DNA of 64,000 nt, from assembly GCA_050250375.1 (NCBI GenBank), contig JBFWOS010000003.1, forward strand, positions 209,284-273,283, given 5' to 3'. The translations under genes were made by a program, and so were the position numbers. How positions within the stretch are numbered: the stretch's first letter is position 1; each line of letters starts with the position of its first letter. Shown in pieces: positions 1 to 64,000 of the stretch. The notes below the pieces were generated by a model. That model was not told the DNA's origin. It saw only the letters and a program-made list of their open reading frames with translations, and did no database searches. This DNA comes from Candidatus Omnitrophota bacterium. GTDB taxonomy: Bacteria; Omnitrophota; Gorgyraeia; Zapsychrales; Zapsychraceae.

Positions 1-534
1 ATGGTGCATCGCCAACTCATTGCGGCTAATTTGTTTCTGAACTAAAGGCAGCAGACTAGCCGAATAACGGCCAATCAGCGGTTGATCAATCAAATGGACA
101 GATGCCTCCCCGTTCTCCTTAGCTGAACCATATTCTAAATGGGTCAAAATTGCCGGAGGTATTACCCAATCATCGATTAACAATTCAAAAACTTTTCTGT
201 TAACTGATCCAATATCACAAGGAGAAATAAGGTATTCCGAGTCTAGCCCTGAACTTAACAGCGCTTCTAATCCTCCCAAGGGTCCTCTATCTAATAAATT
301 ATCATTAATTTGGGTGATATGACGTAGGGATTCCGGAACTCCTTGACAATGTCCGACAAAAACAATCTCCCTACAAACTTTACTCAGAGCATTATAAACA
401 TGTTCAACCATCGTCAAACCGTCAGATAAAATAAGCCCTGCCTTGTGACAGCCCATTCTCGAACTATGCCCGCCGCAGAAAATCGCTCCTGTATGCGGCC
501 ATTTAATCGTTGGATACTCAATTAACTTGTTCAT
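1..534 (-). CDS. mobA: Molybdenum cofactor guanylyltransferase (MobA-like). Starts at 534 and runs off the window edge, so the C-terminus is missing.
   Basis: Reverse-strand translation gives KMNKLIEYPTIKWPHTGAIFCGGHSSRMGCHKAGLILSDG..., the MobA nucleotide-binding signature (xxLAGGxSxRMG). It overlaps the MOSC gene end by about 17 nt. It is not in the ORF track because the frame runs off the edge. Confidence 0.55.
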   Translation of the reverse strand, partial: MNKLIEYPTIKWPHTGAIFCGGHSSRMGCHKAGLILSDGLTMVEHVYNALSKVCREIVFVGHCQGVPESLRHITQINDNLLDRGPLGGLEALLSSGLDSEYLISPCDIGSVNRKVFELLIDDWVIPPAILTHLEYGSAKENGEASVHLIDQPLIGRYSASLLPLVQKQISRNELAMHH

Positions 535-1003
535 TTTCTGGTCTCATAACCTGGATTGTTTCAAAGACGGACAAAGCCCCTTCTTTAATGACCTTCGCAT
601 AATAACCACAGCGCCCAAGAATATCATTCTTCAGTCGAGGATCAATGGAATCCAGAACATAACAAGGCTGTCTTACCTTGCTCAATTCGATCTCAACGCC
701 CCCGGAAAACCTCAAACGTGTTCCCGTCGGCAACTGATTAACATTAAGGTTACTCACAGTAAGATTCTCACCGGTGGCACCGGCATAAAGTTTATATCCT
801 GCGTTTCTCAAATCAACCAATTTCTCTATATCCTGAAGGGAAACTGCCTGGATCGGCCGGTAATGTTTTTCGTGGTTATGACCGTCTCCTTGCAGCCCCC
901 CTTCTTTAATTACGACAGATTCAATCGGATACTTAGGGATTCCTCCCCCGGAAACATTGATTGAGATCACCTGCGGCAAATATTTGTCGCTAAACTTTAT
1001 CAT
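518..1003 (-). CDS. MOSC-domain protein (YiiM/YcbX-like molybdenum-cofactor sulfurase C-terminal domain)
   Basis: 161 aa with a conserved MOSC cysteine context (RQPCYVLD), co-oriented and tightly packed with mobA and the nitrate reductase genes. Confidence 0.55.
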   Translation of the reverse strand: MIKFSDKYLPQVISINVSGGGIPKYPIESVVIKEGGLQGDGHNHEKHYRPIQAVSLQDIEKLVDLRNAGYKLYAGATGENLTVSNLNVNQLPTGTRLRFSGGVEIELSKVRQPCYVLDSIDPRLKNDILGRCGYYAKVIKEGALSVFETIQVMRPENEQVN

Positions 1004-1018
1004 TACACTTTACCCTGC

Positions 1019-2353
1019 CTAAAATGATACGGTTGTTTCCACATAAAAATAATCGGCATCATCCGCTTTCCCGGTTTCCTTTAAGAAATCACCGGCGAAG
1101 AAATGAGAAACTCCCCCGATGACATTTAAATAATCATTCACTTTGTATTTCACGAGAAAATCAAGTTCATTCCCGACATGTTCGTCCGCTCCGGCTGTAG
1201 ATGCCGTCCGGATCGGCGCACGTCCGGCTGAGTACAATGAATCCATTGAAGTATCCAGAAAGAGAAAATGAAGATCAGACTGCACCTGTATTTTCTTGGT
1301 CGGCTTTGCCGAAATTTGCAATTTATAATTATTTATATTTTGCAAACTGGCCCTGTCCATGTATCCATAAAATAAATGATTTGTCGGATAAAGGTTGTTG
1401 AATGTATTTAACTCATCATCTGTCCGGTCATCGTCTCCCGACCCGTAATTATACTCAAAGGCCACCCGTGGTTTCCAGGTGAAATCGGCAAAGGTGTAAC
1501 CAAGAACAGCGACCGCCATTTGGGCGTCAACATCCAAAGCCCCGAACTCTCCCCATTGTTTAGCGGCTTCAAATTCATAATCAAAATTGGTGTCTTTAAT
1601 TTTACCAACAATCCGGCCTCCGATTGTGTATACATCCGTATTCGCGGCCCCACTCGGCCCAAAAGAAACATTCGTGTTAACAAACCGTTTGATAAAATAC
1701 TGTTCGATCGTTATATTCTCAATTCCTTTATATGTAGCGTAATACCCCCCCATTTCATCCTTGGTGCTGTTATCAAACCACTGGTTAAAGTCCCGCGGAG
1801 TTTGATTGGGAGTCTTAGTTCCGCCAAACCCGTCGATGCTCAATTTATATTCAGAAAAATTCAACATGATTTTTCCTGCCTCAAACGTCTGCGCGATATT
1901 AGACCAGTTAAACCCGCCGATAAGACGCTGGGCTCCATACGAGAGTTCCTGGCGGCCTAATCGAAAGCCGATATCGGGGATCAATTCGTCCTCGAATTTC
2001 AAAATGTCTTTCAACTCAATATAACCCTGACGGATCTCGGCATAATCTTCATTCCCTGCCTTACTGCCTTTGTCCTGATCCCAAACCCGGGCATCCTGGA
2101 ATTGAACGAAAAGCTTTGTCTGATCGGTCGGGATTAATTGCAGATTGACCCTGGTCCTAAATAAACTAAACGCATCCTGTCCGTCAACCGTATCATTAAA
2201 ATCAAAATTATCCTGATTCTCAAAGCGGTGGCGCACCTCTACATCCAGTTTAACCCATTTGGGCAGGTGTTTGTTTATGTACTCCCCTGCCAGGGCTGAC
2301 TTTGAAATCAAAATCATCATCATAGACAAAAATATTATTTGTACGTTTCTCAT
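1019..2353 (-). CDS. Outer-membrane beta-barrel porin (alginate-export/anion-porin-like). Possibly a nitrate/nitrite porin.
   Basis: 444 aa with an N-terminal signal peptide (MRNVQIIFLSMMMILISKSALAG). It is rich in aromatic and Gly residues in an alternating pattern, and ends in an aromatic residue (…VETTVSF). It is the first gene downstream of nasA in the same operon. Confidence 0.5.
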   Translation of the reverse strand: MRNVQIIFLSMMMILISKSALAGEYINKHLPKWVKLDVEVRHRFENQDNFDFNDTVDGQDAFSLFRTRVNLQLIPTDQTKLFVQFQDARVWDQDKGSKAGNEDYAEIRQGYIELKDILKFEDELIPDIGFRLGRQELSYGAQRLIGGFNWSNIAQTFEAGKIMLNFSEYKLSIDGFGGTKTPNQTPRDFNQWFDNSTKDEMGGYYATYKGIENITIEQYFIKRFVNTNVSFGPSGAANTDVYTIGGRIVGKIKDTNFDYEFEAAKQWGEFGALDVDAQMAVAVLGYTFADFTWKPRVAFEYNYGSGDDDRTDDELNTFNNLYPTNHLFYGYMDRASLQNINNYKLQISAKPTKKIQVQSDLHFLFLDTSMDSLYSAGRAPIRTASTAGADEHVGNELDFLVKYKVNDYLNVIGGVSHFFAGDFLKETGKADDADYFYVETTVSF

Positions 2354-2398
2354 TTTGTACCTTTCTATCCCTCCTTATTGTTGGTTGTTAGGATTAAT

Positions 2399-4612
2399 TT
2401 AATAGTTCAATATCGACACCCTCGCTGCACATGTTTTATAAGAAGGCTGGCGGGAATAGGGATCAAAAGACGGGAAGGTCAGTTTGTTCGTTTCATCATA
2501 ATGCATCGGCAAAAATATTTGCCCCTCTCTTACCGTCGGGATAATGGAGGCCTGGGCCCGTACCTTGCCACGCCGTGTGCTCACGTAAACCCATTGATTC
2601 TGGTTAATATCGAGTGATCGTGCATCCCGGGGATTAATCTCGACATAAATATGTTTCGGATACATTTTCCTGAGCACCGCTGATTTCCCTGTCCGCGTTT
2701 GGGTATGCCATTGGGATGAAGTCCCTCGTCCGGTCAGGAGTTCAAAGGGATAGTATTCACACGGCGATTCAGGCTTTTCTTTAACTTCCTCGAAAATTAT
2801 TTTAGCCTTGCCGTCAGGGTGATAAAACAACCCGTCTTCAAATAACCGGCGTTCAGTCTTAAAATCGGCTTCACCTTCTTTCAACGGCCATTGAACACCT
2901 CCTTTTTCATCAAGCATTTTGTAATCAATAATTCCGGTCATATCACACGGCTGGCCTTTACTGAGTTTCTTTAATGTTTGGAATACATCTTCCGGTGTAT
3001 TCCAATTTTTGAACATATCGGCGCATCCCCAATAATCCGCAATTAATTTAAAAATATAAAAATCAGCTAAAGCCTGGCCGGGAGCCTGCGAGATATTCTT
3101 GATCAATCCAACCCGTCTTTCAGAATTAATAAACGTCCCCTCCTTCTCCCCCCAGCCTGCGGCCGGAAGGATCAGGTGCGCCAACCGGGCGGTCTCGGTC
3201 GTATGATACATATCCTGGACGACAAGAAAATCCAATTTTTTGACGATTGATTTAAATTCATTTTGATTGATCCAGGAATGCGCCGGGTTGGTCGCAATGA
3301 CCCACAATCCTTTTATCTTGCCCTGCGCGATGCCTTCAATAATCTGGTCATAGGCCCGGCTTTTCTTCGTTGGGATCAAGTTTTCATCAATACCCAGAAT
3401 CGAAGAAACCTTTTGACGGTGACTGGTGTCCAGAAAATCATATCCCCCCAGCAGGTTTGTCGTATTGCTGTATAATCTTGACCCCATCGCGTTGCATTGT
3501 CCGGTGATTGAGTTTGCCCCCGTACCTGGACGGCCGATATTCCCCGTGATCAGGGCCAGATTAATAATGGCTTGCGCCGTCCTCACCCCTTCATAACTCT
3601 GGTTCACCCCCATGGTCCACCAGAAGGAAACCCGTTTCCCCTGGAAAATCATTTCAGCTAATTCTTGAATATCTTTACTTGTCAAACCTGAAACTTGGGA
3701 AACTTTCTCGACCGTAAATGCTTGAACAGATTTTTTAAATTCCTGAAACCCGTTTGTATGGTGTTTAATATATTTTGTGTCGATCCATCCGTTCGTGATG
3801 AGGATATTCGCCAAACCGTAATACAGCGTTAAATCTGACTTAGGTTTGATTGCATAATGATGCGTGGCCGCCATAGCGGTTTCAGTCTTACGCGGATCAA
3901 TAACAATAATCTTAGGCTGATGTTTGTTCATCATGACGCGTTCCCACATGATCGGATGGGCTATACACGGATTTGCTCCGACAAAAATTAACGTATCAGA
4001 TTCCTCAAAATCAAGATAGGTATACGGCGGGGCATCAAAACCGAAAGATTCTTTATAGGCTGTCGCCGCTGTGGCCATGCATTGGCGCGTATTCGAATCA
4101 CCGTGGATAAATCCCATGCCGAATTTAGTCAACGCCCCCAATAAAGCCATCTCTTCTATCGGGAACTGTCCGGTACTTAAAAACGCGACACTCTCGTTTC
4201 CATATTGATGTTTAATTTTGACAAACCGGTTTACAAATTCGTTGAGAGCCGTTCCCCAATCCACCGCCTGTAATTGACCTTGTTGATTTCTTAAATATGG
4301 ACTTTGGGCCCGGTCGTGGGCTTTAAGCGGGGTTAACGCCTCCCATCCCTTCGGACAGGCCTCACCTAAATTGACCGGATAACTTCTAGTCGGTGTAATA
4401 TTGACCGGGGTATTGTTTTTGATATGAACATCCAGACTGCAGCCGGTTGAACAATAACCGCAAATCAGCCTGGATACGGTATCCGGCATTAACCGCTGGG
4501 GTAATTTACCTAAACCGAGGGCCGACTCCTCAAGGCGCAAATCCTGAGTCAAGGGGCCGTCCTTTTGATGGATCAAATCCTTTATATTTTTGAACGAAAG
4601 GTTCATTCTCAT
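2399..4612 (-). CDS. nasA: Assimilatory nitrate reductase catalytic subunit (molybdopterin oxidoreductase, NasA/NarB type)
   Basis: 737 aa with an N-terminal 4Fe-4S Cys motif (CGYCSTGC…C) and MopB-superfamily blocks. It has no twin-arginine signal, so it is cytoplasmic. It overlaps the upstream gene by 4 nt (ATGA coupling) and sits in an operon with nirBD and nrtABCD. Confidence 0.8.
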
Positions 4613-6276
4613 GAAAGCTGACCTCCGGGCATTTTCAAAGGAACCACCGCTTTAAAAAAAAGCAGCCGTTCAAACAGTTCAGCCCCTAAATTCAGACTGA
4701 AAATCAAAAATCCACCGGTTACGATCCACCCTGAAGAGATGTTGTCATTCAGGCTGAGAAAAAACAACGGCAGCAGGATCCCACCGGAAACGCCCAGGGC
4801 AAAACGCAAATATGTATAACCACGCAATTGCTGTATCATTAACAACGCGGTCTTTTTAATGAAAGTCAAATCACCCTTAGTCAGAGAAATAAAAACAACC
4901 GATTCAATCATAAGTTTTAATATCGTCATGACGAGAATGGCCAGACAAAATGTTTTCCCGAATGCGTCAACGATGATAAAGGTTGAAATCTTTTGAGATA
5001 CAAGAGAAACAAGAATCGCTGAAAAGAATATTGTTGAAAATCCCAGGATTCCCATCGTCATAAAAAACTTGGCGGTCGTATAGTTATTGTCCCAAAACGG
5101 CCGGCGGGTATCTTTATAAACCTTTACAGAACAATAAATCCCCAACATCCCAAAACCGGTAATAAAAAACGACAGCGCGTCAACAAATCCATCCCCTAAA
5201 ATTGAACCGATGACATTTGCGACCTTGGGAACCATCAGACAAACCGCGTACAAGACGGCTGATTTGGCAAATAGTCCGAAGGCCAGAATTTCCCGGCTCA
5301 GCCATGAAGTTTTTAGTCCCAAAATAGCCCGAAACGCATATTGCGGCCGTCCTAGATGCATAATGCTTGCTCCCAGCGCAAATAATCCGATGAATAAAGC
5401 AAAAAAAGTGTGATACTTATGCGTGAGCACATTGAGCGAAGGGTCTATGAATTTCGTTAATAAAATCTCGGCAAAGAAAGCTCCGACCGACAGTTGGGTC
5501 AAAACCAGCATAAAAACCAGAGGCAGGTGGGAATGCTCAGGCTTGATATGAAAATAATCATTCGAAACCATATTATCCGGAAAGCGCCTGTTTGTTTTAT
5601 ACCGGGTACTCGGATATGTATAATCGGATGCCGGTGCATCCGGAACTTTTACATAGTCTGAAGGATTTTTTTTAAGATCTTTCTTGTCAACAATGGTGAT
5701 CCTGATCGCACCGGTTGGACAAGCGCGGACACAGGCCGGAGCCTGACCGACATTCAACCGGCTGATACACATATCACATTTATGGACAATCCCTTTGCTC
5801 TTGTTGTATTTGGGCACTTCATACGGGCATTTTAATATGCAATACTGGCAGCCAAAACATTGGTCTTCCAGATGTTTGACTACCCCCGTCACGGTATCTT
5901 TTTCATACGCTTTCGTCGGACATCCATGCATACAAGCCGGTTCAGCGCAGTGATGACAGGCGGTCGTGATGTGCTGTATCGCGGGATTGGCACTTGTCCC
6001 TCCCTGAATCAGGCCGACAGACCGCCATGTTTCATCCGGGTCAAGTCCGTTTTCATTATGGCAAGCCGTCACACAGGCCTTGCAGCCCGTGCACTTATCC
6101 AAATCCACTTCAAAGGCATATTGCTGACCTTCCTGCGGCAGCTTTCCCGGCAAAAGTTCAGTATAATATTTCTCGCCTTTTTCAAATCCGTTTAAGTCGT
6201 GTTTGACCGAAAAATTCTCTACGGCGCTGAGTAAAGCCTGTCGGTCTAGGTATTGGTCGATTAATTTCTGGCTCAT
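4609..6276 (-). CDS. Fusion protein: N-terminal DmsB/NrfC/PsrB-like 4x[4Fe-4S] ferredoxin domain plus C-terminal DmsC/NrfD-like polytopic membrane anchor
   Basis: Four Cys clusters: [58 protein letters not shown]. About 8-9 hydrophobic helices follow, including the DmsC-type signature [24 protein letters not shown]. It lies immediately upstream of nasA. Confidence 0.6.
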
Positions 6277-6278
6277 GG

Positions 6279-6650
6279 TTAATTATTTAGAGTGCTGTGG
6301 ATATTTCCGTCGTGAATGTATAACGGGGTGTATTGGATTAACACATTCCCATGTTCAACCCAGGCGTTTAAAACTTTAAGATGCATAGGATTGTTATTCC
6401 CTTCTCCGGTAAACAGATCAAAACAAAACGATGTTTTTTTAGAAACCAATTCATCATCTTTGATGACACAATCGCTGACAAGTTCATCGGCCGCCAAAGA
6501 TTTGTTTTCATAACAATAAACTTTTTCCATCGGGCTTCTGAAGATGACAACCGGCTGCCCCTTAACTTGAAAAACGGTCCCTTCGTTGACGGGAATCTGA
6601 CTGAACTGACCGAGGTTGATTATAAGTGTTTTGACCATATGATCTCTCAA
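6279..6650 (-). CDS. NirD/Rieske-fold-like small protein lacking the Cys/His cluster ligands (degenerate NirD paralogue)
   Basis: 123 aa (TTG start in the track; an internal ATG at 6638 is more likely). The NirD-like beta-sandwich pattern is present (IPVNEGTVFQVKGQPVVIFR…) but there is no CxH…CxxH motif. It sits between the Fe-S/anchor gene and the ABC ATPase. Confidence 0.4.
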   Translation of the reverse strand: MRDHMVKTLIINLGQFSQIPVNEGTVFQVKGQPVVIFRSPMEKVYCYENKSLAADELVSDCVIKDDELVSKKTSFCFDLFTGEGNNNPMHLKVLNAWVEHGNVLIQYTPLYIHDGNIHSTLNN

Positions 6651-6652
6651 AC

Positions 6653-7561
6653 TTAAACGGCTAAAGTAAAATTTTTTTGTTGGGGTTCCATTCGTTCACG
6701 TGTCTTCTCCCTCTCCACGTCTTGAGACACCGGGTTGCTTTCAACTTCAAGATTGCTTTTATCATCATCCTTCTTTTCGTTTTCAATACCCTCTAAAAAG
6801 TTCATCAAATACCCCCGGTATTTGTAATAGTCCGGATGCTGGATGACTTCTTTTTTTATCCGTGGTCTCGGGAAATCAACTTTTAACACATCTCCGACCT
6901 TCGCATAGGGTCCGCTGGTCATCATAATGACCCGGTCGGATAACAGCAGGGATTCGTCGACATCGTGGGTAACGATAATCGCCGTGATTTTTTCCCTTGT
7001 CCATACTTCCAGTAAAACTTTCTGAAGTTCAGCTCGGGTTAACGAATCAAGCATGCCGAACGGTTCATCCAGCAGTAGCAATTTCGGTTTTAAAGCAAAT
7101 GCCCGGGCTATGCCGACACGCTGCTTCATCCCCGTTGATAGTTCGGCGGCCTTTTTATTAAAGCTGTCACCCAGCCCGACTTTATTCAAATAGTATTTGC
7201 ATATATCCATCTGCTGCGCTTTAGTGGCATGCCTGAAAACCTGCTGGACCCCTAAAAGGACATTTTCTAATGCGGTCATCCAGGGGAACAAACTGGGGGA
7301 TTGAAAAACGACGCCCCGGTCCGGACCGGCCGACGTAATCTCAATGCCCGCCAGAGAAATTACTCCGGATGAAATTTTATTTAATCCTGCGACCATGGAT
7401 AAGGCCGTTGACTTACCACACCCTGAGTGCCCGATAATGGACACAAATTCACCTTTGGCTATTTTAAGATTAAAGTTTTCCAGAACCACGTACGGCCCTT
7501 TCTGGCTTTGGTACACTTTTGAAATATTCTGAAAATGAAGATAATCGTCTTCTATGATCAC
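6653..7561 (-). CDS. nrtD: Nitrate/nitrite ABC transporter ATP-binding protein (NrtD position)
   Basis: 302 aa with Walker A GHSGCGKST, ABC signature LSTGMKQR and Walker B LLLDEP; NitT/TauT family. Confidence 0.8.
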   Translation of the reverse strand: MIIEDDYLHFQNISKVYQSQKGPYVVLENFNLKIAKGEFVSIIGHSGCGKSTALSMVAGLNKISSGVISLAGIEITSAGPDRGVVFQSPSLFPWMTALENVLLGVQQVFRHATKAQQMDICKYYLNKVGLGDSFNKKAAELSTGMKQRVGIARAFALKPKLLLLDEPFGMLDSLTRAELQKVLLEVWTREKITAIIVTHDVDESLLLSDRVIMMTSGPYAKVGDVLKVDFPRPRIKKEVIQHPDYYKYRGYLMNFLEGIENEKKDDDKSNLEVESNPVSQDVEREKTRERMEPQQKNFTLAV

Positions 7562-7575
7562 AACCCCTCCTAACT

Positions 7576-8457
7576 TTATTGTGCTTTATATGTATCGTAA
7601 TACAACAAACTCTTCGAGAGTCTTAAATCCAGCGGCTGAATGTCGGGTAATTCAAACTCTTCTTCAAGAACATTTACCCCGGAATCTTGTTTGATATCAA
7701 TCAAATATTTTGTAATGTCGTTTCTTAATTTCTTAAACCGTTCATGATGGTTCATTTCGGTTGCCCGTCGCGGCCTGGGGATATCAACGACGAAGGCAGG
7801 CCCAAGAGTGGCGTTCGGACCGGGATTCAGCGGAATGATCCGGTCGGCCAATAAAAGGCCTTCATCGACATCATTAGTGATTAATATGACCGTTCTTTTG
7901 TCCCGGCTCCAAATGTTCTCTATTTCTATCTGCAGAGTTCCCCGTGTTAACGCATCGAGCGCGCTCAACGGTTCATCCAGCAGAAGAATCTCCGGCTGCA
8001 TGGCCAGGGCCCTCGCCACCGAAACGCGCTGGCGCATCCCGCCTGACAATTCTCCCGGACGTTTGTCCATTGCCGGAGTCAGGTTGACCATTTCAATGTA
8101 TTTTCTGACATGCTCAGACCGGCGTTTTGAATCCCAATCAGGAAATACAGTATTAACACCGATCGCGACATTGCCTTCGACGGTTAACCAGGGCAGGAGA
8201 GAATAATTCTGAAAAACAATCCCTCGGTCAGGTCCTGGGCCTTCAATGGGTTTTCCTTTTAACAGCATCTCGCCGGAATCAGGCTTAAGCAGACCGGCCA
8301 GTAATGAAATAAGCGTAGTTTTACCGCTGCCGGAAAATCCGATAATCACAAGAAACTCCCCTTCCTGAACCTTAAGGTTTATCTTGTCGAGAACTTCCGT
8401 CCTGTTTTTTGAATCTCCGTATCCTTTGGAGATATTCTTTAATTCCAAAAAAGCCAT
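7576..8457 (-). CDS. nrtC: Nitrate/nitrite ABC transporter ATP-binding protein (NrtC position)
   Basis: 293 aa with Walker [10 protein letters not shown], signature LSGGMRQR and Walker B LLLDEP. Confidence 0.8.
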
Positions 8458-8467
8458 ACAAACTCCT

Positions 8468-9490
8468 TTATGCTGAAATGGGACCTTTTGAAAAACTGAC
8501 TGCCCTTTGGAACATGATCATAATCCGGTCAAGCATGAAGCCGATAATCCCGATAACAAAAACAGCCACCATGATCCTGGCTAACGAATGACTGCTCCCA
8601 TTTTGAAACTCGTCCCAGACAAACTTGCCTAATCCGGGATTTTGGGCGAGCATTTCCGCGGCAATCAAGACCATCCATCCCACCCCTAAAGAAATCCGCA
8701 AACCTGTAAAAATAAGAGGCAGCGACGCCGGCAGGACAATCTTGAATATCTTAGAAAATACTCCCAACTGCAGGACCCGGGCCACATTGATATAATCTTT
8801 ATCAATGGACGCCACGCCTAGCGCTGTGTTTAACAATGCCGGCCAAAGGGAACACAAAGAAACCGTAATCGCCGAATTGATAAATGATTTTTCGAACATC
8901 CCGTTTTTGGTCGTATACACCGCGCTGACGATCATGGTGACAATCGGCAGCCAGGCCAACGGTGAAACAGGTTTAAAGATCTGAATCAATGGATTTAAGG
9001 CCGTCATAAAAGTCCGGCTGATCCCGCACAAGATCCCGACCGGAACCGCAATAGCGGCAGCAATAATAAATCCGACAAAGACCGTTACTAAACTTGTACG
9101 GATTTGTTTGAGAAAAGTCGGCTTACCCGTGTACTTCCTCACTTTTATTTCGGCATCAGGATTTTTTTGCAATTTTTCAACATTACGTTTTTCCTGCTGC
9201 TGATAAAACTCCTTCTCCTTGAGTTTTTCCTGACTATGTTCCGCCATAAGCTGTTTTCCAGCTTCAAAAACCTGTATTGGCCCAGGGACTTCCCCCAGGC
9301 TGGTTTGGATACGTGAGGCCGATGCTCCCCACAATACCAAAAACACCATTATAGCCACGAGCGGAACACCGATCATCGCCCACATTTCTTTAAATTGTTC
9401 CTTAGGACTCTCCCCTGTTAACAAGCGGATTACTGGGATGGGCCATGTAAACCCGGCTAAGTCCAATGCGTTGATCACTTTATTCTTCAT
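8468..9490 (-). CDS. nrtB: Nitrate ABC transporter permease (NrtB-like)
   Basis: 340 aa polytopic membrane protein of the NitT/TauT permease family, sitting between the substrate-binding and ATPase genes. Confidence 0.8.
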
Positions 9491-9510
9491 GACGAATTAT
9501 TCTCCTTCGT

Positions 9511-10884
9511 TTAAATCTTGTCTTTATTGCCAATCGTGAATTTGTTGAGATATTCATTCGGCTTTTTACCGTCATAAATAATCCCGTCGATAAAATCTCC
9601 CGTGGCTTCTTTGAAGCCATCAGTCTGGGGAATATCTTCAGCGTTAATTTTTCCTTCCTTTAACAATTCAGCAGAGGCAGCCTGCCATACTTCCGGCATG
9701 TAAATACTCTTTGCTGTCTCCAGATACCAGGAATCCGTCTGCGCTTCAGTAATCTGTCCCCAACGTCTCATTTGAGTTAAGAACCAGACGGCATCGCTGT
9801 AGAAAGGATATGTCGCATGATAACGGTAGAATACGTTGAAATCCGGCATTGATCTTTTATCGCCCTTTTCAAATTCGAATGATCCGGTCATGCTGTTGGC
9901 GATGACTTCGTAATCTGCGCCGACATATTCAGGTTTAGACAATATCTTCGCAGCCTCCGCCCTATTTTTTCCATTATCTTCATCCAGCCATTGCCCTGCT
10001 CTGATCAGCGCTTTTACAACGGCGATATGAGTATTTGGATTCTTATCTGCCCATTCTTTTGTCACCCCAAACACTTTCTCAGGATTATTTTTCCAAATAT
10101 CGTAATTTGTTACGACCGGAACGCCAATACCTTTGAATACCGCCTGCTGGTTCCATGGCTCTCCGACGCAATACCCGTAAATGGTCCCAGCTTCCAACGT
10201 TGCGGGCATTTGCGGCGGCGGCGTCACGGATAAAAGCACATCTGCATTGGTCGTTCCCGTGATATCTTCTTTTGTATAAAATCCCGGTTTAATACCGGCG
10301 GCAGCCAGCCAATACCGGATTTCATAATTATGAGTCGAGACAGGAAAGACCATGCCCATTTTAAATTCTTTACCGGCGGCACGATATTTTTCAACAATTG
10401 GTTTAAGCGCATCCGCTTTGATCGGATGAACCGGTTTTCCATTTTCCATAGGGATGTGCTGTTTCATTTCGCTCCAGATATCATTGGAGACGGTGATTCC
10501 ATTTCCATTCAAATCCATACTGAACGCCGTTACAATATGGGCTTTGGTACCGAATCCGATGGTTGCGCCAATTGGCTGGCCGGCCAGCATATGTGCTCCG
10601 TCCAGCTCACCATCAATGACCCGGTCCAAGAGGACCTTCCAATTGGCCTGGGCTTCCAGCGTGACATAAAGGCCTTCATCATCAAAAAAACCCTTCTCCT
10701 TCGCAATAGCCAGCGGGGCCATATCCGTAAGTTTAATAAATCCGAACTTCAACTCATCCTTTTCAAGTTCTCCGTCGGCAAAGACCGGATGCACAATTAA
10801 CCCAGCCAGTAGGGCTCCCAAAATGACATTCTTGAAGGTAAGCTTTCTTAAAAAATCTATGTAATTTATTCTTTTCATATTCAC
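9511..10884 (-). CDS. nrtA: Nitrate ABC transporter substrate-binding protein (NrtA-like)
   Basis: 457 aa with a signal peptide. It resembles the NrtA/CmpA periplasmic-binding family (…[21 protein letters not shown]…) and is the first transporter gene after nirBD. Confidence 0.75.
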
Positions 10885-10901
10885 TCCGATCGGATTATTT
10901 T

Positions 10902-11045
10902 TTAGTTAAGAATTAGTTTAAAATTGCAATCTTTGTAATGGAACAATAGGTAATATAAAAAGTTCTCTTCCTGATCTAACGGACCTACCCCACGCTCAAG
11001 TTCAATTAATTTCTTAATTCGTGTTTTAGATGACATTGACTTCAT
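10902..11045 (-). CDS. Small ORF (47 aa) between nirD and nrtA. Hypothetical.
   Basis: My own translation: [47 protein letters not shown]. It is preceded by a strong SD (GAGGAGGT) 8 nt upstream of the ATG. It is below the track's 60-aa cutoff. Confidence 0.2.
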
Positions 11046-11069
11046 GGTTATACCTCCTCGCTGATTAGG

Positions 11070-11402
11070 CTAAATCATATTTAAATAAATCTCATCATTT
11101 TCAATCTTGACCGGGTATGTTCTCAAAGTCCAATCCTGGTTTCCTCCCAAATGTTTGCCGGTTTTCAGAGAAAACGAGTTTTTATGTAACGGACAGGCGA
11201 TCTTCGGTTCCCCCTGGTCTTCACCGGTTAACCCCCGGGATAAAACACTTTGTTTTTTATGCGGACAGGTGTTTTGAACGGCATACCATTCGTTCTGGCT
11301 TTCAAAATTAAAAATTGCGATTTGAAGCTCCCCGACCTTGACGCAACTTCCGCCGTTGCGAAGGACATCTTCTTTCTTACATACTTTCACCCATTCAGAC
11401 AT
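11070..11402 (-). CDS. nirD: Nitrite reductase [NAD(P)H] small subunit NirD (Rieske type)
   Basis: 110 aa with Rieske motifs CPHKKQ…CPLHK. Its start overlaps the nirB stop. Confidence 0.8.
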   Translation of the reverse strand: MSEWVKVCKKEDVLRNGGSCVKVGELQIAIFNFESQNEWYAVQNTCPHKKQSVLSRGLTGEDQGEPKIACPLHKNSFSLKTGKHLGGNQDWTLRTYPVKIENDEIYLNMI

Positions 11403-13936
11403 TATCCGTCTCCCATCATCGGCTTATGGTTTGAAACCTCTTCCAGAATAAGCGGTTTGATTTGACCACGTTCTTCGGTAAATTGTATGGTTGTATCTGT
11501 ATCAGGCGAATTGACAAAAGGCCGAAACCTTTTCAACTTTTCCGGATCATCTAACGCCTCCGACCATTCACATTTATAAGTATCCACCTGATATTGCATC
11601 TCCGCTTCCAATTCAGCACAAATTCCCAAACAGTCATCAATAATAATTTCTTTGAGCCGGTCAATCCCGCCTTCAAACTTATTTAACCATGTTGCCGTGC
11701 GAGTTAATCTATCTGCTGTCCGGATGTAATACATCAAGAATCGGTCAATATATTTGATCAATGTGGTCTCATCCAAGTCTTCAGCAAACAGTCTGGCGTG
11801 CTGGGGCTTCATTCCGCCGTTACCGCACAGATAAAGGTTATACCCTTTATCTGTGGCAATAACGCCGAAATCTTTGCTCTGCGCTTCAGCACATTCGCGG
11901 GAACAACCTGAAACGGCCGATTTAATTTTGTGCGGAGCCCTTAATCCTTTATACCGGTTTTCGATTCTGATCGCCAAACCGACGCTGTCCTGGACTCCGA
12001 ACCGGCACCAGGTTGACCCCACACAGGATTTTACTGTGCGCAAAGCCTTGGCATATGCATGGCCGCTTTCAAGCCCGACCTCTTGTAATTTCTTCCAAAT
12101 CTTTGGCAATTGTTCCAATTTAGCCCCGAACATGTCGATTCTCTGTCCACCCGTAATTTTGGTGTAAAGGTTAAACTCTTTGGCCACCGCCCCAATAGCC
12201 ATCAACTGGTCGGGAGTAATCTCTCCTCCGGGAATTCTTGGGATCACAGAATAAGATCCATTCTTCTGTATATTGGCCAAAAAATGATCGTTTGAATCCT
12301 GGATATCTTGATGCTTCAAAACAAATTCGTTTTGATAGCTGGCCAGGATGGAAGCAACGGCCGGTTTACAAATTTCACATCCCCGTCCTTTTCCATACCG
12401 CCCCAAGACCTCCCAATAACTCCTGATCTTTTCCGTACGGATGATTTCAGCCAATTCAATCCGGGAATAACTAAAACATCCGCACATGGATTTATTGACA
12501 GTTCCCCCGGATTTCTTGACTTCAAGATTAATAATATCGGTAATTAACGGAACACATCCCCCGCATCCGGTCCCGGCCTTGGTGCATTTCTTTATGTCGG
12601 CTACTGTTTTGGAACCATTTTTATACGCCTCAATAATCTGGCCTTTGGTGATATTTTCACATGAACAGATTCCTGCCGTGTCTGGAAAGGCCGCAACCCC
12701 GCTGTCTTCCGAGGAAGATTTCAGTTGGATCAATAAAGACTCCGGTGAATCGGGAACCTTAATCTGCGCCTGACAAATTTGTAATAACTTTCCGTATTCA
12801 GACGCATCCCCGATCAGAATCCCGCCAATGAGAGTTTTAGAATTTTTATCAATTAATAATCTTTTGTAAATACCCCCTAATCCGTTATGGATCATGACAT
12901 TCACAATGTCATTTCCTTCAGCAAACGGATTTCCGAAACTTCCGACATCAACCCCCATCAACTTAAGTTTTGTTGACATGTCCGCTCCGGTAAATTCATT
13001 CGTTTCACCGGTCAATTGACTGGCGACGACATCCGCCATTTTGTACCCCGGGGCAATAAGTCCATACACCATCCCTTCATAGACGGCGCATTCTCCGATC
13101 GCGTAGATATCCTCCGCTGAAGTTTTCAATTGTGAATCCACTAAGATCCCGCCCCGTTCCCCAACCTTAATTCCATTGGACTTGGCAATATCGTCTCTTG
13201 GACGAATCCCGGCCGAAACAACGATCATATCCACCTTCAACACTTGTCCGTCTGCAAAGACGATTCCATCCACACAATCATTACCGGAGACTTCTTTCGT
13301 CGTCTTGTTCAAATGAACTTCAATCCCTAATTTTTCAATCTGTCTTTGCAAAAATTCTGAACCGGTCTGATCAACCTGTCGGGGCATCAACCGGGGATTA
13401 AATTCGATCACGTTCGTATTTAACTTAAGATCCAGTAAGGCCTTGGCTGCCTCCAGCCCCAAAAGACCGCCACCGATCACAGCCGCGGATTTAACATTCT
13501 TGGCGTATTCAATGATGGCATCCAGGTCTTCAATCGTCCTATAGACGAATACGCCCTGCTTGTTTATCCCGGGGACAGGGGGGACAAACGGTGTTGAACC
13601 GGTGGCCAGAACCAGTTTGTCGTATTCAAGCTTCTTTCCTTTATCCGAGATGATAAATTTCTCAACCGGATTAATGGTTGTCACCTTCTCATTGACATAC
13701 AGATCCACTCCGTTTTCCTCATACCAGGAAAATGGCGCCATTGTCAGTTCTTCAAGAGTCTTACCGCTGAAATAGGCGGTTAAATTAACCCGATCATAAG
13801 CCGGACGGGGCTCTTCTCCAAAAACAGTAACCCGGTATTGGTTCAGTTTGTCTTTATTGATAAGCTTCTCACAAAACTTGTACCCGACCATGCCGTTACC
13901 AACGACAATTATTCTCTTTCGGATTTGGTTAATCAT
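11402..13936 (-). CDS. nirB: Nitrite reductase [NAD(P)H] large subunit NirB
   Basis: 844 aa with an N-terminal FAD/NAD Rossmann motif (IIVVGNGMVGYKF), sirohaem/4Fe-4S nitrite-sulfite reductase blocks, and a BFD-like 2Fe-2S insert. Confidence 0.9.
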   Translation of the reverse strand: MINQIRKRIIVVGNGMVGYKFCEKLINKDKLNQYRVTVFGEEPRPAYDRVNLTAYFSGKTLEELTMAPFSWYEENGVDLYVNEKVTTINPVEKFIISDKGKKLEYDKLVLATGSTPFVPPVPGINKQGVFVYRTIEDLDAIIEYAKNVKSAAVIGGGLLGLEAAKALLDLKLNTNVIEFNPRLMPRQVDQTGSEFLQRQIEKLGIEVHLNKTTKEVSGNDCVDGIVFADGQVLKVDMIVVSAGIRPRDDIAKSNGIKVGERGGILVDSQLKTSAEDIYAIGECAVYEGMVYGLIAPGYKMADVVASQLTGETNEFTGADMSTKLKLMGVDVGSFGNPFAEGNDIVNVMIHNGLGGIYKRLLIDKNSKTLIGGILIGDASEYGKLLQICQAQIKVPDSPESLLIQLKSSSEDSGVAAFPDTAGICSCENITKGQIIEAYKNGSKTVADIKKCTKAGTGCGGCVPLITDIINLEVKKSGGTVNKSMCGCFSYSRIELAEIIRTEKIRSYWEVLGRYGKGRGCEICKPAVASILASYQNEFVLKHQDIQDSNDHFLANIQKNGSYSVIPRIPGGEITPDQLMAIGAVAKEFNLYTKITGGQRIDMFGAKLEQLPKIWKKLQEVGLESGHAYAKALRTVKSCVGSTWCRFGVQDSVGLAIRIENRYKGLRAPHKIKSAVSGCSRECAEAQSKDFGVIATDKGYNLYLCGNGGMKPQHARLFAEDLDETTLIKYIDRFLMYYIRTADRLTRTATWLNKFEGGIDRLKEIIIDDCLGICAELEAEMQYQVDTYKCEWSEALDDPEKLKRFRPFVNSPDTDTTIQFTEERGQIKPLILEEVSNHKPMMGDG

Positions 13937-14033
13937 GGATCAAACTCCTTCTGAAGACATAAAAAAAGCCCCAGATCCGGCCTTATTAAGGCAAATCTAG
14001 AGCATCTATGCTGCGGACAATGTACTTATAAAA

Positions 14034-14073
14034 AAGCCCAAATCTCCCGTTTTTCGGGTGATTCGGGCGTCAT
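14034..14073 (-). terminator. Intrinsic-terminator-like hairpin plus U-run (minus-strand sense), between the regulator gene and nirB
   Basis: On the plus strand the sequence is GCCCAAATCTCCCG-TTTTT-CGGGTGATTCGGGC with 12 of 14 positions paired. On the minus strand this hairpin is followed by UUUUUUAU. Confidence 0.4.
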
Positions 14074-14265
14074 TGTCCCTTAATTTCTTTCACTGAAATC
14101 TGATGCAAGCAACATCTTTGCTGCTTCCATCGGTTGTAATAACATTCAAAGTATATATCATTTATCTATTTGGTCAATACTCTATCGTGCATCCTTAACC
14201 ACCGTCGTGAATCCGAAAAACCTGACTCTATATACCTATGCCAAATAGGCATACAAGCCAGGGCC

Positions 14266-15117
14266 TTACGCAACCTCCATGGACTTAAGATAAGCAACCA
14301 GATCCGTATTCTCTTTTGAAATCTTAAGTTTTTTTCGGATATGGTTTCTATGATTATCTATGGTTCGAATTGATGCGTTCAGTATATCGGCAATCTCCTT
14401 ACTGGTATGTCCTTGTTTGATCATATTGCATATTTCAATCTCTCTTTGGGAGAGATCCAAATCGCGGCCGGATACTTTTGTCCCAAATCCGGAGGTAATT
14501 GTCTCAAGATTTTTTTCTAACATTTCTATATGACGCCTGTCAATGGGACTGCCTTTTCTCTTCAACTTTTCCACCAGGGGCCAGACAAGCTGGTTGAGAT
14601 TATTGCGAATATGATCTTTGATCCTGTTTTTTTCGATTTCGAGCTCGATTAAAAGTTGATTTAATACGAGGTTCTTTTGTTCAAGTATCTTTTTCTGATG
14701 AATCAGTTCCCGTTCTGCATCTGAAAACATGGACTTATTTTTAATTTCTTCTTTTCGGGAGACAAAAAACATGACGCCTCTTGTATTTAAAAGTTGACCC
14801 TTGTCATCAAAATGTGCTGAAGCATTAAGAATTACATCAATCTGATGCCCCTTTTTATGCACGAGTGTATAGTGCAGATTGTCAACTTTTCCTTTTTCAT
14901 GGATATCCTTCCAATGCTGTTCAAACTGGGTCCTTTGCTCCTCAATAATCAAATCCGACCATTCTTTGCGATTGATGATTTCATCCCGGGCATACCCCAG
15001 CATATCCAACTCGGTTTGATTCATATAAATAATCTTGCGGTTGGGTCCAAAGGCGTGTAAACCAATGGGTGAATTTTCGAAACAATCACCTAGGTATTGA
15101 TCGTCCAGATTGTTCAT
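14266..15117 (-). CDS. PAS-domain / LuxR-type HTH transcriptional regulator (no receiver domain)
   Basis: 283 aa with an N-terminal PAS-like region and a C-terminal GerE/LuxR HTH (LSQREIEICNMIKQGHTSKEIADILNASIRTIDNHRNHIRKKL). It lies directly upstream of the nir-nrt-nas operon. Confidence 0.7.
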   Translation of the reverse strand: MNNLDDQYLGDCFENSPIGLHAFGPNRKIIYMNQTELDMLGYARDEIINRKEWSDLIIEEQRTQFEQHWKDIHEKGKVDNLHYTLVHKKGHQIDVILNASAHFDDKGQLLNTRGVMFFVSRKEEIKNKSMFSDAERELIHQKKILEQKNLVLNQLLIELEIEKNRIKDHIRNNLNQLVWPLVEKLKRKGSPIDRRHIEMLEKNLETITSGFGTKVSGRDLDLSQREIEICNMIKQGHTSKEIADILNASIRTIDNHRNHIRKKLKISKENTDLVAYLKSMEVA

Positions 15118-15307
15118 GATTGAAAACCTTCCGTTTTATCCAATAAAAAAACCCAACCCTCTTTAATTTCTAGAGAATTGGGCTTCATTGTCCTATTTAT
15201 TCTGCCTTGAATCTATTAACGACGCCTTTGTCGTTAACTCAGACTTACTATGTTTTTAAGTATAATCAGATTTTCTGATTTGTCAAGATGTTGCCTTTCA
15301 AATCCGT

Positions 15308-15505
15308 TTAAAGGTTTGGCCCGTGCCCTCCCCAATCAGCAGATATTTGTCTGGCTTTGACGATAAACGCCCCCTGAAGACGCTGTGGATCATATCCCAC
15401 CTTAATCAATGCCTGTTCCAGTAAATCAATGGCTTCGCAGATATCCACGATTGTTTCGTCTTCCAGGGTGATTTTATGCCCTTCATGTTCAATGGTTATT
15501 TTCAT
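15308..15505 (-). CDS. Hypothetical small protein (65 aa)
   Basis: ORF 2 nt downstream of lgt on the same strand. No recognisable motif. Confidence 0.3.
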   Translation of the reverse strand: MKITIEHEGHKITLEDETIVDICEAIDLLEQALIKVGYDPQRLQGAFIVKARQISADWGGHGPNL

Positions 15506-15506
15506 T

Positions 15507-16346
15507 CTAACCTTTAATCCATTTTGGTTTTGTCAAAAAAATTATAACGGGAATTACAACCATAAATGCAGATAAGATCTGCCCCATGGATAAACTAAGC
15601 GTGATAAATCCCAAATGTTCATCCGGTTGGCGGACAAATTCAATAAGGAATCTGACAAACCCGTAACCGAATAGATATATAAAAAACAGATACCCTTTAC
15701 AACTTTCCTTATTTCTCAAAGTCCACAGGATTAAAAACAACACAATCCCTTCAAAAAACGCTTCATAAAGCTGTGAAGGATGCCGCAGATCATAGGTTGG
15801 TGCCCACGGGAAATACATACCCCAGGGAACTTGTGTCACCCTCCCCCATAACTCACCATTCAGAAAATTCCCAATCCGCCCGCAAGTATACCCCAAAGGA
15901 ACAGCTGGTATAAAAAAATCGACAAATGACCAAAATTGGAATTTGCATTTCTTGCAAAACAACACCGTTGCTATAAGCACCCCGACTAACCCGCCGTGAT
16001 AAGACAGACCGCTGATCCCGACGATGCTGATACCGTCAACTTTTCTAAACGGCCAGAACACTTCCACCGGATGCTGTAAGAAATAACTAAAATCATAGAA
16101 GAATATATACCCGATGCGCCCGCCGATCAAGGCCCCAAGGACAGCCCATACAATATAATCTTCACATTGTTCCCGTGTGTAATTGAATTGCTCTTTTCTG
16201 ATTCTGTATAACAGGACGCCATAAACTACCAAAAAAGACATCAAATACATGATCCCGTAATACCGGATTTGAACAGGGCCGATTTCCAGTAACACTGGAT
16301 TGATATTTTCCGGCAAATGCTGCCACCAATGAATGAATGAATTCAT
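15507..16346 (-). CDS. lgt: Prolipoprotein diacylglyceryl transferase
   Basis: 279 aa polytopic protein with the Lgt signature (…LIGGRIGYIFFY…, H/Y-rich loops). Confidence 0.85.
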   Translation of the reverse strand: MNSFIHWWQHLPENINPVLLEIGPVQIRYYGIMYLMSFLVVYGVLLYRIRKEQFNYTREQCEDYIVWAVLGALIGGRIGYIFFYDFSYFLQHPVEVFWPFRKVDGISIVGISGLSYHGGLVGVLIATVLFCKKCKFQFWSFVDFFIPAVPLGYTCGRIGNFLNGELWGRVTQVPWGMYFPWAPTYDLRHPSQLYEAFFEGIVLFLILWTLRNKESCKGYLFFIYLFGYGFVRFLIEFVRQPDEHLGFITLSLSMGQILSAFMVVIPVIIFLTKPKWIKG

Positions 16347-16404
16347 AGTTTAAAACTCGGCTCTGAACCTATTCTGGCATTACAACTCTTGAAACGGTTC
16401 CTCA

Positions 16405-16743
16405 TTAGTCTTTTATTTTCTTGTTCAAGTGAGGCAGGCTGGAAGGATCGTTGGATTTTACAAATCTTTTTTCGGTCCCTGTCGCGGTAACATTTTCGTA
16501 AACACCTTTGTCTCGTTTGACCAATTTCGTAAAACCAAGCTCCTTCAAGCGTGAGTCTCCGATGGTAGACTTAACCTGTGGAAAAGCGATCACGCGTTCA
16601 ACCGGGGCATCCGCTTTCGTGTCGCCCAGGTCAATACCGGCCATATTACAAACTTCTCCCCAAGTCTTTAGGTGTGTTTTGATTTCGTGTTTGACCTCTA
16701 CTGTCTTATTGTTTGCTTTGCAAAAATAATCGTAGAACGGCAT
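16405..16743 (-). CDS. Hypothetical protein (112 aa)
   Basis: The N-terminus MPFYDYFCKANNKT is weakly FmdB-like, but the protein lacks a four-Cys zinc ribbon. Confidence 0.3.
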   Translation of the reverse strand: MPFYDYFCKANNKTVEVKHEIKTHLKTWGEVCNMAGIDLGDTKADAPVERVIAFPQVKSTIGDSRLKELGFTKLVKRDKGVYENVTATGTEKRFVKSNDPSSLPHLNKKIKD

Positions 16744-16751
16744 AACGTCTC

Positions 16752-17018
16752 CTAAGGCTCAATAACACCCGCCAAAAGGATTAATTCATCCACCAAGAGT
16801 ATTGGAATGTGATCACGGATAGGATAAATGCAACTCCTGTCGCCAACACGAAACAACCCGCCATCAATCGGCTGCTCAACCTTCTGCTGCGATTTGTTGC
16901 GCACACGGCCTTCCTTGATCGCTTGATTAATTTTCGCGACCGTATCCTGGTCGGCCAGTTCAACATCCTTTTTGGTTTCCGGGCAAGCCAAAATATCTAA
17001 TAGGTCTTTATCAATCAT
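16752..17018 (-). CDS. Trm112/YcaR-family small protein (DUF343)
   Basis: 88 aa with the N-terminal motif LLDILACPETKKDV, typical of Trm112-like proteins. Confidence 0.55.
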   Translation of the reverse strand: MIDKDLLDILACPETKKDVELADQDTVAKINQAIKEGRVRNKSQQKVEQPIDGGLFRVGDRSCIYPIRDHIPILLVDELILLAGVIEP

Positions 17019-17020
17019 AG

Positions 17021-17449
17021 CTACATGGTCGTGAGCATATAATCCACGACTTTTCCTTCCACTCCTTTTGAACGCAAATAATCAATTTGCTCTATGGTTA
17101 AGTTATAGCGGGATCTGGTACGGATGATTTCATCAATAATGATATTGCTCGGAACACCTTTCTGGGCCATATCCGCTATCTCAACAACGGATAAATAACT
17201 TGAACCGGAACCGGCCCGCTTGTCCATGGCATTTCCGATCAAACCGCCGGTCAATGCGCCCGCAGCTGCACCGATGGCCGCTCCTTCACCTCCATGGTGA
17301 TCATCTTGATGGCCAACAATTCCGCCGATCGCTGCCCCGGTCACAGCCCCGATGGCCGCCCCTCTTTTTGTATCGGTATCAAGTGTTTCACACCCGTAGG
17401 CCAATACGGTCAGAAGCAATGCCAATACTGTCAGTTTTTTCATATTCAT
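17021..17449 (-). CDS. Glycine-zipper lipoprotein (YMGG/OmpA-like glycine-zipper family)
   Basis: Lipobox LLTVLAYGC followed by GxxxG zipper repeats (GAAIGAVTGAAIGGIVG … GAAIGAAAGALTGGLIG). Confidence 0.5.
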   Translation of the reverse strand: MNMKKLTVLALLLTVLAYGCETLDTDTKRGAAIGAVTGAAIGGIVGHQDDHHGGEGAAIGAAAGALTGGLIGNAMDKRAGSGSSYLSVVEIADMAQKGVPSNIIIDEIIRTRSRYNLTIEQIDYLRSKGVEGKVVDYMLTTM

Positions 17450-17517
17450 ACCTCCTGAAAATGTTTGATCAATATAAGTATACTATGATTTTCTAAAATA
17501 GTTTATTTGAAACAAAA

Positions 17518-17952
17518 TTATTGTTTGGATAATGTCCGCAATCGCTCGGCCATGGCAAAAAATCCGTTTCTGCGGTTCGGGCTTAAATGACTTTCCAGCC
17601 CCAATTTTTTAAAGATACCTTCTATATTTACGGCCGAAATTTCAGCGGCCGTTTTTCCATCATAAACGATCTGCATGATGGCAATCAGTCCGTTGACAAT
17701 CATGGCATCACTGTTGGCAATAAAATGAATACTCGGCGGAGTCTCCTGCGTTTGCGTGATCACCATATGAACCGTGCTGATGCACCCGTGAACCCTGTTT
17801 TCTTCGGTCTTGTCGGTTTCCTGGAGCTGCGGTATTTTCTTTCCCATTTCGATAATGAACCGATACCGGTCCTGCCAATTGTCAAGGACCTCAAAATTTT
17901 TATAAAGACGGTTTAAATCCATCTGCACGGCTGTTCCTCTTGTCTGATCCAT
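17518..17952 (-). CDS. sufE: SufE-family cysteine desulfuration (sulfur acceptor) protein
   Basis: 144 aa with SufE motifs (…DRYRFIIEMGKK…VHGCISTVHM). Confidence 0.65.
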   Translation of the reverse strand: MDQTRGTAVQMDLNRLYKNFEVLDNWQDRYRFIIEMGKKIPQLQETDKTEENRVHGCISTVHMVITQTQETPPSIHFIANSDAMIVNGLIAIMQIVYDGKTAAEISAVNIEGIFKKLGLESHLSPNRRNGFFAMAERLRTLSKQ

Positions 17953-17954
17953 TT

Positions 17955-18500
17955 TTAAATGATTTCAGCGGTCTGTTTGTTTTTTTGAAAATCCTTATAA
18001 AGCAGGCTGGGCTGGACACCGGTGTTATTTTGGTACTTATCACTTTGATATTTTTCAAAATCACCTTCAATGGCGTGATAAAAAATCTGGCATATTTCAA
18101 CCCCCGGATAAATACGGATCGGTTTTACACAAAACATCTCAAGGGTCCAATAACCGGAAAACCCGACGTCACCGAAACCGGCGGTAACATGGACAAAAAG
18201 TCCCAACCGTCCGATGGATGAACGACCCTCCAGCATCGGGACACAATTGTCCGTTTTTGTATGCTCAATCGTCCTTCCTAAATAAAGCTGTCCGCACTCC
18301 AGTTGCAGTCCTTCTTCCGGAATAATTATTTCGTTCACCTTGTTTTCTTTCTTCATATCCAGGACGTTTTGCTGGTATACAAGCACTTTGTTATGCAGCC
18401 TGAGATTATAACTGTTCGTGTTTAACTGATCCTCATTAAACGGATCAATAAAAATGTCTTTGCCCAATCTTTTTTTAATTTCCAAACCAGATAGGATCAT
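17955..18500 (-). CDS. dcd: dCTP deaminase
   Basis: 181 aa with the dCTP deaminase/dUTPase fold. The N-terminus MILSGLEIKKRL and the NSYNLRLH block are present. Confidence 0.85.
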   Translation of the reverse strand: MILSGLEIKKRLGKDIFIDPFNEDQLNTNSYNLRLHNKVLVYQQNVLDMKKENKVNEIIIPEEGLQLECGQLYLGRTIEHTKTDNCVPMLEGRSSIGRLGLFVHVTAGFGDVGFSGYWTLEMFCVKPIRIYPGVEICQIFYHAIEGDFEKYQSDKYQNNTGVQPSLLYKDFQKNKQTAEII

Positions 18501-18515
18501 GGATTCTTTCCTTTC

Positions 18516-19046
18516 TCAGCGAAGAAGTTCCCAAGCCAGATGTTTTAATTCCTTCTCGATCAATTTCTCCCAGGCCAGTTGAACGGCATTGGGTGAGCCG
18601 GGGATGGATATAATGATTTTATTTCTGTAAACTCCCGCAATGGCGCGCGAAAGCATGGCTGCTGAACCAACTTCCTGATAACTTAGCATCCGGAAGAGTT
18701 CTCCGAAACCCGGCAGAGTCTTTTCCAGTTTTCCGGCCAATACGTCAAACGTACGGTCACGGCTGGCAATCCCGGTTCCGCCGTTAAATATAATGACCCG
18801 GACAGGCGTATTCACCAGCTTTTCAAGAACGTCTTCGATTTCTTTCGGTTCATCGTGAACAATGTAATAATCCATCAGACGATGCCGGACATTATCCATT
18901 TTTTCCCGGAAGTATTGTGCGTTCTGATCCGTCTGGGGAGTCCGTGTGTCGCTCACCGTTACAAGACTTATACTGACCGATTCCTGTTTCGACGCTTGCT
19001 GTCTGTGGTCATTAACGGATGAAGAGTTGGCCTTATCCCTAGACAT
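18516..19046 (-). CDS. Molybdenum cofactor biosynthesis protein MogA/MoaB family
   Basis: 176 aa with the MoCF-biosynthesis domain ([11 protein letters not shown]…[13 protein letters not shown]). Confidence 0.75.
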
Positions 19047-19050
19047 AAAA

Positions 19051-20037
19051 TTATTTTAAACCGCCGGAATGGTTCTTACGAATGACGGCGACCGCATTGT
19101 GACTATGCAATGATTCCCAGTGCTCAACACTGGCAACCCAATCGATAATCTTTTCTTCAGAATTGAGGACTTCGCTTAATCGCCGCGTGGCATGCTCGAC
19201 AAACATCGGGTTCTGCGCGTTTAATATGGCAAAAGCCTGCTCATCAATCCGTTTGACAAAACTTTGTGTTTCTGTCGGAATCGCATTCCTCAAGAGCAGG
19301 ACCAGGTCCTCAACAAAAAAATTGTCGATGTCCTTTATTTCAACGGTTACTCTGGCCTCTGAACGCTGGCTGTGCGGAACAGCCATCCCGTTACCTTCTG
19401 TAATTTTTTTCTTGGAATGCTCGTATTCGTATTGTTTTGACATCGACAAACTGCATGGGCAAGTTGAGGAATACTCATAATGGACCGTCAGAAAAAGACG
19501 CAACTTTCCCTGGTCATCCTGTCCTTCAAGAATACAGTTATAGTACTGCCAGCCCCAGTAATCGCTTTTTAAAGCCTGTTGTTTCAGGGCATATTTAAAT
19601 CTCAGCTTCAAATAAGACTTCTTGAAGAGCGGGTCTTTTTCAATATCCCGCATATCTCGACGATAACGTCCTAATAATTTTTTGAAAAACTCGGTACAAA
19701 CATGTGTGTTGGCCGCTTCTTCCTGAAGAATCTGGTAAAGCCGGCTCATGTTAATCCCGGCCTTTCCTTTGGGGAAATGAATATACATACTGGCTTCAGT
19801 ATCATGGTTGATCAGGTTACCCTCTGCATTTTTATAATTCAAAGGGATACGAAAACGGTTGATGCCGACTTTATCTATATCAATCCCGAACAAGTCCGGC
19901 AATTGATGAAAGTCATTCAAACCTGTTTCATCTTTACTTTCACATTCCAATATACGATCTTCCGACCGGGTCAATGATTGATCCATTGTTTTCTCCTTAT
20001 CCGATAAAACCTTAATCTTTCGTGTACGTTTCTTCAA
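19051..20037 (-). CDS. folE2: GTP cyclohydrolase I type 2 (FolE2/MptA, DUF198)
   Basis: 328 aa with FolE2 blocks (GINRFRIPL … [12 protein letters not shown] … KGINMSR). Confidence 0.7.
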
Positions 20038-20495
20038 CCGTAAAATGTCACCTTGTGATCGATTAGGTTGCCATCTTTATAACAAAACTTGGCTGAAAAG
20101 AATTGATTCCTGTCCAGCCACGTTAGAAACATTTTATCACCTTCCCATAAATATAAATCCAGAAGGTCTTTGTCATTTATCCACTTAAGTTCACCTTCAT
20201 TGCATTCTGTCATCTCACCGCTGAAATCTTCAGCTGTAAATAAAAAAACCAGCCAATCTTCTTTATCCTTAAACTCCGGAAAGGTCATGACTGCCCTCAA
20301 GCGGGGAGAATGAATATCTAAGCCTGATTCTTCTTTGACTTCCCGGATAACACATTCTTCCGGAGTTTCCCCAGGGAGAAACTTACCGCCCAAACCATTG
20401 TACTTGCCTTTATGGACATCCGAATCTTTCTTCACTCGATGCAACATAAGGGTTTTGCCGTCTTTTCTCAAATAACAAAGCGTTGATGCGAGCAT
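20034..20495 (-). CDS. NUDIX hydrolase (MutT/8-oxo-dGTPase-like)
   Basis: 153 aa with a Nudix box (GGKFLPGETPEECVIREVKEESGL). Confidence 0.75.
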   Translation of the reverse strand: MLASTLCYLRKDGKTLMLHRVKKDSDVHKGKYNGLGGKFLPGETPEECVIREVKEESGLDIHSPRLRAVMTFPEFKDKEDWLVFLFTAEDFSGEMTECNEGELKWINDKDLLDLYLWEGDKMFLTWLDRNQFFSAKFCYKDGNLIDHKVTFYG

Positions 20496-20498
20496 AAA

Positions 20499-21659
20499 TT
20501 ATTGTTGCCTGGCCATTTGTACCATTTGGTCAATATTACTTTTTGTAAAAATCTTCTCTCCGGGTTTGGAAACAGCCCTCTGGTTAACAAATTCCAACAC
20601 CGCCGTTGTCCCGGCCTCTAACCCGCCGATATAATTCGGCTCAAGAAAAGGTATTATATCATCTGATTTATCTTTAGCCACTAAAATTGCCCGGTCAGCT
20701 CCGACCGCCTCAAACGCCTCTCTATCATTCCCGGATAAGCGCCCGTCATCACCTATATAGATCAAATCCAGATCAACCCGTTTTTTTCTTGACCCTTTAC
20801 AGTTTAACCCATTCTCTCGGTAATCCAATACCTCTTTAACGCGACCGTCTTGGCTAAAATATATCAAATTCGCCCCGCCATTGGCGGCTATTAGTAGCCG
20901 ATTCATAACCTTTTGAGGGATAAAATTCTGAACCCTGGAAACCGTACGGTCCAGATGGTTTCCTGAAATGATCACATATACGCCCCCTAACTCCAGATAT
21001 TTCAGCAAATGTTTATACGCCCGGCTTGTCCCTAAACCCGGCGCTTTATTCAAACGGGGACTATCAAACGTAGTCCCATCCCCATCGGCTGTAATCAATG
21101 TGCTGGTCTTTGACGAATCGATTCTTGACCCCGGAGTATATTGAATCATAGCAAGCACTTCCGGCCAGTTATAAAAAAAATATTGGATCGGTAAGGCTTT
21201 ATCGACTCCCTTGCGGTTAATTTCAAATGAAGCGTTGCCTGATAATCGAATATAATACTTTTTTTCGTCGTAATCTTTGTGTTCTTGGATTTGCTCTAAA
21301 ACATTATCCCGGAAAACTCCAAAAACACCTCGAACAGCAATCTGGGCCGAACCACGGACCCCTTTTACTTTTCGGACTTCAATACGGACCGGATGCCCCA
21401 CCGCTTCTGAAACATTCTTCCCATATTTAACTAGGTTATTATCACTATAAGTATCCGGACTTAATTCAAATTGCCTGGCTTTGTCAATGATCGAAGGCTC
21501 AACTTTATATAAATTAATAAGTGGATTGTTCCCTTTGGAAAAATAAGACGGCTTATTTGGATCATTCAGAAATGTTAAGAATTCCCTCACATGCTGACCG
21601 CAAAGACGAACCAACGCTTTGGTGTCTGTTTCACTGATAAATGTTGAGTTTTTTGTCAA
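20499..21659 (-). CDS. Hypothetical protein with a C-terminal HAD-IIB-like phosphatase domain and an uncharacterised ~180-aa N-terminal domain
   Basis: 386 aa with HAD motif I-like ITADGDGTT and motif IV-like IGDDGRLSGND. The N-terminal half has no recognisable motif. Confidence 0.45.
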   Translation of the reverse strand: MTKNSTFISETDTKALVRLCGQHVREFLTFLNDPNKPSYFSKGNNPLINLYKVEPSIIDKARQFELSPDTYSDNNLVKYGKNVSEAVGHPVRIEVRKVKGVRGSAQIAVRGVFGVFRDNVLEQIQEHKDYDEKKYYIRLSGNASFEINRKGVDKALPIQYFFYNWPEVLAMIQYTPGSRIDSSKTSTLITADGDGTTFDSPRLNKAPGLGTSRAYKHLLKYLELGGVYVIISGNHLDRTVSRVQNFIPQKVMNRLLIAANGGANLIYFSQDGRVKEVLDYRENGLNCKGSRKKRVDLDLIYIGDDGRLSGNDREAFEAVGADRAILVAKDKSDDIIPFLEPNYIGGLEAGTTAVLEFVNQRAVSKPGEKIFTKSNIDQMVQMARQQ

Positions 21660-21907
21660 TTTAAGAATCTCAAATTATATTCAAAAAGTTATTTTTTGAT
21701 AGTGATAGTAACAGTTCGGAAAGACTATGTCAATATTTATTATAACCTCTTAACCAATTGATATAATTATATTTATGAATATTTTTAAGATAATTTAGTC
21801 ATAGACATTTCTTTTAAAATGGCTATAATAAAACCAGTCAAGATTACAAAAACACAAAAAATCTTTGACCAAACTTTTAAATTCTACAGAAAAATACGTA
21901 ATTTAAT

Positions 21908-22855
21908 ATGAGCCTTTCGATTCAGCAAGCCAGCCAACTCATGAAATCGGCCAATGATAATCTATCATTGGTGATCCACGGCAAAGAAAATAAAATTGAA
22001 TTAGTCATTCTGGCACTTATCGCTTCTGGTCACATCCTGATAGAAGATATCCCCGGCATCGGGAAAACCACCTTGGCCCGTGTGCTTGCAAAAACGATTG
22101 ACGGCTCATTTCACCGCATCCAGTTTACTCCTGATTTACTTCCTACAGATATAACCGGCATCAATATCTTTAACCAATCGGATAATAGTTTTTCGTTTAA
22201 ACCCGGCCCTCTTTTTGCCAATATTGTCCTGGCCGATGAAATCAACCGGGCATCACCGAGAACTCAATCCGCCCTGCTGGAAGCAATGAGCGAACAGCAA
22301 GTGACGATTGACGGGACAAGCCATTCCCTGCCTAGTCCATTCATCGTTCTGGCCACTCAAAATCCGGTCGAATACCACGGCACTTACCCGTTGCCCGAGG
22401 CACAACTGGATCGTTTCATGCTGCAGATTGATTTAGGCTACCCTCCTAAAGAAAAAGAGCAAAGGTTAATTATTAACCGGACAACGACTGACCCGGTTGA
22501 AGATATTTCCCCGGTTCTTAATCTTAACGACCTGACCCAACTTCGGACCATCGTCGACCAAGTCTCCATTGAAGAATCTGTTAGCGCTTACATATTGGAT
22601 CTCATTGAAGAAACCCGTCATCATCCCCAAATTAGACTGGGAGTTTCAACCCGGGGCACATTGTTATACGCCCGGATGGTCCGTGCCCGGGCCATTTATT
22701 ATGAACGTGATTTCGTTTTGCCCGAAGATGTAAAAATGCTGGCGGTCCACGTTTTAGCCCACCGGATCTTACTGGACACCAAGGCGCAATACAGCGGTAT
22801 TTCCCGGGAAAAGATTATCACAGACATCGTTTCCTCGGTTAAGGTGCCAAGATAG
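21908..22855 (+). CDS. MoxR-family AAA+ ATPase
   Basis: 315 aa with Walker A GIPGIGKTT, sensor motifs and the MoxR-specific C-terminal domain. Confidence 0.9.
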   Translation: MSLSIQQASQLMKSANDNLSLVIHGKENKIELVILALIASGHILIEDIPGIGKTTLARVLAKTIDGSFHRIQFTPDLLPTDITGINIFNQSDNSFSFKPGPLFANIVLADEINRASPRTQSALLEAMSEQQVTIDGTSHSLPSPFIVLATQNPVEYHGTYPLPEAQLDRFMLQIDLGYPPKEKEQRLIINRTTTDPVEDISPVLNLNDLTQLRTIVDQVSIEESVSAYILDLIEETRHHPQIRLGVSTRGTLLYARMVRARAIYYERDFVLPEDVKMLAVHVLAHRILLDTKAQYSGISREKIITDIVSSVKVPR

Positions 22856-24099
22856 TGCCGAAATTACGCTGGTCGTTCTTTTTACCGGCCCGTGATCATT
22901 CTTTTATCAAAATATTTACATTATTAAGTTACTCATGGCTGACTCCTTACGGCATGATCCTGACCACGACCCTCTTTATCAGCATCGGGATTGCTTCTCC
23001 GGGATTACATATTTCGGCGTATCTCTTCACGAGTATTCTTCTGGCCTTCATGCTTTCCGCCATCTTATTTTCCGTATTTTTTATACCTGAAGTTACGGTC
23101 TCTCGGAAATTATTATCAATCCCCCATACAGGTGATTATTTAATTTATGAAGCCATCATCAAAAATATTTCCGGAAAACCATTAAAAGGACTGTCCGTCA
23201 CCGAAGGTTATCTTCCCTACGGGCTTTATTATTCGTTTGACCATCCGAAATTTAATAATTATGTTTCGTATCTCGAACCCGGGAAATCAGCAACGGTCAC
23301 GCTTGTTATGTATTGCGCCCAACGCGGAATCTATACACTTCCCCGTCTATTAATCGGAAGTTCTTACCCTTCCAACATCATCCGCTGGCCAATTAAATGC
23401 GGGATCAAAGAGCCTCTGGTCGTCTTTCCATTTTATATTTCACAAACACAATTTGATATTCCCCTCAACAGCATCTACCAGCCGGGCGGGATCACGATCA
23501 CCTCGACACTGGGTGAATCAAATGAATTTCTCAGCACACGCGAATACCGGCATGGCGACCGGCTCAAAGACATTCACTGGCCCAGTTATGCCCGCACAGG
23601 AAAACTGATTGTCAAAGAATACATTAACGAATATTACACGCGGACAGCCATTTTTATCGACACTCAGTTTGCCCCCAAAGATAAACCAATCAATCTGGAA
23701 CAACGGATCTCTTATGCGGCTGGTATTGCCGATGCGTTGTCAAACCGAGGGTATCTGATAGACCTTTTGATGGCCGGGGAGAACCTTTATGAATTCAAAA
23801 AAGGCAATCCCGCGACTTATCTCGATCAAATATTAAATATCTTATCTTCTCTGGAAGGACTTAAAACAACCGACTTTAAAACGGTCGAAGCAAAATTAAT
23901 GAACCAGGCATCTACCCTGTCTTCGTTGGTCATGATCCTTCGTGACTGGGATGAACCCCGGGCCAGGCTGTGCCGCACACTCAAAAGAATAGGACTCAAT
24001 TTGCGTATTATTATTGCCCGGGATGCCCCGTTAAGAGAAATTCCAGATCTAGACGTAACACTTGTTCCAACCAATGATAAAAAACATTTAATCCCATGA
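22855..24099 (+). CDS. DUF58-domain protein (MoxR-associated, VWA-like) with N-terminal TM helices
   Basis: 414 aa with the DUF58 core (EYRHGDRLKDIHWPSYARTGKLIVKEY). It overlaps the moxR stop. Confidence 0.75.
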   Translation: MPKLRWSFFLPARDHSFIKIFTLLSYSWLTPYGMILTTTLFISIGIASPGLHISAYLFTSILLAFMLSAILFSVFFIPEVTVSRKLLSIPHTGDYLIYEAIIKNISGKPLKGLSVTEGYLPYGLYYSFDHPKFNNYVSYLEPGKSATVTLVMYCAQRGIYTLPRLLIGSSYPSNIIRWPIKCGIKEPLVVFPFYISQTQFDIPLNSIYQPGGITITSTLGESNEFLSTREYRHGDRLKDIHWPSYARTGKLIVKEYINEYYTRTAIFIDTQFAPKDKPINLEQRISYAAGIADALSNRGYLIDLLMAGENLYEFKKGNPATYLDQILNILSSLEGLKTTDFKTVEAKLMNQASTLSSLVMILRDWDEPRARLCRTLKRIGLNLRIIIARDAPLREIPDLDVTLVPTNDKKHLIP

Positions 24100-26099
24100 T
24101 GACAAGCCAAATAAAATCAACTAAAGAATTAATCGGCCTGTATTTCACCCTTTTGTCTTCATGGACCGTCTATGCAACCTGCCAGGGGGATACCATCCTT
24201 CCTGTGATCGGCTTCCTGTTAATTTCAGTATCCCTCCTTAAGAAAATGCTGAAATCGGAAAACAAAAAAAAAGAAAACCTGAAGAAAATATCGTGGGCCA
24301 CCATCTTGAGTTTATCCCTTCTTTTAAGTTGGGCCTGGATCACCCTTTATCCCCGGAATTACCCGTCGGATTTTATCCAGTCCTACGCAATATTTATTCT
24401 CCAAACAGGCTCAATTTTCTTATCGATTTTTTTATGGTTTAACTCATTCTACATCTATCAGGCCTTCTTCTTAAGACTGCTGGCCTGGCTGACCGTTGCA
24501 TTATCGGTAAATATTTCCTTTTCGCCTGTTTCATTAGCGGCTTTCTGTTGCTTTTGTTTGCTGAATATCGGATTCATCGTTCTACAACAAAACCATCATA
24601 AAAAAGAAACCCACCCAAAACCAGACCGCTTTCCTGCCTTCAAACATTTTTTTATCATTTGTACTTTTAGCCTGATTACCATCTGTCTATTCAGCTTTTT
24701 TGTTACGGTTTTCAAAGTCGGTGATGCCGTCTATACACGATTTATCCGGGATTATACGATAATGCCGAGCCGTCATCCCTTCTTCAGTTTTAACCCTGTA
24801 TTGGATATCAAAGGGCCGGGATATAGCGGAGGAGATGTTCGCCCTGTCCTTGAAATCGAAAAAGAAAATTCACAGCCGATATATCTCATAACACAAATTT
24901 TTGATCAGTATCAGGATGGTCGTTGGTTGGTTGCCGATACCGGATTACGCAATCCCATCACCGATCAGATTGATCCCCCCAAAAACAGCTTAAAACTCAA
25001 GATGCTTATTCAACTCAAGGATGTCATACCGGCCCCCCAAGGGACAGACGCGGTGGCCGGTTATAATGGCCCCTATGAACATGACTCCAACGGCATCATA
25101 TACAGCGTCCATAAAGATATTCACCAGGTCGAACTAACGACAAACTCCCTCGTAAATTTCCAAGAAAATAAACCGATTGATTGGGTCCAACTCACCCGGC
25201 TGGATCAGACTTTTAAATCCAGGCTCAAACCGTTCTTGGATAAAATTTCTGACAACAGCGCCGATCCTTGGGTCATTAGTCAAAAATTGCAGAATCATTT
25301 CCAATCAAATTACAACTATTCGTTAAATGTCAACTTCCGGGCCGATGATGACGGTATCATTTATCTGCTGGACCATCAGCCTGCGGCGTATTGTTCCTTT
25401 TTTGCTTCAACGATGTCTGTCTTGCTTCGTTCGGCGGATATCCCCTCCCGGCTGGTTGTCGGATTTCTTGCGACGGAAACGACCGGCAGGAAAAATGACA
25501 GGTTCTTGGTGCGGGTGCGTGACGCCCACGCCTGGGTTGAAGCTTATTTACCGGTTGAAGGAAAACCCGAACGAAGGCAGTGGGTCAGGTTTGATCCAAC
25601 GCCGCATGACGCACGGCTTTTTACACTCAACAATGGCCGGCCCATCAATATCATCGCCGACTATATATGGCTTTCCATGGTTCGTCTTCGGTCAGACTTT
25701 GAAAATCTGGAAAGCGAGAAACTCCTCTTCCGGTTAGTGATGATCTTAATTTTACTAATAGGCATTCGAAATTTCTCAACAATCGCATCTTTTATAAGGT
25801 CTCTAAAAAATCCCGGACAAATAAAATATAAATTAAAAAAGAAAAACACCTTATCGGAACACCTGCACACCTACAGAGAGTTTGAACGCTTTATAAAACA
25901 GCGGTTCAAAACACAACAGAGATTTAATGAAACCTTAACAGAATTAATCCTACGTCTTTATAAAAATTTCCCGGATAAAAAAGAATACATAAAAAAAATC
26001 GAGCAATTCATTAAACGATATCAGGATTCCCGGTTTGGAAAAAACGAAGAACCATTTCTTAGGCATCAAATGGCGGAATTAAAAAAGTCTTGTTTGTGA
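24096..26099 (+). CDS. Transglutaminase-like domain membrane protein (DUF3488/TGase family)
   Basis: 667 aa with multiple N-terminal TM helices and a TGase Cys-His-Asp core (…AAYCSFFASTM… DAHAWVEAYL … FDPT). There is a 4-nt overlap with the DUF58 gene. Confidence 0.75.
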   Translation: MMTSQIKSTKELIGLYFTLLSSWTVYATCQGDTILPVIGFLLISVSLLKKMLKSENKKKENLKKISWATILSLSLLLSWAWITLYPRNYPSDFIQSYAIFILQTGSIFLSIFLWFNSFYIYQAFFLRLLAWLTVALSVNISFSPVSLAAFCCFCLLNIGFIVLQQNHHKKETHPKPDRFPAFKHFFIICTFSLITICLFSFFVTVFKVGDAVYTRFIRDYTIMPSRHPFFSFNPVLDIKGPGYSGGDVRPVLEIEKENSQPIYLITQIFDQYQDGRWLVADTGLRNPITDQIDPPKNSLKLKMLIQLKDVIPAPQGTDAVAGYNGPYEHDSNGIIYSVHKDIHQVELTTNSLVNFQENKPIDWVQLTRLDQTFKSRLKPFLDKISDNSADPWVISQKLQNHFQSNYNYSLNVNFRADDDGIIYLLDHQPAAYCSFFASTMSVLLRSADIPSRLVVGFLATETTGRKNDRFLVRVRDAHAWVEAYLPVEGKPERRQWVRFDPTPHDARLFTLNNGRPINIIADYIWLSMVRLRSDFENLESEKLLFRLVMILILLIGIRNFSTIASFIRSLKNPGQIKYKLKKKNTLSEHLHTYREFERFIKQRFKTQQRFNETLTELILRLYKNFPDKKEYIKKIEQFIKRYQDSRFGKNEEPFLRHQMAELKKSCL

Positions 26100-26131
26100 T
26101 ATATATGTCTACCGGATTACAGGCAGGATGA

Positions 26132-26587
26132 TTAAAGAAATTCCAAATGTATTTCGATCAAACCCTTCTTAGGCGAGGCAATCTGGGAGAATGCCGCTTC
26201 TGTGAGGTCAATGATCCGGCCTTGTTGTACAAATCGCCGGTGAGGCCCCCGGTCGTTAACCCGGACGACAACCGACTTGCCATTCGCCTTATTCGTCACT
26301 TTGATGTGCTGATTGAACGCTACGCCCCACATGGCGCACGTCATGGCCTGATCGTCAAAGATTTCGTTATTGGCGGTATGTTTCCGGATACCCGGAGACC
26401 TACTGGAATACCAGGAGGCGACTCCATTAAATACATACCGTTTAGGAATGATGGATGCCTGATAAACCGTCGATAAGCTGGCATCCAGGCGTGACTGCAG
26501 AAAAAAACCGATGATGCTGACGATAAAACCTATGAATAAATATGGACGAACGTATCGCATCCTTGCCTCTCCCTTTGATTGCCACAA
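26132..26587 (-). CDS. RlpA-like double-psi beta-barrel (DPBB) protein
   Basis: 151 aa with an N-terminal TM/signal and a DPBB block (GVASWYSS…VVVRVNDRGP…IIDLTEAAFSQI). Confidence 0.6.
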   Translation of the reverse strand: MWQSKGEARMRYVRPYLFIGFIVSIIGFFLQSRLDASLSTVYQASIIPKRYVFNGVASWYSSRSPGIRKHTANNEIFDDQAMTCAMWGVAFNQHIKVTNKANGKSVVVRVNDRGPHRRFVQQGRIIDLTEAAFSQIASPKKGLIEIHLEFL

Positions 26588-26726
26588 TATATCACAGGGA
26601 TAAACACTACAACAAGGAAGTTCTGCGTATCACCACAGTTATAAGATCATAAATTTCAAGTTGTTATAATTTTCTGAAAAATTTTTCCATTTTTCACGAT
26701 AATTCTGATCTTTAATTTAGAGATCA

Positions 26727-27380
26727 TTACTTTTTCTTCGAATCCTCATCAACCAACTTTACCAATGTCCTGGCCCAGGCCTTTATAACAGATCGTGTAT
26801 GCCCCCATTTAGACAGCCCTTTAATGTATTTTGCGCGATTACCTTTCTTTGCGTCCAGGACCGACAGGATGCTTTCTCCGGTAACCGAGTCAACAAATTC
26901 AGCTTCAAAATCCGCGCCGCCTAATCCCGGGCCCAGCAACGTTGTTGACCAATGAAGGTTTAAATAAATTTTGTTCGGTTTAACATCCGTGATTGCCGTA
27001 CGTAAAACCAAAGTGTCTTTTCCCGCCTGGTCAACAACCTGATACTTCTCTGAGAAAATCTCCTTCAAATGAGATTCATAATATTCGACCAACTGCCTGA
27101 GTTCTTCTTCCTTTATATCATCGCCATGTGCGTCCACATGGAAATGAATCTCAACCGGATCAATCTTAAATTTTGAGTAATCCGTAATCTTCTTATCGGG
27201 GTTCTTGCTGACATAAATCCCTTTAAAAAAATCGACCTCTTCAATATTAGAATAATCGTCCAGAAAACCGGATGGCGTGGGCTTGCTGGCGCACCCGGCC
27301 AACAAGACCAACACAGATAATAAAAACAATTCACGACTTGCCCGATAAATAGATCGAATCATATAACAATCCTTTTTCAA
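26727..27380 (-). CDS. Hypothetical lipoprotein
   Basis: 217 aa with lipobox LLAGCAS. It is the last gene of a three-gene minus-strand operon with 27413-28915 and 28915-29352. Confidence 0.4.
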   Translation of the reverse strand: MKKDCYMIRSIYRASRELFLLSVLVLLAGCASKPTPSGFLDDYSNIEEVDFFKGIYVSKNPDKKITDYSKFKIDPVEIHFHVDAHGDDIKEEELRQLVEYYESHLKEIFSEKYQVVDQAGKDTLVLRTAITDVKPNKIYLNLHWSTTLLGPGLGGADFEAEFVDSVTGESILSVLDAKKGNRAKYIKGLSKWGHTRSVIKAWARTLVKLVDEDSKKK

Positions 27381-27412
27381 ATATATTTAAATTAATTGGG
27401 GGGAGTTTATAG

Positions 27413-28915
27413 TCAGGCAAGCCCTGTTTCCATCAAGGTTTTTTCTTTGGTTTCCAACACTTTCTTTAAGTCATCAATCGTAAACCGGCCGCTGACTTTC
27501 TGAACCTGTTCCTGGATAAATTTTAATAAATGTTCATCATCAATAACCATTTCACCTGAAGGTTGAACAGACTTGTTACGAAACTGCCCTTCGTATTCCA
27601 GAATTAACGTAATATCACTGCTTGTAAATTTACGCTTAATCTCCTCAGGCAAATGCTGAAAAGTAACTGATGAAATAACCTGGATGTCCTGCTCGTCATG
27701 TTCATCACCGCGGGACTTTTTGGACCTGGACCGTTGAGTAAGCAAAACGAGCAATAATACGATGCATAAACCCATCGCCAAGAAATCCCTATAGGTTAGG
27801 GCTAATACAAACTCCATAAAAGTCAGGTCTTTTATTTTGGGCTGTGGTATCGCAGCAATCTTCTTTCGCAATTCTTCTTCAGACAGGGCTTTAATTTCCT
27901 TAGCAGGCTTAGGTTCCGTGGTGATTTCCGGCTGATGTTCTTTTAAAACGGCTAAATCTTCCTGATCGTTCAGGTCTGCGGAAGGCTCCGGGATTTCCAT
28001 TTTCTCAATCAAACCATTGGTACCTTCGATGACTTTAAAATCATTTTTATTAGTTGATACCTCCACACGCCGTTGAACAGCTTCATGCATTAAAGAATCA
28101 ATCTGACTTTGAGGAATTTCGCGGTTAAATGTTGTGACTTTACTTCTCTCGAGTTGTCTGTTTCTCTGGGTAGCGGCAGATAGTTCATATTCTTGCTGCA
28201 CCGATTTCCCTTCTTTGATCACGCCCTCTAAAATATTAATCTCTTTCATCGCGTCCTCAATCAACGCCCTGGCCTTGAGTTGAGCCGCCAGTTTAACCTG
28301 ATTAGGAGCTTCTTCAACGGTTCCGATCATGGCCTGCTCAATTAAGGCGGTCGCCTTTTCCTGGGCGGCTTTTTTCACATCATCCGGCACGCCATTCGCC
28401 GATCCAACGGCTGTTGTCCGTACCGTTTCTTCCAATAAACTATTGGCGATCTGCCGGGCAGCGTCTTTGACATTTTCAGGAGTTTCATTCAGAGAGGACA
28501 TGGCCTGGGTCAATAAATCAGTGGCCTTTCGTTCCGCAATATTTTTAACATTTTCAGGGGCTTCATCAATTGAGGGGATAACAACATTGCGCATGGCCTG
28601 CTCAAGCAAAGACACGGCCATTTGTTTAGCCGCCTGCTGAATATGTGGCGGAACGTCTTCCAGGCTGGTCGATACGTAATTCAGGACTTCCTTTGTCGGG
28701 ACATAACTCTCGCCGTCCTCAACGATTTTTACAACGTTTTCAACGAGAAATTCCCGGTCCGGGTCACCCAGAAACCTTGTTTCCAGCCGGATATAAATCG
28801 GAGTCCGATGAACTATCTTGCCGGTTATTACACGTCCGGATTTTAAATAAATCGTTTCAGCCGAAGCGCTGGAACCGGCCAAGACCATCATAATTATAAA
28901 TACTATCTTCTTCAC
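27413..28915 (-). CDS. Tandem-repeat membrane-anchored protein (hypothetical)
   Basis: 500 aa. It has a signal peptide, then five ~30-aa tandem repeats with consensus (A/V)P(E/D)xVKxAAxxxAxxL(L/I)EQAM, a TM helix (FLAMGLCIVLLLVLLTQ) followed by a basic stretch, and a ~100-aa C-terminal domain. Confidence 0.5.
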   Translation of the reverse strand: MKKIVFIIMMVLAGSSASAETIYLKSGRVITGKIVHRTPIYIRLETRFLGDPDREFLVENVVKIVEDGESYVPTKEVLNYVSTSLEDVPPHIQQAAKQMAVSLLEQAMRNVVIPSIDEAPENVKNIAERKATDLLTQAMSSLNETPENVKDAARQIANSLLEETVRTTAVGSANGVPDDVKKAAQEKATALIEQAMIGTVEEAPNQVKLAAQLKARALIEDAMKEINILEGVIKEGKSVQQEYELSAATQRNRQLERSKVTTFNREIPQSQIDSLMHEAVQRRVEVSTNKNDFKVIEGTNGLIEKMEIPEPSADLNDQEDLAVLKEHQPEITTEPKPAKEIKALSEEELRKKIAAIPQPKIKDLTFMEFVLALTYRDFLAMGLCIVLLLVLLTQRSRSKKSRGDEHDEQDIQVISSVTFQHLPEEIKRKFTSSDITLILEYEGQFRNKSVQPSGEMVIDDEHLLKFIQEQVQKVSGRFTIDDLKKVLETKEKTLMETGLA

Positions 28916-29352
28916 TAATATCCGCTCCCGCTGGATTTCTTTATTTCTTTTTGATCACTTGCGTTAGAAGGCACCGGTTGTTCAGCCGTTGTTTTTTTAT
29001 CTTCCTTTTTAGGCACTTGCAGCGTCGACTCACTGGAACCGCCCTCTTTACTAAAGGCCTTGACCTTGATGAAATCGCCTTCTTTCGCCGGTACTGATAC
29101 GTTGTCAGAAAACATCAGTGTATTCAATTGGATAGTGTAGTGTTTAACAACAGGTTCTTGGCCATTGACTGAAATTTCAAGCTTTCGGATATAATCTTCC
29201 CTCGGATCATGCGTTGTATGCCGCATTTTGACCAAAAATATTTGTTTCTCCAAATCATATGATAATTCCAAATCACTCGGAGGGTGGGAATAACCTGCGT
29301 TTGGGACCAAGATCACCCAGGCGATAAACAAAATGGAATAAATTTTTTTCAT
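28915..29352 (-). CDS. Small secreted protein (hypothetical). The predicted mature N-terminus begins His-Pro.
   Basis: 145 aa with signal peptide MKKIYSILFIAWVILVPNAGYS followed by HPPSD. The C-terminus is Lys/Ser-rich. The stop overlaps the start of the repeat-protein gene. Confidence 0.35.
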   Translation of the reverse strand: MKKIYSILFIAWVILVPNAGYSHPPSDLELSYDLEKQIFLVKMRHTTHDPREDYIRKLEISVNGQEPVVKHYTIQLNTLMFSDNVSVPAKEGDFIKVKAFSKEGGSSESTLQVPKKEDKKTTAEQPVPSNASDQKEIKKSSGSGY

Positions 29353-29499
29353 AACTATCTCCTGTACAAATATTTACCCTGTCAGTCAAACGGCTGCAGG
29401 GCCGATCATAAAAACATTATAAATATAATTATTAGTAAAACCCAGTTGTTTTTAAAAAAATTACATGCCCTGATGAGTTAAGAATGGATAAAGAAACTG

Positions 29500-30840
29500 C
29501 TATTTCTTTATATAAGGAAGAATAAACCGGTTTTGGAAATCGGCCTGTTCTTTGTCAAGCATGGGGCATTCATCGCAGGTATGAACCTTGACATTACATA
29601 TTTTAACCGGGCATGTTACTCTTATTTGTCTAAGAGCCAAGACTATTCTGTGTAGTCTTTGGGTTCCTCTCCCTTTGACAAGTATAACATCCCCGGGCTG
29701 GATCATGCCACGGATCAGTTCTATCGCCTGATAGACATCATTTTTTATATAAACTGCGTCCGAACGGTCTTTTCCGGAACCGACAAAACCGGCCCTGGTC
29801 TTTTCGAGCTCCATGCCCCCTACCAATAAAACTTTGTCAACGGTTTGCCCGATGTATTGCCCGAGACGACGGTATGTTTCATAGGAATTCCCCGGAGGAT
29901 CTTCAATATTCCCGCAAATCATTAATTTCCGCTGAGCTCGAACCTTTGCGAACATATCCAAAGCCGAATCAAACGTGTCAATACCTCCTTTATAAGTATC
30001 GTCAATAACCTTGACGTCATTGTCCAACGGGATTAATTCAAAACGTGATTTACTAGGCGGCATAGATTCTAAATTCTTGATGGCTGAAGAAACGTCATAT
30101 TTGCAAATAATGGCCACCGCCACTGAAGACAAAAGCGGATAAACAAAATGCCGGCCCAATAACCTGGTTTTTACCTCCCATTCCTGATCTTGATATCTGA
30201 TTCGAACGGTCATACCTTCCGGCCAGATATATTGGACATCCATGGCCCGTACCATGCAGTTTTCCCCAAACCCGTATGTGACAATCTGTGCTTTTGTCTG
30301 GGAGGCCATCCAGAGTACGTGGGGATCATCCCCGTTTAAAACAGCCGTTCCGGTTGGAGTAAGGCCTGTCAGAATTTTTACTTTTTCGTTTCGTGTTTCC
30401 TCGGGACTTGAAAAAGAACGAAAATGCTCAAGTTTAATGGACGTGACAACCACGATATCCGGTCTGGTTAAATAAGCATTCGCCCCCATCATCCCCGGTC
30501 TTGATATGCCGGCTTCTAAGACGCCAAATCGATCCCATGGTTTGATAGATAAAAGGTTTTCCGCCAGACTACTCCCATAATTACTGTAAGAGACACGGCG
30601 TCCTGCACAACCTAACGCTGTACTGATGGTCCCGGTCGTGGTTGTTTTACCTAATGATCCGACCACAACAATAACTTTTGTCCCGGCGATAAGAGTTCGC
30701 CTGTAAATTCTTCCTACTTTAATCAGAAATGAAAACATTCTGTCATATTGGTTCCTTAAGAATATTTTATAGCCATTTCTTAGTCGGCACAGTTTTATGA
30801 AATCAATCAAAATATGCATACCAAAGTATACCACGATCAT
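29500..30840 (-). CDS. Mur-ligase-family protein (MurF-like central and C-terminal domains, no MurF N-terminal domain)
   Basis: 446 aa with P-loop VVVGSLGKTTTTGTIS and the MurF-like block EAGISRPGMMGANAYLTRPDIVVVTSIKLEH. It is not located in a cell-wall (dcw) gene cluster. Confidence 0.6.
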   Translation of the reverse strand: MIVVYFGMHILIDFIKLCRLRNGYKIFLRNQYDRMFSFLIKVGRIYRRTLIAGTKVIVVVGSLGKTTTTGTISTALGCAGRRVSYSNYGSSLAENLLSIKPWDRFGVLEAGISRPGMMGANAYLTRPDIVVVTSIKLEHFRSFSSPEETRNEKVKILTGLTPTGTAVLNGDDPHVLWMASQTKAQIVTYGFGENCMVRAMDVQYIWPEGMTVRIRYQDQEWEVKTRLLGRHFVYPLLSSVAVAIICKYDVSSAIKNLESMPPSKSRFELIPLDNDVKVIDDTYKGGIDTFDSALDMFAKVRAQRKLMICGNIEDPPGNSYETYRRLGQYIGQTVDKVLLVGGMELEKTRAGFVGSGKDRSDAVYIKNDVYQAIELIRGMIQPGDVILVKGRGTQRLHRIVLALRQIRVTCPVKICNVKVHTCDECPMLDKEQADFQNRFILPYIKK

Positions 30841-31007
30841 AACGATTCAATTTAATCCAATAAAAAAAATAATGCGCGAATTATTATGTCCACCTGTAAT
30901 AAAAAAATTGGTTCTTTAGAAATAGTTTTCATGTTAGTTTAACCTGAAAAATTACAAAAACAGGCTTAATTAATCTGTATCATATTGATACCAATTCATT
31001 TACATAT

Positions 31008-31024
31008 TTCACACAATCTTCACA
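31008..31024 (+). promoter_or_regulatory. Candidate Pho-box-like direct repeat (TTCACA-N5-TTCACA, 11-bp period) upstream of the porin-pst operon
   Basis: Perfect hexamer direct repeat with helical-turn spacing, about 170 bp upstream of the OprO/P-like porin start. An inverted repeat GTATCAtatTGATAC lies adjacent at 30976-30990. Confidence 0.25.
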
Positions 31025-31194
31025 TATACGCCATGATTGCTTCATATAATTGACATATTATTTACTCAAGCAAATCTTGAAGAGGAGGTAAAATGAAGCG
31101 ATTAAAATCAATCCCTTTTTAATTGCCAATAATTACCAAAACCAAGTTTATATAAATGATAAACAAAGAATTACGGTTAACAAGGAGATATTGA

Positions 31195-32457
31195 ATGAGG
31201 AAAAATCTTATAGGAGTTCTGATTGTGAGTTTCTGTGTATGGATGACCACCATCCCCGCCTTTGCATCCAGTACAGAGGTCGATGCTTTAGTGGAAAAGT
31301 TAGTCGAGAAAGGCGTCCTGACTAAATCCGAGGCCAGAGAATTAAAGAGTGAGATTGCGGCTGATGAAAAACTCATGAAAGAAGAAAACCTAAAACAAGC
31401 ACTTCCCGAATGGGTCCAAAAAATGAAACTCAAAGGGGATTATCGTCTGCGTTATCAAAAAGAAAAGAAATCGGCTAATGAAGAAGCCCGAAACAGAGGC
31501 AGGATGCGTTTCCGTTTGGGACTAGAAACCGATATTATTAAAGATAAAGTTAAAGTTGGGGCGGGACTCGCAACCGGTGGGGCCGATCCGCGATCAACCA
31601 ATGAAACGTTCGAAAACACTTTTGAACACGGCGGTATCTCCTGGGATTACGCTTATGCGGAGTATTTCCCTAATAAACATATAAAAATAATCGGCGGTAA
31701 ATTTGTCAAATCCAGTTACCTTTGGGTGCCGACCGACATGCTCTGGGACAGCGATATTAATCCTGAAGGCGCCTCCATTCATTTAGAAAGGGAATTAATC
31801 GGGAAAGCCAAAGGATACATAAATTCCGGCGTTTGGATTATTGATGAAAATAATCTAGCCGATAAAACTGATCCGTTTATGCATTACGCCCAGACCGGGG
31901 TTCAATGGAAAAACGACTCCTTTGATTTCCAAGTGGCCGGTGTCGCATATAAATTCAACGGTGTTAAGGGAGCAGATTTAGACAATGATCGCAGTTCCAA
32001 CACGAAAACCGGCGGCGTGCTTAAACATGACTATGATTCTTTAGGTGCCTCGTTTGAAGTTGGGGTCAGCCGGCCGGCCGACAGTGATTGTCCTGTCGAA
32101 CGAATCGCGATATTCGGCGAATATATCAATAATCTTGACCAGTTTTCAGGCGCGGATATTGATGATAACGACGGCTGGTCGTTAGGCATGGTTGTGGGAG
32201 ATAAAAAAGTGGCTAATAAGGGAAAATGGCAGTTTAAATACATCTTCACGCATTTAGAAAAAGATGCATTCCCGGACACATTCCCGGACTCAGACCGCCA
32301 TGCCGGTGACACAGACGTTAAGGCGCACGAAGCCATGATTTCGTTAGGCTTAACCAAGAACGTGACCTTTGGGATTGACTACTATCATTCCAAACGGATT
32401 AAAGCCGCTGAAGATTCGGAAAAATTGGTTCAAGCTGATCTTGAATTCAAATTTTAA
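31195..32457 (+). CDS. Phosphate-selective porin O/P-like outer-membrane porin
   Basis: 420 aa with a signal peptide, an N-terminal coiled-coil segment, a beta-barrel ending in …LEFKF, and a position immediately upstream of pstSCAB-phoU. Confidence 0.6.
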   Translation: MRKNLIGVLIVSFCVWMTTIPAFASSTEVDALVEKLVEKGVLTKSEARELKSEIAADEKLMKEENLKQALPEWVQKMKLKGDYRLRYQKEKKSANEEARNRGRMRFRLGLETDIIKDKVKVGAGLATGGADPRSTNETFENTFEHGGISWDYAYAEYFPNKHIKIIGGKFVKSSYLWVPTDMLWDSDINPEGASIHLERELIGKAKGYINSGVWIIDENNLADKTDPFMHYAQTGVQWKNDSFDFQVAGVAYKFNGVKGADLDNDRSSNTKTGGVLKHDYDSLGASFEVGVSRPADSDCPVERIAIFGEYINNLDQFSGADIDDNDGWSLGMVVGDKKVANKGKWQFKYIFTHLEKDAFPDTFPDSDRHAGDTDVKAHEAMISLGLTKNVTFGIDYYHSKRIKAAEDSEKLVQADLEFKF

Positions 32458-32547
32458 TAAGGAACGATCAAAATAGCAAATTCATATGACATTATAAAAA
32501 TAATAAGGTAAGATTAAATTCATTCCCTCTTACCTGAGGAGAAAACA

Positions 32548-33534
32548 ATGAAAAAACTACTAACATTTTTAATGCTGCTGGGTCTTGCAGCGACCGAAGC
32601 CATGGCCGCTGATATTGTCAAAGTCGATGGTTCAAGCACGGTCTTCCCTATCACGGAGGCTGTTGCCGAAGAATTTCAAAATTCTGGCGGTTCTAAGGTT
32701 ATGGTTGGAATCTCAGGAACAGGCGGCGGGTTTAAACGATTCTGCCGAGCAGAAACGGATATCAGCGACGCCTCCCGTCCGATTAAATCCAGCGAAATAT
32801 CCGCCTGCCGGGAAAATAATATTGAATATATTGAATTACCCGTTGCCTACGATGGATTGGCCGTTGTTATCAATCCTGAAAACACCTGGGTTGATTATCT
32901 GACCGTTGAAGAACTGAGCATGATTTGGAAACCCGAATCACAAGGCACCGTGACCAAATGGAGCCAGGTCAGAAACGGCTTCCCCGATGTAGACATCAAA
33001 CTCTTTGGTCCCGGGACTGATTCAGGGACATTTGATTATTTCACGGAAGTCATTAACGGAAAATCGGGCAAAAGCCGCGGTGATTATACGGCCAGCGAAG
33101 ATGATAATATCCTCGTTGAAGGAGTTTCATCAGATAAAGGCGCGATCGGTTATTTCGGTCTGGCTTATTATGAACAAAATATGGACAAATTAAAATTGGT
33201 TCCCATTGATGACGGAAAAAGTGATAACGGCAATGGACCAGTTTCACCCTCTATGAAAACAGTCATGGACTCAACGTATCAACCATTGGCCAGGCCAATT
33301 TTTATTTATGTCAGTAAACAATCCGCCGATGAAAAAGAATATGTCCGGAAATTCGTGGAGTTTTATTTAGAAAATGCACCCCCATTAGTTGAGGAAGTCG
33401 GATATATTCCTTTACAGGATGAGTCTTACAGCGCCGCTCAGGTACGTTTTAACTCCCGGACGACAGGGTCAGTTTTTAATAACTCCGCTTCGATCGTCGG
33501 GGTACCGATGGCCGAATTATTAAAACAAAAATAG
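32548..33534 (+). CDS. pstS: Phosphate ABC transporter substrate-binding protein PstS
   Basis: 328 aa with a signal peptide and the PstS/PBP fold (…[18 protein letters not shown]…[12 protein letters not shown]…). Confidence 0.9.
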
Positions 33535-33540
33535 TTTTTC

Positions 33541-34437
33541 ATGCAAGATAAAAAAACAAACAGGAAGTTCAAGGAAATGTTGATAGAGAGGCTGCTTTTT
33601 TCATGCAGCCTCCTATCAATTTTTACAACAGGCGCCATTATATACATCCTGTTTTCGGAATCCCTGGGATTCTTCAAACATGTCTCGTTGTGGCAGTTCT
33701 TAACCGACACCGAATGGACCCCCCTATTCACCATTAAGCATTACGGGATACTGCCGTTGTTATGCGGGACATTGCTGACAACGATTATTGCTTTGCTGGT
33801 GGCTGTTCCGGTCGGGTTAATCAGCGCAATTTATTTAAGTGAGTACGCCTCCGTCCAATTTCGCAACTCGATTAAACCGTTTATGGAAATCTTGGCGGCC
33901 ATCCCCACGGTTGTGTACGGTTATTTTGCCCTTATATTCGTCACCCCTTTTTTAAAAAAAATTATCCCTGACCTGTCGGGCTTCAACGCATTATCCGCCG
34001 GGTTAGTTATGGGAATCATGATTATCCCTTTAGTATCCTCGCTTAGCGAGGATGCCATGCACGCTGTCCCCATGGGTCTTAGAGAAGGGGCATACGCGTT
34101 AGGTTCCCAAAAAATCCAGGTTGCTTTCAGAATCGTTTTCCCGGCTGCATTATCAGGCGTGACGGCCTCCATTATCCTCGCCGTTTCACGCGCCATCGGA
34201 GAGACCATGATTGTGGCTATCGCGGCCGGACAACAACCTAATTTCACATTTAATCCGCTGGTGCCGGTTGAGACCATTACAGCTTATATCGTACAAATCA
34301 GTTTAGGGGATACTCCCCACGGAACCCTTGAATATAAAACCATCTTTGTATGTGGGCTTACATTGTTTATATTGACATTTTTATTAAATATTATCAGTTT
34401 TAAACTTAAACGCCGTTTTCAGGAAGTCTACCAATAA
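33541..34437 (+). CDS. pstC: Phosphate ABC transporter permease PstC
   Basis: 298 aa with six TM helices and the EAA-like loop of BPD permeases. Confidence 0.85.
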
Positions 34438-34441
34438 AAAC

Positions 34442-35341
34442 ATGTCCATAAAATCAACCCGAATATTGAATAAATCTTTTAACGTGATTGGTCTCTTAAC
34501 GACTTTATTCGGCGTGATTATTCTCTCCATTCTGATCATTGATGTTTTTAATGACGGATTTTCCCGTCTGAGCTGGGATTTCTTAACGAGTTTTCCATCG
34601 CGAAAGCCTGAAAAAGCCGGGATATTTTCGGCCTGGGCCGGGACATTATGGATTATGCTGACAACCGCCCTGATTTCAATCCCTGTCGGAGTCGGCTCCG
34701 GTATATATCTTGAAGAATATGCCCGGAAAAATAGAATTACGGATCTGATTGAAATTAACATCGCTAACCTGGCCGGAGTTCCTTCAGTTATTTACGGTAT
34801 CTTAGGGCTGGGGCTATTTGTCCGCTGGATGCATCTCGACCGCAGCGTCCTGGCCGGAGGTCTTACGCTTGCGCTTTTAATCCTGCCGATTGTCATCCTT
34901 GCAACCAGGGAAGCATTGAGAACAGTTCCGTTTTCCATCCGGGAAGCCGCTTATGCGCTGGGAGCTACAAAATGGCAGACCGTCAGCACCCAGGTCTTGC
35001 CGGCCGCGTTCGGAAATATCTTGACCGGGATTATTCTCGCCCTGTCACGTGCGATCGGAGAAACCGCACCTCTCGTAACTTTGGGCGCATTAACCTACAT
35101 CCCATTTTTGCCGACTAACCCACTCTCTTTTAAATCGAGCTTTCCCTATGTTCACGTAAGCTTAAACGGATTTCTTGATCCATTTACAGTTCTGCCGATT
35201 CAAATTTTCAATTGGGTTTCGCGCCCACAAAAAGGTTTTCTTGTCTGCGCCGCAGCTGGTATACTTGTATTGTTATTTATAACGCTTCTATTAAACGGAC
35301 TTGCAATTTTCTTAAGGTATAAAAACCAAAGACGCTGGTAA
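34442..35341 (+). CDS. pstA: Phosphate ABC transporter permease PstA
   Basis: 299 aa permease paralogue following pstC. Confidence 0.85.
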
Positions 35342-35345
35342 TCTT

Positions 35346-36209
35346 ATGGCAGTTATTGACCATTTAAAATCAAATAAACCTAATCAAAATTTTGTGGTTA
35401 AAAACAAACCTCCTCAAGAACCCGAACCTCCAAAGGTGGAAAATATGGAAACGCAAGAAGTTATTTTTGATATCGACCAGTTGACCAGTTTTTATGGACC
35501 TAAAAAAGTCCTTAAAGATGTCAACCTGACGATCGCCGGTAAATCCGTCACTGCGCTTATGGGGCCATCGGGGTGTGGGAAAAGTACACTTCTGCGCTGT
35601 CTAAACCGTATGAACGATTTGGTTCCAACTTTTAAACCAGAAGGAAAGATTTATTACCATCAAAAAGACTTATACTCAAGAGAAATTGACGTGACCGAAT
35701 TAAGACGGGAAATCGGTATGGTTTTCCAAAAGCCTAATCCATTTCCAAAAAGTATTTATGAAAATGTCGCCTACGGCCTGCGCATACAAGGCATCTCAAA
35801 TAAATCCTTTATCAACGATGTGGTCGAAGACAGTCTCAAAAAATCTGCTTTATTGGATGAAGTAAAAGATCGTTTAAGCGATTCCGGCTTTTCATTGTCC
35901 GGAGGCCAGCAACAGAGACTTTGTATCGCACGCGCACTGGCCGTTAAACCGAAAGTCATCCTCTTTGATGAGCCCTGCTCCGCTCTGGATCCGATTGCGA
36001 CCGCTAAAATTGAAGAACTCATAGTCCAGCTAAAAGAAAAATATACGATCGTCATCGTCACCCACAACATGCAGCAGGCCGCGCGCATCTCTGATACAAC
36101 AGCCTTTTTGATGTTAGGAGAAATTATTGAAGTCGGCAAGACGACAGAAATCTTTACTAAACCCAAACAGAAGATTACAGAAGATTATATCACCGGCCGT
36201 TTCGGTTAA
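35346..36209 (+). CDS. pstB: Phosphate ABC transporter ATP-binding protein PstB
   Basis: 287 aa with Walker [10 protein letters not shown], signature LSGGQQQRL and Walker B ILFDEP. The true start may be the internal Met (METQEV…). Confidence 0.9.
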
Positions 36210-36265
36210 TCGTTGACAGAATAATAACATTGCTATATTTAAAATTTTGATAAAGGAATAAATCC

Positions 36266-36964
36266 ATGCAAAGACATCTCGACCAAGAATTACAGACCTT
36301 AAATGCCAACCTGCTTAAAATGGCGACGCTCACGGAAGAAGCAATCCATAAATGCGTGGAATCCCTGAAACTAAGAAACACCGATCTGGCCCATGAGGTG
36401 ATCGCCAATGATCAGAAAATCGACAATTTGGAAAATACAATTGAAGAAGAATCAATCGAACTCCTCGCCTTATTTCAGCCGATGGCCAATGACCTGCGTT
36501 TTATCACGACGGGAATGCACATCAGCTCAGATCTGGAACGTATCGCGGATTTAACCGTCAATATATCCCGGCGCGTCATTGAATTATCCGAAAAACCTTT
36601 GCTAAAACCGTTGGTCGATACCCCCCGTCTGGCCGAAGTGGCGAAACGGATGGTCCGAACCGCCATCGAATCTTTTATTCAACGCAATGATGAGTTAGCC
36701 AAATCCGTCATTTTCTCCGACAAGGAAGCGGACGAATTACGCACCAGTATAATTAAAGAACTTATTTATGAATATATGGTCAAAGACGGAACAACCGCTC
36801 CCCGCGCAGTCCCCCTCCTTTTAATCGCCCGTGACCTTGAACGGATATGCGATCATGCCACCAATATTGCCGAAGATGTTATTTACATGATCAACGCGAA
36901 AATTGTAAAACATCATTTGGAAGAATTGATTTATGTCTATAAGAAAGTAAACCGCTCCGAATAA
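36266..36964 (+). CDS. phoU: Phosphate signalling regulator PhoU
   Basis: 232 aa with two PhoU repeats carrying the D/E…ERIxD motifs (…ERIADLTVNI… , …ERICDHATNIAED…). Confidence 0.85.
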   Translation: MQRHLDQELQTLNANLLKMATLTEEAIHKCVESLKLRNTDLAHEVIANDQKIDNLENTIEEESIELLALFQPMANDLRFITTGMHISSDLERIADLTVNISRRVIELSEKPLLKPLVDTPRLAEVAKRMVRTAIESFIQRNDELAKSVIFSDKEADELRTSIIKELIYEYMVKDGTTAPRAVPLLLIARDLERICDHATNIAEDVIYMINAKIVKHHLEELIYVYKKVNRSE

Positions 36965-37062
36965 TTGTTCTCAGAAACGGCTTCTTAAAAAGTTTATACC
37001 CGTCTCTCGAAAACCAAAATTTCTTTACGATAACGGGTACTTTTTACTGGGAAGGATTTTCT

Positions 37063-37281
37063 TTAAGATTGACTGATTCGTCTGCGCAGACGCCGGAGTT
37101 CCGTTTCGGATTCTTTTAATGATTCCAGAATAAATCCGTCATCATACCGGTGTGTGCGCTCAATCGTTTCTAGGCAATTATGCAAATTGATAATTTGAGT
37201 TCTTATATTGCTGACAACCTGATCAATATAAGGGCTGGTTGAAAAATCAAACCTGTTCATTTCGTCTCCTCCTTTCCTCAA
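37063..37281 (-). CDS. Hypothetical small protein (65-72 aa) downstream of phoR
   Basis: An internal Met (MNRFDF…) is preceded by AGGAGG. The gene is convergent with phoU and has no motif. Confidence 0.3.
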   Translation of the reverse strand: MRKGGDEMNRFDFSTSPYIDQVVSNIRTQIINLHNCLETIERTHRYDDGFILESLKESETELRRLRRRISQS

Positions 37282-37359
37282 AAAATTTTAATACAACTAC
37301 TATTTTACTGATGCTTGTGTCCAATCCATTACCTTTTGATGAACTCTTTGTGAAATCGA

Positions 37360-39141
37360 TTAATGTCTGGGCAGAGTGAAACGGAAGGTGGATCCCTCTC
37401 CCAATTTGCTGGTCACGTAAACTTCTCCTTTATGGGCCTGGATAATATGCTTGACGATGGAAAGCCCCAGCCCTGTCCCTCCGATTTCACGGGAATGGGC
37501 TTTATCCACCCGGTAAAACCGCTCAAAAACACGCGGCAAATCATCCTCCGGTATTCCGATTCCGGTGTCAGATATACTGACTTCAATCCCGGAGCCTTTG
37601 GAAACCGCGGAAACTGTAACCGTTCCGTTTTCCTTATTATATTTAATGGCGTTTTCAATCAGGTTCAGCAAGACCTGGGCGATACTTGTGGCGTCAAAGG
37701 TAACGTCACCGATCGTGTCCGGAATTTCATTCTTGAATGTAATTCTTTTATTTTCGATTTGTTTGCCGAGCCCTTTCTCAACCCGGCTGACAAGTTCCTT
37801 AATATTCTGTTCTTTAAAAATAAATTCCATCTTGCCGGATTCAATCCGTGACAGGTCCAGCACATCTTCAACCAATTTTGCCAGCCGCTCAGACTCGGAA
37901 TAAATAATTTTCGTGAAATCTTCGGCATTGGCCTTATCATTCAAAGCCCCTTCCAGGAGAGTTTCCGCATATCCTTTAATATTCGTAATCGGTGTGCGCA
38001 ATTCATGGGAGACATTGGCCACAAAATCTTTGCGGACCGATTCAAGCCGCCGTAATTCCGTTATATCATGAAAGACCATGACAGCGCCGTCGATCACTCC
38101 GTTTAAAGTAACCGGAGTCGCGTGAATAATAAAATGTTTCTCATGCGGGAACAAAACGGATAATTCACGGGACAAGGCCCCGGCTTCCTGCTGGGTCACT
38201 TGATTTACTATCTCCTGAATTTCAACATTCCGGATCACTTCAATCGGTTTTTTCCCGACCACCTCTTCCATGACTTGAAACAAATTTCTGAGGGCTTTGT
38301 TCATCAGTTTCATTTTTCCGTTTTTATCTACGACAATGACCCCGTCAAACATACTCAACAAAACCGCCTCCAGACGAAGCCGGCTGCTGACGACCTCATC
38401 AATCCTTTCTTTAATCTGCTTGGACATATAGTTAATGGAATTCGACAAATCCCCAAATTCATCATCCGTATGGATATCAATGCTTCGCGAGAAATCTCCC
38501 GCCGCGATGCCTTTAGCCAGGGAAGATACCTCCTTGATGGGGCTGGATACAACATATGACGCAAAAAAACCGAGGATGAGGGACAAACAAAAGGCGATCC
38601 CCAATGAAATAAAAAGAAGCTTTATAAGGCTGTTGGAATATTGGTCGGCCGAGGACAATGGGACGGCTAACCGGAGAACCCCTCCGGGACTATTTCCGGT
38701 TTTATCCTGAAAAGGAACAGCCAGATAAATCATATCTCTACTATCGGTTTCACTGTAACGCTGGCTTTCACCCAGGCCATTTCTAAGGGCCTGTTGCACT
38801 TCCGGCCGCTGCAGATGGTTATCAATGGATTCCACACCCTGCAAACTCAAATTTGAGTCACCCAGAACTTTTCCATCCCGATTAATGATGGTTACGCGCA
38901 AACCCAGGTCATTGGAAATATGATCGGCGATATCGTCAATGTTCTTAGTCGTCAACGTCCCAGAGTATTGATTTCTAAGAAAACTGGCCGCTAAATTTAT
39001 CTTGCTTTTAAGGTCTGATTTGATGGCCCGGTAGGTTTGCTCTTTGAGGTGATTCTGGAGATAAATAAAAACCCCCAGGAGGATCACGGCCACAATCAAA
39101 GAAATAATAAAGGTTATTTTGTATTGAATATTGACGCGCAA
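37360..39141 (-). CDS. phoR: Phosphate regulon sensor histidine kinase PhoR-like (TM-HAMP-PAS-HisKA-HATPase)
   Basis: 593 aa with an N-terminal TM, H-box HELRTPITNIKGY, and N/G1/G2 boxes (…DTGIGIPEDDLPRVFERFYRVD…GGTGLGLSIVKHI…). Confidence 0.8.
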   Translation of the reverse strand: MRVNIQYKITFIISLIVAVILLGVFIYLQNHLKEQTYRAIKSDLKSKINLAASFLRNQYSGTLTTKNIDDIADHISNDLGLRVTIINRDGKVLGDSNLSLQGVESIDNHLQRPEVQQALRNGLGESQRYSETDSRDMIYLAVPFQDKTGNSPGGVLRLAVPLSSADQYSNSLIKLLFISLGIAFCLSLILGFFASYVVSSPIKEVSSLAKGIAAGDFSRSIDIHTDDEFGDLSNSINYMSKQIKERIDEVVSSRLRLEAVLLSMFDGVIVVDKNGKMKLMNKALRNLFQVMEEVVGKKPIEVIRNVEIQEIVNQVTQQEAGALSRELSVLFPHEKHFIIHATPVTLNGVIDGAVMVFHDITELRRLESVRKDFVANVSHELRTPITNIKGYAETLLEGALNDKANAEDFTKIIYSESERLAKLVEDVLDLSRIESGKMEFIFKEQNIKELVSRVEKGLGKQIENKRITFKNEIPDTIGDVTFDATSIAQVLLNLIENAIKYNKENGTVTVSAVSKGSGIEVSISDTGIGIPEDDLPRVFERFYRVDKAHSREIGGTGLGLSIVKHIIQAHKGEVYVTSKLGEGSTFRFTLPRH

Positions 39142-39147
39142 CGCGAA

Positions 39148-39876
39148 TTACTCCTGTTCAAAAAACCGGTACCCGTATCCACGAACAGTTTCAATATATT
39201 TGCCGTAACGGCCCAATTTTTGCCTCAGACGTTTAACGTGAGTATCCACCGTTCGGGTTGTGACATCGGCTTCAATACCCCAGACATCGCTTAAGAGCTG
39301 GTCACGGCTTTGCACGCGCCCGATTCGATTGAGTAGCATGACCAAAAGATCAAATTCCATCGCGGTCAGTTTGACTTCTTTTGAATTGACGAGAACTTTG
39401 TGACGCGGGATATCCACTTTTAACTTGTCAAAACTGAGGATGTCCTTATGGCCGGATTCTGTTTTGACAACAGATCGTTTCAGGATGGCTTTCACCCGAA
39501 GGACCAGTTCACGCGGACTGAATGGTTTAGCAAGATAATCGTCCGCCCCTAACTCAAGTCCGACGATCCGGTCTATTTCCTCAGCCCGTGCGGTTAACAT
39601 GATGATGGGGATATGCAAATAGACGTCTTCCTGCTTGATGATCCGGCAGACTTCGAATCCGTCCATTTTAGGGAGCATGACATCGAGGATGATCAGATTG
39701 ATCTTTTCTTTATCAAGAACGGCAAAACCTTCTTCGCCGGTGACAACCGCATGACAATGATATCCTGCTTTTTCCAGGTTATATTTCACGAGTTTTGAAA
39801 TATTTTTGTCGTCTTCGACGATTAAAATATTTTCATTGGACATACTGGTTATATTCCCCTGCAAACCTGCCGCCAT
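39148..39876 (-). CDS. phoB: OmpR-family response regulator PhoB-like
   Basis: The receiver domain (ILIVEDD…DVMLP…) plus a winged-helix domain (…VDTHVKRLRQKLG…GYGYRF). The true start is probably the internal Met near 39843 (MSNENILIVEDD). Confidence 0.85.
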   Translation of the reverse strand: MAAGLQGNITSMSNENILIVEDDKNISKLVKYNLEKAGYHCHAVVTGEEGFAVLDKEKINLIILDVMLPKMDGFEVCRIIKQEDVYLHIPIIMLTARAEEIDRIVGLELGADDYLAKPFSPRELVLRVKAILKRSVVKTESGHKDILSFDKLKVDIPRHKVLVNSKEVKLTAMEFDLLVMLLNRIGRVQSRDQLLSDVWGIEADVTTRTVDTHVKRLRQKLGRYGKYIETVRGYGYRFFEQE

Positions 39877-40069
39877 TAATATTCTTTTTAAAAAAATGAT
39901 ACCACATTCAGGCAGAAAGTCTGTATTTTTCTTAAAATGAAACTTTATTCCCTCTTTTAAGCGACCGGTCCATTGTTTGAATTCCGAATAACAACCCCCC
40001 GCCTTTAGTTTAAAGCTTAACCGCCTAATGTATATTTCTCGTGAACAGATTGTGAAGTTTGTGTTACAT

Positions 40070-41146
40070 TTATTCGTCGAATAACATCAACTGTTTGTTA
40101 GGCCTACGGAAAGAGCCGCTGGATAAACCGGCAGAATGTCTGTCCAATTTATACCGCCGGCTGTACAGTTTGAAGATTGAATGAACTTGTTCGGCGTAAA
40201 TCCCTGTACCGCTCATCCGGGTATGAAAGTCGGGATCATTCAATTTTCCCGAGCGGACAGACCTGATCCGGTTCAGGACCTTCTCTTTCTTCTCAGGAAA
40301 ATGATTTCCCAGCCATTCTTCAAACAGCACCTTAACCGAATAAGGCAGCCTGAGCATGACAAAATGGGACGAGGCTGCTCCAGCCTCAGCCGCTTCTCGA
40401 AGAATGGCCGGCAGTTCCTCGTCCGTCAACCCCGGAATAACCGGCCCGATCAGGACACCAACCGGTACCCCCGCCCGGTTCAAGGCCTGAATCGCCTTTA
40501 ACCGGTCACAGGGATGCGACGCCCGTGGCTCCATCTTTGATGAAAGTTTAGAGTCCAGGGTTGTGACGGAAACAAAAACCTGAACGGCCCTGTACAGACT
40601 TAAGATTTTCAATAAATCAATGTCACGCTCAATTAACCGGTTCTTGGTGATCATCGCCACCGGATTACGGAATTCAGCCATGACCTCCAGGCATTGGCGG
40701 GTAATCTTTAACTTCCTTTCAACAGGCTGATAAACATCGGTGTTTCCGGAAAACGCGATAACCTGCGGTTGATAACGGGGAGACATCAGTTCTTTACGCA
40801 AAATCTCAGCGGCCTCCAACTTAACCAGAATCCTTGTTTCAAAGTCCAGCCCGCTGGAGAAACCGAGATATTCATGGGAGGGCCGGGCGAAACAATAAAT
40901 ACAGCCGTGTTCACACCCGCGGTAAGGATTTATACCGGCCTTAAAACCCACATCCGGGCTGTCGTTATAAGTAATCAGGGACTTGGTTGTATCGTGGAGA
41001 TAAACAGTCTTTGGTTTTAGCCGGTCCGCGGGGTCGGATTCCGGATCAGCTTCAATATGGATGGTCTCAAAACGATTGGCCGGGTTGGTTAACGCTCCCC
41101 GCCCTTTCCAATAATGTTGGTCGCTCATAATTTTGCATACTACCAC
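40070..41146 (-). CDS. Radical SAM domain protein (SplB-like / PA0069 family)
   Basis: 358 aa with Cys triad CEHGCIYC (C-x3-C-x2-C) followed by a TIM-barrel-like radical SAM core. Confidence 0.65.
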   Translation of the reverse strand: MVVCKIMSDQHYWKGRGALTNPANRFETIHIEADPESDPADRLKPKTVYLHDTTKSLITYNDSPDVGFKAGINPYRGCEHGCIYCFARPSHEYLGFSSGLDFETRILVKLEAAEILRKELMSPRYQPQVIAFSGNTDVYQPVERKLKITRQCLEVMAEFRNPVAMITKNRLIERDIDLLKILSLYRAVQVFVSVTTLDSKLSSKMEPRASHPCDRLKAIQALNRAGVPVGVLIGPVIPGLTDEELPAILREAAEAGAASSHFVMLRLPYSVKVLFEEWLGNHFPEKKEKVLNRIRSVRSGKLNDPDFHTRMSGTGIYAEQVHSIFKLYSRRYKLDRHSAGLSSGSFRRPNKQLMLFDE

Positions 41147-41202
41147 ACATATGTATGCAATTCAATGCCTATTATTCGACTGCCGTGACGTTGCCCCCCC
41201 TA

Positions 41203-41592
41203 TTAGTGATCCCGGTGAACAGTGTTTGGTGAAAATGCCGGTAGACAAACGGCCACATACTGGGCACCTTCATCCGGCGTACTGTATTGGACCCATTCCC
41301 CTTTATAGGTGATGATGGCTTGGCCGGCTTTAACCTTAAATTCCTTTTCTTTTGTCTTGATGTTCAGACTCCCGGAAAGAACCAGCGTATATTCGTCAAA
41401 CTCAGGTGTTTGCCCCGGTTCAACCCATCCTTTCGGGCTGTCCATCTGGGCGATGCTGGTTTGTTCGGTCTTGGAATTAACCCGGCCGACAAATTCCTTG
41501 ATAATTTTGGGTTTATTCCCGGCCGCCTCAATTTTGGTAGGTTTTTCAATAAATTTTGGCATATAATCTCCGTTCACTTTCTCCAGTTGCAT
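41203..41592 (-). CDS. Cupin-domain protein
   Basis: 129 aa with a small beta-barrel cupin pattern near the C-terminus (…GQAIITYKGEWVQYSTPDEG…). Confidence 0.45.
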   Translation of the reverse strand: MQLEKVNGDYMPKFIEKPTKIEAAGNKPKIIKEFVGRVNSKTEQTSIAQMDSPKGWVEPGQTPEFDEYTLVLSGSLNIKTKEKEFKVKAGQAIITYKGEWVQYSTPDEGAQYVAVCLPAFSPNTVHRDH

Positions 41593-41610
41593 TTAAAAAG
41601 TATTCTGAAA

Positions 41611-42093
41611 CTATTGGGAACTCTCTACCTCACCGTAAGGTCCTTTATAAATCTCACGGATATTATTCAAATTAACCCACTGGTCGGGGGTTAAAACATC
41701 TTTCAAATTCAGATAGGCCATTGCCTGGGCCTTGGCTTTTGTTTTTTCTAATTCAGATTTCTGGTCGATCAGGTCAAGGACAGTCTTACTATCGGTTGTA
41801 TCCTGGGACAGGACAGACCGCAATTCAATATTAATCACCTCAATCTTGGCATCCAGCAGAACCATTTCCTTTTCCAGATTAATTTTCAGGGCTTCAATTT
41901 TGTTGGTCTGTTTAAGATTTAAGCCCAGAGCCTCTTTGTTTTTAAGAATACGCCGCTGCTTCTGAACAAACTTATCACTGATATAATCCTGCGATTGATT
42001 ACCGTAGCTGATCGCATGGGCGGTTCCGACCGGATTGATTATACCCAAACTTAAGACTCCCCCTAAAACCAGAATAAATGTTTTTGGCTGCAT
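41611..42093 (-). CDS. Periplasmic CpxP/Spy-like (LTxxQ-motif) protein
   Basis: 160 aa with a signal peptide and the alpha-helical LTPDQW motif. Confidence 0.5.
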   Translation of the reverse strand: MQPKTFILVLGGVLSLGIINPVGTAHAISYGNQSQDYISDKFVQKQRRILKNKEALGLNLKQTNKIEALKINLEKEMVLLDAKIEVINIELRSVLSQDTTDSKTVLDLIDQKSELEKTKAKAQAMAYLNLKDVLTPDQWVNLNNIREIYKGPYGEVESSQ

Positions 42094-42197
42094 AATGTCC
42101 CCCTTCCCTTGTTCGTCATTCCCTTTTAAAGGCCGTTATTTGAACTTTATTTTAATACAAATTTTATATTCTGCCGAATATATTTCCGGTTCCCGGA

Positions 42198-43772
42198 TTA
42201 AAATAAATTGATCTGCTGTTCCTGTTTCTTGACTCGGCGCTGTTTTAATAAATTGTGTTCATAGTTTTTTAATTCTTCCTCGATGTCCGCCAGAAAGACC
42301 GACGGTTCCGTGGTGTATGTCTTTCCAAACAAGGTCCTGCGGCGGCTGCGCAAAAGATAAAGCCATTGTTTGGCCCGGGTCATCCCGACGTAGAATAACC
42401 GCCGTTCTTCCCTGGTGTCTGACGTCAGCCCTTCCAGGTCAAGGGGTAAGAGTTTCTGCTCACACCCGATGATAAAAACAACCGGGAATTCCAGTCCCTT
42501 GGACGCGTGCAGGGTCATCAGCGAAATCTTTTCACAGTCAATATCCATTTCTTCCCCGGTAAGCGGACCGGCTTCATCCTCGTCTTCCGGCTTTGTTTTC
42601 ACCGCTACATTATATGGAAAGCCGATCCGGTCCAGCGCCTGCCTTACGGCATATTGCTGACTGTTCAAACGGTACAAGATCGCGATATCCCCGAAAGAAA
42701 CCTGCGCCTTTTCAAAGGCTGAAACCCGTCCGGAATCCTGCGAAAACAACGACCCCCCGCCGATCATCTTTTCAATCTGGTGGACCATATATTCCGCCTC
42801 GGCCTTCTGGGTCGCGGCCTCATGAATGACCAGCCGGTCCTGAATATAAAGTTGGGCTGTCAGCGGCGGAACCTGGAATAAATTCTCACCGGCGATAATC
42901 TGGCCGGCGGCGGTTAGCAGTTTCTCGCCCGACCGGTAATTGTCGGAAAGGGTTAACACGCGGGCGCCTTTAAAGTCCTGTTCAAATTCTTTGAAAAAAT
43001 TGACGTCAGATCCGCGGAAGCTGTATATCGCCTGGTTCGGGTCTCCGATGGCCGTGATGTAATTCTGATCCGTAATCAGCAAAGTCAATAACGCGTGCTG
43101 AACCCTGTTGATGTCTTGATATTCGTCTACAAAAATATACCGGAATTTTCTCCGGGCCTGATCCAGTATTTCCTGGTGCGACGCAAAAAGTTTATAGGCC
43201 TCCATCAGCAGGCTGTCAAAATCAATCAGCCCTTTTGACTTTAGCCGCTGATCGTATTCAGCTACCTCCCCCGGCATATCGGCGTCCAGGAAACCGCCGG
43301 ATTTCCATTTGGAAATCCCGTTGATCCGGTCATTGATCCCGCGGGGCGATAAACCCGGCCATATTTCCTTTAATAAAACTTTAATCTGTCCTGGATCAGC
43401 GGGTTCAAGGTTTTCAAAACCTGGGATAAAAGAAGTATGTTCTTTTAAAGTTTTAAGACAAAACTGGTGAAAGGTCCCGGCTTCAATATTCGTTAACCGT
43501 CCGCACCGCTTCTGTAACCGGTCGCGCATTTCCTGCGCGGCCTTTCGGGTAAATGTGATGGCGAGGATTCGTTCGTGCGGTTCGATTTCATCGGCCAACC
43601 GGGCGATCCGGCAAGTCAGTGTGTGTGTCTTTCCGGTCCCGGGTCCGGCGATGATGAGCAGGTGGCCGCCTTGGTGGTCGACGGCTTTTAGCTGTGACGG
43701 ATTAAGACCGTCGCCGCGCTCAAGGGTTGGGTTCCCCGGCTGATTGATATTGTTGATAGGCAATTTGTCCAT
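42198..43772 (-). CDS. UvrD/PcrA-family ATP-dependent DNA helicase (short form)
   Basis: 524 aa with Walker A AGPGTGKTHTL, motif II FVDEYQD, and SF1 motifs V-VI (…YRSGE…, …GLEFPVVFI…VGMTRAK). Confidence 0.8.
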   Translation of the reverse strand: MDKLPINNINQPGNPTLERGDGLNPSQLKAVDHQGGHLLIIAGPGTGKTHTLTCRIARLADEIEPHERILAITFTRKAAQEMRDRLQKRCGRLTNIEAGTFHQFCLKTLKEHTSFIPGFENLEPADPGQIKVLLKEIWPGLSPRGINDRINGISKWKSGGFLDADMPGEVAEYDQRLKSKGLIDFDSLLMEAYKLFASHQEILDQARRKFRYIFVDEYQDINRVQHALLTLLITDQNYITAIGDPNQAIYSFRGSDVNFFKEFEQDFKGARVLTLSDNYRSGEKLLTAAGQIIAGENLFQVPPLTAQLYIQDRLVIHEAATQKAEAEYMVHQIEKMIGGGSLFSQDSGRVSAFEKAQVSFGDIAILYRLNSQQYAVRQALDRIGFPYNVAVKTKPEDEDEAGPLTGEEMDIDCEKISLMTLHASKGLEFPVVFIIGCEQKLLPLDLEGLTSDTREERRLFYVGMTRAKQWLYLLRSRRRTLFGKTYTTEPSVFLADIEEELKNYEHNLLKQRRVKKQEQQINLF

Positions 43773-44250
43773 CGTGAATCATTTCTTTGGCAATAATTTT
43801 TTCCTGCTCGACATCAATAATAAAATAACTCCCGAGAATTCTTCCCCACCATACCGAGACGTAAACCAGTTTTTCATTGATCCATTCAACCTGCGGCATC
43901 CATTGATTATGGTCTTTGATTTCCACCACCAGCACCGATCCGCGTTCATGATCAATATAAATCCGGGTGTTCCAGGGGCCTTCTCTTGAAAAATCAGGCG
44001 GAACGGTCACTAACCTGTACGCCCCATTCGGCGACCAAACCGGCTCCGCCGCAGATTCCGGCCAGCGGCCTGTCCTGATGACAACCCGATCCTCGAATGC
44101 AGTCTGAAACTCAGAATGAAAAATCCTTGGATTTTCCCATCGGTCCGGCGGAGTGTGCCAGGCCGTCAAACAACTCTGCCTTATCTGACAAGCCGTTAAG
44201 ATCGGAATGACCGCAATTAAAAAATAAAAACGACCCGGACGGATAATCAT
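43720..44250 (-). CDS. Hypothetical lipoprotein (176 aa)
   Basis: Lipobox ILTAC. It lies between the EndoQ-like gene and the helicase gene, and its 3' end overlaps the annotated helicase start by 53 nt. Confidence 0.35.
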   Translation of the reverse strand: MIIRPGRFYFLIAVIPILTACQIRQSCLTAWHTPPDRWENPRIFHSEFQTAFEDRVVIRTGRWPESAAEPVWSPNGAYRLVTVPPDFSREGPWNTRIYIDHERGSVLVVEIKDHNQWMPQVEWINEKLVYVSVWWGRILGSYFIIDVEQEKIIAKEMIHDGQIAYQQYQSAGEPNP

Positions 44251-44260
44251 ACAGGATTGA

Positions 44261-45556
44261 TTAAAAAAGGGTTAACTGTTCTTTCTCAAGGATCTGTTCT
44301 TTTTCCTGGCTTGAAAAAATCTTGATCTTCCCGTATTCACCGTCATAACCGGAAGCGATCTGGACTTCTCCTTTACGCATACGGCCGATCCCTTCTGCCA
44401 AAAGCGCCCCTGCCGCCTTGCGGATTTCATCAAGCGGACAATCCAGAAGAATAAACAATTCATTCCCCAGCCGGGCCAGCATCTCCTGATAAATCATCAG
44501 GACCTTCTTGCTGCCGGGACCCACGTCATTGGCTTCCCCGATAATTTCAACCAACGGAACCAGGCTGAAAAAAGGCCGCGCGTTCGGCGACTTGCGGCCT
44601 TGCGGATGATCAGCGAGCTCTTCAACACGGGCCATGACTCCGACGGTCACCGGTTTACCGCAGACCGGGCAGGCCCCGTTATTTTCAATCGTCTGCCGGG
44701 GATGCAGACGGGTCTTGCACAAACGATGCCCGTCATAATGATATTTTCCTTCTTCCGGAAAAAACTCAATCGTTCCGGCCAAACCTTTATCCGTCCGGTG
44801 ATTCTTTAAAGCGTTATAAATCGCCGGATAAGAAAGATCAGTGTTATAAATGGTTGCCTCCCGGCCCAACTTCTGCGGGGAATGCGCGTCGCCGTTTGAG
44901 ACTAATACATAGGGATCCAGTTGACTCAGCCGCCAGTTCATCAAAGGATCGGAAGACAGCCCTGTTTCCAGTGCAAAAATATGTTCCGTCAAATCCCCGA
45001 AACAATCCTCCATCCGGTCGAATCCGCCTTTGGATCCAAGCGCGGAGAACCAGGGCGTCCAGATGTGCGCCGGGATCAAATAGCTGAGCGGATCGGATTC
45101 AAGAACGATTTCCAGCAAGTCACGCGAATCCAGCCCCAGGATCGGCCTTCCGTCGGAACGCAGGTTTCCGATCTTTCCCAGGCGCTGGCGTATTTTATCC
45201 GCCGCCTCAAAAGAAGGAGCAAAGACACAGTTGTGGACCTTGCGGACTTTATCCAGACGTTTGTAAATGTTGGAAATCTCAACGGTGAGCATGAAACGGA
45301 CATCCCCCGCGCAGGCTTTGGGCAATTCATCCCGGGTGACATCGCGGAATTCTTTTTTCAGACGGAACAATCCCTCTTCAGCAGGTTCGAGTTTTTTCTT
45401 TAATTCTTCAAACCACGCCGGATGGGTAAAATCCCCGGTCCCGATGACCTGGATACCTTTTAATTGTCCCCAAAGATTTAAATATTCTAGATTAAGATTT
45501 TTGCTGGTCGCGCGGGAATAGTAGGAATGCAGATGGACATCGGCATAAAATTTCAT
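44261..45556 (-). CDS. Endonuclease Q-like PHP-domain nuclease with C-terminal zinc finger (TIGR00375-type)
   Basis: 431 aa with N-terminal DVHLHSYYSRATSK, GTGDFTHP and NGDAHSP blocks, Zn-finger CPVCGKP, and C-terminal GEYGKIKI. These are collinear with archaeal EndoQ. Confidence 0.55.
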   Translation of the reverse strand: MKFYADVHLHSYYSRATSKNLNLEYLNLWGQLKGIQVIGTGDFTHPAWFEELKKKLEPAEEGLFRLKKEFRDVTRDELPKACAGDVRFMLTVEISNIYKRLDKVRKVHNCVFAPSFEAADKIRQRLGKIGNLRSDGRPILGLDSRDLLEIVLESDPLSYLIPAHIWTPWFSALGSKGGFDRMEDCFGDLTEHIFALETGLSSDPLMNWRLSQLDPYVLVSNGDAHSPQKLGREATIYNTDLSYPAIYNALKNHRTDKGLAGTIEFFPEEGKYHYDGHRLCKTRLHPRQTIENNGACPVCGKPVTVGVMARVEELADHPQGRKSPNARPFFSLVPLVEIIGEANDVGPGSKKVLMIYQEMLARLGNELFILLDCPLDEIRKAAGALLAEGIGRMRKGEVQIASGYDGEYGKIKIFSSQEKEQILEKEQLTLF

Positions 45557-45625
45557 ACATGAATATTAACAAAACAACCAAACCTTTTCAATCGTTAATT
45601 CCGGCAGGATTATATTTGAAAGGAC

Positions 45626-45660
45626 AAAAAAAGCCCCTGGTTTCCACCAGGGGCTTTTTT
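45626..45660 (-). terminator. Rho-independent terminator (bidirectional-looking) downstream of the PEP-CTERM gene
   Basis: AAAAAA-GCCCCTGG-TTTCCA-CCAGGGGC-TTTTTT, a perfect 8-bp GC-rich stem flanked by A and T runs. Confidence 0.6.
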
Positions 45661-45681
45661 GATTTTCATTAAAAGTGTAAA

Positions 45682-46368
45682 TTAACTTCGTTTTCTTCTT
45701 AAAAAGGCACCGGCCAAACCAGATGAGAATAAGAGAACAGATGCCGGTTCCGGAACAGTACATCCTCCCTGCTCACAACCACCGCCGGTATGAGGGACCT
45801 TGTCGCTCCCGTCATCTTCAAAACCTCTGAAACGCACGACGAAACTTTTAACACCTTCGCCATCTCCCGGGCCGACTGAATATGTATCAAAAAATGTTTG
45901 TTCTAACAAAGTATCCAGGTTATTTCCGGTTAACGAAAATGTAAACGTTTCAGTAACTCCCACGCCGATCCCGGCCTGTGGAGCTCCACCTCCGGTATAA
46001 CCGCCCCCTGTGCTGACGCCGATATCAAACTGTCCGTTTGATGCGCCATTGACACCGTTATTATTAAAAGGTGAACCGATCAAGGCAAAATCAGCATCAG
46101 AAGGATTTAACGTTATTCCTGTAATTAAATTGGAAGGATTGTTAAACGCAAAGGCCGTAATATACCCCCCATTGAGCACCGGGCTGGTATTGGTCAAAGA
46201 TATATCAATCGTAGCCGTGGTTGAATTAGTGGCCGTATATTCAAACGAACCGGAAAATGAACCTAAACTCCCGCTTCCTGATAAAAATATCAATGCCTCG
46301 CTCTTGGATGGATTCCATCCCATCACCACAAAAACCATTACCAAAATTCCAAATAATTTTCTCCCCAT
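45682..46368 (-). CDS. PEP-CTERM sorting-domain secreted protein (exosortase substrate), Gly/Thr/Ser-rich
   Basis: 228 aa with a signal peptide and the C-terminal motif VPEPASVLLFSSGLAGAFLRRKRS (PEP, hydrophobic helix, basic tail). Confidence 0.75.
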   Translation of the reverse strand: MGRKLFGILVMVFVVMGWNPSKSEALIFLSGSGSLGSFSGSFEYTATNSTTATIDISLTNTSPVLNGGYITAFAFNNPSNLITGITLNPSDADFALIGSPFNNNGVNGASNGQFDIGVSTGGGYTGGGAPQAGIGVGVTETFTFSLTGNNLDTLLEQTFFDTYSVGPGDGEGVKSFVVRFRGFEDDGSDKVPHTGGGCEQGGCTVPEPASVLLFSSGLAGAFLRRKRS

Positions 46369-46603
46369 CGCCGTTCACTCTCCCTAAAAATAAATTGTTA
46401 TTTTATATATTTTACAAATGTGTGTAAAGTATATGCGCTGATATTTGTTCTGTCAATATGACGAACTCGGACATTATGGTACAAGATGGGACAAGATAAG
46501 ACATGCTGTGCTGACAAGATGTTTGTCTTAACTTATTGGAATAATTGGAGATAAAATCTATATTCTTAAATATATATGTTGTTATAATCAATTCCTGTCT
46601 GGA

Positions 46604-48118
46604 TCAGGATTTAATCCAGGCAACAAGCAAATACCAATAAACATTATCCCCGCCGATCATCCCTGGCGGTAAATTATCAGCCGCATCCGGCACCTGAAAT
46701 ATAGCCGGTACGTTGGTTCCCATATCGAAATAATTCGACACAATAGTGCCCATAATATCGGTCTGCTTTTCCACTCTGACCTGTCCTTCCGCATAAAACA
46801 GTCCCATAACATCTATACCGGCCTCATTAAAACCAATATTGTTGGGCGTCATAATACCCAGAATATTATTTGGAAAAGAATTATTCCCGCTGGTAACCAA
46901 GTCGACATTAACTTGCGCACTGCCCGTAACCAGAATCGAACCAGTTCCGGTATATGTGATCGTCTTGTTTGCTCCGGTTTTAGACATATTCAGATTATTC
47001 CCTCCGTCAATATATACGACCCCTGAAACATTAAGATTCCCACTGCCGTCCATACTGATACTTCCGCTTCCATTGGAATAAGTAAAAGAACTGCTCGGTT
47101 GAATATTATTTAATTCTGTCGTTAAAACCAGTGAATTGTTACGTAAATAGTCCTGATAAGAAGTATATCCTGGATAAGGATCGGAAAGCCTCGGGAACTG
47201 GACCGTATCTCCCAGGTCATATTCATTGTTTGTCCCGTTATCCGAATGAACACTGGCTGCTCCCTGGTTCCCGCCCCAGCCGTCCGTCACAAACACCCCA
47301 TCGACGGTTTCTTTTCTCCCATTGGCATCAATATTGGCTTCGCCCACCGTTGATGAACCGCTGAGACCTACCAGACCTTTTTTTACCCTCAGTTCCGCTC
47401 CCAAAGTTTCAACCGTATCGCCATTAATCACGGTAGTCGGCAAGGCCGGCACTTTAGCTTTAAGTGCCGCGTCAACACCGTTGTAATTATTACCCACTAT
47501 TTCCGCTGTTCCGCCCAAATCAATCGCGTAATCACCCGGGTTCAAACCCGATCCCAGAATATGCACAGAACCGCGGATATCCACATTTCCGTTGACCATC
47601 GTCCCCGAAGCTCCTGAACCGGCAAAAATCGCGTTATCCCACGGTGACAGATTGATCATTTTCACATAAACCACAATCGTGTGGGAAACATCGTTGACCG
47701 TCCCGACAGAACGGATCCAGACGTGTTCATTACTCGCCACATTTTTTAGGCTGACGGTGTACGAACCTCCATTAATCGTGTTATTGGGAGATTGACCGGA
47801 ATAGGGTATCGTATAAAAACTGGCGGTATTCGGCCCGATCGTAAAACCATTGATATCCCCGTCCGCCCAGCTCGGGTTAAGAGACCCCACAAAATCCTGT
47901 CGCAGGTCATACAAAGCCCGTTCAATCCCGGCTTCCGCCACATGAAAAGCGATCGTCGTCAACCGCTGACGTTCTGAGACTTTTGCTTCATTCGTGCTGT
48001 ACAGCACAAACGCGGAACCTGCTCCCAGCAAGACAAATATCACAAAATAAGTGATCAACAGCATGCTCCCCCTGTTATTCTGGAGTGAAAATTTCTGTCT
48101 TTCCTGGGTTCGTTTCAT
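46604..48118 (-). CDS. PilX-like large minor pilin / pseudopilin
   Basis: 504 aa with an N-terminal TM and a PilX_N-like region (…VSERQRLTTIAFHVAEAGIERALYDL…), followed by a large Gly/Asn/Thr-rich domain. Confidence 0.5.
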   Translation of the reverse strand: MKRTQERQKFSLQNNRGSMLLITYFVIFVLLGAGSAFVLYSTNEAKVSERQRLTTIAFHVAEAGIERALYDLRQDFVGSLNPSWADGDINGFTIGPNTASFYTIPYSGQSPNNTINGGSYTVSLKNVASNEHVWIRSVGTVNDVSHTIVVYVKMINLSPWDNAIFAGSGASGTMVNGNVDIRGSVHILGSGLNPGDYAIDLGGTAEIVGNNYNGVDAALKAKVPALPTTVINGDTVETLGAELRVKKGLVGLSGSSTVGEANIDANGRKETVDGVFVTDGWGGNQGAASVHSDNGTNNEYDLGDTVQFPRLSDPYPGYTSYQDYLRNNSLVLTTELNNIQPSSSFTYSNGSGSISMDGSGNLNVSGVVYIDGGNNLNMSKTGANKTITYTGTGSILVTGSAQVNVDLVTSGNNSFPNNILGIMTPNNIGFNEAGIDVMGLFYAEGQVRVEKQTDIMGTIVSNYFDMGTNVPAIFQVPDAADNLPPGMIGGDNVYWYLLVAWIKS

Positions 48119-48121
48119 AAA

Positions 48122-48673
48122 TTAATTCCTTAATTGAACATTAAAATTGAGGTTATAAATGATGGGTAAACCTTTTAACGTGTTTTTTTGAGCTTGGAGC
48201 ATAACCTCTAACTTCTTCGGAGAGGTCGTGAGACGTCTAAATTGAAGCGAAGTAATATTGTTACTCACAATTTTTGTTTGAACTCCGTAAATGCGCTGCA
48301 GTTGCACGGTCCCCGGCCCGGCCCGGAGAAACTGCAAAGTACTGTCGGTCCAGTCAATGGATCCGGCGACGACCCCCTCGGGTATCCTGAACGTAATCGA
48401 ATTGTACCAATTCCCGTTAGCAGGCACGTCAATAATAGAAGAAGATCCGGCCTGCCGTAAATCATTAACCATGGCGTCCATGGATTTGCGCAATTCCTGC
48501 TGAAGTTCAACCTGAACGCGGTTGACTTGCCATGAATTGTCACCCACCGTGGCTATCGAATAAAACCCGGCGACCAGTACGCTGAAAATAAGAACAACAA
48601 CCAGCGTTTCAACCAAAGTCGTTCCGCGATTTCTGCGGATCATGCGGCTGACTTTACCTATTTTGTTTTTCAT
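48122..48673 (-). CDS. Prepilin-type N-terminal cleavage/methylation domain protein (PilW-like minor pilin)
   Basis: 183 aa with prepilin leader RRNRG-TTLVETLVVVLIF (Glu at +5). Confidence 0.6.
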   Translation of the reverse strand: MKNKIGKVSRMIRRNRGTTLVETLVVVLIFSVLVAGFYSIATVGDNSWQVNRVQVELQQELRKSMDAMVNDLRQAGSSSIIDVPANGNWYNSITFRIPEGVVAGSIDWTDSTLQFLRAGPGTVQLQRIYGVQTKIVSNNITSLQFRRLTTSPKKLEVMLQAQKNTLKGLPIIYNLNFNVQLRN

Positions 48674-48680
48674 AAATCAC

Positions 48681-49133
48681 CTACCGTCGTGTAACGTAAC
48701 TGATTAATTCGATGCTGGAATCAATCTTCCCATTACTATTTATATCTTCTCCAGCATCAAGCAACCCGTCCAAATCCTGGTCTTCTCCGATTATACGGTT
48801 ATATTTATTCAACCAACTGACAACAATCTCAACCGTTAATAATTCTGAATTGCTGGAATCAATGTAAACAACACCCTTACCATTAATCAGGGTCAAGTCA
48901 AAAGTAGCCGAGGTGTAGTCAGCAGCAATTAGATCGAAATCATGATTCCTGATTTCTTCCAGTTTGTTCTGCGCCTGGCTTAAAGCAATGGTCTTCCGGC
49001 CGGCGATATCAACCTGGGTCGAGGTAAAAATGAAAAGCCTGATCATGCCGGCAATGACCACCACCAGTATCGCGGCCACAAACATCAATTCCATCAATGT
49101 AAATCCTTGTTTATTATTCACTGTTATCTCCAA
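48681..49133 (-). CDS. Prepilin-type minor pilin (PilV/FimT-like)
   Basis: 150 aa with leader KQG-FTLMELMFVAAILVVV. The start codon is TTG. Confidence 0.6.
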   Translation of the reverse strand: MEITVNNKQGFTLMELMFVAAILVVVIAGMIRLFIFTSTQVDIAGRKTIALSQAQNKLEEIRNHDFDLIAADYTSATFDLTLINGKGVVYIDSSNSELLTVEIVVSWLNKYNRIIGEDQDLDGLLDAGEDINSNGKIDSSIELISYVTRR

Positions 49134-49306
49134 TAAAAAAGGCCTATCCTTTTATTTGGATAGACCTCAAAATACACAGTTGTCTGATAATTTCGGCGGC
49201 CAGGCTATCCCAGTAGGATCCTTTAGCTTTGCGTCACCGGGTTGCCCCGGTTTTGCCTTTTCGGTACACCTAAGTTAACTAAAATCAAGTATATCCTATA
49301 ATTTGC

Positions 49307-50083
49307 TTATTTGCCTACTTTTTTGTTAAACCGGTCGTCTGTAAGCCTGATTCCGTAATTGATCACCTCAACCAGATCACCAATATTATCGTAAATCTTC
49401 TCCTCAACCAAATCCCCATCACGATTATAACTCTTTTTGTACCCGCCCTTTAGCATATTCGTCAATTCCCATTCATACATCAGCGTACCGTTCCGGTAAA
49501 AAATTTTACCGTGTCCAACCTCCGGATCTTCCACAAAACGAAGCGCATCCTTAAAGTCTTCAATGAGGCGGGGAGTCCCGTCAAAATAATAAACTGTATT
49601 CTCCATTAACTGGCCGTTATAAAATTTGGCTTTCCTGTAAACCACTCCGTTATCATAATACTCAATGTAGGTTCCGTGTCTTTTCCCCTTCTGATACCGC
49701 TCCTCCCCGTAGGTATCTTTGGTCTCATTGATAAAACTGACCTTGCCTTCCGGCAAAACCCCTTTCAGATCTGTAATATCATCGTTTTTTACGCTATTGA
49801 ATTGGGCAATCAGCAGGCCTTCCGAATATAAGCGGCTTTCGGCAAATGTACGGTTTGGGTTCATGAGAATCTTTCGGATAACCTTCTCTTTATAGATCCG
49901 TCTGCGGTTTTCTTCATCCTTCCGTTCAAGTGCCGTTATTTTATTTGAAACAATCGCCCTATAAAGCAGTTTATTGAGGGTTGATTCAACCCATTTGTTC
50001 GCAAAAATCATAACACCGGTGAAAATAAGCACCGTTACGGTGAAATACATTTTAGCGGAACTCTTCTTGGCTTTTCTGTACAT
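49307..50083 (-). CDS. MORN-variant repeat protein (YwqK-like repeats) with N-terminal TM helix
   Basis: 258 aa with repeated GxxxxYYxNGxL motifs (HGTYIEYYDNGVVY…, GHGKIFYRNGTLMY…, KKSYNRDGDLVEEKIY). Confidence 0.55.
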   Translation of the reverse strand: MYRKAKKSSAKMYFTVTVLIFTGVMIFANKWVESTLNKLLYRAIVSNKITALERKDEENRRRIYKEKVIRKILMNPNRTFAESRLYSEGLLIAQFNSVKNDDITDLKGVLPEGKVSFINETKDTYGEERYQKGKRHGTYIEYYDNGVVYRKAKFYNGQLMENTVYYFDGTPRLIEDFKDALRFVEDPEVGHGKIFYRNGTLMYEWELTNMLKGGYKKSYNRDGDLVEEKIYDNIGDLVEVINYGIRLTDDRFNKKVGK

Positions 50084-50168
50084 ATTCCCGATCCTCTTTA
50101 TTTGAAAGCATTATAACATTACGAAAATACAAGAAGTCTGAATAATTCGGAAAAAATATTAAGGTTAG

Positions 50169-52259
50169 TTATAACTGTCCGGCAAGGAAATTGGCGATCT
50201 GATCTTTGAGGCTGCTCTTTAACGGTTCAGTCATCAGCAGTGATTTTTTGAAATCAGGTTCGAATAGTTCCGTCAGGGCCCGCTGGACCGTTTCAGGATC
50301 GGACGTGGCGATATTGAATTCCAGATTATCAATAAAACTCAGCTTGTCAAAATTAGCCGACCCGCTGCAGAACCAGCCGTCGTACACGGCGGCCTTGATA
50401 TGGCTCATCCCGGGATAAAAATAAACTTTGATCCCGTTATCAAACATCCAGTTGGCCGTGATGATATTGTTCATGTTCATGATCTCGTGATTGCCGTTGA
50501 CCGGAAGGATCACCCTGACATCCACCCCTCTTCGCCGGGCCTTGACCAGTTCGGTGATGATATTTCCGTCTGAAAAATAGGCGTTCGAGATATAAATATA
50601 TTTCTGCGCCCGCTGGATGGCGGCCAGCTGGGCTTTAAAAATCTGCGGGTCGTCGGGACGGGTGTATAAAGGACGGATGGGGATGCCTTTCATTTCCGTT
50701 TTCGGCTTGCGGTATTTGATCCGCTGGACCAGATACGAAATGTCCCCCAGCTTGTCCGCGTGCGCCCAGGCGATGTCAAACTCATGCAGGATTTCCTGGA
50801 CAATCGGCCCTCTCAATTCCATCATCAGGTCATGCCAGTCATAACGGTATTCCCGGCCGATATTCATGCCCCCGGTGTAACCCACCTCTTCATCAATCAC
50901 AATGGTTTTGGTGTGGTCCGCTTTCAGCCAGGCGTTAGGCCTCACCCGGACATCAATATCCGACCCTTTTGTTAAATATTTGACGATGGACGCCGGCGGT
51001 TTAAATCCCGACGGCAAACCGTCCGGGACAGTGCCCTGCCCCATAATCGTGCCGATGCCGTCCAGCAGGACACGCACGCTCATCTTCTTTTCATCGGATT
51101 TTAGTTTCAGGATATTGGCAATGTCCACGGCATAATCATCATTGTCAAAAATAAACGTGCGCACATCAATCGAATTCTGCGCGGAGCGCATTGATTTCTC
51201 CAGGGCCGTAAAAAACGCCTCCCCGCCGATCAAAAACCCGATGGTCCCGCTGGATCTGTTCTTCCCGACGATACCATCCAAAATTTTTTCAAATTCCTCC
51301 AGGTCCATTCCCGGCCCTTCTTTTAAAGGGGGAACAGGTTCCGAAGGAAAAACGGGCGGCACCCACCTTTGCGGCTTGAGCGAATGGACCGCCGAACCTT
51401 TCGCCCAGGAATACAGACGGAAGGCCGACGAAAACGGCCGGGTCGCTACTCCGATGAGCTGTCCGTCCAGAATAATTTGGTCCGCCGATTTCAGGCTGCC
51501 GGACAACGGTATCAAATAACCCGATTTTTCCGAATGAATAATCTTAAGACTCACCGCCATCGCGTTTGGAATGTCGATATACAAAAAGGTCTGCTGGTCA
51601 TCGAAGGAAGACTGCACACTCAGAAGAACCCTTTGTGCGTTCATCCCGTTTGTATTCAGAAATTTCTTCAGCGTACTGATAATCAAATGGGTGAATTGGG
51701 TCTGGTTATACGATTTTTGAATGGAGACCTGGAGCGGTTTATCTTTATATTCAATAATCCGGATGTCGCCCTGGGCGTCGTGGTAATAGACCAGTTCAAG
51801 AAAATCATACCGGACCAGCGACCCTGCGTTCGTTTTCTCCGGTGCGATGGCTTTGCTTAACTGCGCCTGGAATGCCTCCCACTGGTCCTCGGCCAAAACG
51901 GCCACTGCGGACATTTCAGACGATTTGTCCTCCCAGCGCTCTTCGCCGATAAAATCGAGGTTCAGGACAATATTTTTGTCGAGGCTGATCTTGCGCACGG
52001 CATCCTTGCCCCATTTCGCCCGGGCAAAAAAATCCCGGCTCTGGTCGCTATCCTTCAAAAAAGCCCTGAACCGAACATAGATCTGGTCGTCGTCACTGCG
52101 GGCTTCAAGGACTTCAAGTTTGGCGGACTGGTTGACCCAGACATAGGCGGTATCGGTGAGGGCATTCCCGCGGAACTGCCCGGAGGCCGCGCATCCGCCG
52201 GCCAATACCGAGAGGAATAAAATATTCAAAAAATGATAAATTAGTTTCTTTAAGGGCAT
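50169..52259 (-). CDS. Phospholipase D / cardiolipin-synthase-family lipoprotein with two HKD motifs and a large unknown N-terminal domain
   Basis: HKD motifs ADHTKTIVID…GGMNIG and SHIKAAVYD…GSANFD. I prefer the start at Met 52259 (MPLKKLIYHFLNILFLSVLAGGCAAS lipobox), which avoids overlap with ppa. The track ORF extends to 52310. Confidence 0.65.
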   Translation of the reverse strand: MPLKKLIYHFLNILFLSVLAGGCAASGQFRGNALTDTAYVWVNQSAKLEVLEARSDDDQIYVRFRAFLKDSDQSRDFFARAKWGKDAVRKISLDKNIVLNLDFIGEERWEDKSSEMSAVAVLAEDQWEAFQAQLSKAIAPEKTNAGSLVRYDFLELVYYHDAQGDIRIIEYKDKPLQVSIQKSYNQTQFTHLIISTLKKFLNTNGMNAQRVLLSVQSSFDDQQTFLYIDIPNAMAVSLKIIHSEKSGYLIPLSGSLKSADQIILDGQLIGVATRPFSSAFRLYSWAKGSAVHSLKPQRWVPPVFPSEPVPPLKEGPGMDLEEFEKILDGIVGKNRSSGTIGFLIGGEAFFTALEKSMRSAQNSIDVRTFIFDNDDYAVDIANILKLKSDEKKMSVRVLLDGIGTIMGQGTVPDGLPSGFKPPASIVKYLTKGSDIDVRVRPNAWLKADHTKTIVIDEEVGYTGGMNIGREYRYDWHDLMMELRGPIVQEILHEFDIAWAHADKLGDISYLVQRIKYRKPKTEMKGIPIRPLYTRPDDPQIFKAQLAAIQRAQKYIYISNAYFSDGNIITELVKARRRGVDVRVILPVNGNHEIMNMNNIITANWMFDNGIKVYFYPGMSHIKAAVYDGWFCSGSANFDKLSFIDNLEFNIATSDPETVQRALTELFEPDFKKSLLMTEPLKSSLKDQIANFLAGQL

Positions 52260-52266
52260 GTGTGCT

Positions 52267-52770
52267 TCAGGATTTATGAGAATCCTTGTACCGCTGAAGG
52301 GCTTCTTCAATCGTTACATACGCCGCTTTTTTATCGGCCCACCCTTCAACACTTACCTTTTTATATTCCAGATCCTTGTAAACATTAAAGAAATGTTCAA
52401 TTTCTTTGAGCAAATGCGGCTGGACTTCTTCAATATGATGGATATGGTTCCACAACGGATCACTGACGGGGATACAGAGTATTTTCTCATCAGGCCCTTT
52501 TTCATCGGTCATTTTAAACAAGCCGATCGGACGGGCTTCGATAATACATCCGGGAAAAGTCGATTCAGTGACCAGGACCAGCGCGTCCAGCGGGTCGCCG
52601 TCCAGGGCTAATGTGTCGGGGAAAAAACCATAATCACTTGGATAATGCACAGCGGAAAAAAGCATCCGGTCAAACTTGATGACCTTCCGGACTTTATCGT
52701 ATTCATATTTGTTGCGGCTGCCCTTGGGAATTTCTACGGTAACCCAAAAAGTTTTTTGATCAGATATCAT
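52267..52770 (-). CDS. ppa: Inorganic pyrophosphatase
   Basis: 167 aa family I PPase (…EIPKGSRNKYEYD… DGDPLDALV…). Confidence 0.9.
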   Translation of the reverse strand: MISDQKTFWVTVEIPKGSRNKYEYDKVRKVIKFDRMLFSAVHYPSDYGFFPDTLALDGDPLDALVLVTESTFPGCIIEARPIGLFKMTDEKGPDEKILCIPVSDPLWNHIHHIEEVQPHLLKEIEHFFNVYKDLEYKKVSVEGWADKKAAYVTIEEALQRYKDSHKS

Positions 52771-52810
52771 ATTTTGTTCCTTAATTTTCTAAGTAGTATA
52801 ACAAATTAAA

Positions 52811-52870
52811 AAGGGATCGGCCTTTTCTTTCTCAGTTTTTTGAGAGAAAAAGCCGACCCCTTTTTATTCA
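52811..52870 (-). terminator. Long imperfect hairpin with flanking A and T runs, between the nuclease gene 3' region and ppa
   Basis: GGGATCGGCC-TTTTCTTTCTCAG-TTTTTT-GAGAGAAAAAG-CCGACCCC followed by TTTTTATT. The outer stem pairs 8 of 9 positions plus an inner stem. Confidence 0.4.
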
Positions 52871-53051
52871 AGTATTGCTGTAAATTCAAATGCTGAGTCG
52901 ACCAACTTGAAATTTCTAACCCTGAAACCGGTGACGCAATCAGGCCTAAATCTTTCGTGAGTAATACGTCAATTATGCAATATATTTTGGAATCGTCAAG
53001 ACGACAGAACGGGTTGGACTAGGACAGGGTAGGACAAAACGAACAGACGGG

Positions 53052-54080
53052 TTACACCCTGCGGGCGTGGCCTTCTTCGAGAAGCAGATTATTCAAATAC
53101 ACGTCACTCGCCGGGGCAGGTGCTTCCCCTTGCGGGATAAAGACATCCGCGAGGTACCGGGCATATTTATCGGGGCGGCTGGAGCGCATCACGATCAGCG
53201 CTGACTCCTTTAACAGCGACTGCACAAACACCTTGGCCGCGTCTCCCTCTTTGGTGCCGAGTTCCGGCGCGTCGATATCCCGCAGGCGCAGGGTTTCGGT
53301 GTGCTCAAGACGGAACCCCAGATCAACGCGGACCTTGAGCGTGTCAGCGTCCACCACCCGTTCAATCACCGCCGCGTACGTGAACAGGTCTTTGGTCCCG
53401 CGCTCACTGCGTTTGAGCGAATAGCGGTCGGTCGCGGGATCAAAAGCGCTTTCAACAATCTCATCCGCCTCGAATTTCGCTACAGCGCGCGCCGAAAGCC
53501 GTTTGTACACGCTGAAACCCAGATCCAGCAGCCACACTCGCTCATCTTTGCCCGCGCCCAGCTGCGGCCGATGCACCAGCCGGTACGTGTACAATTGACC
53601 GCGCGCGGATGTCAGCAATGTTTGTGACGGAGGAGTTTCCTTTTCAACAGGAGCACCATTAAATTTCCGTGTTTTAACACGTGTCTCCAGTTCCTCGGCA
53701 GACCAGCCGTTGCGTCCCGCCTTTTCCTCGATCAACAATCGTTCCTGATCATCGGCAATGGTGATCAGCTTACGGTAATGACTCCAGGTGAATTGGTGCC
53801 GGCCGGCACCAATTGGCAGGCGGGGATATTTCTCAGCGAACCTGACACAACGATTTAACACCGTCCGGTCAACATTCAGGTCTTTCGCCAGGCGCAGGAC
53901 CACTTCAGCGCCGTATTCAGCACGGTCGGCATGTTTTAAAACATGCGCGTGGATTAACCGCCCGGTTTCCCAGTAAACCTTCACCTTCTCCGCCTCAATC
54001 CTCTGCTGGCCGAGGATCAGCGTCTGTTTGACCTTTTGAAAGAGAGTTTTGTAGGTGGAAGGTAAGTTTGTTTTCGGCAT
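53052..54080 (-). CDS. Fusion protein: DUF1016_N (YhcG N-terminal-like) domain plus C-terminal staphylococcal-nuclease (SNase/thermonuclease) domain
   Basis: 342 aa with N-terminal …VYWETGRLIHAHVL…AEYGAEVVLRLAKDL…FTWSHYRKL… typical of DUF1016_N. The C-terminus has VVDADTLKVRV…LRLRDIDAPE…DKYARYLADV (SNase D-D-T / R-L-x-x-I-D-A-P-E / D-K-Y-G-R-like). Local GC is roughly 58%, against about 45% in the flanks. Confidence 0.6.
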   Translation of the reverse strand: MPKTNLPSTYKTLFQKVKQTLILGQQRIEAEKVKVYWETGRLIHAHVLKHADRAEYGAEVVLRLAKDLNVDRTVLNRCVRFAEKYPRLPIGAGRHQFTWSHYRKLITIADDQERLLIEEKAGRNGWSAEELETRVKTRKFNGAPVEKETPPSQTLLTSARGQLYTYRLVHRPQLGAGKDERVWLLDLGFSVYKRLSARAVAKFEADEIVESAFDPATDRYSLKRSERGTKDLFTYAAVIERVVDADTLKVRVDLGFRLEHTETLRLRDIDAPELGTKEGDAAKVFVQSLLKESALIVMRSSRPDKYARYLADVFIPQGEAPAPASDVYLNNLLLEEGHARRV

Positions 54081-54154
54081 GACTGACCTTTATTAATTAG
54101 GGTTAAGGTATATTCCTATTTTTACTTGGTCGTTCTTTCCCATGGGGGCCATCC

Positions 54155-54466
54155 TTAAGGAAGAAAGAATAAGTTTGTTGTCACCCAGTTGAGTTTGTTT
54201 GTCCACCCGCGGATTTGTCTCCCGGACGGGTCAAACAAATCTCCCACGTAATCGCCTTTTTTGATCCGTTCACTGCGTGGCTCATCGATGTGTTCGATGG
54301 TTTGAAAAGGCAGGACGAGGTTGCAGACTTCCTGTGTTTTCCCGTTCCACACCAGCTCCACTTCCCGGTCGTCGTCAAACAAAAGGAACCGGTATTTCTC
54401 AGGCAGGGGTTTACCTTCCTGGATTAATTTGATCGCGTCTCTTTTTTCGTTATCCGATAATTTCAT
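54155..54466 (-). pseudogene. N-terminal remnant (~100 aa) of an adenine-specific DNA methyltransferase (COG2189 / Type III Mod or Type IIG-like). Truncated at the start of the catalytic domain.
   Basis: MKLSDNEKRDAIKLIQEGKPLPEKYRFLLFDDDREVELVWNGKTQEVCNLVLPFQTIEHIDEPR matches the characteristic N-terminus of this MTase family. The ORF ends at …WTNKLNWVTTNLFFLP*, where the W-x-N-K/R-L-I-x-G-D-N motif of the MTase domain should begin. No continuation is seen in any frame. Confidence 0.5.
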
Positions 54467-54640
54467 AAGAAAAAAGGTCAGACCCCTTTTACGGCTGACC
54501 CGCGCTGAATGGGTTTAAAGCTTAAAGTTTAACGGTTAAGGTTACGGGTGATTCTTAAGGTAATTTGTTATACCACAAAATACTTCGGGTTGAAACCGGC
54601 ATTTTTCCAACTTTCTCCTGAATGGCGGCCTTTGGCAGGC

Positions 54641-54688
54641 TCAATAAAAAAGGGCCTTGATAAACGGTTTTCCGTCGATAAGGCCCTT
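54641..54688 (-). terminator. Rho-independent terminator downstream of the DUF2934 gene (minus-strand sense)
   Basis: AAGGGCCTT…(21-nt loop with inner pairing)…AAGGCCCTT, a perfect 9-bp inverted repeat. The plus-strand A-run AATAAAAAA gives a U-run after the hairpin on the minus strand. Confidence 0.55.
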
Positions 54689-54708
54689 AATTACTTATTT
54701 GTGATTTC

Positions 54709-55218
54709 TTATTTGCCTTCAAGTTTGATTAATTCTGTAGCGATATGCCAGTCATATTCGTTGGTGCCCTGGACGTATCCCTTTTGTTCGTACAATTCAT
54801 ACGCTTTTTGAGCGATCAGCTGCTGGGTTTCTTCATCTTCCAGGTCGAGATCAAACCGTTTTCTTGAACTTGACTGTTCTTTTTCAAGTTCCAGCCGGAC
54901 CAGTTTGTCCGCCAGTTCCCAGTCATATTTATCCAGACCGTGGTTATAACCCCGAAGCTGAAACAATTCGTAGGCCTTTTCGGCGATCCGTTGCTGCAGG
55001 GTGTCGGATGAATCGGCAGTGTTGAAGGTATCCACGATATCCGCTTCATTGGTCATTTCTGTTTTCGGCCGTTCAGGAGCAGGAGCGGCGGCAGCCGTTC
55101 TGGGCGCGGCAGCTCTTCTGGGGGAAGCAACCCGTGTCGTTTCCTTCTGAGGAAGCAGAGATTTAGCCCTCCTCAGTTTATTTCTGGTCGTATTCGAATC
55201 TTTTAGAGACATGATCAA
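54709..55218 (-). CDS. DUF2934-repeat protein with Ala/Pro/Arg-rich N-terminus
   Basis: Two copies of the ~45-aa motif IAxKAYELxxxxGYxxGxxxYDWxxAxxLxxLE. The N-terminus is low-complexity (RRAAAPRTAAAAPAPERP). Confidence 0.45.
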   Translation of the reverse strand: MIMSLKDSNTTRNKLRRAKSLLPQKETTRVASPRRAAAPRTAAAAPAPERPKTEMTNEADIVDTFNTADSSDTLQQRIAEKAYELFQLRGYNHGLDKYDWELADKLVRLELEKEQSSSRKRFDLDLEDEETQQLIAQKAYELYEQKGYVQGTNEYDWHIATELIKLEGK

Positions 55219-55237
55219 ACTCCTTTTTCAAAAATTT

Positions 55238-56905
55238 TTAAGAAGAAATCTTGGATTGTTTCGAATGGTGCTGGTGCGAAATGCCTGAGGTGTCCGACTG
55301 ATTGTTTGAACAATAATATTTCCCGCAGTCCATATCGGCAAAAATATTATTGTCTTTTTCCAGTTGTTCCAAGAAAGCCGTGTTGAGCTTTCCTTCCATG
55401 AGATCATTGTATATACGGGTGAACGCCCCCAAATGGGTGTTGATCCGTTCGACCGCGTAATTAACCATGGTCCCGGTTTTCATGATAAAAGGCCAGTCGC
55501 TTGATTCGGCCAGGAGCAATTCCCGTGCCGCCTGGTTTAACGCCCGGGTGATCCATTGTTGCGAATCGTCGATATAGGCATGGCCATATTTGGCACACAA
55601 TTCCTGCATGCAGAGCGAGGCATGGTGCAGATGGCGGTAAACCCAGTCGTTGGTGTCATTGAGCCAATAAGCGTTATACCCTTGCGCCCCCCACGTTGAT
55701 TCGGCGGGGACCGCCATCTGGTTGACCCGATATTCGTCCAGGTAATCGCTGGGCGTAATCATTTCGATCGTATCCTGGTCATAAGCTATTTTTCTGACGA
55801 GAAAATCGATAAACATCGGGCCTTCGTACCACCAGTGGCCGTACAATTCCGCGTCATAGGGAGCGACGATGATGGGTTTGCGGTCCATGACCGTCGTGAG
55901 ATGTTCCACCTGCTTGATCCTGTTATTCATAAAATCCTGGGCGTGCATGGCGGCCTTCTTCTGCGCCCAATCAGGGCGGTAGGCTTCCTTGTAATTTCCG
56001 CTGCCGGTGATGCGCCAGTATTTAATCCCGGTATTGACCCTGATCCCCTCGGGATGGATGTACGGCTTAATATATTCGAAATCACGGTCGAATCCGATAT
56101 CTTTGTAATATTCCCGGTAATCCGGATCGCCGGGATACCCTTCTTTTGAACTCCACACCTGTTTCGATGTTTCTTCGTCCCGGCCAAAAGCCGCAACTCC
56201 CGACGGGCACAAGATCGGGGCATAAACGTTATATAACGGCACCGGATCCGCGTGTGTTATTCCATGCGTATCTGTAAAAAAATATTTAACGCCGGCCTTC
56301 TTTAATATTTCATCGACCCCGGCGGTATAACCGCACTCAGGCAGCCAGATCCCTTTGGGGGGACGGCCGAAGATCTTGGTATAAGAATCAACCCCGATAT
56401 TGATCTGCGCCTCGGCTGATTTTGGATTCACGTTGAGGATCGGTAAAAGGCCGTGCGTCGCGCCGCAGGTGATAATTTCCAGACAGCCGGCATCCTGGAA
56501 TTCCTTAAAGGCCTGGACAAGATCACAATGATAGCGTTCGGCGTAAATCTCTCTGGTCTCCCGGAATTTCCGGTAATACATCAGGGCCAGACCGTGGTAA
56601 TGCGGTTCATGCCCGGTATAATCCAATTCCTTTTCCGTCAATTCAATCAATTTATCGAGGTGAATCAGGAAGCGTTCCTGCAGCAACGGATCCTTGAGCA
56701 TTTGCACCAAAGGCGGAGTCAGAGACATCGTGATGCGAAACGGGATACGGTCGTTGACCAGATGGTCGAACGTATTGATCAGAGGTATATAAGTCTCGGT
56801 GATCGCTTCAAATAACCACCGTTCTTCCAGCCTGTCCGGACGATCAGGATGGCGCACAAACGGCAGATGCGCGTGAAGCATCAGACTTAAATAGCCTTTG
56901 GGCAT
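55238..56905 (-). CDS. Glycoside hydrolase family 57 protein (1,4-alpha-glucan branching enzyme-like)
   Basis: 555 aa with the N-terminus MPKGYLSLMLHAHLPFVRHPD typical of GH57/DUF1957 branching enzymes. Confidence 0.75.
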   Translation of the reverse strand: MPKGYLSLMLHAHLPFVRHPDRPDRLEERWLFEAITETYIPLINTFDHLVNDRIPFRITMSLTPPLVQMLKDPLLQERFLIHLDKLIELTEKELDYTGHEPHYHGLALMYYRKFRETREIYAERYHCDLVQAFKEFQDAGCLEIITCGATHGLLPILNVNPKSAEAQINIGVDSYTKIFGRPPKGIWLPECGYTAGVDEILKKAGVKYFFTDTHGITHADPVPLYNVYAPILCPSGVAAFGRDEETSKQVWSSKEGYPGDPDYREYYKDIGFDRDFEYIKPYIHPEGIRVNTGIKYWRITGSGNYKEAYRPDWAQKKAAMHAQDFMNNRIKQVEHLTTVMDRKPIIVAPYDAELYGHWWYEGPMFIDFLVRKIAYDQDTIEMITPSDYLDEYRVNQMAVPAESTWGAQGYNAYWLNDTNDWVYRHLHHASLCMQELCAKYGHAYIDDSQQWITRALNQAARELLLAESSDWPFIMKTGTMVNYAVERINTHLGAFTRIYNDLMEGKLNTAFLEQLEKDNNIFADMDCGKYYCSNNQSDTSGISHQHHSKQSKISS

Positions 56906-56913
56906 TTTTTCCT

Positions 56914-58104
56914 CTACGAATAGTGTTCTTCGGTCGGGGTTCGTATGACCGAGGTGGTGATTGCTTTTCCTAAGTTCTTCTTGGGTGAATACGCCTTAAA
57001 ATCCAAAGGCAGGACTCCGTCTTCGAGTGTCCAGTGCAAGGTGAACGTCCCGTTTTCATTGAGCGGAATCCTTTTAGTCCCTAAATAAACCTCTGCGTCG
57101 GGTTCCGTTTTTCCCTTAACTGTCAGTGTCATTTCAATCACAAAAGGAAAGACATCCTTGACCTTGTCTTTAAAAAACTGGTCGGAAGATCCGCCGGCCT
57201 TTTCGGTCTCTTTTGTCCGCGTCGCGACACCGCCCATCGGGGTCTGTTCAAATTCAACATTTCCCGGCAACAATTGTTTGATGGTAATTTTCTTGTCTTT
57301 CTGTATATGTTCCAGATAAAATTTCATCATAGGAACGCGTTTCTGGTAATACAGCCTGATATCGTCGGTGTTAAGGATCAGTTTGGAATTGTCCATCTGC
57401 CAGTTGGTCCTGGGTTTCAGCCGGCCCCTTAATGAACGGTTCAACAAACGGACATTTACGTACATATTCTGCAGATCATTGCTGTCGGCGAGTTCTTTCC
57501 AGATGAGATCCCTGCGTTGCGACGCGCCGGAACGCTGGGTCCGGATATAATTCGAACGGGCCAGGGAATAAAAATCCCCGGAATTGGTCCGCAGTCCGAT
57601 CTCGCAGACAAAGGTAGCGTCATCGCTTCCGACGCTGATATAGCGGTGATTCATATGCAGCTCATCCAGATCAAACCAATAATTGGCGTTAGTCCCGTTA
57701 AAGTCCAAAAGAGTCACATCGTAAACTCTCAGCGTATATACGGCTGAATCAGCCGCTTGACCGATTTGTTTTTTGATCTCATTGGCATCGTCCCCGTGAA
57801 TTTCCCAATATGCGTAAAGTACATACGGCTCTTTCGAAAGTAAAGTGACATAAGTCTGAAAATAACTTTGAGGCAGGCTGGCTTTTTCTACGGCCTCATA
57901 AGAAGAATATAAATTGAGCGCTGGTTGTTTGGAAAGGGCAGGGGTAATTACTTTTTTCGGACTACTTTTTCGGACGGTTGTTTTTCGTGTGGCTGTTTTC
58001 TTGACTGTTTTTTTTACTGTTTTCTTCTTTGGTATAACCGCCTTGGAGACCTTTTTGGTTTTACTTGAAGACGTTTTCTTTTTTTTAGGTGTGGAAGTCG
58101 CCAC
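56914..58104 (-). CDS. DUF4912-family protein with Lys-rich, histone-H1-like N-terminal tail
   Basis: 396 aa. The first 60 aa are about 40% Lys/Thr/Ser (KKKKTSSSKTKKVSKAVIPKKKTVKKTVKK). It is adjacent to GH57, the known DUF4912 context (…PYVLYAYWEI…). Confidence 0.55.
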   Translation of the reverse strand: MATSTPKKKKTSSSKTKKVSKAVIPKKKTVKKTVKKTATRKTTVRKSSPKKVITPALSKQPALNLYSSYEAVEKASLPQSYFQTYVTLLSKEPYVLYAYWEIHGDDANEIKKQIGQAADSAVYTLRVYDVTLLDFNGTNANYWFDLDELHMNHRYISVGSDDATFVCEIGLRTNSGDFYSLARSNYIRTQRSGASQRRDLIWKELADSNDLQNMYVNVRLLNRSLRGRLKPRTNWQMDNSKLILNTDDIRLYYQKRVPMMKFYLEHIQKDKKITIKQLLPGNVEFEQTPMGGVATRTKETEKAGGSSDQFFKDKVKDVFPFVIEMTLTVKGKTEPDAEVYLGTKRIPLNENGTFTLHWTLEDGVLPLDFKAYSPKKNLGKAITTSVIRTPTEEHYS

Positions 58105-58122
58105 TGTATCTATCCTTCATGT

Positions 58123-59307
58123 TTAATTGTTATATACCTTCAACGTTTCCTCAGCGATATGGTCCCATGAAAAAGTTGTTTCGGCGGTCAATCGTCCGTT
58201 ACGCCCCATCCATTGGGCATGCTCCCTTTTTTCCAACATTGTTCCCAATCCCCAGTTGATCGAATCAGGCTGCGGATTGACCTTGTAACCGTTAACATCA
58301 TGCCAGACTATTTCTGACGGACCACCCTGGCTAGAGGCCACGACCGGTTTGCCGGCACTCCAGGCCTCAAGGATAACAATACCAAACGGTTCATTTCGGC
58401 TCGGAACGACCACACAGTCCGCCGTCTTAAACAAATCTTTCAGCCGCCAGCCGTTGACACTCCCTAAAAAACGGGTGGCATGATAAACATTTCTCTGCCG
58501 GCTCAAATCTTCACAATAAGAACGCATCCCGCCTTCTCCGGCAAACACAAACTTGGCATTAGGATAATGATATAAAATATTGGGAATACTTTCAATAAGA
58601 ATATCCGGCCCTTTCTGGTAAACCATCCGGCCCACCAAAAGGATAATCGGGTCATCCACCCCGATTTCATAAAGCTTGCGAACCGCCAAGGCATCAATCC
58701 AGCCGTCAAACTGGTTCACATTCACACCGTTATAGACTACATTAAGTTTATCATCCGGAGAGCTATATAGCCATTTTAGTTCTTCTTTGAGTGTCTTTGA
58801 AACGGCAATCACCCGGTTAGCGTGATAGATGCCGCTCCATTCCAGATGCGAAACTTCTTCGGAATGCATCCCCCCAAAATTATTCCCGCACCGGCCGTAT
58901 TCGGTTGAATGCATCGTCAGGATAGCTTTGTAATCGCGCATTTGTTTAAGCCAGATGATCACATTGGCGGTCAGCCAGTCATGCGAGTGAACAATATCAA
59001 AAGAGCCGCTATTTCTTTCGGTTGCCAGAAAACTTTCGAGAAAGGCCCGGCACATACTCTCCACATCATCTTTAAAATGATGATGAAAATGATATGAACA
59101 GCGGTGGTAACAAACTCCGTTGATCCATTCTTCCGGGGACTGGCCGTTGTCTATTCTGGTAAAAACATGGACTTCATGGCCTTTTTTGGCCAAAGCTCCG
59201 GAAAGGTCGCTGACATGCACAGCGATCCCGCCGACAGCGATCGAATGAAGTGATTCCCAGGAAAAAAACGCAATTTTCATAGTGATATTTATTAAATTGT
59301 TTGCCAA
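58123..59307 (-). CDS. Glycosyltransferase family 4 (glycogen synthase-like)
   Basis: GT-B fold with C-terminal EPFGIVILEAWSAGKPVVAS (EX7E region). The start is probably the internal Met at 59280 (MKIAFFSWES…). Confidence 0.7.
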   Translation of the reverse strand: MANNLINITMKIAFFSWESLHSIAVGGIAVHVSDLSGALAKKGHEVHVFTRIDNGQSPEEWINGVCYHRCSYHFHHHFKDDVESMCRAFLESFLATERNSGSFDIVHSHDWLTANVIIWLKQMRDYKAILTMHSTEYGRCGNNFGGMHSEEVSHLEWSGIYHANRVIAVSKTLKEELKWLYSSPDDKLNVVYNGVNVNQFDGWIDALAVRKLYEIGVDDPIILLVGRMVYQKGPDILIESIPNILYHYPNAKFVFAGEGGMRSYCEDLSRQRNVYHATRFLGSVNGWRLKDLFKTADCVVVPSRNEPFGIVILEAWSAGKPVVASSQGGPSEIVWHDVNGYKVNPQPDSINWGLGTMLEKREHAQWMGRNGRLTAETTFSWDHIAEETLKVYNN

Positions 59308-59521
59308 AAAACTATACGCACAAGGAGAAAAAGTATTGGGTGAAGATTGTTTTTCTAAGAAATAACGGCTGCAATCGGGTGATTTTTCTTGATTGAGATC
59401 TCAATCGAGAAAACCGATTATATCATAGTTCTTAATTTTAAGTAAACAATTATTCATATCCCGTTCATTGGCAGGGAATTATCTGTTTTTTCTTTGCATA
59501 CGGTAATTTACATAATACAAT

Positions 59522-59737
59522 ATGGCCATGAGAAAAAATAAAGGCCTTACACTATTCGAACTAACCATTGCGGTTGTGTGTGCGATCGTGATAACCCTGA
59601 CCCTTATCGTGTTCAATCGGCTCAACACGAAGAACACCAAGTTCTCGGATCACATCACGAACAGTCACGGCATTGACTGTTCCGTTAACGCCGCCACCCG
59701 CAAACAATGCGCCGAATTCGGCATCTCTAATCAATAA
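59522..59737 (+). CDS. Short prepilin-like ORF (71 aa), possibly a pilin fragment
   Basis: MAMRKNKG-LTLFELTIAVVCAIV resembles a type IV prepilin leader (Gly, then Glu at +5). There is no clear SD, and it is far shorter than a normal pilin. Confidence 0.2.
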   Translation: MAMRKNKGLTLFELTIAVVCAIVITLTLIVFNRLNTKNTKFSDHITNSHGIDCSVNAATRKQCAEFGISNQ

Positions 59738-59744
59738 AGACAAA

Positions 59745-59978
59745 TTATTGAATGAACTGTTGTTCACCGAAACATGAACATTGCGGGCCTGACATCACAT
59801 TCCATTTGAATTCATGCCCGGGATACCCTTGAGCCGTGCATTCCTGCATGCACACGTTAGCTCTTTCTTCCGATTCGGTATTCTTTTTGTAAGCAAAGTT
59901 CAACAAATACGCGACAATAGGAAGCACAACGATAAGTAAAATAATCGTACGTATTGAAGAATTATTCTTTTCAGCCAT
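59745..59978 (-). CDS. Hypothetical small membrane protein with Cys-rich C-terminus
   Basis: 77 aa with one TM helix, then CMQECTAQGY…CSCF. Confidence 0.3.
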   Translation of the reverse strand: MAEKNNSSIRTIILLIVVLPIVAYLLNFAYKKNTESEERANVCMQECTAQGYPGHEFKWNVMSGPQCSCFGEQQFIQ

Positions 59979-60068
59979 TTTAGCCGCCTGTTTTAGGTTA
60001 ATAATTAATTCATGTTAACACAATTAGCCGGTAAACGGAATACAACGATCAAATAATTAAAACGGACT

Positions 60069-60338
60069 TCAAACGCTTTTGTACAAAACATATAGTATGA
60101 TGAGTGCCTGTAAAAATAAAACGCACCGGAAAATCCATTGAAATGATTTCTTAGCCGTCTTATGGCGGAATATCTTTTGCCCGGCCAAGGCCCCGACACT
60201 GCCTCCTAATAAAGATAACAGGTGCAGCCATTTCTCGGAAATCCTGTGTTTACTTTGTTTAGCCTTAATTTTATCAACCGCATAAACCAGGAATGTGAGG
60301 ATATTGATCGACAGAATATAATAGATGAGAAAAACCAT
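60069..60338 (-). CDS. DUF1294-family small membrane protein
   Basis: 89 aa with YAVDKIKAKQSKHRISEKWLHLLSLLGGSVGALAGQ, matching the DUF1294 core. Confidence 0.5.
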   Translation of the reverse strand: MVFLIYYILSINILTFLVYAVDKIKAKQSKHRISEKWLHLLSLLGGSVGALAGQKIFRHKTAKKSFQWIFRCVLFLQALIILYVLYKSV

Positions 60339-61190
60339 TTAATCGAAGATAACGGTTTTATTGTTATAACATAAAACTTTGCGTTCGATGTGCCAGCGCA
60401 CCGCACGGTTTAATACCATCCGTTCCAGGTCGCTCCCTTCGCGCTTCAGTTCTTCAAGAGAATCGCTGTGGCTGACCCGGACCGTATCCTGTTCAATAAT
60501 TGGACCTTCATCCAGATCTGCTGTCACATAATGACTGGTGGCGCCGATAATCTTAACCCCTTTTTTGTAAGCCCGGGCATAGGGGTTCCGTCCGGCAAAG
60601 GCAGGTAAGAATGAATGGTGAATATTGATGATTTTGTTCGGATAGCGCTCCACGAATAACGGTGATAAAATCTGATGATACCGGGCCAGGATTATCAATT
60701 CGATGTTCTCTTCCGCTAATATCTTCAGCTGCTGGTTTTCCAGCTCCGGCTTATTTTCCGCTGTGGCAGGGGTTTCAATGTATTTGACATCAAAATTCCC
60801 GGCGATATGCTTCGCATCCGGATGATTGCTGACGACAACAGGAATGTCGCAGTTTAATTCACCGCTCCGGTACCGGTACAGCAAATCATGCAGGCAGTGC
60901 AGGTGTTTGGATACAAAAACCGCGGTCCGGATCCGGTCTCCCGTAAAGTAGAGATTCCACTGCATATTGAACCGGCTGGCAATGGGAGAAAATGCGGCCC
61001 CGATCTGGTCTTTCTTCAGATCAAATCCATCGAGGGACCACTGGATCCGCATAAAAAACGTATTCGACTGCTCGTCAATGTGCTGGTCGGCATGGATGAT
61101 GTTTCCGTTATGTTTAAAAACAAAATCCGACACTGTGGCGGTAATCCCGCGCTGATCAGCCGATGAGATCAACAATATCGCATCGTTCAC
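60339..61190 (-). CDS. purU: Formyltetrahydrofolate deformylase
   Basis: 283 aa with an N-terminal ACT domain and a formyl-transferase domain (…HHSFLPAF…). Confidence 0.85.
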   Translation of the reverse strand: MNDAILLISSADQRGITATVSDFVFKHNGNIIHADQHIDEQSNTFFMRIQWSLDGFDLKKDQIGAAFSPIASRFNMQWNLYFTGDRIRTAVFVSKHLHCLHDLLYRYRSGELNCDIPVVVSNHPDAKHIAGNFDVKYIETPATAENKPELENQQLKILAEENIELIILARYHQILSPLFVERYPNKIINIHHSFLPAFAGRNPYARAYKKGVKIIGATSHYVTADLDEGPIIEQDTVRVSHSDSLEELKREGSDLERMVLNRAVRWHIERKVLCYNNKTVIFD

Positions 61191-61256
61191 AAGAGTATTC
61201 CTTTCTCATTTGAAATTCATAGAAAATATCGTTGCATAGATCATGGGAAAGATCAA

Positions 61257-62573
61257 TCAGTGATTTTCCCGGCTAAGAATATCAACCAGCTCTTCGAGAG
61301 CTTTTTTCGATTCCTGAAACAAGGCCGTCGATTTAAAGTCATGGATTTCCAATGTTGCCCTGTAATGCCGGACGACCCAATCTTCAAGGATCCGGAACTT
61401 CCGGTCATCCAATAAAAAACCCGGATTGACCTGTTCCAGTTCATCATCCGTCAGCGGGACCCGCAAACGCAGGCAGGCCGGACCTCCGCCGTTAAGCATA
61501 CTCTGTTTTAAGGAAACAAATTTGACTTCGTCAACGGGGTTGTCGGAATGCAATATATTTTCAATGACTTCTTTCGACCGGCCGTCTTCAGATTCAACCG
61601 GGGCAATCAAAAGCATTTTTCCGTCAGGTTTGGTGACCAGTTGACTATTAAACAAATAAGAACCGACCGCCTCCTCGACCGTAAGCTGGGAATCCGTCAC
61701 TTTAATCAAAAACAATTCCGTTGCGTTAAGCCGCTCAAACTTGGCCTTGATTTCTTCCATTAATCGCTCCGTATCACTATAAGCCTGCTCATGAAAAATA
61801 AAGACGTTTTCATTACTCATCGCGATCACGTCGTTATGAAAAACACCCTGTTCAATCACCGCCGGATTCTGCCGGGCCAGGACAACCTGATCCTGGTCTA
61901 ACCGGTGATTCCGGATTATCTGTTGCGCGGCGGCAAGACACTGGCGCGCCGGATACTTTAAGGCTGACTCCTCTTCTTCTCCTTTTCCATATACAAAAAT
62001 ATGCAGACCTTTATCCCCATGCCGGGCGCATAAACGCATGTGATTGGCCGCCCCTTCATCACACATATGCCGATCCTCAAGAGATGGATGAACAATAAAC
62101 CGGTCGGAAGGAAATATCTGTTTCAAAAACTCATAAGTCTGGCCTGATTCATACGAACGGTGTTCATATGAAAAAAGATTGGCCGGTGTAATGTGTACTT
62201 TTGAATCGCCGGTATCAATGGATGGCGTGACCGTGGCCGCGTTAGCCACCCACATCGAAGAAGCGCTGGAGGCCGTCAGTAAAAGATTAAAATTATGCTG
62301 CACCGCTTTAATGATGATTTCCTGGTCATCACCGGTATAACCATGTTGCCGCAATATGTCGACATTCGGCCTGGTCTGTGGAGGAATGAACCCCTGCCTG
62401 ATCCCGTGCGAATAAACCAACTTCATCTTGGAAAGTCCTTCCAGGGCGGCCTGCCGGGGATGGGATACTGAATGCCGGTTGTTCATGGAAGCGATATTCC
62501 CGAAGGCCAGCCCGGAAAAATTGTGTGTCGGGCCGATCAGCCCGTCAAAGTTGACTTCATGAACTTTGTTCAT
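61257..62573 (-). CDS. astB: N-succinylarginine dihydrolase
   Basis: 438 aa with the N-terminus MNKVHEVNFDGLIGPTHNFSGLAFGNIAS, collinear with AstB. Confidence 0.85.
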   Translation of the reverse strand: MNKVHEVNFDGLIGPTHNFSGLAFGNIASMNNRHSVSHPRQAALEGLSKMKLVYSHGIRQGFIPPQTRPNVDILRQHGYTGDDQEIIIKAVQHNFNLLLTASSASSMWVANAATVTPSIDTGDSKVHITPANLFSYEHRSYESGQTYEFLKQIFPSDRFIVHPSLEDRHMCDEGAANHMRLCARHGDKGLHIFVYGKGEEEESALKYPARQCLAAAQQIIRNHRLDQDQVVLARQNPAVIEQGVFHNDVIAMSNENVFIFHEQAYSDTERLMEEIKAKFERLNATELFLIKVTDSQLTVEEAVGSYLFNSQLVTKPDGKMLLIAPVESEDGRSKEVIENILHSDNPVDEVKFVSLKQSMLNGGGPACLRLRVPLTDDELEQVNPGFLLDDRKFRILEDWVVRHYRATLEIHDFKSTALFQESKKALEELVDILSRENH

Positions 62574-62575
62574 AA

Positions 62576-63415
62576 TTAAACACTTTTCTTTTTGTTGTCC
62601 GTACTTTCAAAGATCTTGTCAGCCGATTGCGCGACAAAACCTGAAAACAGTTTTCCGTTAGGCAACGGATACCTCCGGGCGAACTCGTAATAACAGGCCG
62701 GAATTGTTTTGGTCTGATCAGAAAATTTTACTTCGACCTGATGCGCCAGCGTTGACGATTGTTCCAGAAATTCCTGCGGCGACCCTTTGATTTCCCCGCC
62801 GGAAGCATTTAAAGGATATCCGCTGTTTTTGATAAATTTGTTAAAATCCTGCAAATCTTTAAATGTTTTAAGCGCATTAAACAGGACAGTAAAATGGTTC
62901 GCCCTGAACCCAAAGACAGACATCCAGCCGGCATATTCACTTTCTTCCTTCAATTGATGGTAAGTGTCATAAGAAACACTTTTCCAGATCCGCCCGCTGA
63001 CCGGAAAGTCGTCGGCCGTGACGGCTTTGGAAGAAACCTGATCGACCAATCCTTCGATTGTCTCCTTAAGGTAGGGAGAACATTCTTCCAATTTTAATTC
63101 ACTGATGAAGACCCGCGGGTATTGCGGATCTTTATGTTCAAAATGTTTCGCGAACAGTTTCTTGGAGGGAAATTCATACTCCCCGCTGGCCTGATATCCA
63201 TGTTTCGTGAAATGCGCCGCGACCGCATCTATACCCACTTTCTTGATATTAAATGTCCGAAACGCAATGTGGTCATTAAGAATGACTTCGCCTCGCTTCT
63301 GGAGCAGTTGATGAATCTCCATGGCCTGTTTGTTCATGCCTGCATAGTCGTCCCACAATGCCTTTAACAAATCATCGAGATTTTTCATTTTCTCTTCTCC
63401 CATCTTGTTCATCAC
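62576..63415 (-). CDS. DUF1338 (YdcJ/HglS-like) metalloenzyme-fold protein
   Basis: 279 aa with the hallmark …NDHIAFRTF… motif. The start is possibly the internal Met near 63388. Confidence 0.6.
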   Translation of the reverse strand: MMNKMGEEKMKNLDDLLKALWDDYAGMNKQAMEIHQLLQKRGEVILNDHIAFRTFNIKKVGIDAVAAHFTKHGYQASGEYEFPSKKLFAKHFEHKDPQYPRVFISELKLEECSPYLKETIEGLVDQVSSKAVTADDFPVSGRIWKSVSYDTYHQLKEESEYAGWMSVFGFRANHFTVLFNALKTFKDLQDFNKFIKNSGYPLNASGGEIKGSPQEFLEQSSTLAHQVEVKFSDQTKTIPACYYEFARRYPLPNGKLFSGFVAQSADKIFESTDNKKKSV

Positions 63416-63465
63416 TTCCTTTTCAGAAGGAACTGACGAGGTTAGCCATCAAAGATGGCGACCTT

Positions 63466-64000
63466 TTAATCAATGACAATTCCCGGTAACATCGTTTCCG
63501 GTAAATCCAACTCAGGAAATTCCATCGTTGCCACAGGATAAGAACAATAATCCGCCGCAAAATAAGCGCTCGGCCGGTGGTTTCCGCTTTTACCAATTCC
63601 TCCGAAAGGTGCTTTAGAGGATGCCCCCGTAGTCGGACGGTTCCAGTTAACAATCCCGGCCCGGGACAAATTAAAAAACTTTTGGTATTCTTCTTTTTTG
63701 TTCGTCAATATTCCCGCAGCCAATCCATAATTCGTGTTATTTGCTTCTGCGATGGCCTCATCCAAATCATTGACCTGAACCACCTGCAAAAGCGGACCGA
63801 AGATTTCGACATCAACTTTTTTGGGAATCGCATTAACATCCATCAGGCCCGGCGTCAGCATCGCCCGTCCGTCGACCAGCTTCATCGGAAATAAAATCTG
63901 ACCACCCATTTGCACCAGACGCACCTGCCAATCCAGGATTGTTTGGGCGGATCGTTTTGAAATGACCGGACCCATAAACGGTTGCGGTGATTCATCATAA
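63466..64000 (-). CDS. astD: Succinylglutamate-semialdehyde dehydrogenase (AstD-like aldehyde dehydrogenase). C-terminal part only, because the gene start lies beyond the window.
   Basis: An ALDH C-terminal region (…EESPQPFMGPVIS…APFGGIGKSGNHRPSAYFAADYCSYPVA…) resembling the AstD tail. The reading frame stays open to position 64000. Confidence 0.65.
   Translation of the reverse strand, partial: YDESPQPFMGPVISKRSAQTILDWQVRLVQMGGQILFPMKLVDGRAMLTPGLMDVNAIPKKVDVEIFGPLLQVVQVNDLDEAIAEANNTNYGLAAGILTNKKEEYQKFFNLSRAGIVNWNRPTTGASSKAPFGGIGKSGNHRPSAYFAADYCSYPVATMEFPELDLPETMLPGIVID

Follow-up and report, generated by a model that had tools for sequence, protein, structure and literature searches.

A DmsB–DmsC fusion paired with an assimilatory-type nitrate reductase: a probable membrane-quinol route in Omnitrophota and more than 100 related loci

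Two classes of membrane-bound nitrate reductase, Nar and Nap, are recognised. In Nar, the catalytic subunit NarG belongs to a separate, Asp-liganded lineage, and the anchor NarI is a di-haem b protein where quinol is oxidised on the periplasmic side, which makes the system electrogenic. In Nap, NapGH is the quinol dehydrogenase that links an enzyme of the Fdh/Nas/Nap clade to the quinone pool. Assimilatory enzymes are supplied by other donors, and in Paracoccus the NasB/NasG pair, equivalent to NirB/NirD, has been proposed to feed NasC (PMC6618116). Among complexes with an NrfD/DmsC-type subunit, SoeABC is the only one proposed to face the cytoplasm, with an inverted anchor and a quinone site on the N-side, according to a 2021 review, in which the DmsC H65 change is described as blocking quinol oxidation and E87 is listed among the quinone-site residues (PMC8076601). 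A literature search found no publication on the gene pair described below, nor any quinol supply route described for assimilatory nitrate reductases.

The window analysed here is a 64,000-nucleotide stretch of an Omnitrophota contig, and all features discussed lie on its minus strand. It encodes a fusion of DmsB- and DmsC-like domains, termed BC, directly followed by a reductase termed NasA. Computation establishes the domain identity, predicted topology, conserved pairing and nitrate-assimilation context of BC-NasA. Both in this window and at over 100 related loci, electrons from membrane quinol are probably fed through BC to the assimilatory nitrate reductase.

The single-chain BC protein and its putative quinol site

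The 555-aa BC protein (4609..6276) joins an Fe-S electron-transfer domain to a quinol-site domain in the membrane within a single chain. Pfam, alignment with the two E. coli proteins, AF2 modelling and Foldseek show it to be colinear with DmsB followed by DmsC. Pfam places Fer4_11 at residues 103-193 (E 4e-23, 82 bits against a cut-off of 26.2) and finds the DmsC family (PF04976) across residues 250-457 with 62.5 bits, above the cut-off of 22.3, in agreement with an earlier sequence-only reading of this DNA as encoding a DmsB-like ferredoxin with four Cys clusters fused to a DmsC/NrfD-like anchor. The score against the NCBIfam DmsB equivalog TIGR02951 is 133.2 bits, below the cut-off of 214.1, which leaves BC outside that equivalog.

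Four segments can be delimited along the chain. The N-terminal extension (aa 1-51; 6124..6276), defined by alignment consensus and comparison with DmsB, is conserved in the family and missing in E. coli DmsB; its consensus is LTAVExF..HD...Y.ELIPK..PGPGQQYAF, and F22, Y38, L41, P43 and P47 are invariant in the family alignment. The ferredoxin domain (aa 52-200; 5677..6123), delimited by Pfam, TIGR02951 and alignments, contains four [4Fe-4S] motifs formed by Cys 62/65/68/72, 107/110/115/119, 140/143/146/150 and 167/170/182/186, and all 16 cysteines are invariant across 116 homologues. A linker (aa 201-250; 5527..5676), whose counterparts in the alignment are the DmsB C-terminal tail and the opening residues of DmsC, ends in an invariant KPEHSH directly ahead of TM1. 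The DmsC-family membrane domain (aa 251-545; 4642..5526) was delimited by hydropathy, AF2 helices and charge counts; the AF2 model (pLDDT 85, pTM 0.85) has eight long helices in this domain, in agreement with hydropathy. Foldseek matches the N-terminal half of BC to FdnH (1kqf_B, E 3e-7), ArrB (6cz7_B) and PsrB (2vpw_B, TM(target) 0.71), and the C-terminal half to ActC (6btm_C) and PsrC (2vpw_C), with a TM(target) of 0.65. By its Fer4_11 score, its four Cys groups and its fold match to solved subunits, BC qualifies as a four-cluster ferredoxin (FCP) subunit of the DmsB/PsrB/FdnH type; by its PF04976 score, its eight helices with an NrfD-like fold and its equivalents of His65 and Glu87, it also qualifies as an anchor of the DmsC/YnfH type.

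The orientation is where BC departs from DmsC/YnfH, whose termini and quinol site are periplasmic and whose A and B subunits are exported by Tat. The membrane domain of BC is predicted to have eight transmembrane helices with both ends inside (N-in/C-in). Lysine and arginine residues number 16.0 on the Fe-S side against 3.4 on the opposite side, with the bias present in all 116 sequences, and it recurs in 101 of 101 sequences of a set including Planctomycetes (14.4 against 2.9); in E. coli DmsC it is reversed (4 against 7). No Tat-like motif occurs in the 116 BC sequences. Positive-inside counts thus place the Fe-S domain in the cytoplasm, and both this domain and the quinol site are predicted to lie opposite to their position in E. 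coli DmsC. The earlier reading had named a Tat signal or a periplasmic topology of the reductase as a result that would count against it; neither BC nor NasA carries a Tat motif.

The DmsC-type signature on which that reading had also drawn is located at residues 307-311 (HLGRP) and 324-329 (SWLSRE). It forms a putative quinol site, H307-LGRP311 and S324-WLSRE329 (5290..5358), recognised by alignment with DmsC and by invariance. H307 aligns with DmsC His65 and E329 with Glu87, in a predicted cytoplasmic loop between TM2 and TM3 that is wholly invariant in both the 116- and the 101-sequence sets. From these conserved residues, quinol would be the electron donor of BC. The anchor has no candidate bis-His pair for haem; its only invariant histidines, H250 and H307, are on the same side.

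The partner reductase and its gene cluster

The BC stop and the NasA start overlap by four nucleotides in an ATGA (4609..4612; ...CAG CTT TCA TGA / ATG AGA ATG...), which bears out the translational coupling proposed earlier, and an equal overlap is found in locus L039 and in one JGI contig. The downstream gene (2399..4612) encodes a 737-aa catalytic subunit of a Mo-bisPGD nitrate reductase, assigned by Pfam, NCBIfam and a neighbour-joining (NJ) tree, with Molybdop_Fe4S4, Molybdopterin and Molydop_binding domains. Alignment comparison defines a clade-specific N-terminal extension (aa 1-49; 4466..4612) with the pattern GxLTxEL...GLG[KQ][VL]P...PD, which is missing from the Cetobacterium NarA-like protein, FdhF and proteobacterial NasA, and which is possibly a docking or chaperone-binding segment. 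This N-terminus is hydrophilic and conserved, and contains neither a twin-arginine motif (RRxFLK) nor a hydrophobic signal region. It is followed by the FS0 [4Fe-4S] motif C51-G-Y-C54-S-T-G-C58 (4439..4462), identified by Pfam and sequence reading. The Mo-ligand motif NTRQ-C178-M-ATA (4067..4093), identified by alignment, is of the Cys-Met type (C178-M179) found in Nas/Nap, whereas formate dehydrogenases have Sec/Cys-His.

Source annotations name these proteins differently, as 'Anaerobic dimethyl sulfoxide reductase chain B' or 'formate dehydrogenase iron-sulfur subunit', and would make BC either a DMSO reductase B/C subunit or the partner of a formate dehydrogenase; formate dehydrogenase models are indeed what the catalytic subunit matches best in NCBIfam and PDB. 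However, every NCBIfam score of this subunit is below its cut-off: 515 bits against 666 for formate dehydrogenase alpha (TIGR01591), 455.6 against 1100 for NasC (NF047855), 439.1 against 1000 for NasA (NF041323) and 339 bits for NapA; no NarG model is present among the best 25 of the 27 matches. In the NJ tree, BC-linked NasA forms its own clade (100%), sister to the Cetobacterium NarA-like protein (100%), and the nitrate reductases split from formate dehydrogenases at 89%, grouping of BC-linked NasA with FdhF receiving 0%. Moreover, BC is surrounded by genes for nitrate and nitrite metabolism, with no DmsA-type subunit encoded nearby. Together with the Cys-Met active site, these results make the database names highly improbable. 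The nitrate-reductase type proposed earlier, with its N-terminal Fe-S motif (C51/C54/C58) and no twin-arginine signal, is upheld by the tree, in which the protein falls in the Nas/Nap group, yet as a separate clade. FS0, Mo-bisPGD, the Cys-Met motif, the lack of a Tat signal, and a transporter and nitrite reductase context characterise NasA as a reductase of the assimilatory type.

That context is readable in the window itself. A 123-aa Rieske-fold protein (6279..6650; Rieske_2 24.9 bits, below cut-off), without CxH or CxxH cluster ligands, is encoded 2 nt upstream of BC. It is preceded by nrtA-nrtB-nrtC-nrtD (6653..10884), found as ORFs and named from the resemblance of their translations to an ABC-type nitrate importer, with homologues 60-84% identical in related nitrate clusters. 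Further upstream, profile matches and motif reading identify nirB (844 aa) and nirD (110 aa), encoding an NAD(P)H nitrite reductase (11070..13936), in a cluster that is co-directional with BC: NirB has FAD/NAD(P)H and siroheme domains (TIGR02374, 1086 bits) and NirD is of the Rieske type with intact CPH...CPLH ligands. On the other side of NasA lie, by Pfam, an Alginate_exp-family outer-membrane porin (1019..2353), which recurs across these clusters, and a MOSC-domain protein (518..1003), which is encoded downstream of NasA in many related loci. A scan of 20 larger ORFs from elsewhere in the window found nothing relevant to quinone synthesis.

Conserved pairing and the source of electrons

The 111 loci examined come from Omnitrophota, from Planctomycetes in culture, among them Gimesia, and from metagenomes of soil, marine and freshwater origin. 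In 101 of these, the gene after BC encodes a NasA homologue (53-70% identical); nine others stop at a contig edge, and in the last, L028, the BC match is broken and NasA lies 0.7 kb downstream of it. BC is thus followed by the NasA clade wherever downstream DNA is present, and the co-occurrence that the earlier reading proposed to check extends to every evaluable locus. Isolates of Gimesia and Symmachiella, which are aerobic heterotrophs, carry the pair as well. Most of the 111 loci also have a nitrate transporter (nrtABCD or NarK) and nitrite reductases nearby, the flanking genes differing from one locus to another: NirBD, NirB-like with Rieske, NirA-rubredoxin-Rieske, or NirA with a CysJ-like protein. 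At least six loci have BC-NasA without adjoining nitrogen genes. Because the nitrite reductase type varies and stand-alone loci exist, BC-NasA appears to be a self-contained module.

One part of the earlier reading, that the operon has no NAD(P)H-type partner of the NasB/NasC kind, does not hold. In the window, NirB and the ligand-bearing NirD share the cluster, and in about 20% of related loci a flavoprotein gene is found immediately upstream of BC (21 of ∼103 evaluable loci; 12 CysJ-like and 9 FNR-like), sometimes overlapping it. In Chthoniobacterales-type loci and in loci from soil, the CysJ-like gene overlaps the start of BC, and in Gimesia alba and marine loci the gene 7 nt upstream of BC encodes a 256-aa protein with FAD_binding_6 and NAD_binding_1 domains. 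Since these genes adjoin BC, its Fe-S domain could be their adaptor: BC would be a membrane-tethered polyferredoxin relaying electrons from an NAD(P)H flavoprotein, or from soluble ferredoxin, to NasA. Under such an arrangement, which we consider rather unlikely, the DmsC-like domain would be either a mere tether, for example beside the nitrate transporter, or a secondary quinone link. About 80% of the loci lack a flavoprotein gene beside BC, however, and several BC-NasA pairs stand alone. Among all loci with enough upstream DNA, CysJ-like genes occur only with NirA-type nitrite reductases, as in CysJ/CysI, and FNR-like genes are often found together with NirA-rubredoxin-Rieske; as flavoprotein type tracks nitrite reductase type, each may serve the nitrite reductase instead. 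Finally, the quinol-site residues are invariant in the 101-116 sequences, flavoprotein-flanked lineages included, which is unexpected for a mere tether.

The NirB and NirD proteins of the window could themselves feed NasA, electrons passing from NADH and FAD in NirB through the Rieske centre of NirD, with BC as an alternative or accessory route. The co-directional cluster and the intact NirD ligands are in line with the Paracoccus NasB-NasG-NasC precedent (PMC6618116). Against this route, the BC-NasA pairing is independent of nitrite reductase type, being kept with flavin-less enzymes and where the two genes stand alone; the C-terminal extension of the 885-913-aa proteobacterial NasA proteins is missing from the NasA of the window; and nirD is six genes away from nasA, whereas BC overlaps it. 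This supply is accordingly judged improbable.

The reading we favour, by a limited measure, is that BC-NasA is a membrane-bound, cytoplasm-facing and non-electrogenic quinol:nitrate oxidoreductase serving assimilation. BC would form a single-chain DmsB–DmsC module in the inner membrane, its Fe-S domain and quinol pocket facing the cytoplasm, and NasA, translated from the overlapping downstream gene, would dock on the Fe-S domain to complete a putative two-gene nitrate reductase complex. Quinol would be oxidised at H307/E329, and electrons would pass through the four [4Fe-4S] clusters of BC to FS0 and the Mo-bisPGD of NasA. NasA would turn imported nitrate into nitrite, which NirBD would then take to ammonium. 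With an anchor devoid of haem ligands, and with quinol and active sites on one side of the membrane, the step should be non-electrogenic, and energy conservation, if any, would come from the enzyme that reduces quinone. The earlier proposal of a DmsBC-type anchor as a membrane electron supply to NasA is thus sustained as regards the fusion, the topology, the Tat-less reductase, the pairing and the fit of the invariant site; quinol oxidation itself is suggested by conservation.

A primarily respiratory role, in which BC-NasA would do for anaerobic Omnitrophota what NarGHI does elsewhere and the NrfD-like domain might aid ion translocation, would suit a pair built like a respiratory complex iron-sulfur molybdoenzyme. 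Patchy respiratory chains are described in some Omnitrophota (PMC10066038), and ion pathways have been proposed for NrfD-like subunits (PMC8076601). Nevertheless, the context is consistently assimilatory, with an ATP-driven NrtABCD or a NarK importer and ammonium-making siroheme nitrite reductases, and no charge separation is expected, as quinol would be oxidised on the side of the membrane that also holds the active site. The system also occurs in aerobic planctomycete isolates. Dissimilation as the main function therefore seems unlikely.

If assimilation through quinol is confirmed, electrons for nitrate would first pass quinone reductases such as complex I, so that building biomass nitrogen would also conserve energy. 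In anaerobic members of the PVC group, Omnitrophota for example, the pair could then also act as a terminal electron sink, and the inverted NrfD-like domain with adjoining CysJ/FNR-like flavoproteins could make it an NAD(P)H-or-quinol hub in some lineages. Only tentatively do we advance the view that, next to Nar and Nap, BC-NasA represents a third class of membrane-bound nitrate reductase that has gone unrecognised, through which nitrate assimilation would branch off the respiratory chain.

Comparison with known systems

E. coli DmsABC shares with BC the colinear DmsB and DmsC regions, the four Cys motifs, the eight-helix haem-less anchor and the His65/Glu87 pair. Unlike DmsABC, BC joins B and C, is predicted to be inverted, has no Tat signal on any subunit and has a Nas-type partner instead of DmsA; its anchor shares only about 28% identity with DmsC/YnfH. 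SoeABC, as defined in the review cited above, resembles BC-NasA in its Tat-less A and B subunits and its proposed inverted anchor, for which it sets a precedent, and differs, by description, in having three separate subunits, electron flow from substrate to quinone and another catalytic clade (PMC8076601). As the catalytic subunit of BC-NasA belongs to the Nas/Nap group, membership in SoeABC is unlikely.

NarGHI resembles the proposed BC-NasA in oxidising quinol at the membrane to reduce nitrate, in having its active site in the cytoplasm and in possessing a four-cluster subunit, but its NarI anchor is a di-haem protein, in contrast to the DmsC-type anchor without bis-His candidates in BC, and BC scores just 51 bits with the NarH model of NCBIfam, whose cut-off is 524, which places BC outside NarGHI. 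NapGH differs from BC in that the enzyme it serves is periplasmic and in that NapH does not resemble DmsC. B. subtilis ForCE, a menaquinone-linked formate dehydrogenase, likewise couples an Fdh/Nas/Nap-clade enzyme to the quinone pool through a non-canonical partner (PMC8808070); ForE differs from an FCP/NrfD module in being a small DUF1641 protein.

The nearest relative of NasA in annotated records, the clostridial/fusobacterial cytoplasmic NarA-like type (46% identical in Cetobacterium somerae), has two partners, a soluble dicluster ferredoxin-like protein of 135 aa and an oxidoreductase that depends on FAD, and neither an anchor nor the N-terminal extension. The soluble NasA/NarB/NasC enzymes (Paracoccus NasBGC, Klebsiella NasCA, B. 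subtilis NasBC) are also cytoplasmic and Tat-less, with Mo-bisPGD, FS0 and Cys-Met, and are encoded beside nitrate transporters and siroheme nitrite reductases. Their donors are ferredoxin, flavodoxin or NAD(P)H flavoproteins, and no anchor ties them to the membrane, whereas the BC-linked clade, 31-34% identical to proteobacterial NasA, has its specific N-terminal extension and always a BC partner. This gene context suggests for BC-linked NasA a donor other than an NAD(P)H flavoprotein or ferredoxin, namely quinol by way of BC.

Gene cluster and fusion protein

Eleven co-directional genes occupy the minus strand of the window from 13936 down to 518. First in order is nirB (844 aa), followed by nirD (110 aa, 11070-11402), nrtA, nrtB, nrtC and nrtD, a 123-aa Rieske-fold protein (6279-6650) lying 2 nt upstream of the 555-aa protein named BC here (4609-6276), the 737-aa molybdoenzyme NasA (2399-4612), a beta-barrel porin of the alginate-export family (1019-2353) and, behind the porin at the end of the run, a MOSC-domain gene (518-1003), all on the minus strand. 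Intergenic gaps range from -4 to 45 nt, with the exception of the 185 nt between nirD and nrtA, and the BC and NasA genes overlap through a shared ATGA. In a simple scan, no convincing terminator was seen between the genes of the run, and a promoter-like site (10/12 matches, which is weak evidence) turned up 5′ of nirB. Just upstream of nirB, a protein with a PAS domain and a LuxR/GerE-type region (14266-15117, minus strand) is a candidate regulator of the nitrate cluster.

Several smaller components of the cluster deserve mention. The 123-aa Rieske-fold protein is devoid of the CxH/CxxH cluster ligands; the separate 110-aa NirD keeps its Rieske ligands (CPH...CPLH) and may, as with Paracoccus NasG, be a genuine [2Fe-2S] ferredoxin. 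The alginate-export-family porin, found directly upstream of BC in 11 loci, is possibly an outer-membrane nitrate/nitrite channel. A MOSC-domain gene stands directly behind NasA in many related loci; one can only guess at its role, for example in handling the molybdenum cofactor or in detoxifying N-hydroxylated by-products.

The domain structure of BC is clear. In Pfam, Fer4_11 covers residues 103-193 (E 4e-23) and DmsC (PF04976) covers 250-457, the latter scoring 62.5 bits where the cut-off is 22.3. End-to-end alignment reads BC as E. coli DmsB followed by DmsC, in which DmsC His65 (HLGSP) pairs with H307 (HLGRP) and Glu87 (SNEI) with E329 (SREI). Across 116 homologues, the 16 cysteines of the four [4Fe-4S] motifs are invariant, as are H250, H307-P311, R316, S324, W325, S327 and E329. 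An AlphaFold2 model built on the alignment of these homologues (pLDDT 85, pTM 0.85) displays eight long helices past residue 250, and Foldseek matches its N-terminal half to FdnH, ArrB and PsrB and its C-terminal half to ActC and PsrC. The sequence-only reading, which had proposed a DmsB-like ferredoxin and a DmsC-like anchor in one chain, is thus right in every structural detail. The best NCBIfam model for BC is DmsB (TIGR02951, 133 bits), and since this score is under the cut-off BC is not a DmsB equivalog. A tblastn search of the membrane domain against plasmids returned three weak DmsC/YnfH matches only, and no SoeC.

Class of the reductase

NasA carries all three domains of Mo-bisPGD enzymes according to Pfam. 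Cytoplasmic formate dehydrogenases give its top raw scores (515 bits for NCBIfam Fdh-alpha, 363 bits for PDB 9t1s_L), ahead of NasC (456), NasA (439) and NapA (339 bits), every NCBIfam score being under its cut-off. In the active site, Cys178 aligns with the Sec/Cys molybdenum ligand and is followed by Met (NTRQCMATA), a pattern, N[ST]RxCM, common to Nas and Nap, whereas FdhF and FdnG have ARV(U/C)HGP. In a neighbour-joining tree (698 columns, 100 rooted bootstraps), a single clade (100%) unites the BC-linked reductases and has the Cetobacterium NarA-like enzyme as its sister (100%), and the nitrate reductases together split from the formate dehydrogenases (89%); a grouping of BC-linked reductases with FdhF was never recovered in the 100 bootstraps. 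This places the 737-aa protein where the sequence-only reading had expected it, among nitrate reductases. The Cetobacterium enzyme shares 46% identity with the window NasA, proteobacterial NasA proteins only 31-34%. Active-site motif, tree and gene context together led us to reject both a formate dehydrogenase and a DMSO reductase reading of the pair.

Members of the BC-linked clade also share about 49 extra, conserved residues at the N terminus (GxLTxEL...GLG[KQ][VL]P...PD), preceding the N-terminal [4Fe-4S] motif, FS0. This extension lies at 4466-4612 on the minus strand of the window, recurs in homologues from loci L010, L025, L043, L050, L077, L120 (Gimesia alba) and others, and is absent from the other reductase groups compared. 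Such a segment may be a docking peptide, a chaperone-binding segment or a vestigial Tat-like segment.

Predicted orientation and proposed electron path

A Tat-like motif occurs in none of the 116 BC family members and none was found on NasA, in keeping with the earlier description of a reductase without twin-arginine signal. Loop charges of BC are strongly asymmetric: over the 116 sequences, loops on the Fe-S side (L2, L4, L6 and the C-terminal tail) contain on average 16.0 Lys+Arg versus 3.4 for the opposite loops, with a bias of the same sign in every sequence. In a broader set including planctomycete isolates, the values are 14.4 versus 2.9 and the sign held in 101/101, whereas E. coli DmsC has the reverse bias on the same alignment columns (4 versus 7). 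Application of the positive-inside rule therefore predicts that both the HLGRP/SWLSRE loop and the Fe-S domain of BC face the cytoplasm, and that the module is inverted relative to DmsABC. Among NrfD/DmsC-type complexes, SoeABC is the sole one listed as thought to face the N-side (PMC8076601).

The most economical reading, which we infer, is that BC and NasA constitute a two-subunit, cytoplasm-facing quinol:nitrate oxidoreductase for assimilation. Quinol would be oxidized in the conserved H307/E329 pocket (Q site) of BC, electrons would travel through its four [4Fe-4S] clusters to FS0 and the molybdenum of NasA, and the nitrite produced would be reduced by the co-encoded siroheme enzyme. Transfer from quinol to nitrate is thermodynamically easy by standard potentials. 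The anchor presents no plausible bis-His haem ligands, its sole invariant histidines, H250 and H307, being on one side. As both half-reactions would be cytoplasmic, the nitrate reduction step should be electroneutral, unlike that of NarGHI. Domain identity, predicted topology, pairing with NasA and context of BC are computed; the physical complex, the quinol donor and the energetics are what these features suggest. Neither quinone-biosynthesis nor respiratory genes appear among 20 larger ORFs scanned between 14 and 64 kb of the window, and ubiquinone or menaquinone pathways are present in some Omnitrophota classes and absent in others (PMC10066038).

Distribution, partners and known systems

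BC is common. A word-indexed search yields thousands of matches, with full-length fusions at 48-95% identity; the membrane domain alone gives 159 clusters at E<=1e-30 (clustered at 50% identity), and BC is present in at least 592 confirmed metagenome stretches (592/600 among the matches listed). The many matches of ~290-320 aa that start at a conserved internal Met (M236, M256) are probably truncated gene calls and not stand-alone anchor subunits. Carriers comprise Omnitrophota, Chthoniobacterales-type soil bacteria and cultured Planctomycetes, including the complete isolate genomes of Gimesia alba, G. fumaroli, G. aquarii, G. panareensis, G. chilikensis and Symmachiella dynata. In the Gimesia/Symmachiella isolates, BC (in G. 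alba, CP036269.1, L120:10001-11746) is labelled 'Anaerobic dimethyl sulfoxide reductase chain B', 'formate dehydrogenase iron-sulfur subunit' or 'DmsC/YnfH family' anchor, likely a systematic misannotation that can yield false calls of DMSO respiration or formate oxidation in genomes and metagenomes.

Gene context was compared over 111 loci. Of these, 80 come from metagenomes and 28 from genomes, mostly Omnitrophota MAGs; the window, a Chthoniobacterales contig and Gimesia alba make up the rest. A NasA homologue (53-70% identity) follows BC in 101 of the loci; nine others stop at a contig edge, and in the last, L028, the BC match is disrupted and NasA lies 0.7 kb downstream of it. The association noted in the window thus extends elsewhere, and the 4-nt overlap is seen again in distant members. 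The surrounding genes differ. They encode NirB with NirD, a small Rieske protein with an Omnitrophota NirB-like protein, NirA with a CysJ-like diflavin reductase, or a NirA-rubredoxin-Rieske fusion, and as transporters NarK or NrtABCD. Three loci (class e) have nothing but an MFS nitrate-transporter-like gene directly upstream of the pair, and at least six have no adjoining nitrogen genes. Two fusions were observed among these neighbours. One joins a NirA-type protein (two NIR_SIR modules), a rubredoxin-like domain and a Rieske domain in one chain without flavin domain (L014:4491-6584, L007:5791-7959, L013:2780-5047, L017:1-1749), its gene being a neighbour of the BC-NasA pair in several loci from Omnitrophota and metagenomes; the other, in Gimesia alba, unites NirB and Rieske NirD in 992 aa (L120:6231-9209).

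The claim that no NasB/NasC-type partner exists in the operon does not hold as worded, because NirB (FAD/NAD(P)H) and a ligand-bearing NirD are encoded in the window cluster; a model for Paracoccus has electrons from NADH shared among NasB, NasG and NasC (PMC6618116). As an alternative, the Fe-S domain of BC might link NAD(P)H flavoproteins to the reductase as an adaptor, given that genes for such flavoproteins adjoin BC in some loci: a CysJ-like gene is directly upstream in 12 loci, and a 256-aa FNR-like gene (FAD_binding_6/NAD_binding_1) in nine, including Gimesia alba. Such flavoprotein genes are found at L039:1-1524 and L120:9224-9994, and upstream of BC in L050, L052, L054, L060, L062, L064, L075, L083, L074, L077, L079, L099, L111 and L116. 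However, ~80% of loci have no flavoprotein neighbour of BC, and flavoprotein type tracks nitrite reductase type, CysJ-like genes being restricted to loci with NirA-type nitrite reductases (all those with enough upstream DNA), as in CysJ/CysI, and FNR-like genes often accompanying NirA-rubredoxin-Rieske. The Q-site residues, moreover, are invariant across all lineages. These flavoproteins may serve nitrite reductase, nitrate reductase or both.

Should quinol be the donor of BC-NasA, the reductant cost of nitrate assimilation would be counted differently in the carrier groups, a second inverted NrfD/DmsC-type module would join SoeABC, and a two-gene system would be available for tests in cultivable planctomycetes. 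The pair is widespread, misannotated, at odds with a stated generalization and directly testable in these organisms.

Textbook assimilatory nitrate reductases are soluble and draw their electrons from NAD(P)H, ferredoxin or flavodoxin. The Cetobacterium NarA-like enzyme differs from BC-NasA in that its gene accompanies those for a small dicluster protein and an FAD oxidoreductase. No description of BC-NasA was found in the full-text literature searched, which takes in few subscription journals, and the seemingly relevant papers dealt with other complexes; an earlier mention may exist. No similar complex is listed in a review (PMC8076601). According to a family-wide phylogeny, no member of the Fdh/Nas/Aio/Nap clade has canonical four-cluster or membrane-anchor subunits (PMC7331816), a generalization that the BC-NasA cassette contradicts. 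Taken singly, the FCP subunit, the DmsC/NrfD anchor and the Nas-type catalytic subunit are already known; we know of no description of their combination, of the fusion or of the predicted inverted orientation in such an enzyme.

What the first reader, a model, noticed from the sequence alone, without database searches (positions are those of the whole stretch)
53052..54080. Horizontally acquired gene encoding a novel DUF1016_N - staphylococcal nuclease domain fusion
DUF1016_N normally sits in front of a PD-(D/E)xK restriction-endonuclease-like domain (YhcG family). Here it is fused to an SNase/thermonuclease domain with intact catalytic-site motifs (D-D-T, RLxxIDAPE, DKYxR). The gene is markedly GC-richer than its neighbours and is bracketed by a long hairpin terminator (52811-52870) and a methyltransferase remnant. 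This architecture and context are typical of mobile defence or toxin nucleases. I am not aware of this domain swap having been described.
Basis: partly seen in the sequence, partly recalled or inferred. Interest (0 to 1): 0.7.

Follow-up and report, generated by a model that had tools for sequence, protein, structure and literature searches.

The report
DNA-binding domain fused to staphylococcal-type nuclease
This is an intact gene for a cytoplasmic nuclease that joins a DNA-binding domain, normally attached to a different nuclease, to a staphylococcal-type nuclease; it belongs to a large, unstudied family that sits in variable "defence island" regions, so the fusion is real but common rather than unique.

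Summary
The ORF at 53052-54080 (minus strand, 342 aa) is real. Both domain calls pass Pfam's cut-offs: DUF1016_N at 68 bits and SNase at 29 bits. Every SNase catalytic and Ca2+-binding residue is conserved across the family. Structure prediction gives three domains: a ParB/KorB-like helical DNA-binding domain, a small OB-like beta-barrel, and a short SNase domain without the last helix.

The fusion is not unique. About 950 protein clusters (50% identity) and at least 326 genomic loci carry it. Most are in Omnitrophota and Verrucomicrobiota, often with several copies per genome. Divergent copies occur on Leptospira plasmids. Databases give these proteins only generic names, and I found no paper describing the architecture.

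The gene is stand-alone, with no conserved neighbour, and is under purifying selection (dN/dS about 0.2). It sits in a hypervariable hotspot between a DUF2934 gene and ppa, next to a recently frameshifted and truncated Type III Mod gene. The nearest relative genome lacks it at this site.

Its high GC is a family-wide trait. Synonymous divergence equals that of the flanking genes, so recent acquisition is not shown. The "terminator" hairpin belongs to a conserved backbone unit.

Most likely function: a DNA-targeted nuclease used against mobile elements. This is unproven.

The parts
53052..54080 (-). Intact gene for the 342-aa DUF1016_N / beta-barrel / SNase nuclease (stop codon at 53052-53054)
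   Evidence: ORF. Pfam domains above cut-off. Identical protein in NCBI, P0001. dN/dS 0.17-0.23 against three homologues. No signal peptide or TM segment.
53655..54059 (-). N-terminal all-helical domain (aa 8-142), DUF1016_N, with a ParB/Spo0J/KorB-like DNA-binding fold
53385..53600 (-). Middle domain (aa 161-232): small five-stranded beta-barrel, tentatively OB-like, with no sequence-family match
53055..53384 (-). C-terminal SNase (thermonuclease) domain (aa 233-342). The active site is complete. The domain ends after helix 2 and lacks SNase Y113/Y115 and helix 3.
54098..54466 (-). Pseudogene remnant of a Type III-like Mod DNA methyltransferase. It covers roughly the first 125 codons, has a 1-nt deletion at about 54186/54187, and is truncated near motif DPPF about 15 nt upstream of the nuclease ATG.
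   Evidence: tblastn to annotated methyltransferases. 84% nt and 97% aa identity to the start of the intact 753-aa Mod of L002. Alignment showing the frameshift and the +1-frame continuation LGDNKLILSSL...KIGIYLNPN.
53038..54643 (.). Window-specific cargo segment of the hotspot (upstream region + Mod remnant + nuclease gene). The nearest relative L166 has 3.2 kb of four unrelated ORFs at this position.
   Evidence: blastn breakpoints: window 60648-54644 = L166 7-6007 (87.9%) and window 53037-45690 = L166 9223-16584 (90.7%). The right breakpoint is shared with L002, L171 and L170. Gene maps.
52771..53037 (-). Conserved non-coding backbone unit that bounds the hotspot. It holds TGTCC repeats, a promoter-like site (52999-52972), about 110 nt of spacer, and the 25-bp hairpin (52807-52866) followed by a T-run. 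It is not part of the nuclease gene or its island.
   Evidence: Promoter-like TTGACG-16-CATAAT. Hairpin. Present at 74-91% nt in L166, L002, L171 and L170, with long invariant blocks. RNA fold z -6.5. No Rfam family above threshold.
54645..54693 (-). Terminator-like hairpin after the DUF2934 gene. It marks the left edge of the variable segment.
   Evidence: Inverted repeat I6. Similarity to L166 ends at 54644.

Best explanation
The gene encodes a stand-alone cytoplasmic nuclease with three domains.

Shown:
- An N-terminal helical domain (DUF1016_N) with the fold of ParB/KorB DNA-binding domains.
- A small beta-barrel in the middle.
- A short SNase domain with a complete Ca2+-binding and catalytic residue set.
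- The gene is intact, under purifying selection, has no conserved partner gene, and belongs to a large family whose members are scattered through variable, mostly defence/R-M/TA-type neighbourhoods, often in several diverged copies per genome.
- In this window it is the only intact survivor of a decayed Type III R-M island at a chromosomal hotspot.

Inferred:
- The N-terminal domain, possibly helped by the barrel, binds nucleic acid and positions or licenses the SNase domain, which cuts it in a Ca2+-dependent reaction.
- The biological role is conflict with mobile DNA (phage or plasmid restriction, or abortive infection). This would make it an effector-swapped counterpart of the DUF1016/YhcG PD-(D/E)xK proteins, which are PADLOC candidate PDC-S02.
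- Because it persists after its neighbouring methyltransferase was inactivated, it does not depend on that methylation to spare the host genome.
- How self-DNA is spared is unknown. Possibilities are low cytoplasmic Ca2+, target specificity of the N-domain, or autoinhibition.

The confidence given is for the whole statement including the inferred role. The architecture and family membership alone I hold at about 0.95.
For: Architecture and active site.

Domain swap shown by partial against full matches on plasmids. PADLOC PDC-S02 models hit the N-domain, and an SNc-containing defence model hits aa 220-318.

Family size and spread. Several copies per genome.

No conserved neighbour: the largest neighbour cluster occurs in 6 of about 80 loci at variable offsets. 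135 Pfam families were found among 150 neighbours.

Island-type contexts:
- Type III R-M + AlbA_2 + SHOCT.
- DndB-like, Dam, ORC-CDC6-like, Bro-N, KilA-N.
- SIR2_2.
- Fic, Gp49, S24, RAMA.
- DpnII R-M, SNF2, NOV_C.
- Cas3, ResIII, HNH, Methylase_S, MTaX1 among neighbours.

Hotspot with five different contents in closely related genomes.

Purifying selection. Cytoplasmic location.

Literature: canonical DUF1016 proteins are predicted nucleases enriched beside R-M systems and on mobile elements (PMC1189080, PMC9881135, PMC4316617). Thermonuclease-like genes occur sporadically in Pgl/BREX operons (PMC3710099).
Against: - No member of this family, or of the DUF1016 family, has a demonstrated function.
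- One PDC-S02 representative gave no protection against T4, T5 or T7 in E. coli B (bioRxiv 10.1101/2024.09.26.614923).
- Defence-island association is qualitative only. It rests on 7 annotated contexts plus a top-25 family list, with no background-corrected statistic. One context (L178) is purely housekeeping, and housekeeping genes (PdxA, RF-1, sulfatases) are also among the neighbours.
- The SNase domain lacks helix 3 and Y113/Y115. Such a truncation destabilises S. aureus SNase (my own knowledge), so activity is not guaranteed, although short natural homologues exist.
Confidence: 0.55

Rival explanations
1. It is cargo that serves mobile elements rather than the host. Examples would be a nuclease that helps an island or plasmid spread or persist (addiction, exclusion of competing elements, processing of DNA ends), carried passively in this genome.
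For: The family is on Leptospira plasmids next to an RHS toxin, an Rpn nuclease/transposase and IS elements. Neighbours include Bro-N, KilA-N, ORF6N, Gp49 and integrase/transposase genes. The gene is patchily present among close relatives. A closer homologue (77% aa, dS 0.65) lies in a different island of an apparently more distant genome.
Against: No recombinase, terminal repeats or conserved flanks travel with the gene. The 16-nt inverted repeat straddles the core/island boundary. No full-length homologue was found in 50,697 phage records. The gene survives here after the rest of its island decayed, and it is under purifying selection.
Confidence: 0.2
2. It is a DNA repair, recombination or nucleoid-processing nuclease of the host (a housekeeping role). 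The ParB-like domain would target it to chromosomal DNA structures.
For: The ParB/KorB-like fold of the N-domain. One context lies among housekeeping genes. Synonymous divergence is compatible with long residence at this locus.
Against: The gene is absent from the nearest relative and from two other close relatives at the same site. Copy number varies from one to three or more diverged copies per genome. There is no conserved neighbourhood. dN/dS is two to four times that of the flanking housekeeping genes. The phyletic distribution is restricted.
Confidence: 0.1
3. It is the toxin of a toxin-antitoxin or similar two-part system.
For: A cytoplasmic non-specific nuclease would be toxic. Some relatives sit next to TA genes (Gp49/HTH, Fic). 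A 150-aa ORF overlaps the start of the gene in L178.
Against: No neighbour family recurs. The best occurs in 6 of about 80 loci at offsets from -5 to +4. In the window the gene is flanked only by a pseudogene and a non-coding unit.
Confidence: 0.07
4. It is a secreted or nutritional nuclease like classical thermonucleases (Nuc, YncB), as some database names suggest.
For: SNase domain. JGI names relatives 'endonuclease YncB (thermonuclease family)'.
Against: No signal peptide or hydrophobic segment: max Kyte-Doolittle(19) 0.98, and 0.36 in the first 35 aa. The N-terminus is a folded helical DNA-binding-like domain.
Confidence: 0.03

Closest known systems
DUF1016 / YhcG family (COG4804; Pfam PF17761 + PF06250; PADLOC candidate PDC-S02)
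   Same: Homologous N-terminal domain: Pfam 68 bits, PADLOC E 1e-23, and 25-30% identity over aa ~7-160 to plasmid 'PDDEXK nuclease domain-containing proteins'. Similar overall size (330-375 aa). Single-gene units found beside R-M systems and on mobile elements. No proven function.
   Different: The C-terminal PD-(D/E)xK nuclease domain is absent. A small beta-barrel plus an SNase domain takes its place, giving a different fold, a different catalytic mechanism and a Ca2+ requirement instead of Mg2+.
Staphylococcal nuclease / thermonuclease family (PF00565; S. aureus Nuc, E. coli plasmid thermonucleases, short phage nucleases such as Arthrobacter phage Altadena gp58)
   Different: No signal peptide. 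Preceded by about 230 aa of extra domains. Ends after helix 2, so Y113, Y115 and helix 3 of S. aureus SNase are missing, as in the 116-aa phage homologue. T41 is replaced by Ala or Cys; that residue binds Ca2+ through its backbone.
ParB/Spo0J/KorB DNA-binding (HTH) domains
   Different: The score is below Pfam's cut-off. There is no ParB N-terminal CTPase/ParB-box domain and no dimerisation domain. The gene is not in a partition operon. This is a resemblance, not membership.
Eukaryotic Tudor-SN (SND1) and extended Tudor domains
   Different: In eTudor the barrel is inserted within a catalytically dead SN fold and reads methyl-arginine. Here the barrel precedes a complete, apparently active SNase domain and resembles OB rather than Tudor barrels, though weakly. 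No evolutionary link is implied.
Restriction-linked accessory genes (for example DUF1016, RhuM, Fic, AlbA_2 genes embedded in Type I/III R-M loci)
   Same: In the syntenic relative L002 the gene follows Mod - AlbA_2/HATPase - Res - SHOCT. In L179 it lies between R-M genes.
   Different: Linkage to R-M is not constant. In the window the R-M system is dead while the nuclease remains intact.

Membership tests
SNase / thermonuclease superfamily (PF00565) | Sequence match to the family model above the curated cut-off | tested here: met
   29.3 bits against cut-off 21, aa 263-340. Precomputed PF00565 on most of the 120 listed relatives.
SNase / thermonuclease superfamily (PF00565) | OB-fold barrel with helices, superposable on SNase | tested here: met
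SNase / thermonuclease superfamily (PF00565) | Ca2+ ligands (D21, D40, T41 backbone) and catalytic R35, E43, R87 | tested here: met
   D246, D270, R265, E273 and R308 are present and invariant or in at least 90% of 49 members. The T41 position is Ala/Cys.
SNase / thermonuclease superfamily (PF00565) | C-terminal helix 3 and substrate-binding Y113/Y115 of the S. aureus enzyme | tested here: not met
   All members stop after the helix-2 region, and the Pfam match covers profile positions 1-75 of 107. The same holds for a 116-aa phage nuclease, so this is a feature of the type enzyme rather than of the whole superfamily.
SNase / thermonuclease superfamily (PF00565) | Ca2+-dependent hydrolysis of DNA/RNA giving 3'-phosphates | not testable with these tools
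   Needs biochemistry.
DUF1016 / YhcG family (COG4804) | DUF1016_N N-terminal domain | tested here: met
   68.1 bits against cut-off 32.8. PDC-S02 models match at E down to 1.5e-23.
DUF1016 / YhcG family (COG4804) | C-terminal PD-(D/E)xK nuclease domain (PF06250; E-D-E(I/L/V)K motif, PMC1189080) | tested here: not met
   No PF06250 hit at E<=1. Canonical members align only to aa ~7-160. The C-terminal half is an SNase fold. The protein is therefore not a full member, only a relative that shares the N-domain.
Anti-phage defence system (PADLOC PDC-S02 candidate) | Full-length match to a system model | tested here: not met
   Matches are restricted to the N-terminal 140-150 aa of models up to 357 positions long.
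Anti-phage defence system (PADLOC PDC-S02 candidate) | Experimentally shown protection | not testable with these tools
   The only test found, of one canonical PDC-S02 representative, was negative for T4, T5 and T7.
ParB/KorB family | HTH DNA-binding domain together with the ParB N-terminal (CTP-binding) domain, in a partition or regulatory operon | tested here: not met
   Only fold similarity of the HTH region. HTH_ParB scores 17.1 bits, below the 22.6 cut-off. There is no ParBc hit and no par genes nearby.
Toxin-antitoxin system | Conserved adjacent partner gene | tested here: not met
   All-against-all clustering of 598 neighbour proteins found no family in more than 6 of about 80 loci, and none at a fixed offset.
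Type III restriction-modification system (the locus as a whole) | Intact Mod and Res genes | tested here: not met
   Mod is frameshifted and cut at about codon 125, and Res is absent. The intact arrangement is seen in L002.
Recently horizontally acquired gene | Absent from the same site in close relatives | tested here: met
   Absent in L166 (flanks 88-91% nt identical), L170 and L171. Present in L002.
Recently horizontally acquired gene | Composition or divergence discordant with the flanks in a way specific to this locus | tested here: inconclusive
   GC is +10 points, but this excess is family-wide in AT-rich hosts (60 of 70 loci). dS to the syntenic L002 copy is 1.65 against 1.3-1.6 for the flanks, near saturation. 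The closest homologue (dS 0.65) lies in another island of a genome that could not be placed reliably.

The most novel reading that the evidence does not exclude
DUF1016_N would be a portable DNA-recognition or sensing module that evolution has wired to interchangeable nuclease effectors: PD-(D/E)xK in YhcG-type proteins, and OB-like barrel + SNase here. The SNase version would be a Ca2+-gated cytoplasmic suicide or restriction nuclease. It would stay silent at the sub-micromolar free Ca2+ of a healthy cell and switch on when infection or envelope damage lets Ca2+ in. That would be a trigger logic not yet described for bacterial immunity.
Probability: 0.1. Interest if true: 0.7.

Novelty: new variant of a known kind. 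Interest (0 to 1): 0.38.

Why it matters
If the inferred role holds, this family shows that the uncharacterised DUF1016 N-terminal domain is the constant, probably DNA-recognising, part of a modular nuclease, and that the cutting domain can be exchanged. That gives a handle on the whole DUF1016/YhcG group, which is abundant next to R-M systems and on plasmids but has no known function.

It would also add a cytoplasmic SNase-type, presumably Ca2+-dependent, enzyme to the list of conflict nucleases. That raises the question of how such an enzyme is kept from destroying its own genome.

The family is large in Omnitrophota and Verrucomicrobiota, groups with few characterised defence genes.

At the level of this window the result is more modest. 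The gene is an ordinary member of that family, sitting in a decaying island at a chromosomal hotspot.

Tried and rejected
1. **16-nt inverted repeat as element termini.** The repeat (52793-52808 / 54561-54576, 15 of 16 matching) is rejected as the ends of a mobile element. One arm lies in the backbone segment conserved in all relatives and the other lies inside the variable segment.

2. **Allele replacement inferred from protein identity.** The nuclease is 61% identical to L002's copy while the flanks are 80-87%. I withdrew this inference after the codon analysis: dS is the same as for the flanks, and only dN is higher.

3. **ppa-anchored metagenome scan.** This aimed to find empty or alternative versions of the site. 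It returned 80 loci at 65-75% ppa identity, none syntenic, so it was of no use. The PLD-anchored route succeeded instead.

4. **Placing the genome that holds the 77% homologue (GCA_050181705.1).** P0127 belonged to another assembly. The GH57 search and cluster listing did not show the genome in the 93% or 79% clusters. This suggests it is more distant, but the result is inconclusive.

5. **Conserved partner gene, antitoxin or operon.** None found.

6. **Rfam match for the hairpin unit.** Only sub-threshold generic hairpin matches. No tRNA lies nearby.

8. **N-domain against PDB sequences.** Nothing significant.

9. **Full-length homologues in phage genomes.** None. Only SNase-only or N-domain-only matches were found.

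10. **NCBIfam.** No specific family; only weak partial hits to EcnA and NucI models, far below their cut-offs. A literature search for EcnA returned only unrelated papers.
Full report

Yes. A 342-codon ORF occupies 53052-54080 on the minus strand. Pfam finds DUF1016_N at residues 25-140 (68.1 bits, cut-off 32.8). It finds SNase at residues 263-340 (29.3 bits, cut-off 21), and that match covers only profile positions 1-75 of 107.

- D244, D246, T247 correspond to SNase D19, D21, T22.
- R265, D270, E273 correspond to R35, D40, E43.
- D304, K305, Y306, R308 correspond to D83, K84, Y85, R87.

The gene is the GC-richest in the window: 56.0% against a mean of 45.1% (sd 3.2) for 60 gene proxies. The hairpin exists, with 25-nt arms at 52807-52866. 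The upstream 103-aa ORF is the N-terminus of a DNA methyltransferase.

**2. Anatomy of the protein**

An AlphaFold model built on 49 family members has mean pLDDT 86.8 and shows three domains.

- **Residues 143-160** are a poorly conserved, low-confidence linker.

All family members end just after the second helix. They therefore lack Y113, Y115 and helix 3 of the S. aureus enzyme. That short form also occurs in nature as a 116-aa phage nuclease that aligns to residues 232-339.

There is no signal peptide or membrane segment. Unlike classical thermonucleases, the protein should be cytoplasmic.

**3. Is the fusion new?**

It is a genuine domain swap. On plasmids, canonical "PDDEXK nuclease domain-containing proteins" (the YhcG type) match only residues ~7-160. 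"Thermonuclease family proteins" match only ~233-339. PADLOC's PDC-S02 models likewise stop at about residue 147.

It is not rare, however:
- The identical protein is already in NCBI, from a Candidatus Omnitrophota MAG with an 872-kb contig.
- 273 word-sharing homologues were found. Nearly all of the 120 listed carry both Pfam domains.
- A profile search of 1.84 billion cluster representatives gave 956 hits at E<=1e-30. The best 150 are mostly full length.
These come from Omnitrophota (many labelled "uncultured Planctomycetales"), Opitutaceae and other Verrucomicrobiota, Elusimicrobiota and others.
- Many MAGs have two or three diverged copies.

Twenty-four Leptospira plasmids carry a distant full-length relative: BLASTP E 2e-26, with DUF1016_N above the cut-off and SNase below it. 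In that relative the D40 equivalent is Trp and the K84 equivalent is Val, so its active site is degenerate.

Sources name these proteins generically. NCBIfam has no specific model. None of the 13 papers containing "DUF1016", and no paper combining DUF1016/YhcG with SNase terms, describes the architecture.

**4. The locus**

Comparison with relatives found through the neighbouring PLD gene shows that the stretch between the DUF2934 gene and ppa is a hotspot:

| Genome | Content of the site |
|---|---|
| Window | Mod remnant + nuclease |
| L166 (nearest relative; PLD 95%, flanks 88-91% nt) | Four unrelated ORFs |
| L002 (PLD 80%) | DUF4145 - Mod - AlbA_2/HATPase - ResIII - SHOCT - nuclease - the same four ORFs |
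| L171 | IS30-type transposase |
| L170 | Almost nothing, not even ppa |

All of these genomes fall in one >=90% cluster for the backbone GH57 enzyme.

The window-specific segment is 54643-53038, 1,606 bp. The Mod remnant is 84% nt and 97% aa identical to L002's Mod. It carries a 1-nt deletion at the WGDN motif, can be followed in the +1 frame to about the DPPF motif, and is joined about 15 nt upstream of the nuclease ATG. Its very low dN (0.022) means it was inactivated recently. The window therefore holds a decayed Type III R-M island whose only intact gene is the nuclease.

**5. Was it horizontally acquired?**

Only partly supported.

For:
- The gene is island cargo and is missing from three of four close relatives.
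- The family shows scattered contexts, multiple copies and plasmid carriage.
- The closest homologue (77% aa, dS 0.65) lies in an unrelated island of a genome that does not appear among the window's close relatives.

Against recent acquisition here:
- The GC excess is a property of the family in AT-rich hosts. It is seen in 60 of 70 loci, with a mean of +4 points and a maximum of +16.
- dS between the window and the syntenic L002 copy (1.65) equals that of the flanking genes (1.29-1.57). dS is near saturation, so allele replacement cannot be excluded.
- The lower protein identity comes from a two- to four-fold higher dN/dS: 0.19 against 0.05-0.08 for the flanks.

**6. The hairpin**

The hairpin is not the gene's own terminator and does not bracket the island. 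It lies in a 266-nt non-coding segment (53037-52771) that is present in all four relatives. The segment has long invariant blocks and is better conserved than the neighbouring coding DNA. It contains a conserved promoter-like TTGACG-16-CATAAT site, followed about 110 nt later by the hairpin and a T-run.

The segment persists where ppa is missing (L170) and where an IS separates it from ppa (L171). It looks like a small backbone transcription unit, either a candidate small RNA or a leader. Every genome's cargo ends immediately upstream of it. Read-through from the nuclease gene would still stop there.

**7. What does the protein do?**

No neighbour is conserved. The largest neighbour cluster occurs in 6 of about 80 loci at variable offsets, and 135 Pfam families were found among 150 neighbours. 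So it acts alone, which argues against a toxin-antitoxin pair.

Six of seven annotated contexts contain R-M, TA, defence or phage-type genes (and the window itself). One is purely housekeeping.

The gene is under purifying selection, and its catalytic residues are invariant.

Canonical DUF1016 proteins are predicted nucleases with an uncharacterised helical N-domain (PMC1189080). They are enriched 17-fold next to programmed-inversion targets and occur between R-M core genes (PMC9881135). They are also found on conjugative elements (PMC4316617). Thermonuclease-like genes have been noted in Pgl/BREX operons (PMC3710099).

I therefore favour a DNA-directed nuclease used in conflicts with mobile DNA, in which the ParB-like domain (perhaps with the barrel) selects the substrate and the SNase domain cuts it.

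The steps shown are the architecture, the conserved active site, the stand-alone nature, the island context and purifying selection. The steps inferred are DNA binding, Ca2+ dependence, the defence role and any control mechanism.

Because the gene outlived its neighbouring methyltransferase, it cannot depend on that methylation to spare the host genome.

The main counter-evidence is the absence of any functional data, together with one negative test of a canonical PDC-S02 gene against T4, T5 and T7.

**8. Verdict**

The protein is a new variant of a known kind: the DUF1016/YhcG nuclease family with its effector domain exchanged. It is a typical member of a large but unstudied family and is not a one-off. 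Interest is moderate.

Noticed in passing
window 52771-53037 (minus strand): A 266-nt non-coding segment is conserved better than the adjacent coding DNA in four related genomes. It contains TGTCC repeats, a conserved promoter-like TTGACG-16-CATAAT site, then about 110 nt later a 25-bp hairpin with a T-run. It persists where ppa is absent (L170) and where an IS separates it from ppa (L171). It is a candidate ~165-nt small RNA or leader. There is no Rfam match, and the RNA fold z-score is -6.5.
   Followed up: partly
window 53038-54643; L166 6008-9222; L002 ~465-12355; L171 2294-3400; L170 9687-9743: The site between the DUF2934 gene's terminator and the conserved small unit is an integration/deletion hotspot. 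It has five different contents in five closely related Omnitrophota genomes, all within one >=90% GH57 cluster.
   Followed up: yes
L166 6025-9221; L002 9044-12352: A cassette of four ORFs with no Pfam hits (about 247, 280-286, 248 and 280 aa) occupies the hotspot in two relatives. It is an internal tandem duplication of a two-gene unit: L166 6054-7599 matches both L002 9073-10618 and L002 10787-12333. Its function is unknown, and it is absent from the window.
   Followed up: no
L172 6890-7888; L173 6890-7882 (Leptospira weilii and L. interrogans plasmids): Cultured pathogenic Leptospira carry distant full-length relatives on plasmids, next to an RHS toxin gene or an Rpn nuclease/transposase. 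Their SNase site is degenerate (D40 equivalent is Trp, K84 equivalent is Val), so they may be inactive or use different chemistry.
   Followed up: partly
L002 1-7963: The intact version of the island is DUF4145 (a HEPN-type domain according to PMC3710099) - Mod (753 aa) - AlbA_2/HATPase_c_4 (Schlafen-like) - ResIII (893 aa) - SHOCT. This is a Type III R-M system with an accessory gene inserted between mod and res.
   Followed up: no
70 family loci (L001-L085) and the window: Family genes are GC-richer than their flanks in 60 of 70 loci. The excess is up to +16 points in AT-rich Omnitrophota and about zero in GC-rich Opitutaceae. It may reflect protein composition, frequent transfer from GC-richer donors, or both.
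   Followed up: partly
window 50169-52310 (minus strand): The mechanical ORF for the PLD/cardiolipin-synthase-like gene starts at a TTG that overlaps ppa and gives 713 aa. Database homologues, including the window genome's own entry, are 696 aa, so the true start is probably 17 codons downstream. This gene's GC3 (0.637) is as high as the nuclease's.
   Followed up: no
window 54709-55218 (minus strand): The gene to the left of the hotspot encodes a 169-aa protein with two DUF2934 repeats and a low-complexity Ala/Pro/Arg-rich N-terminus. It is conserved next to the GH57 branching-enzyme/glycogen gene cluster in all relatives.
   Followed up: no
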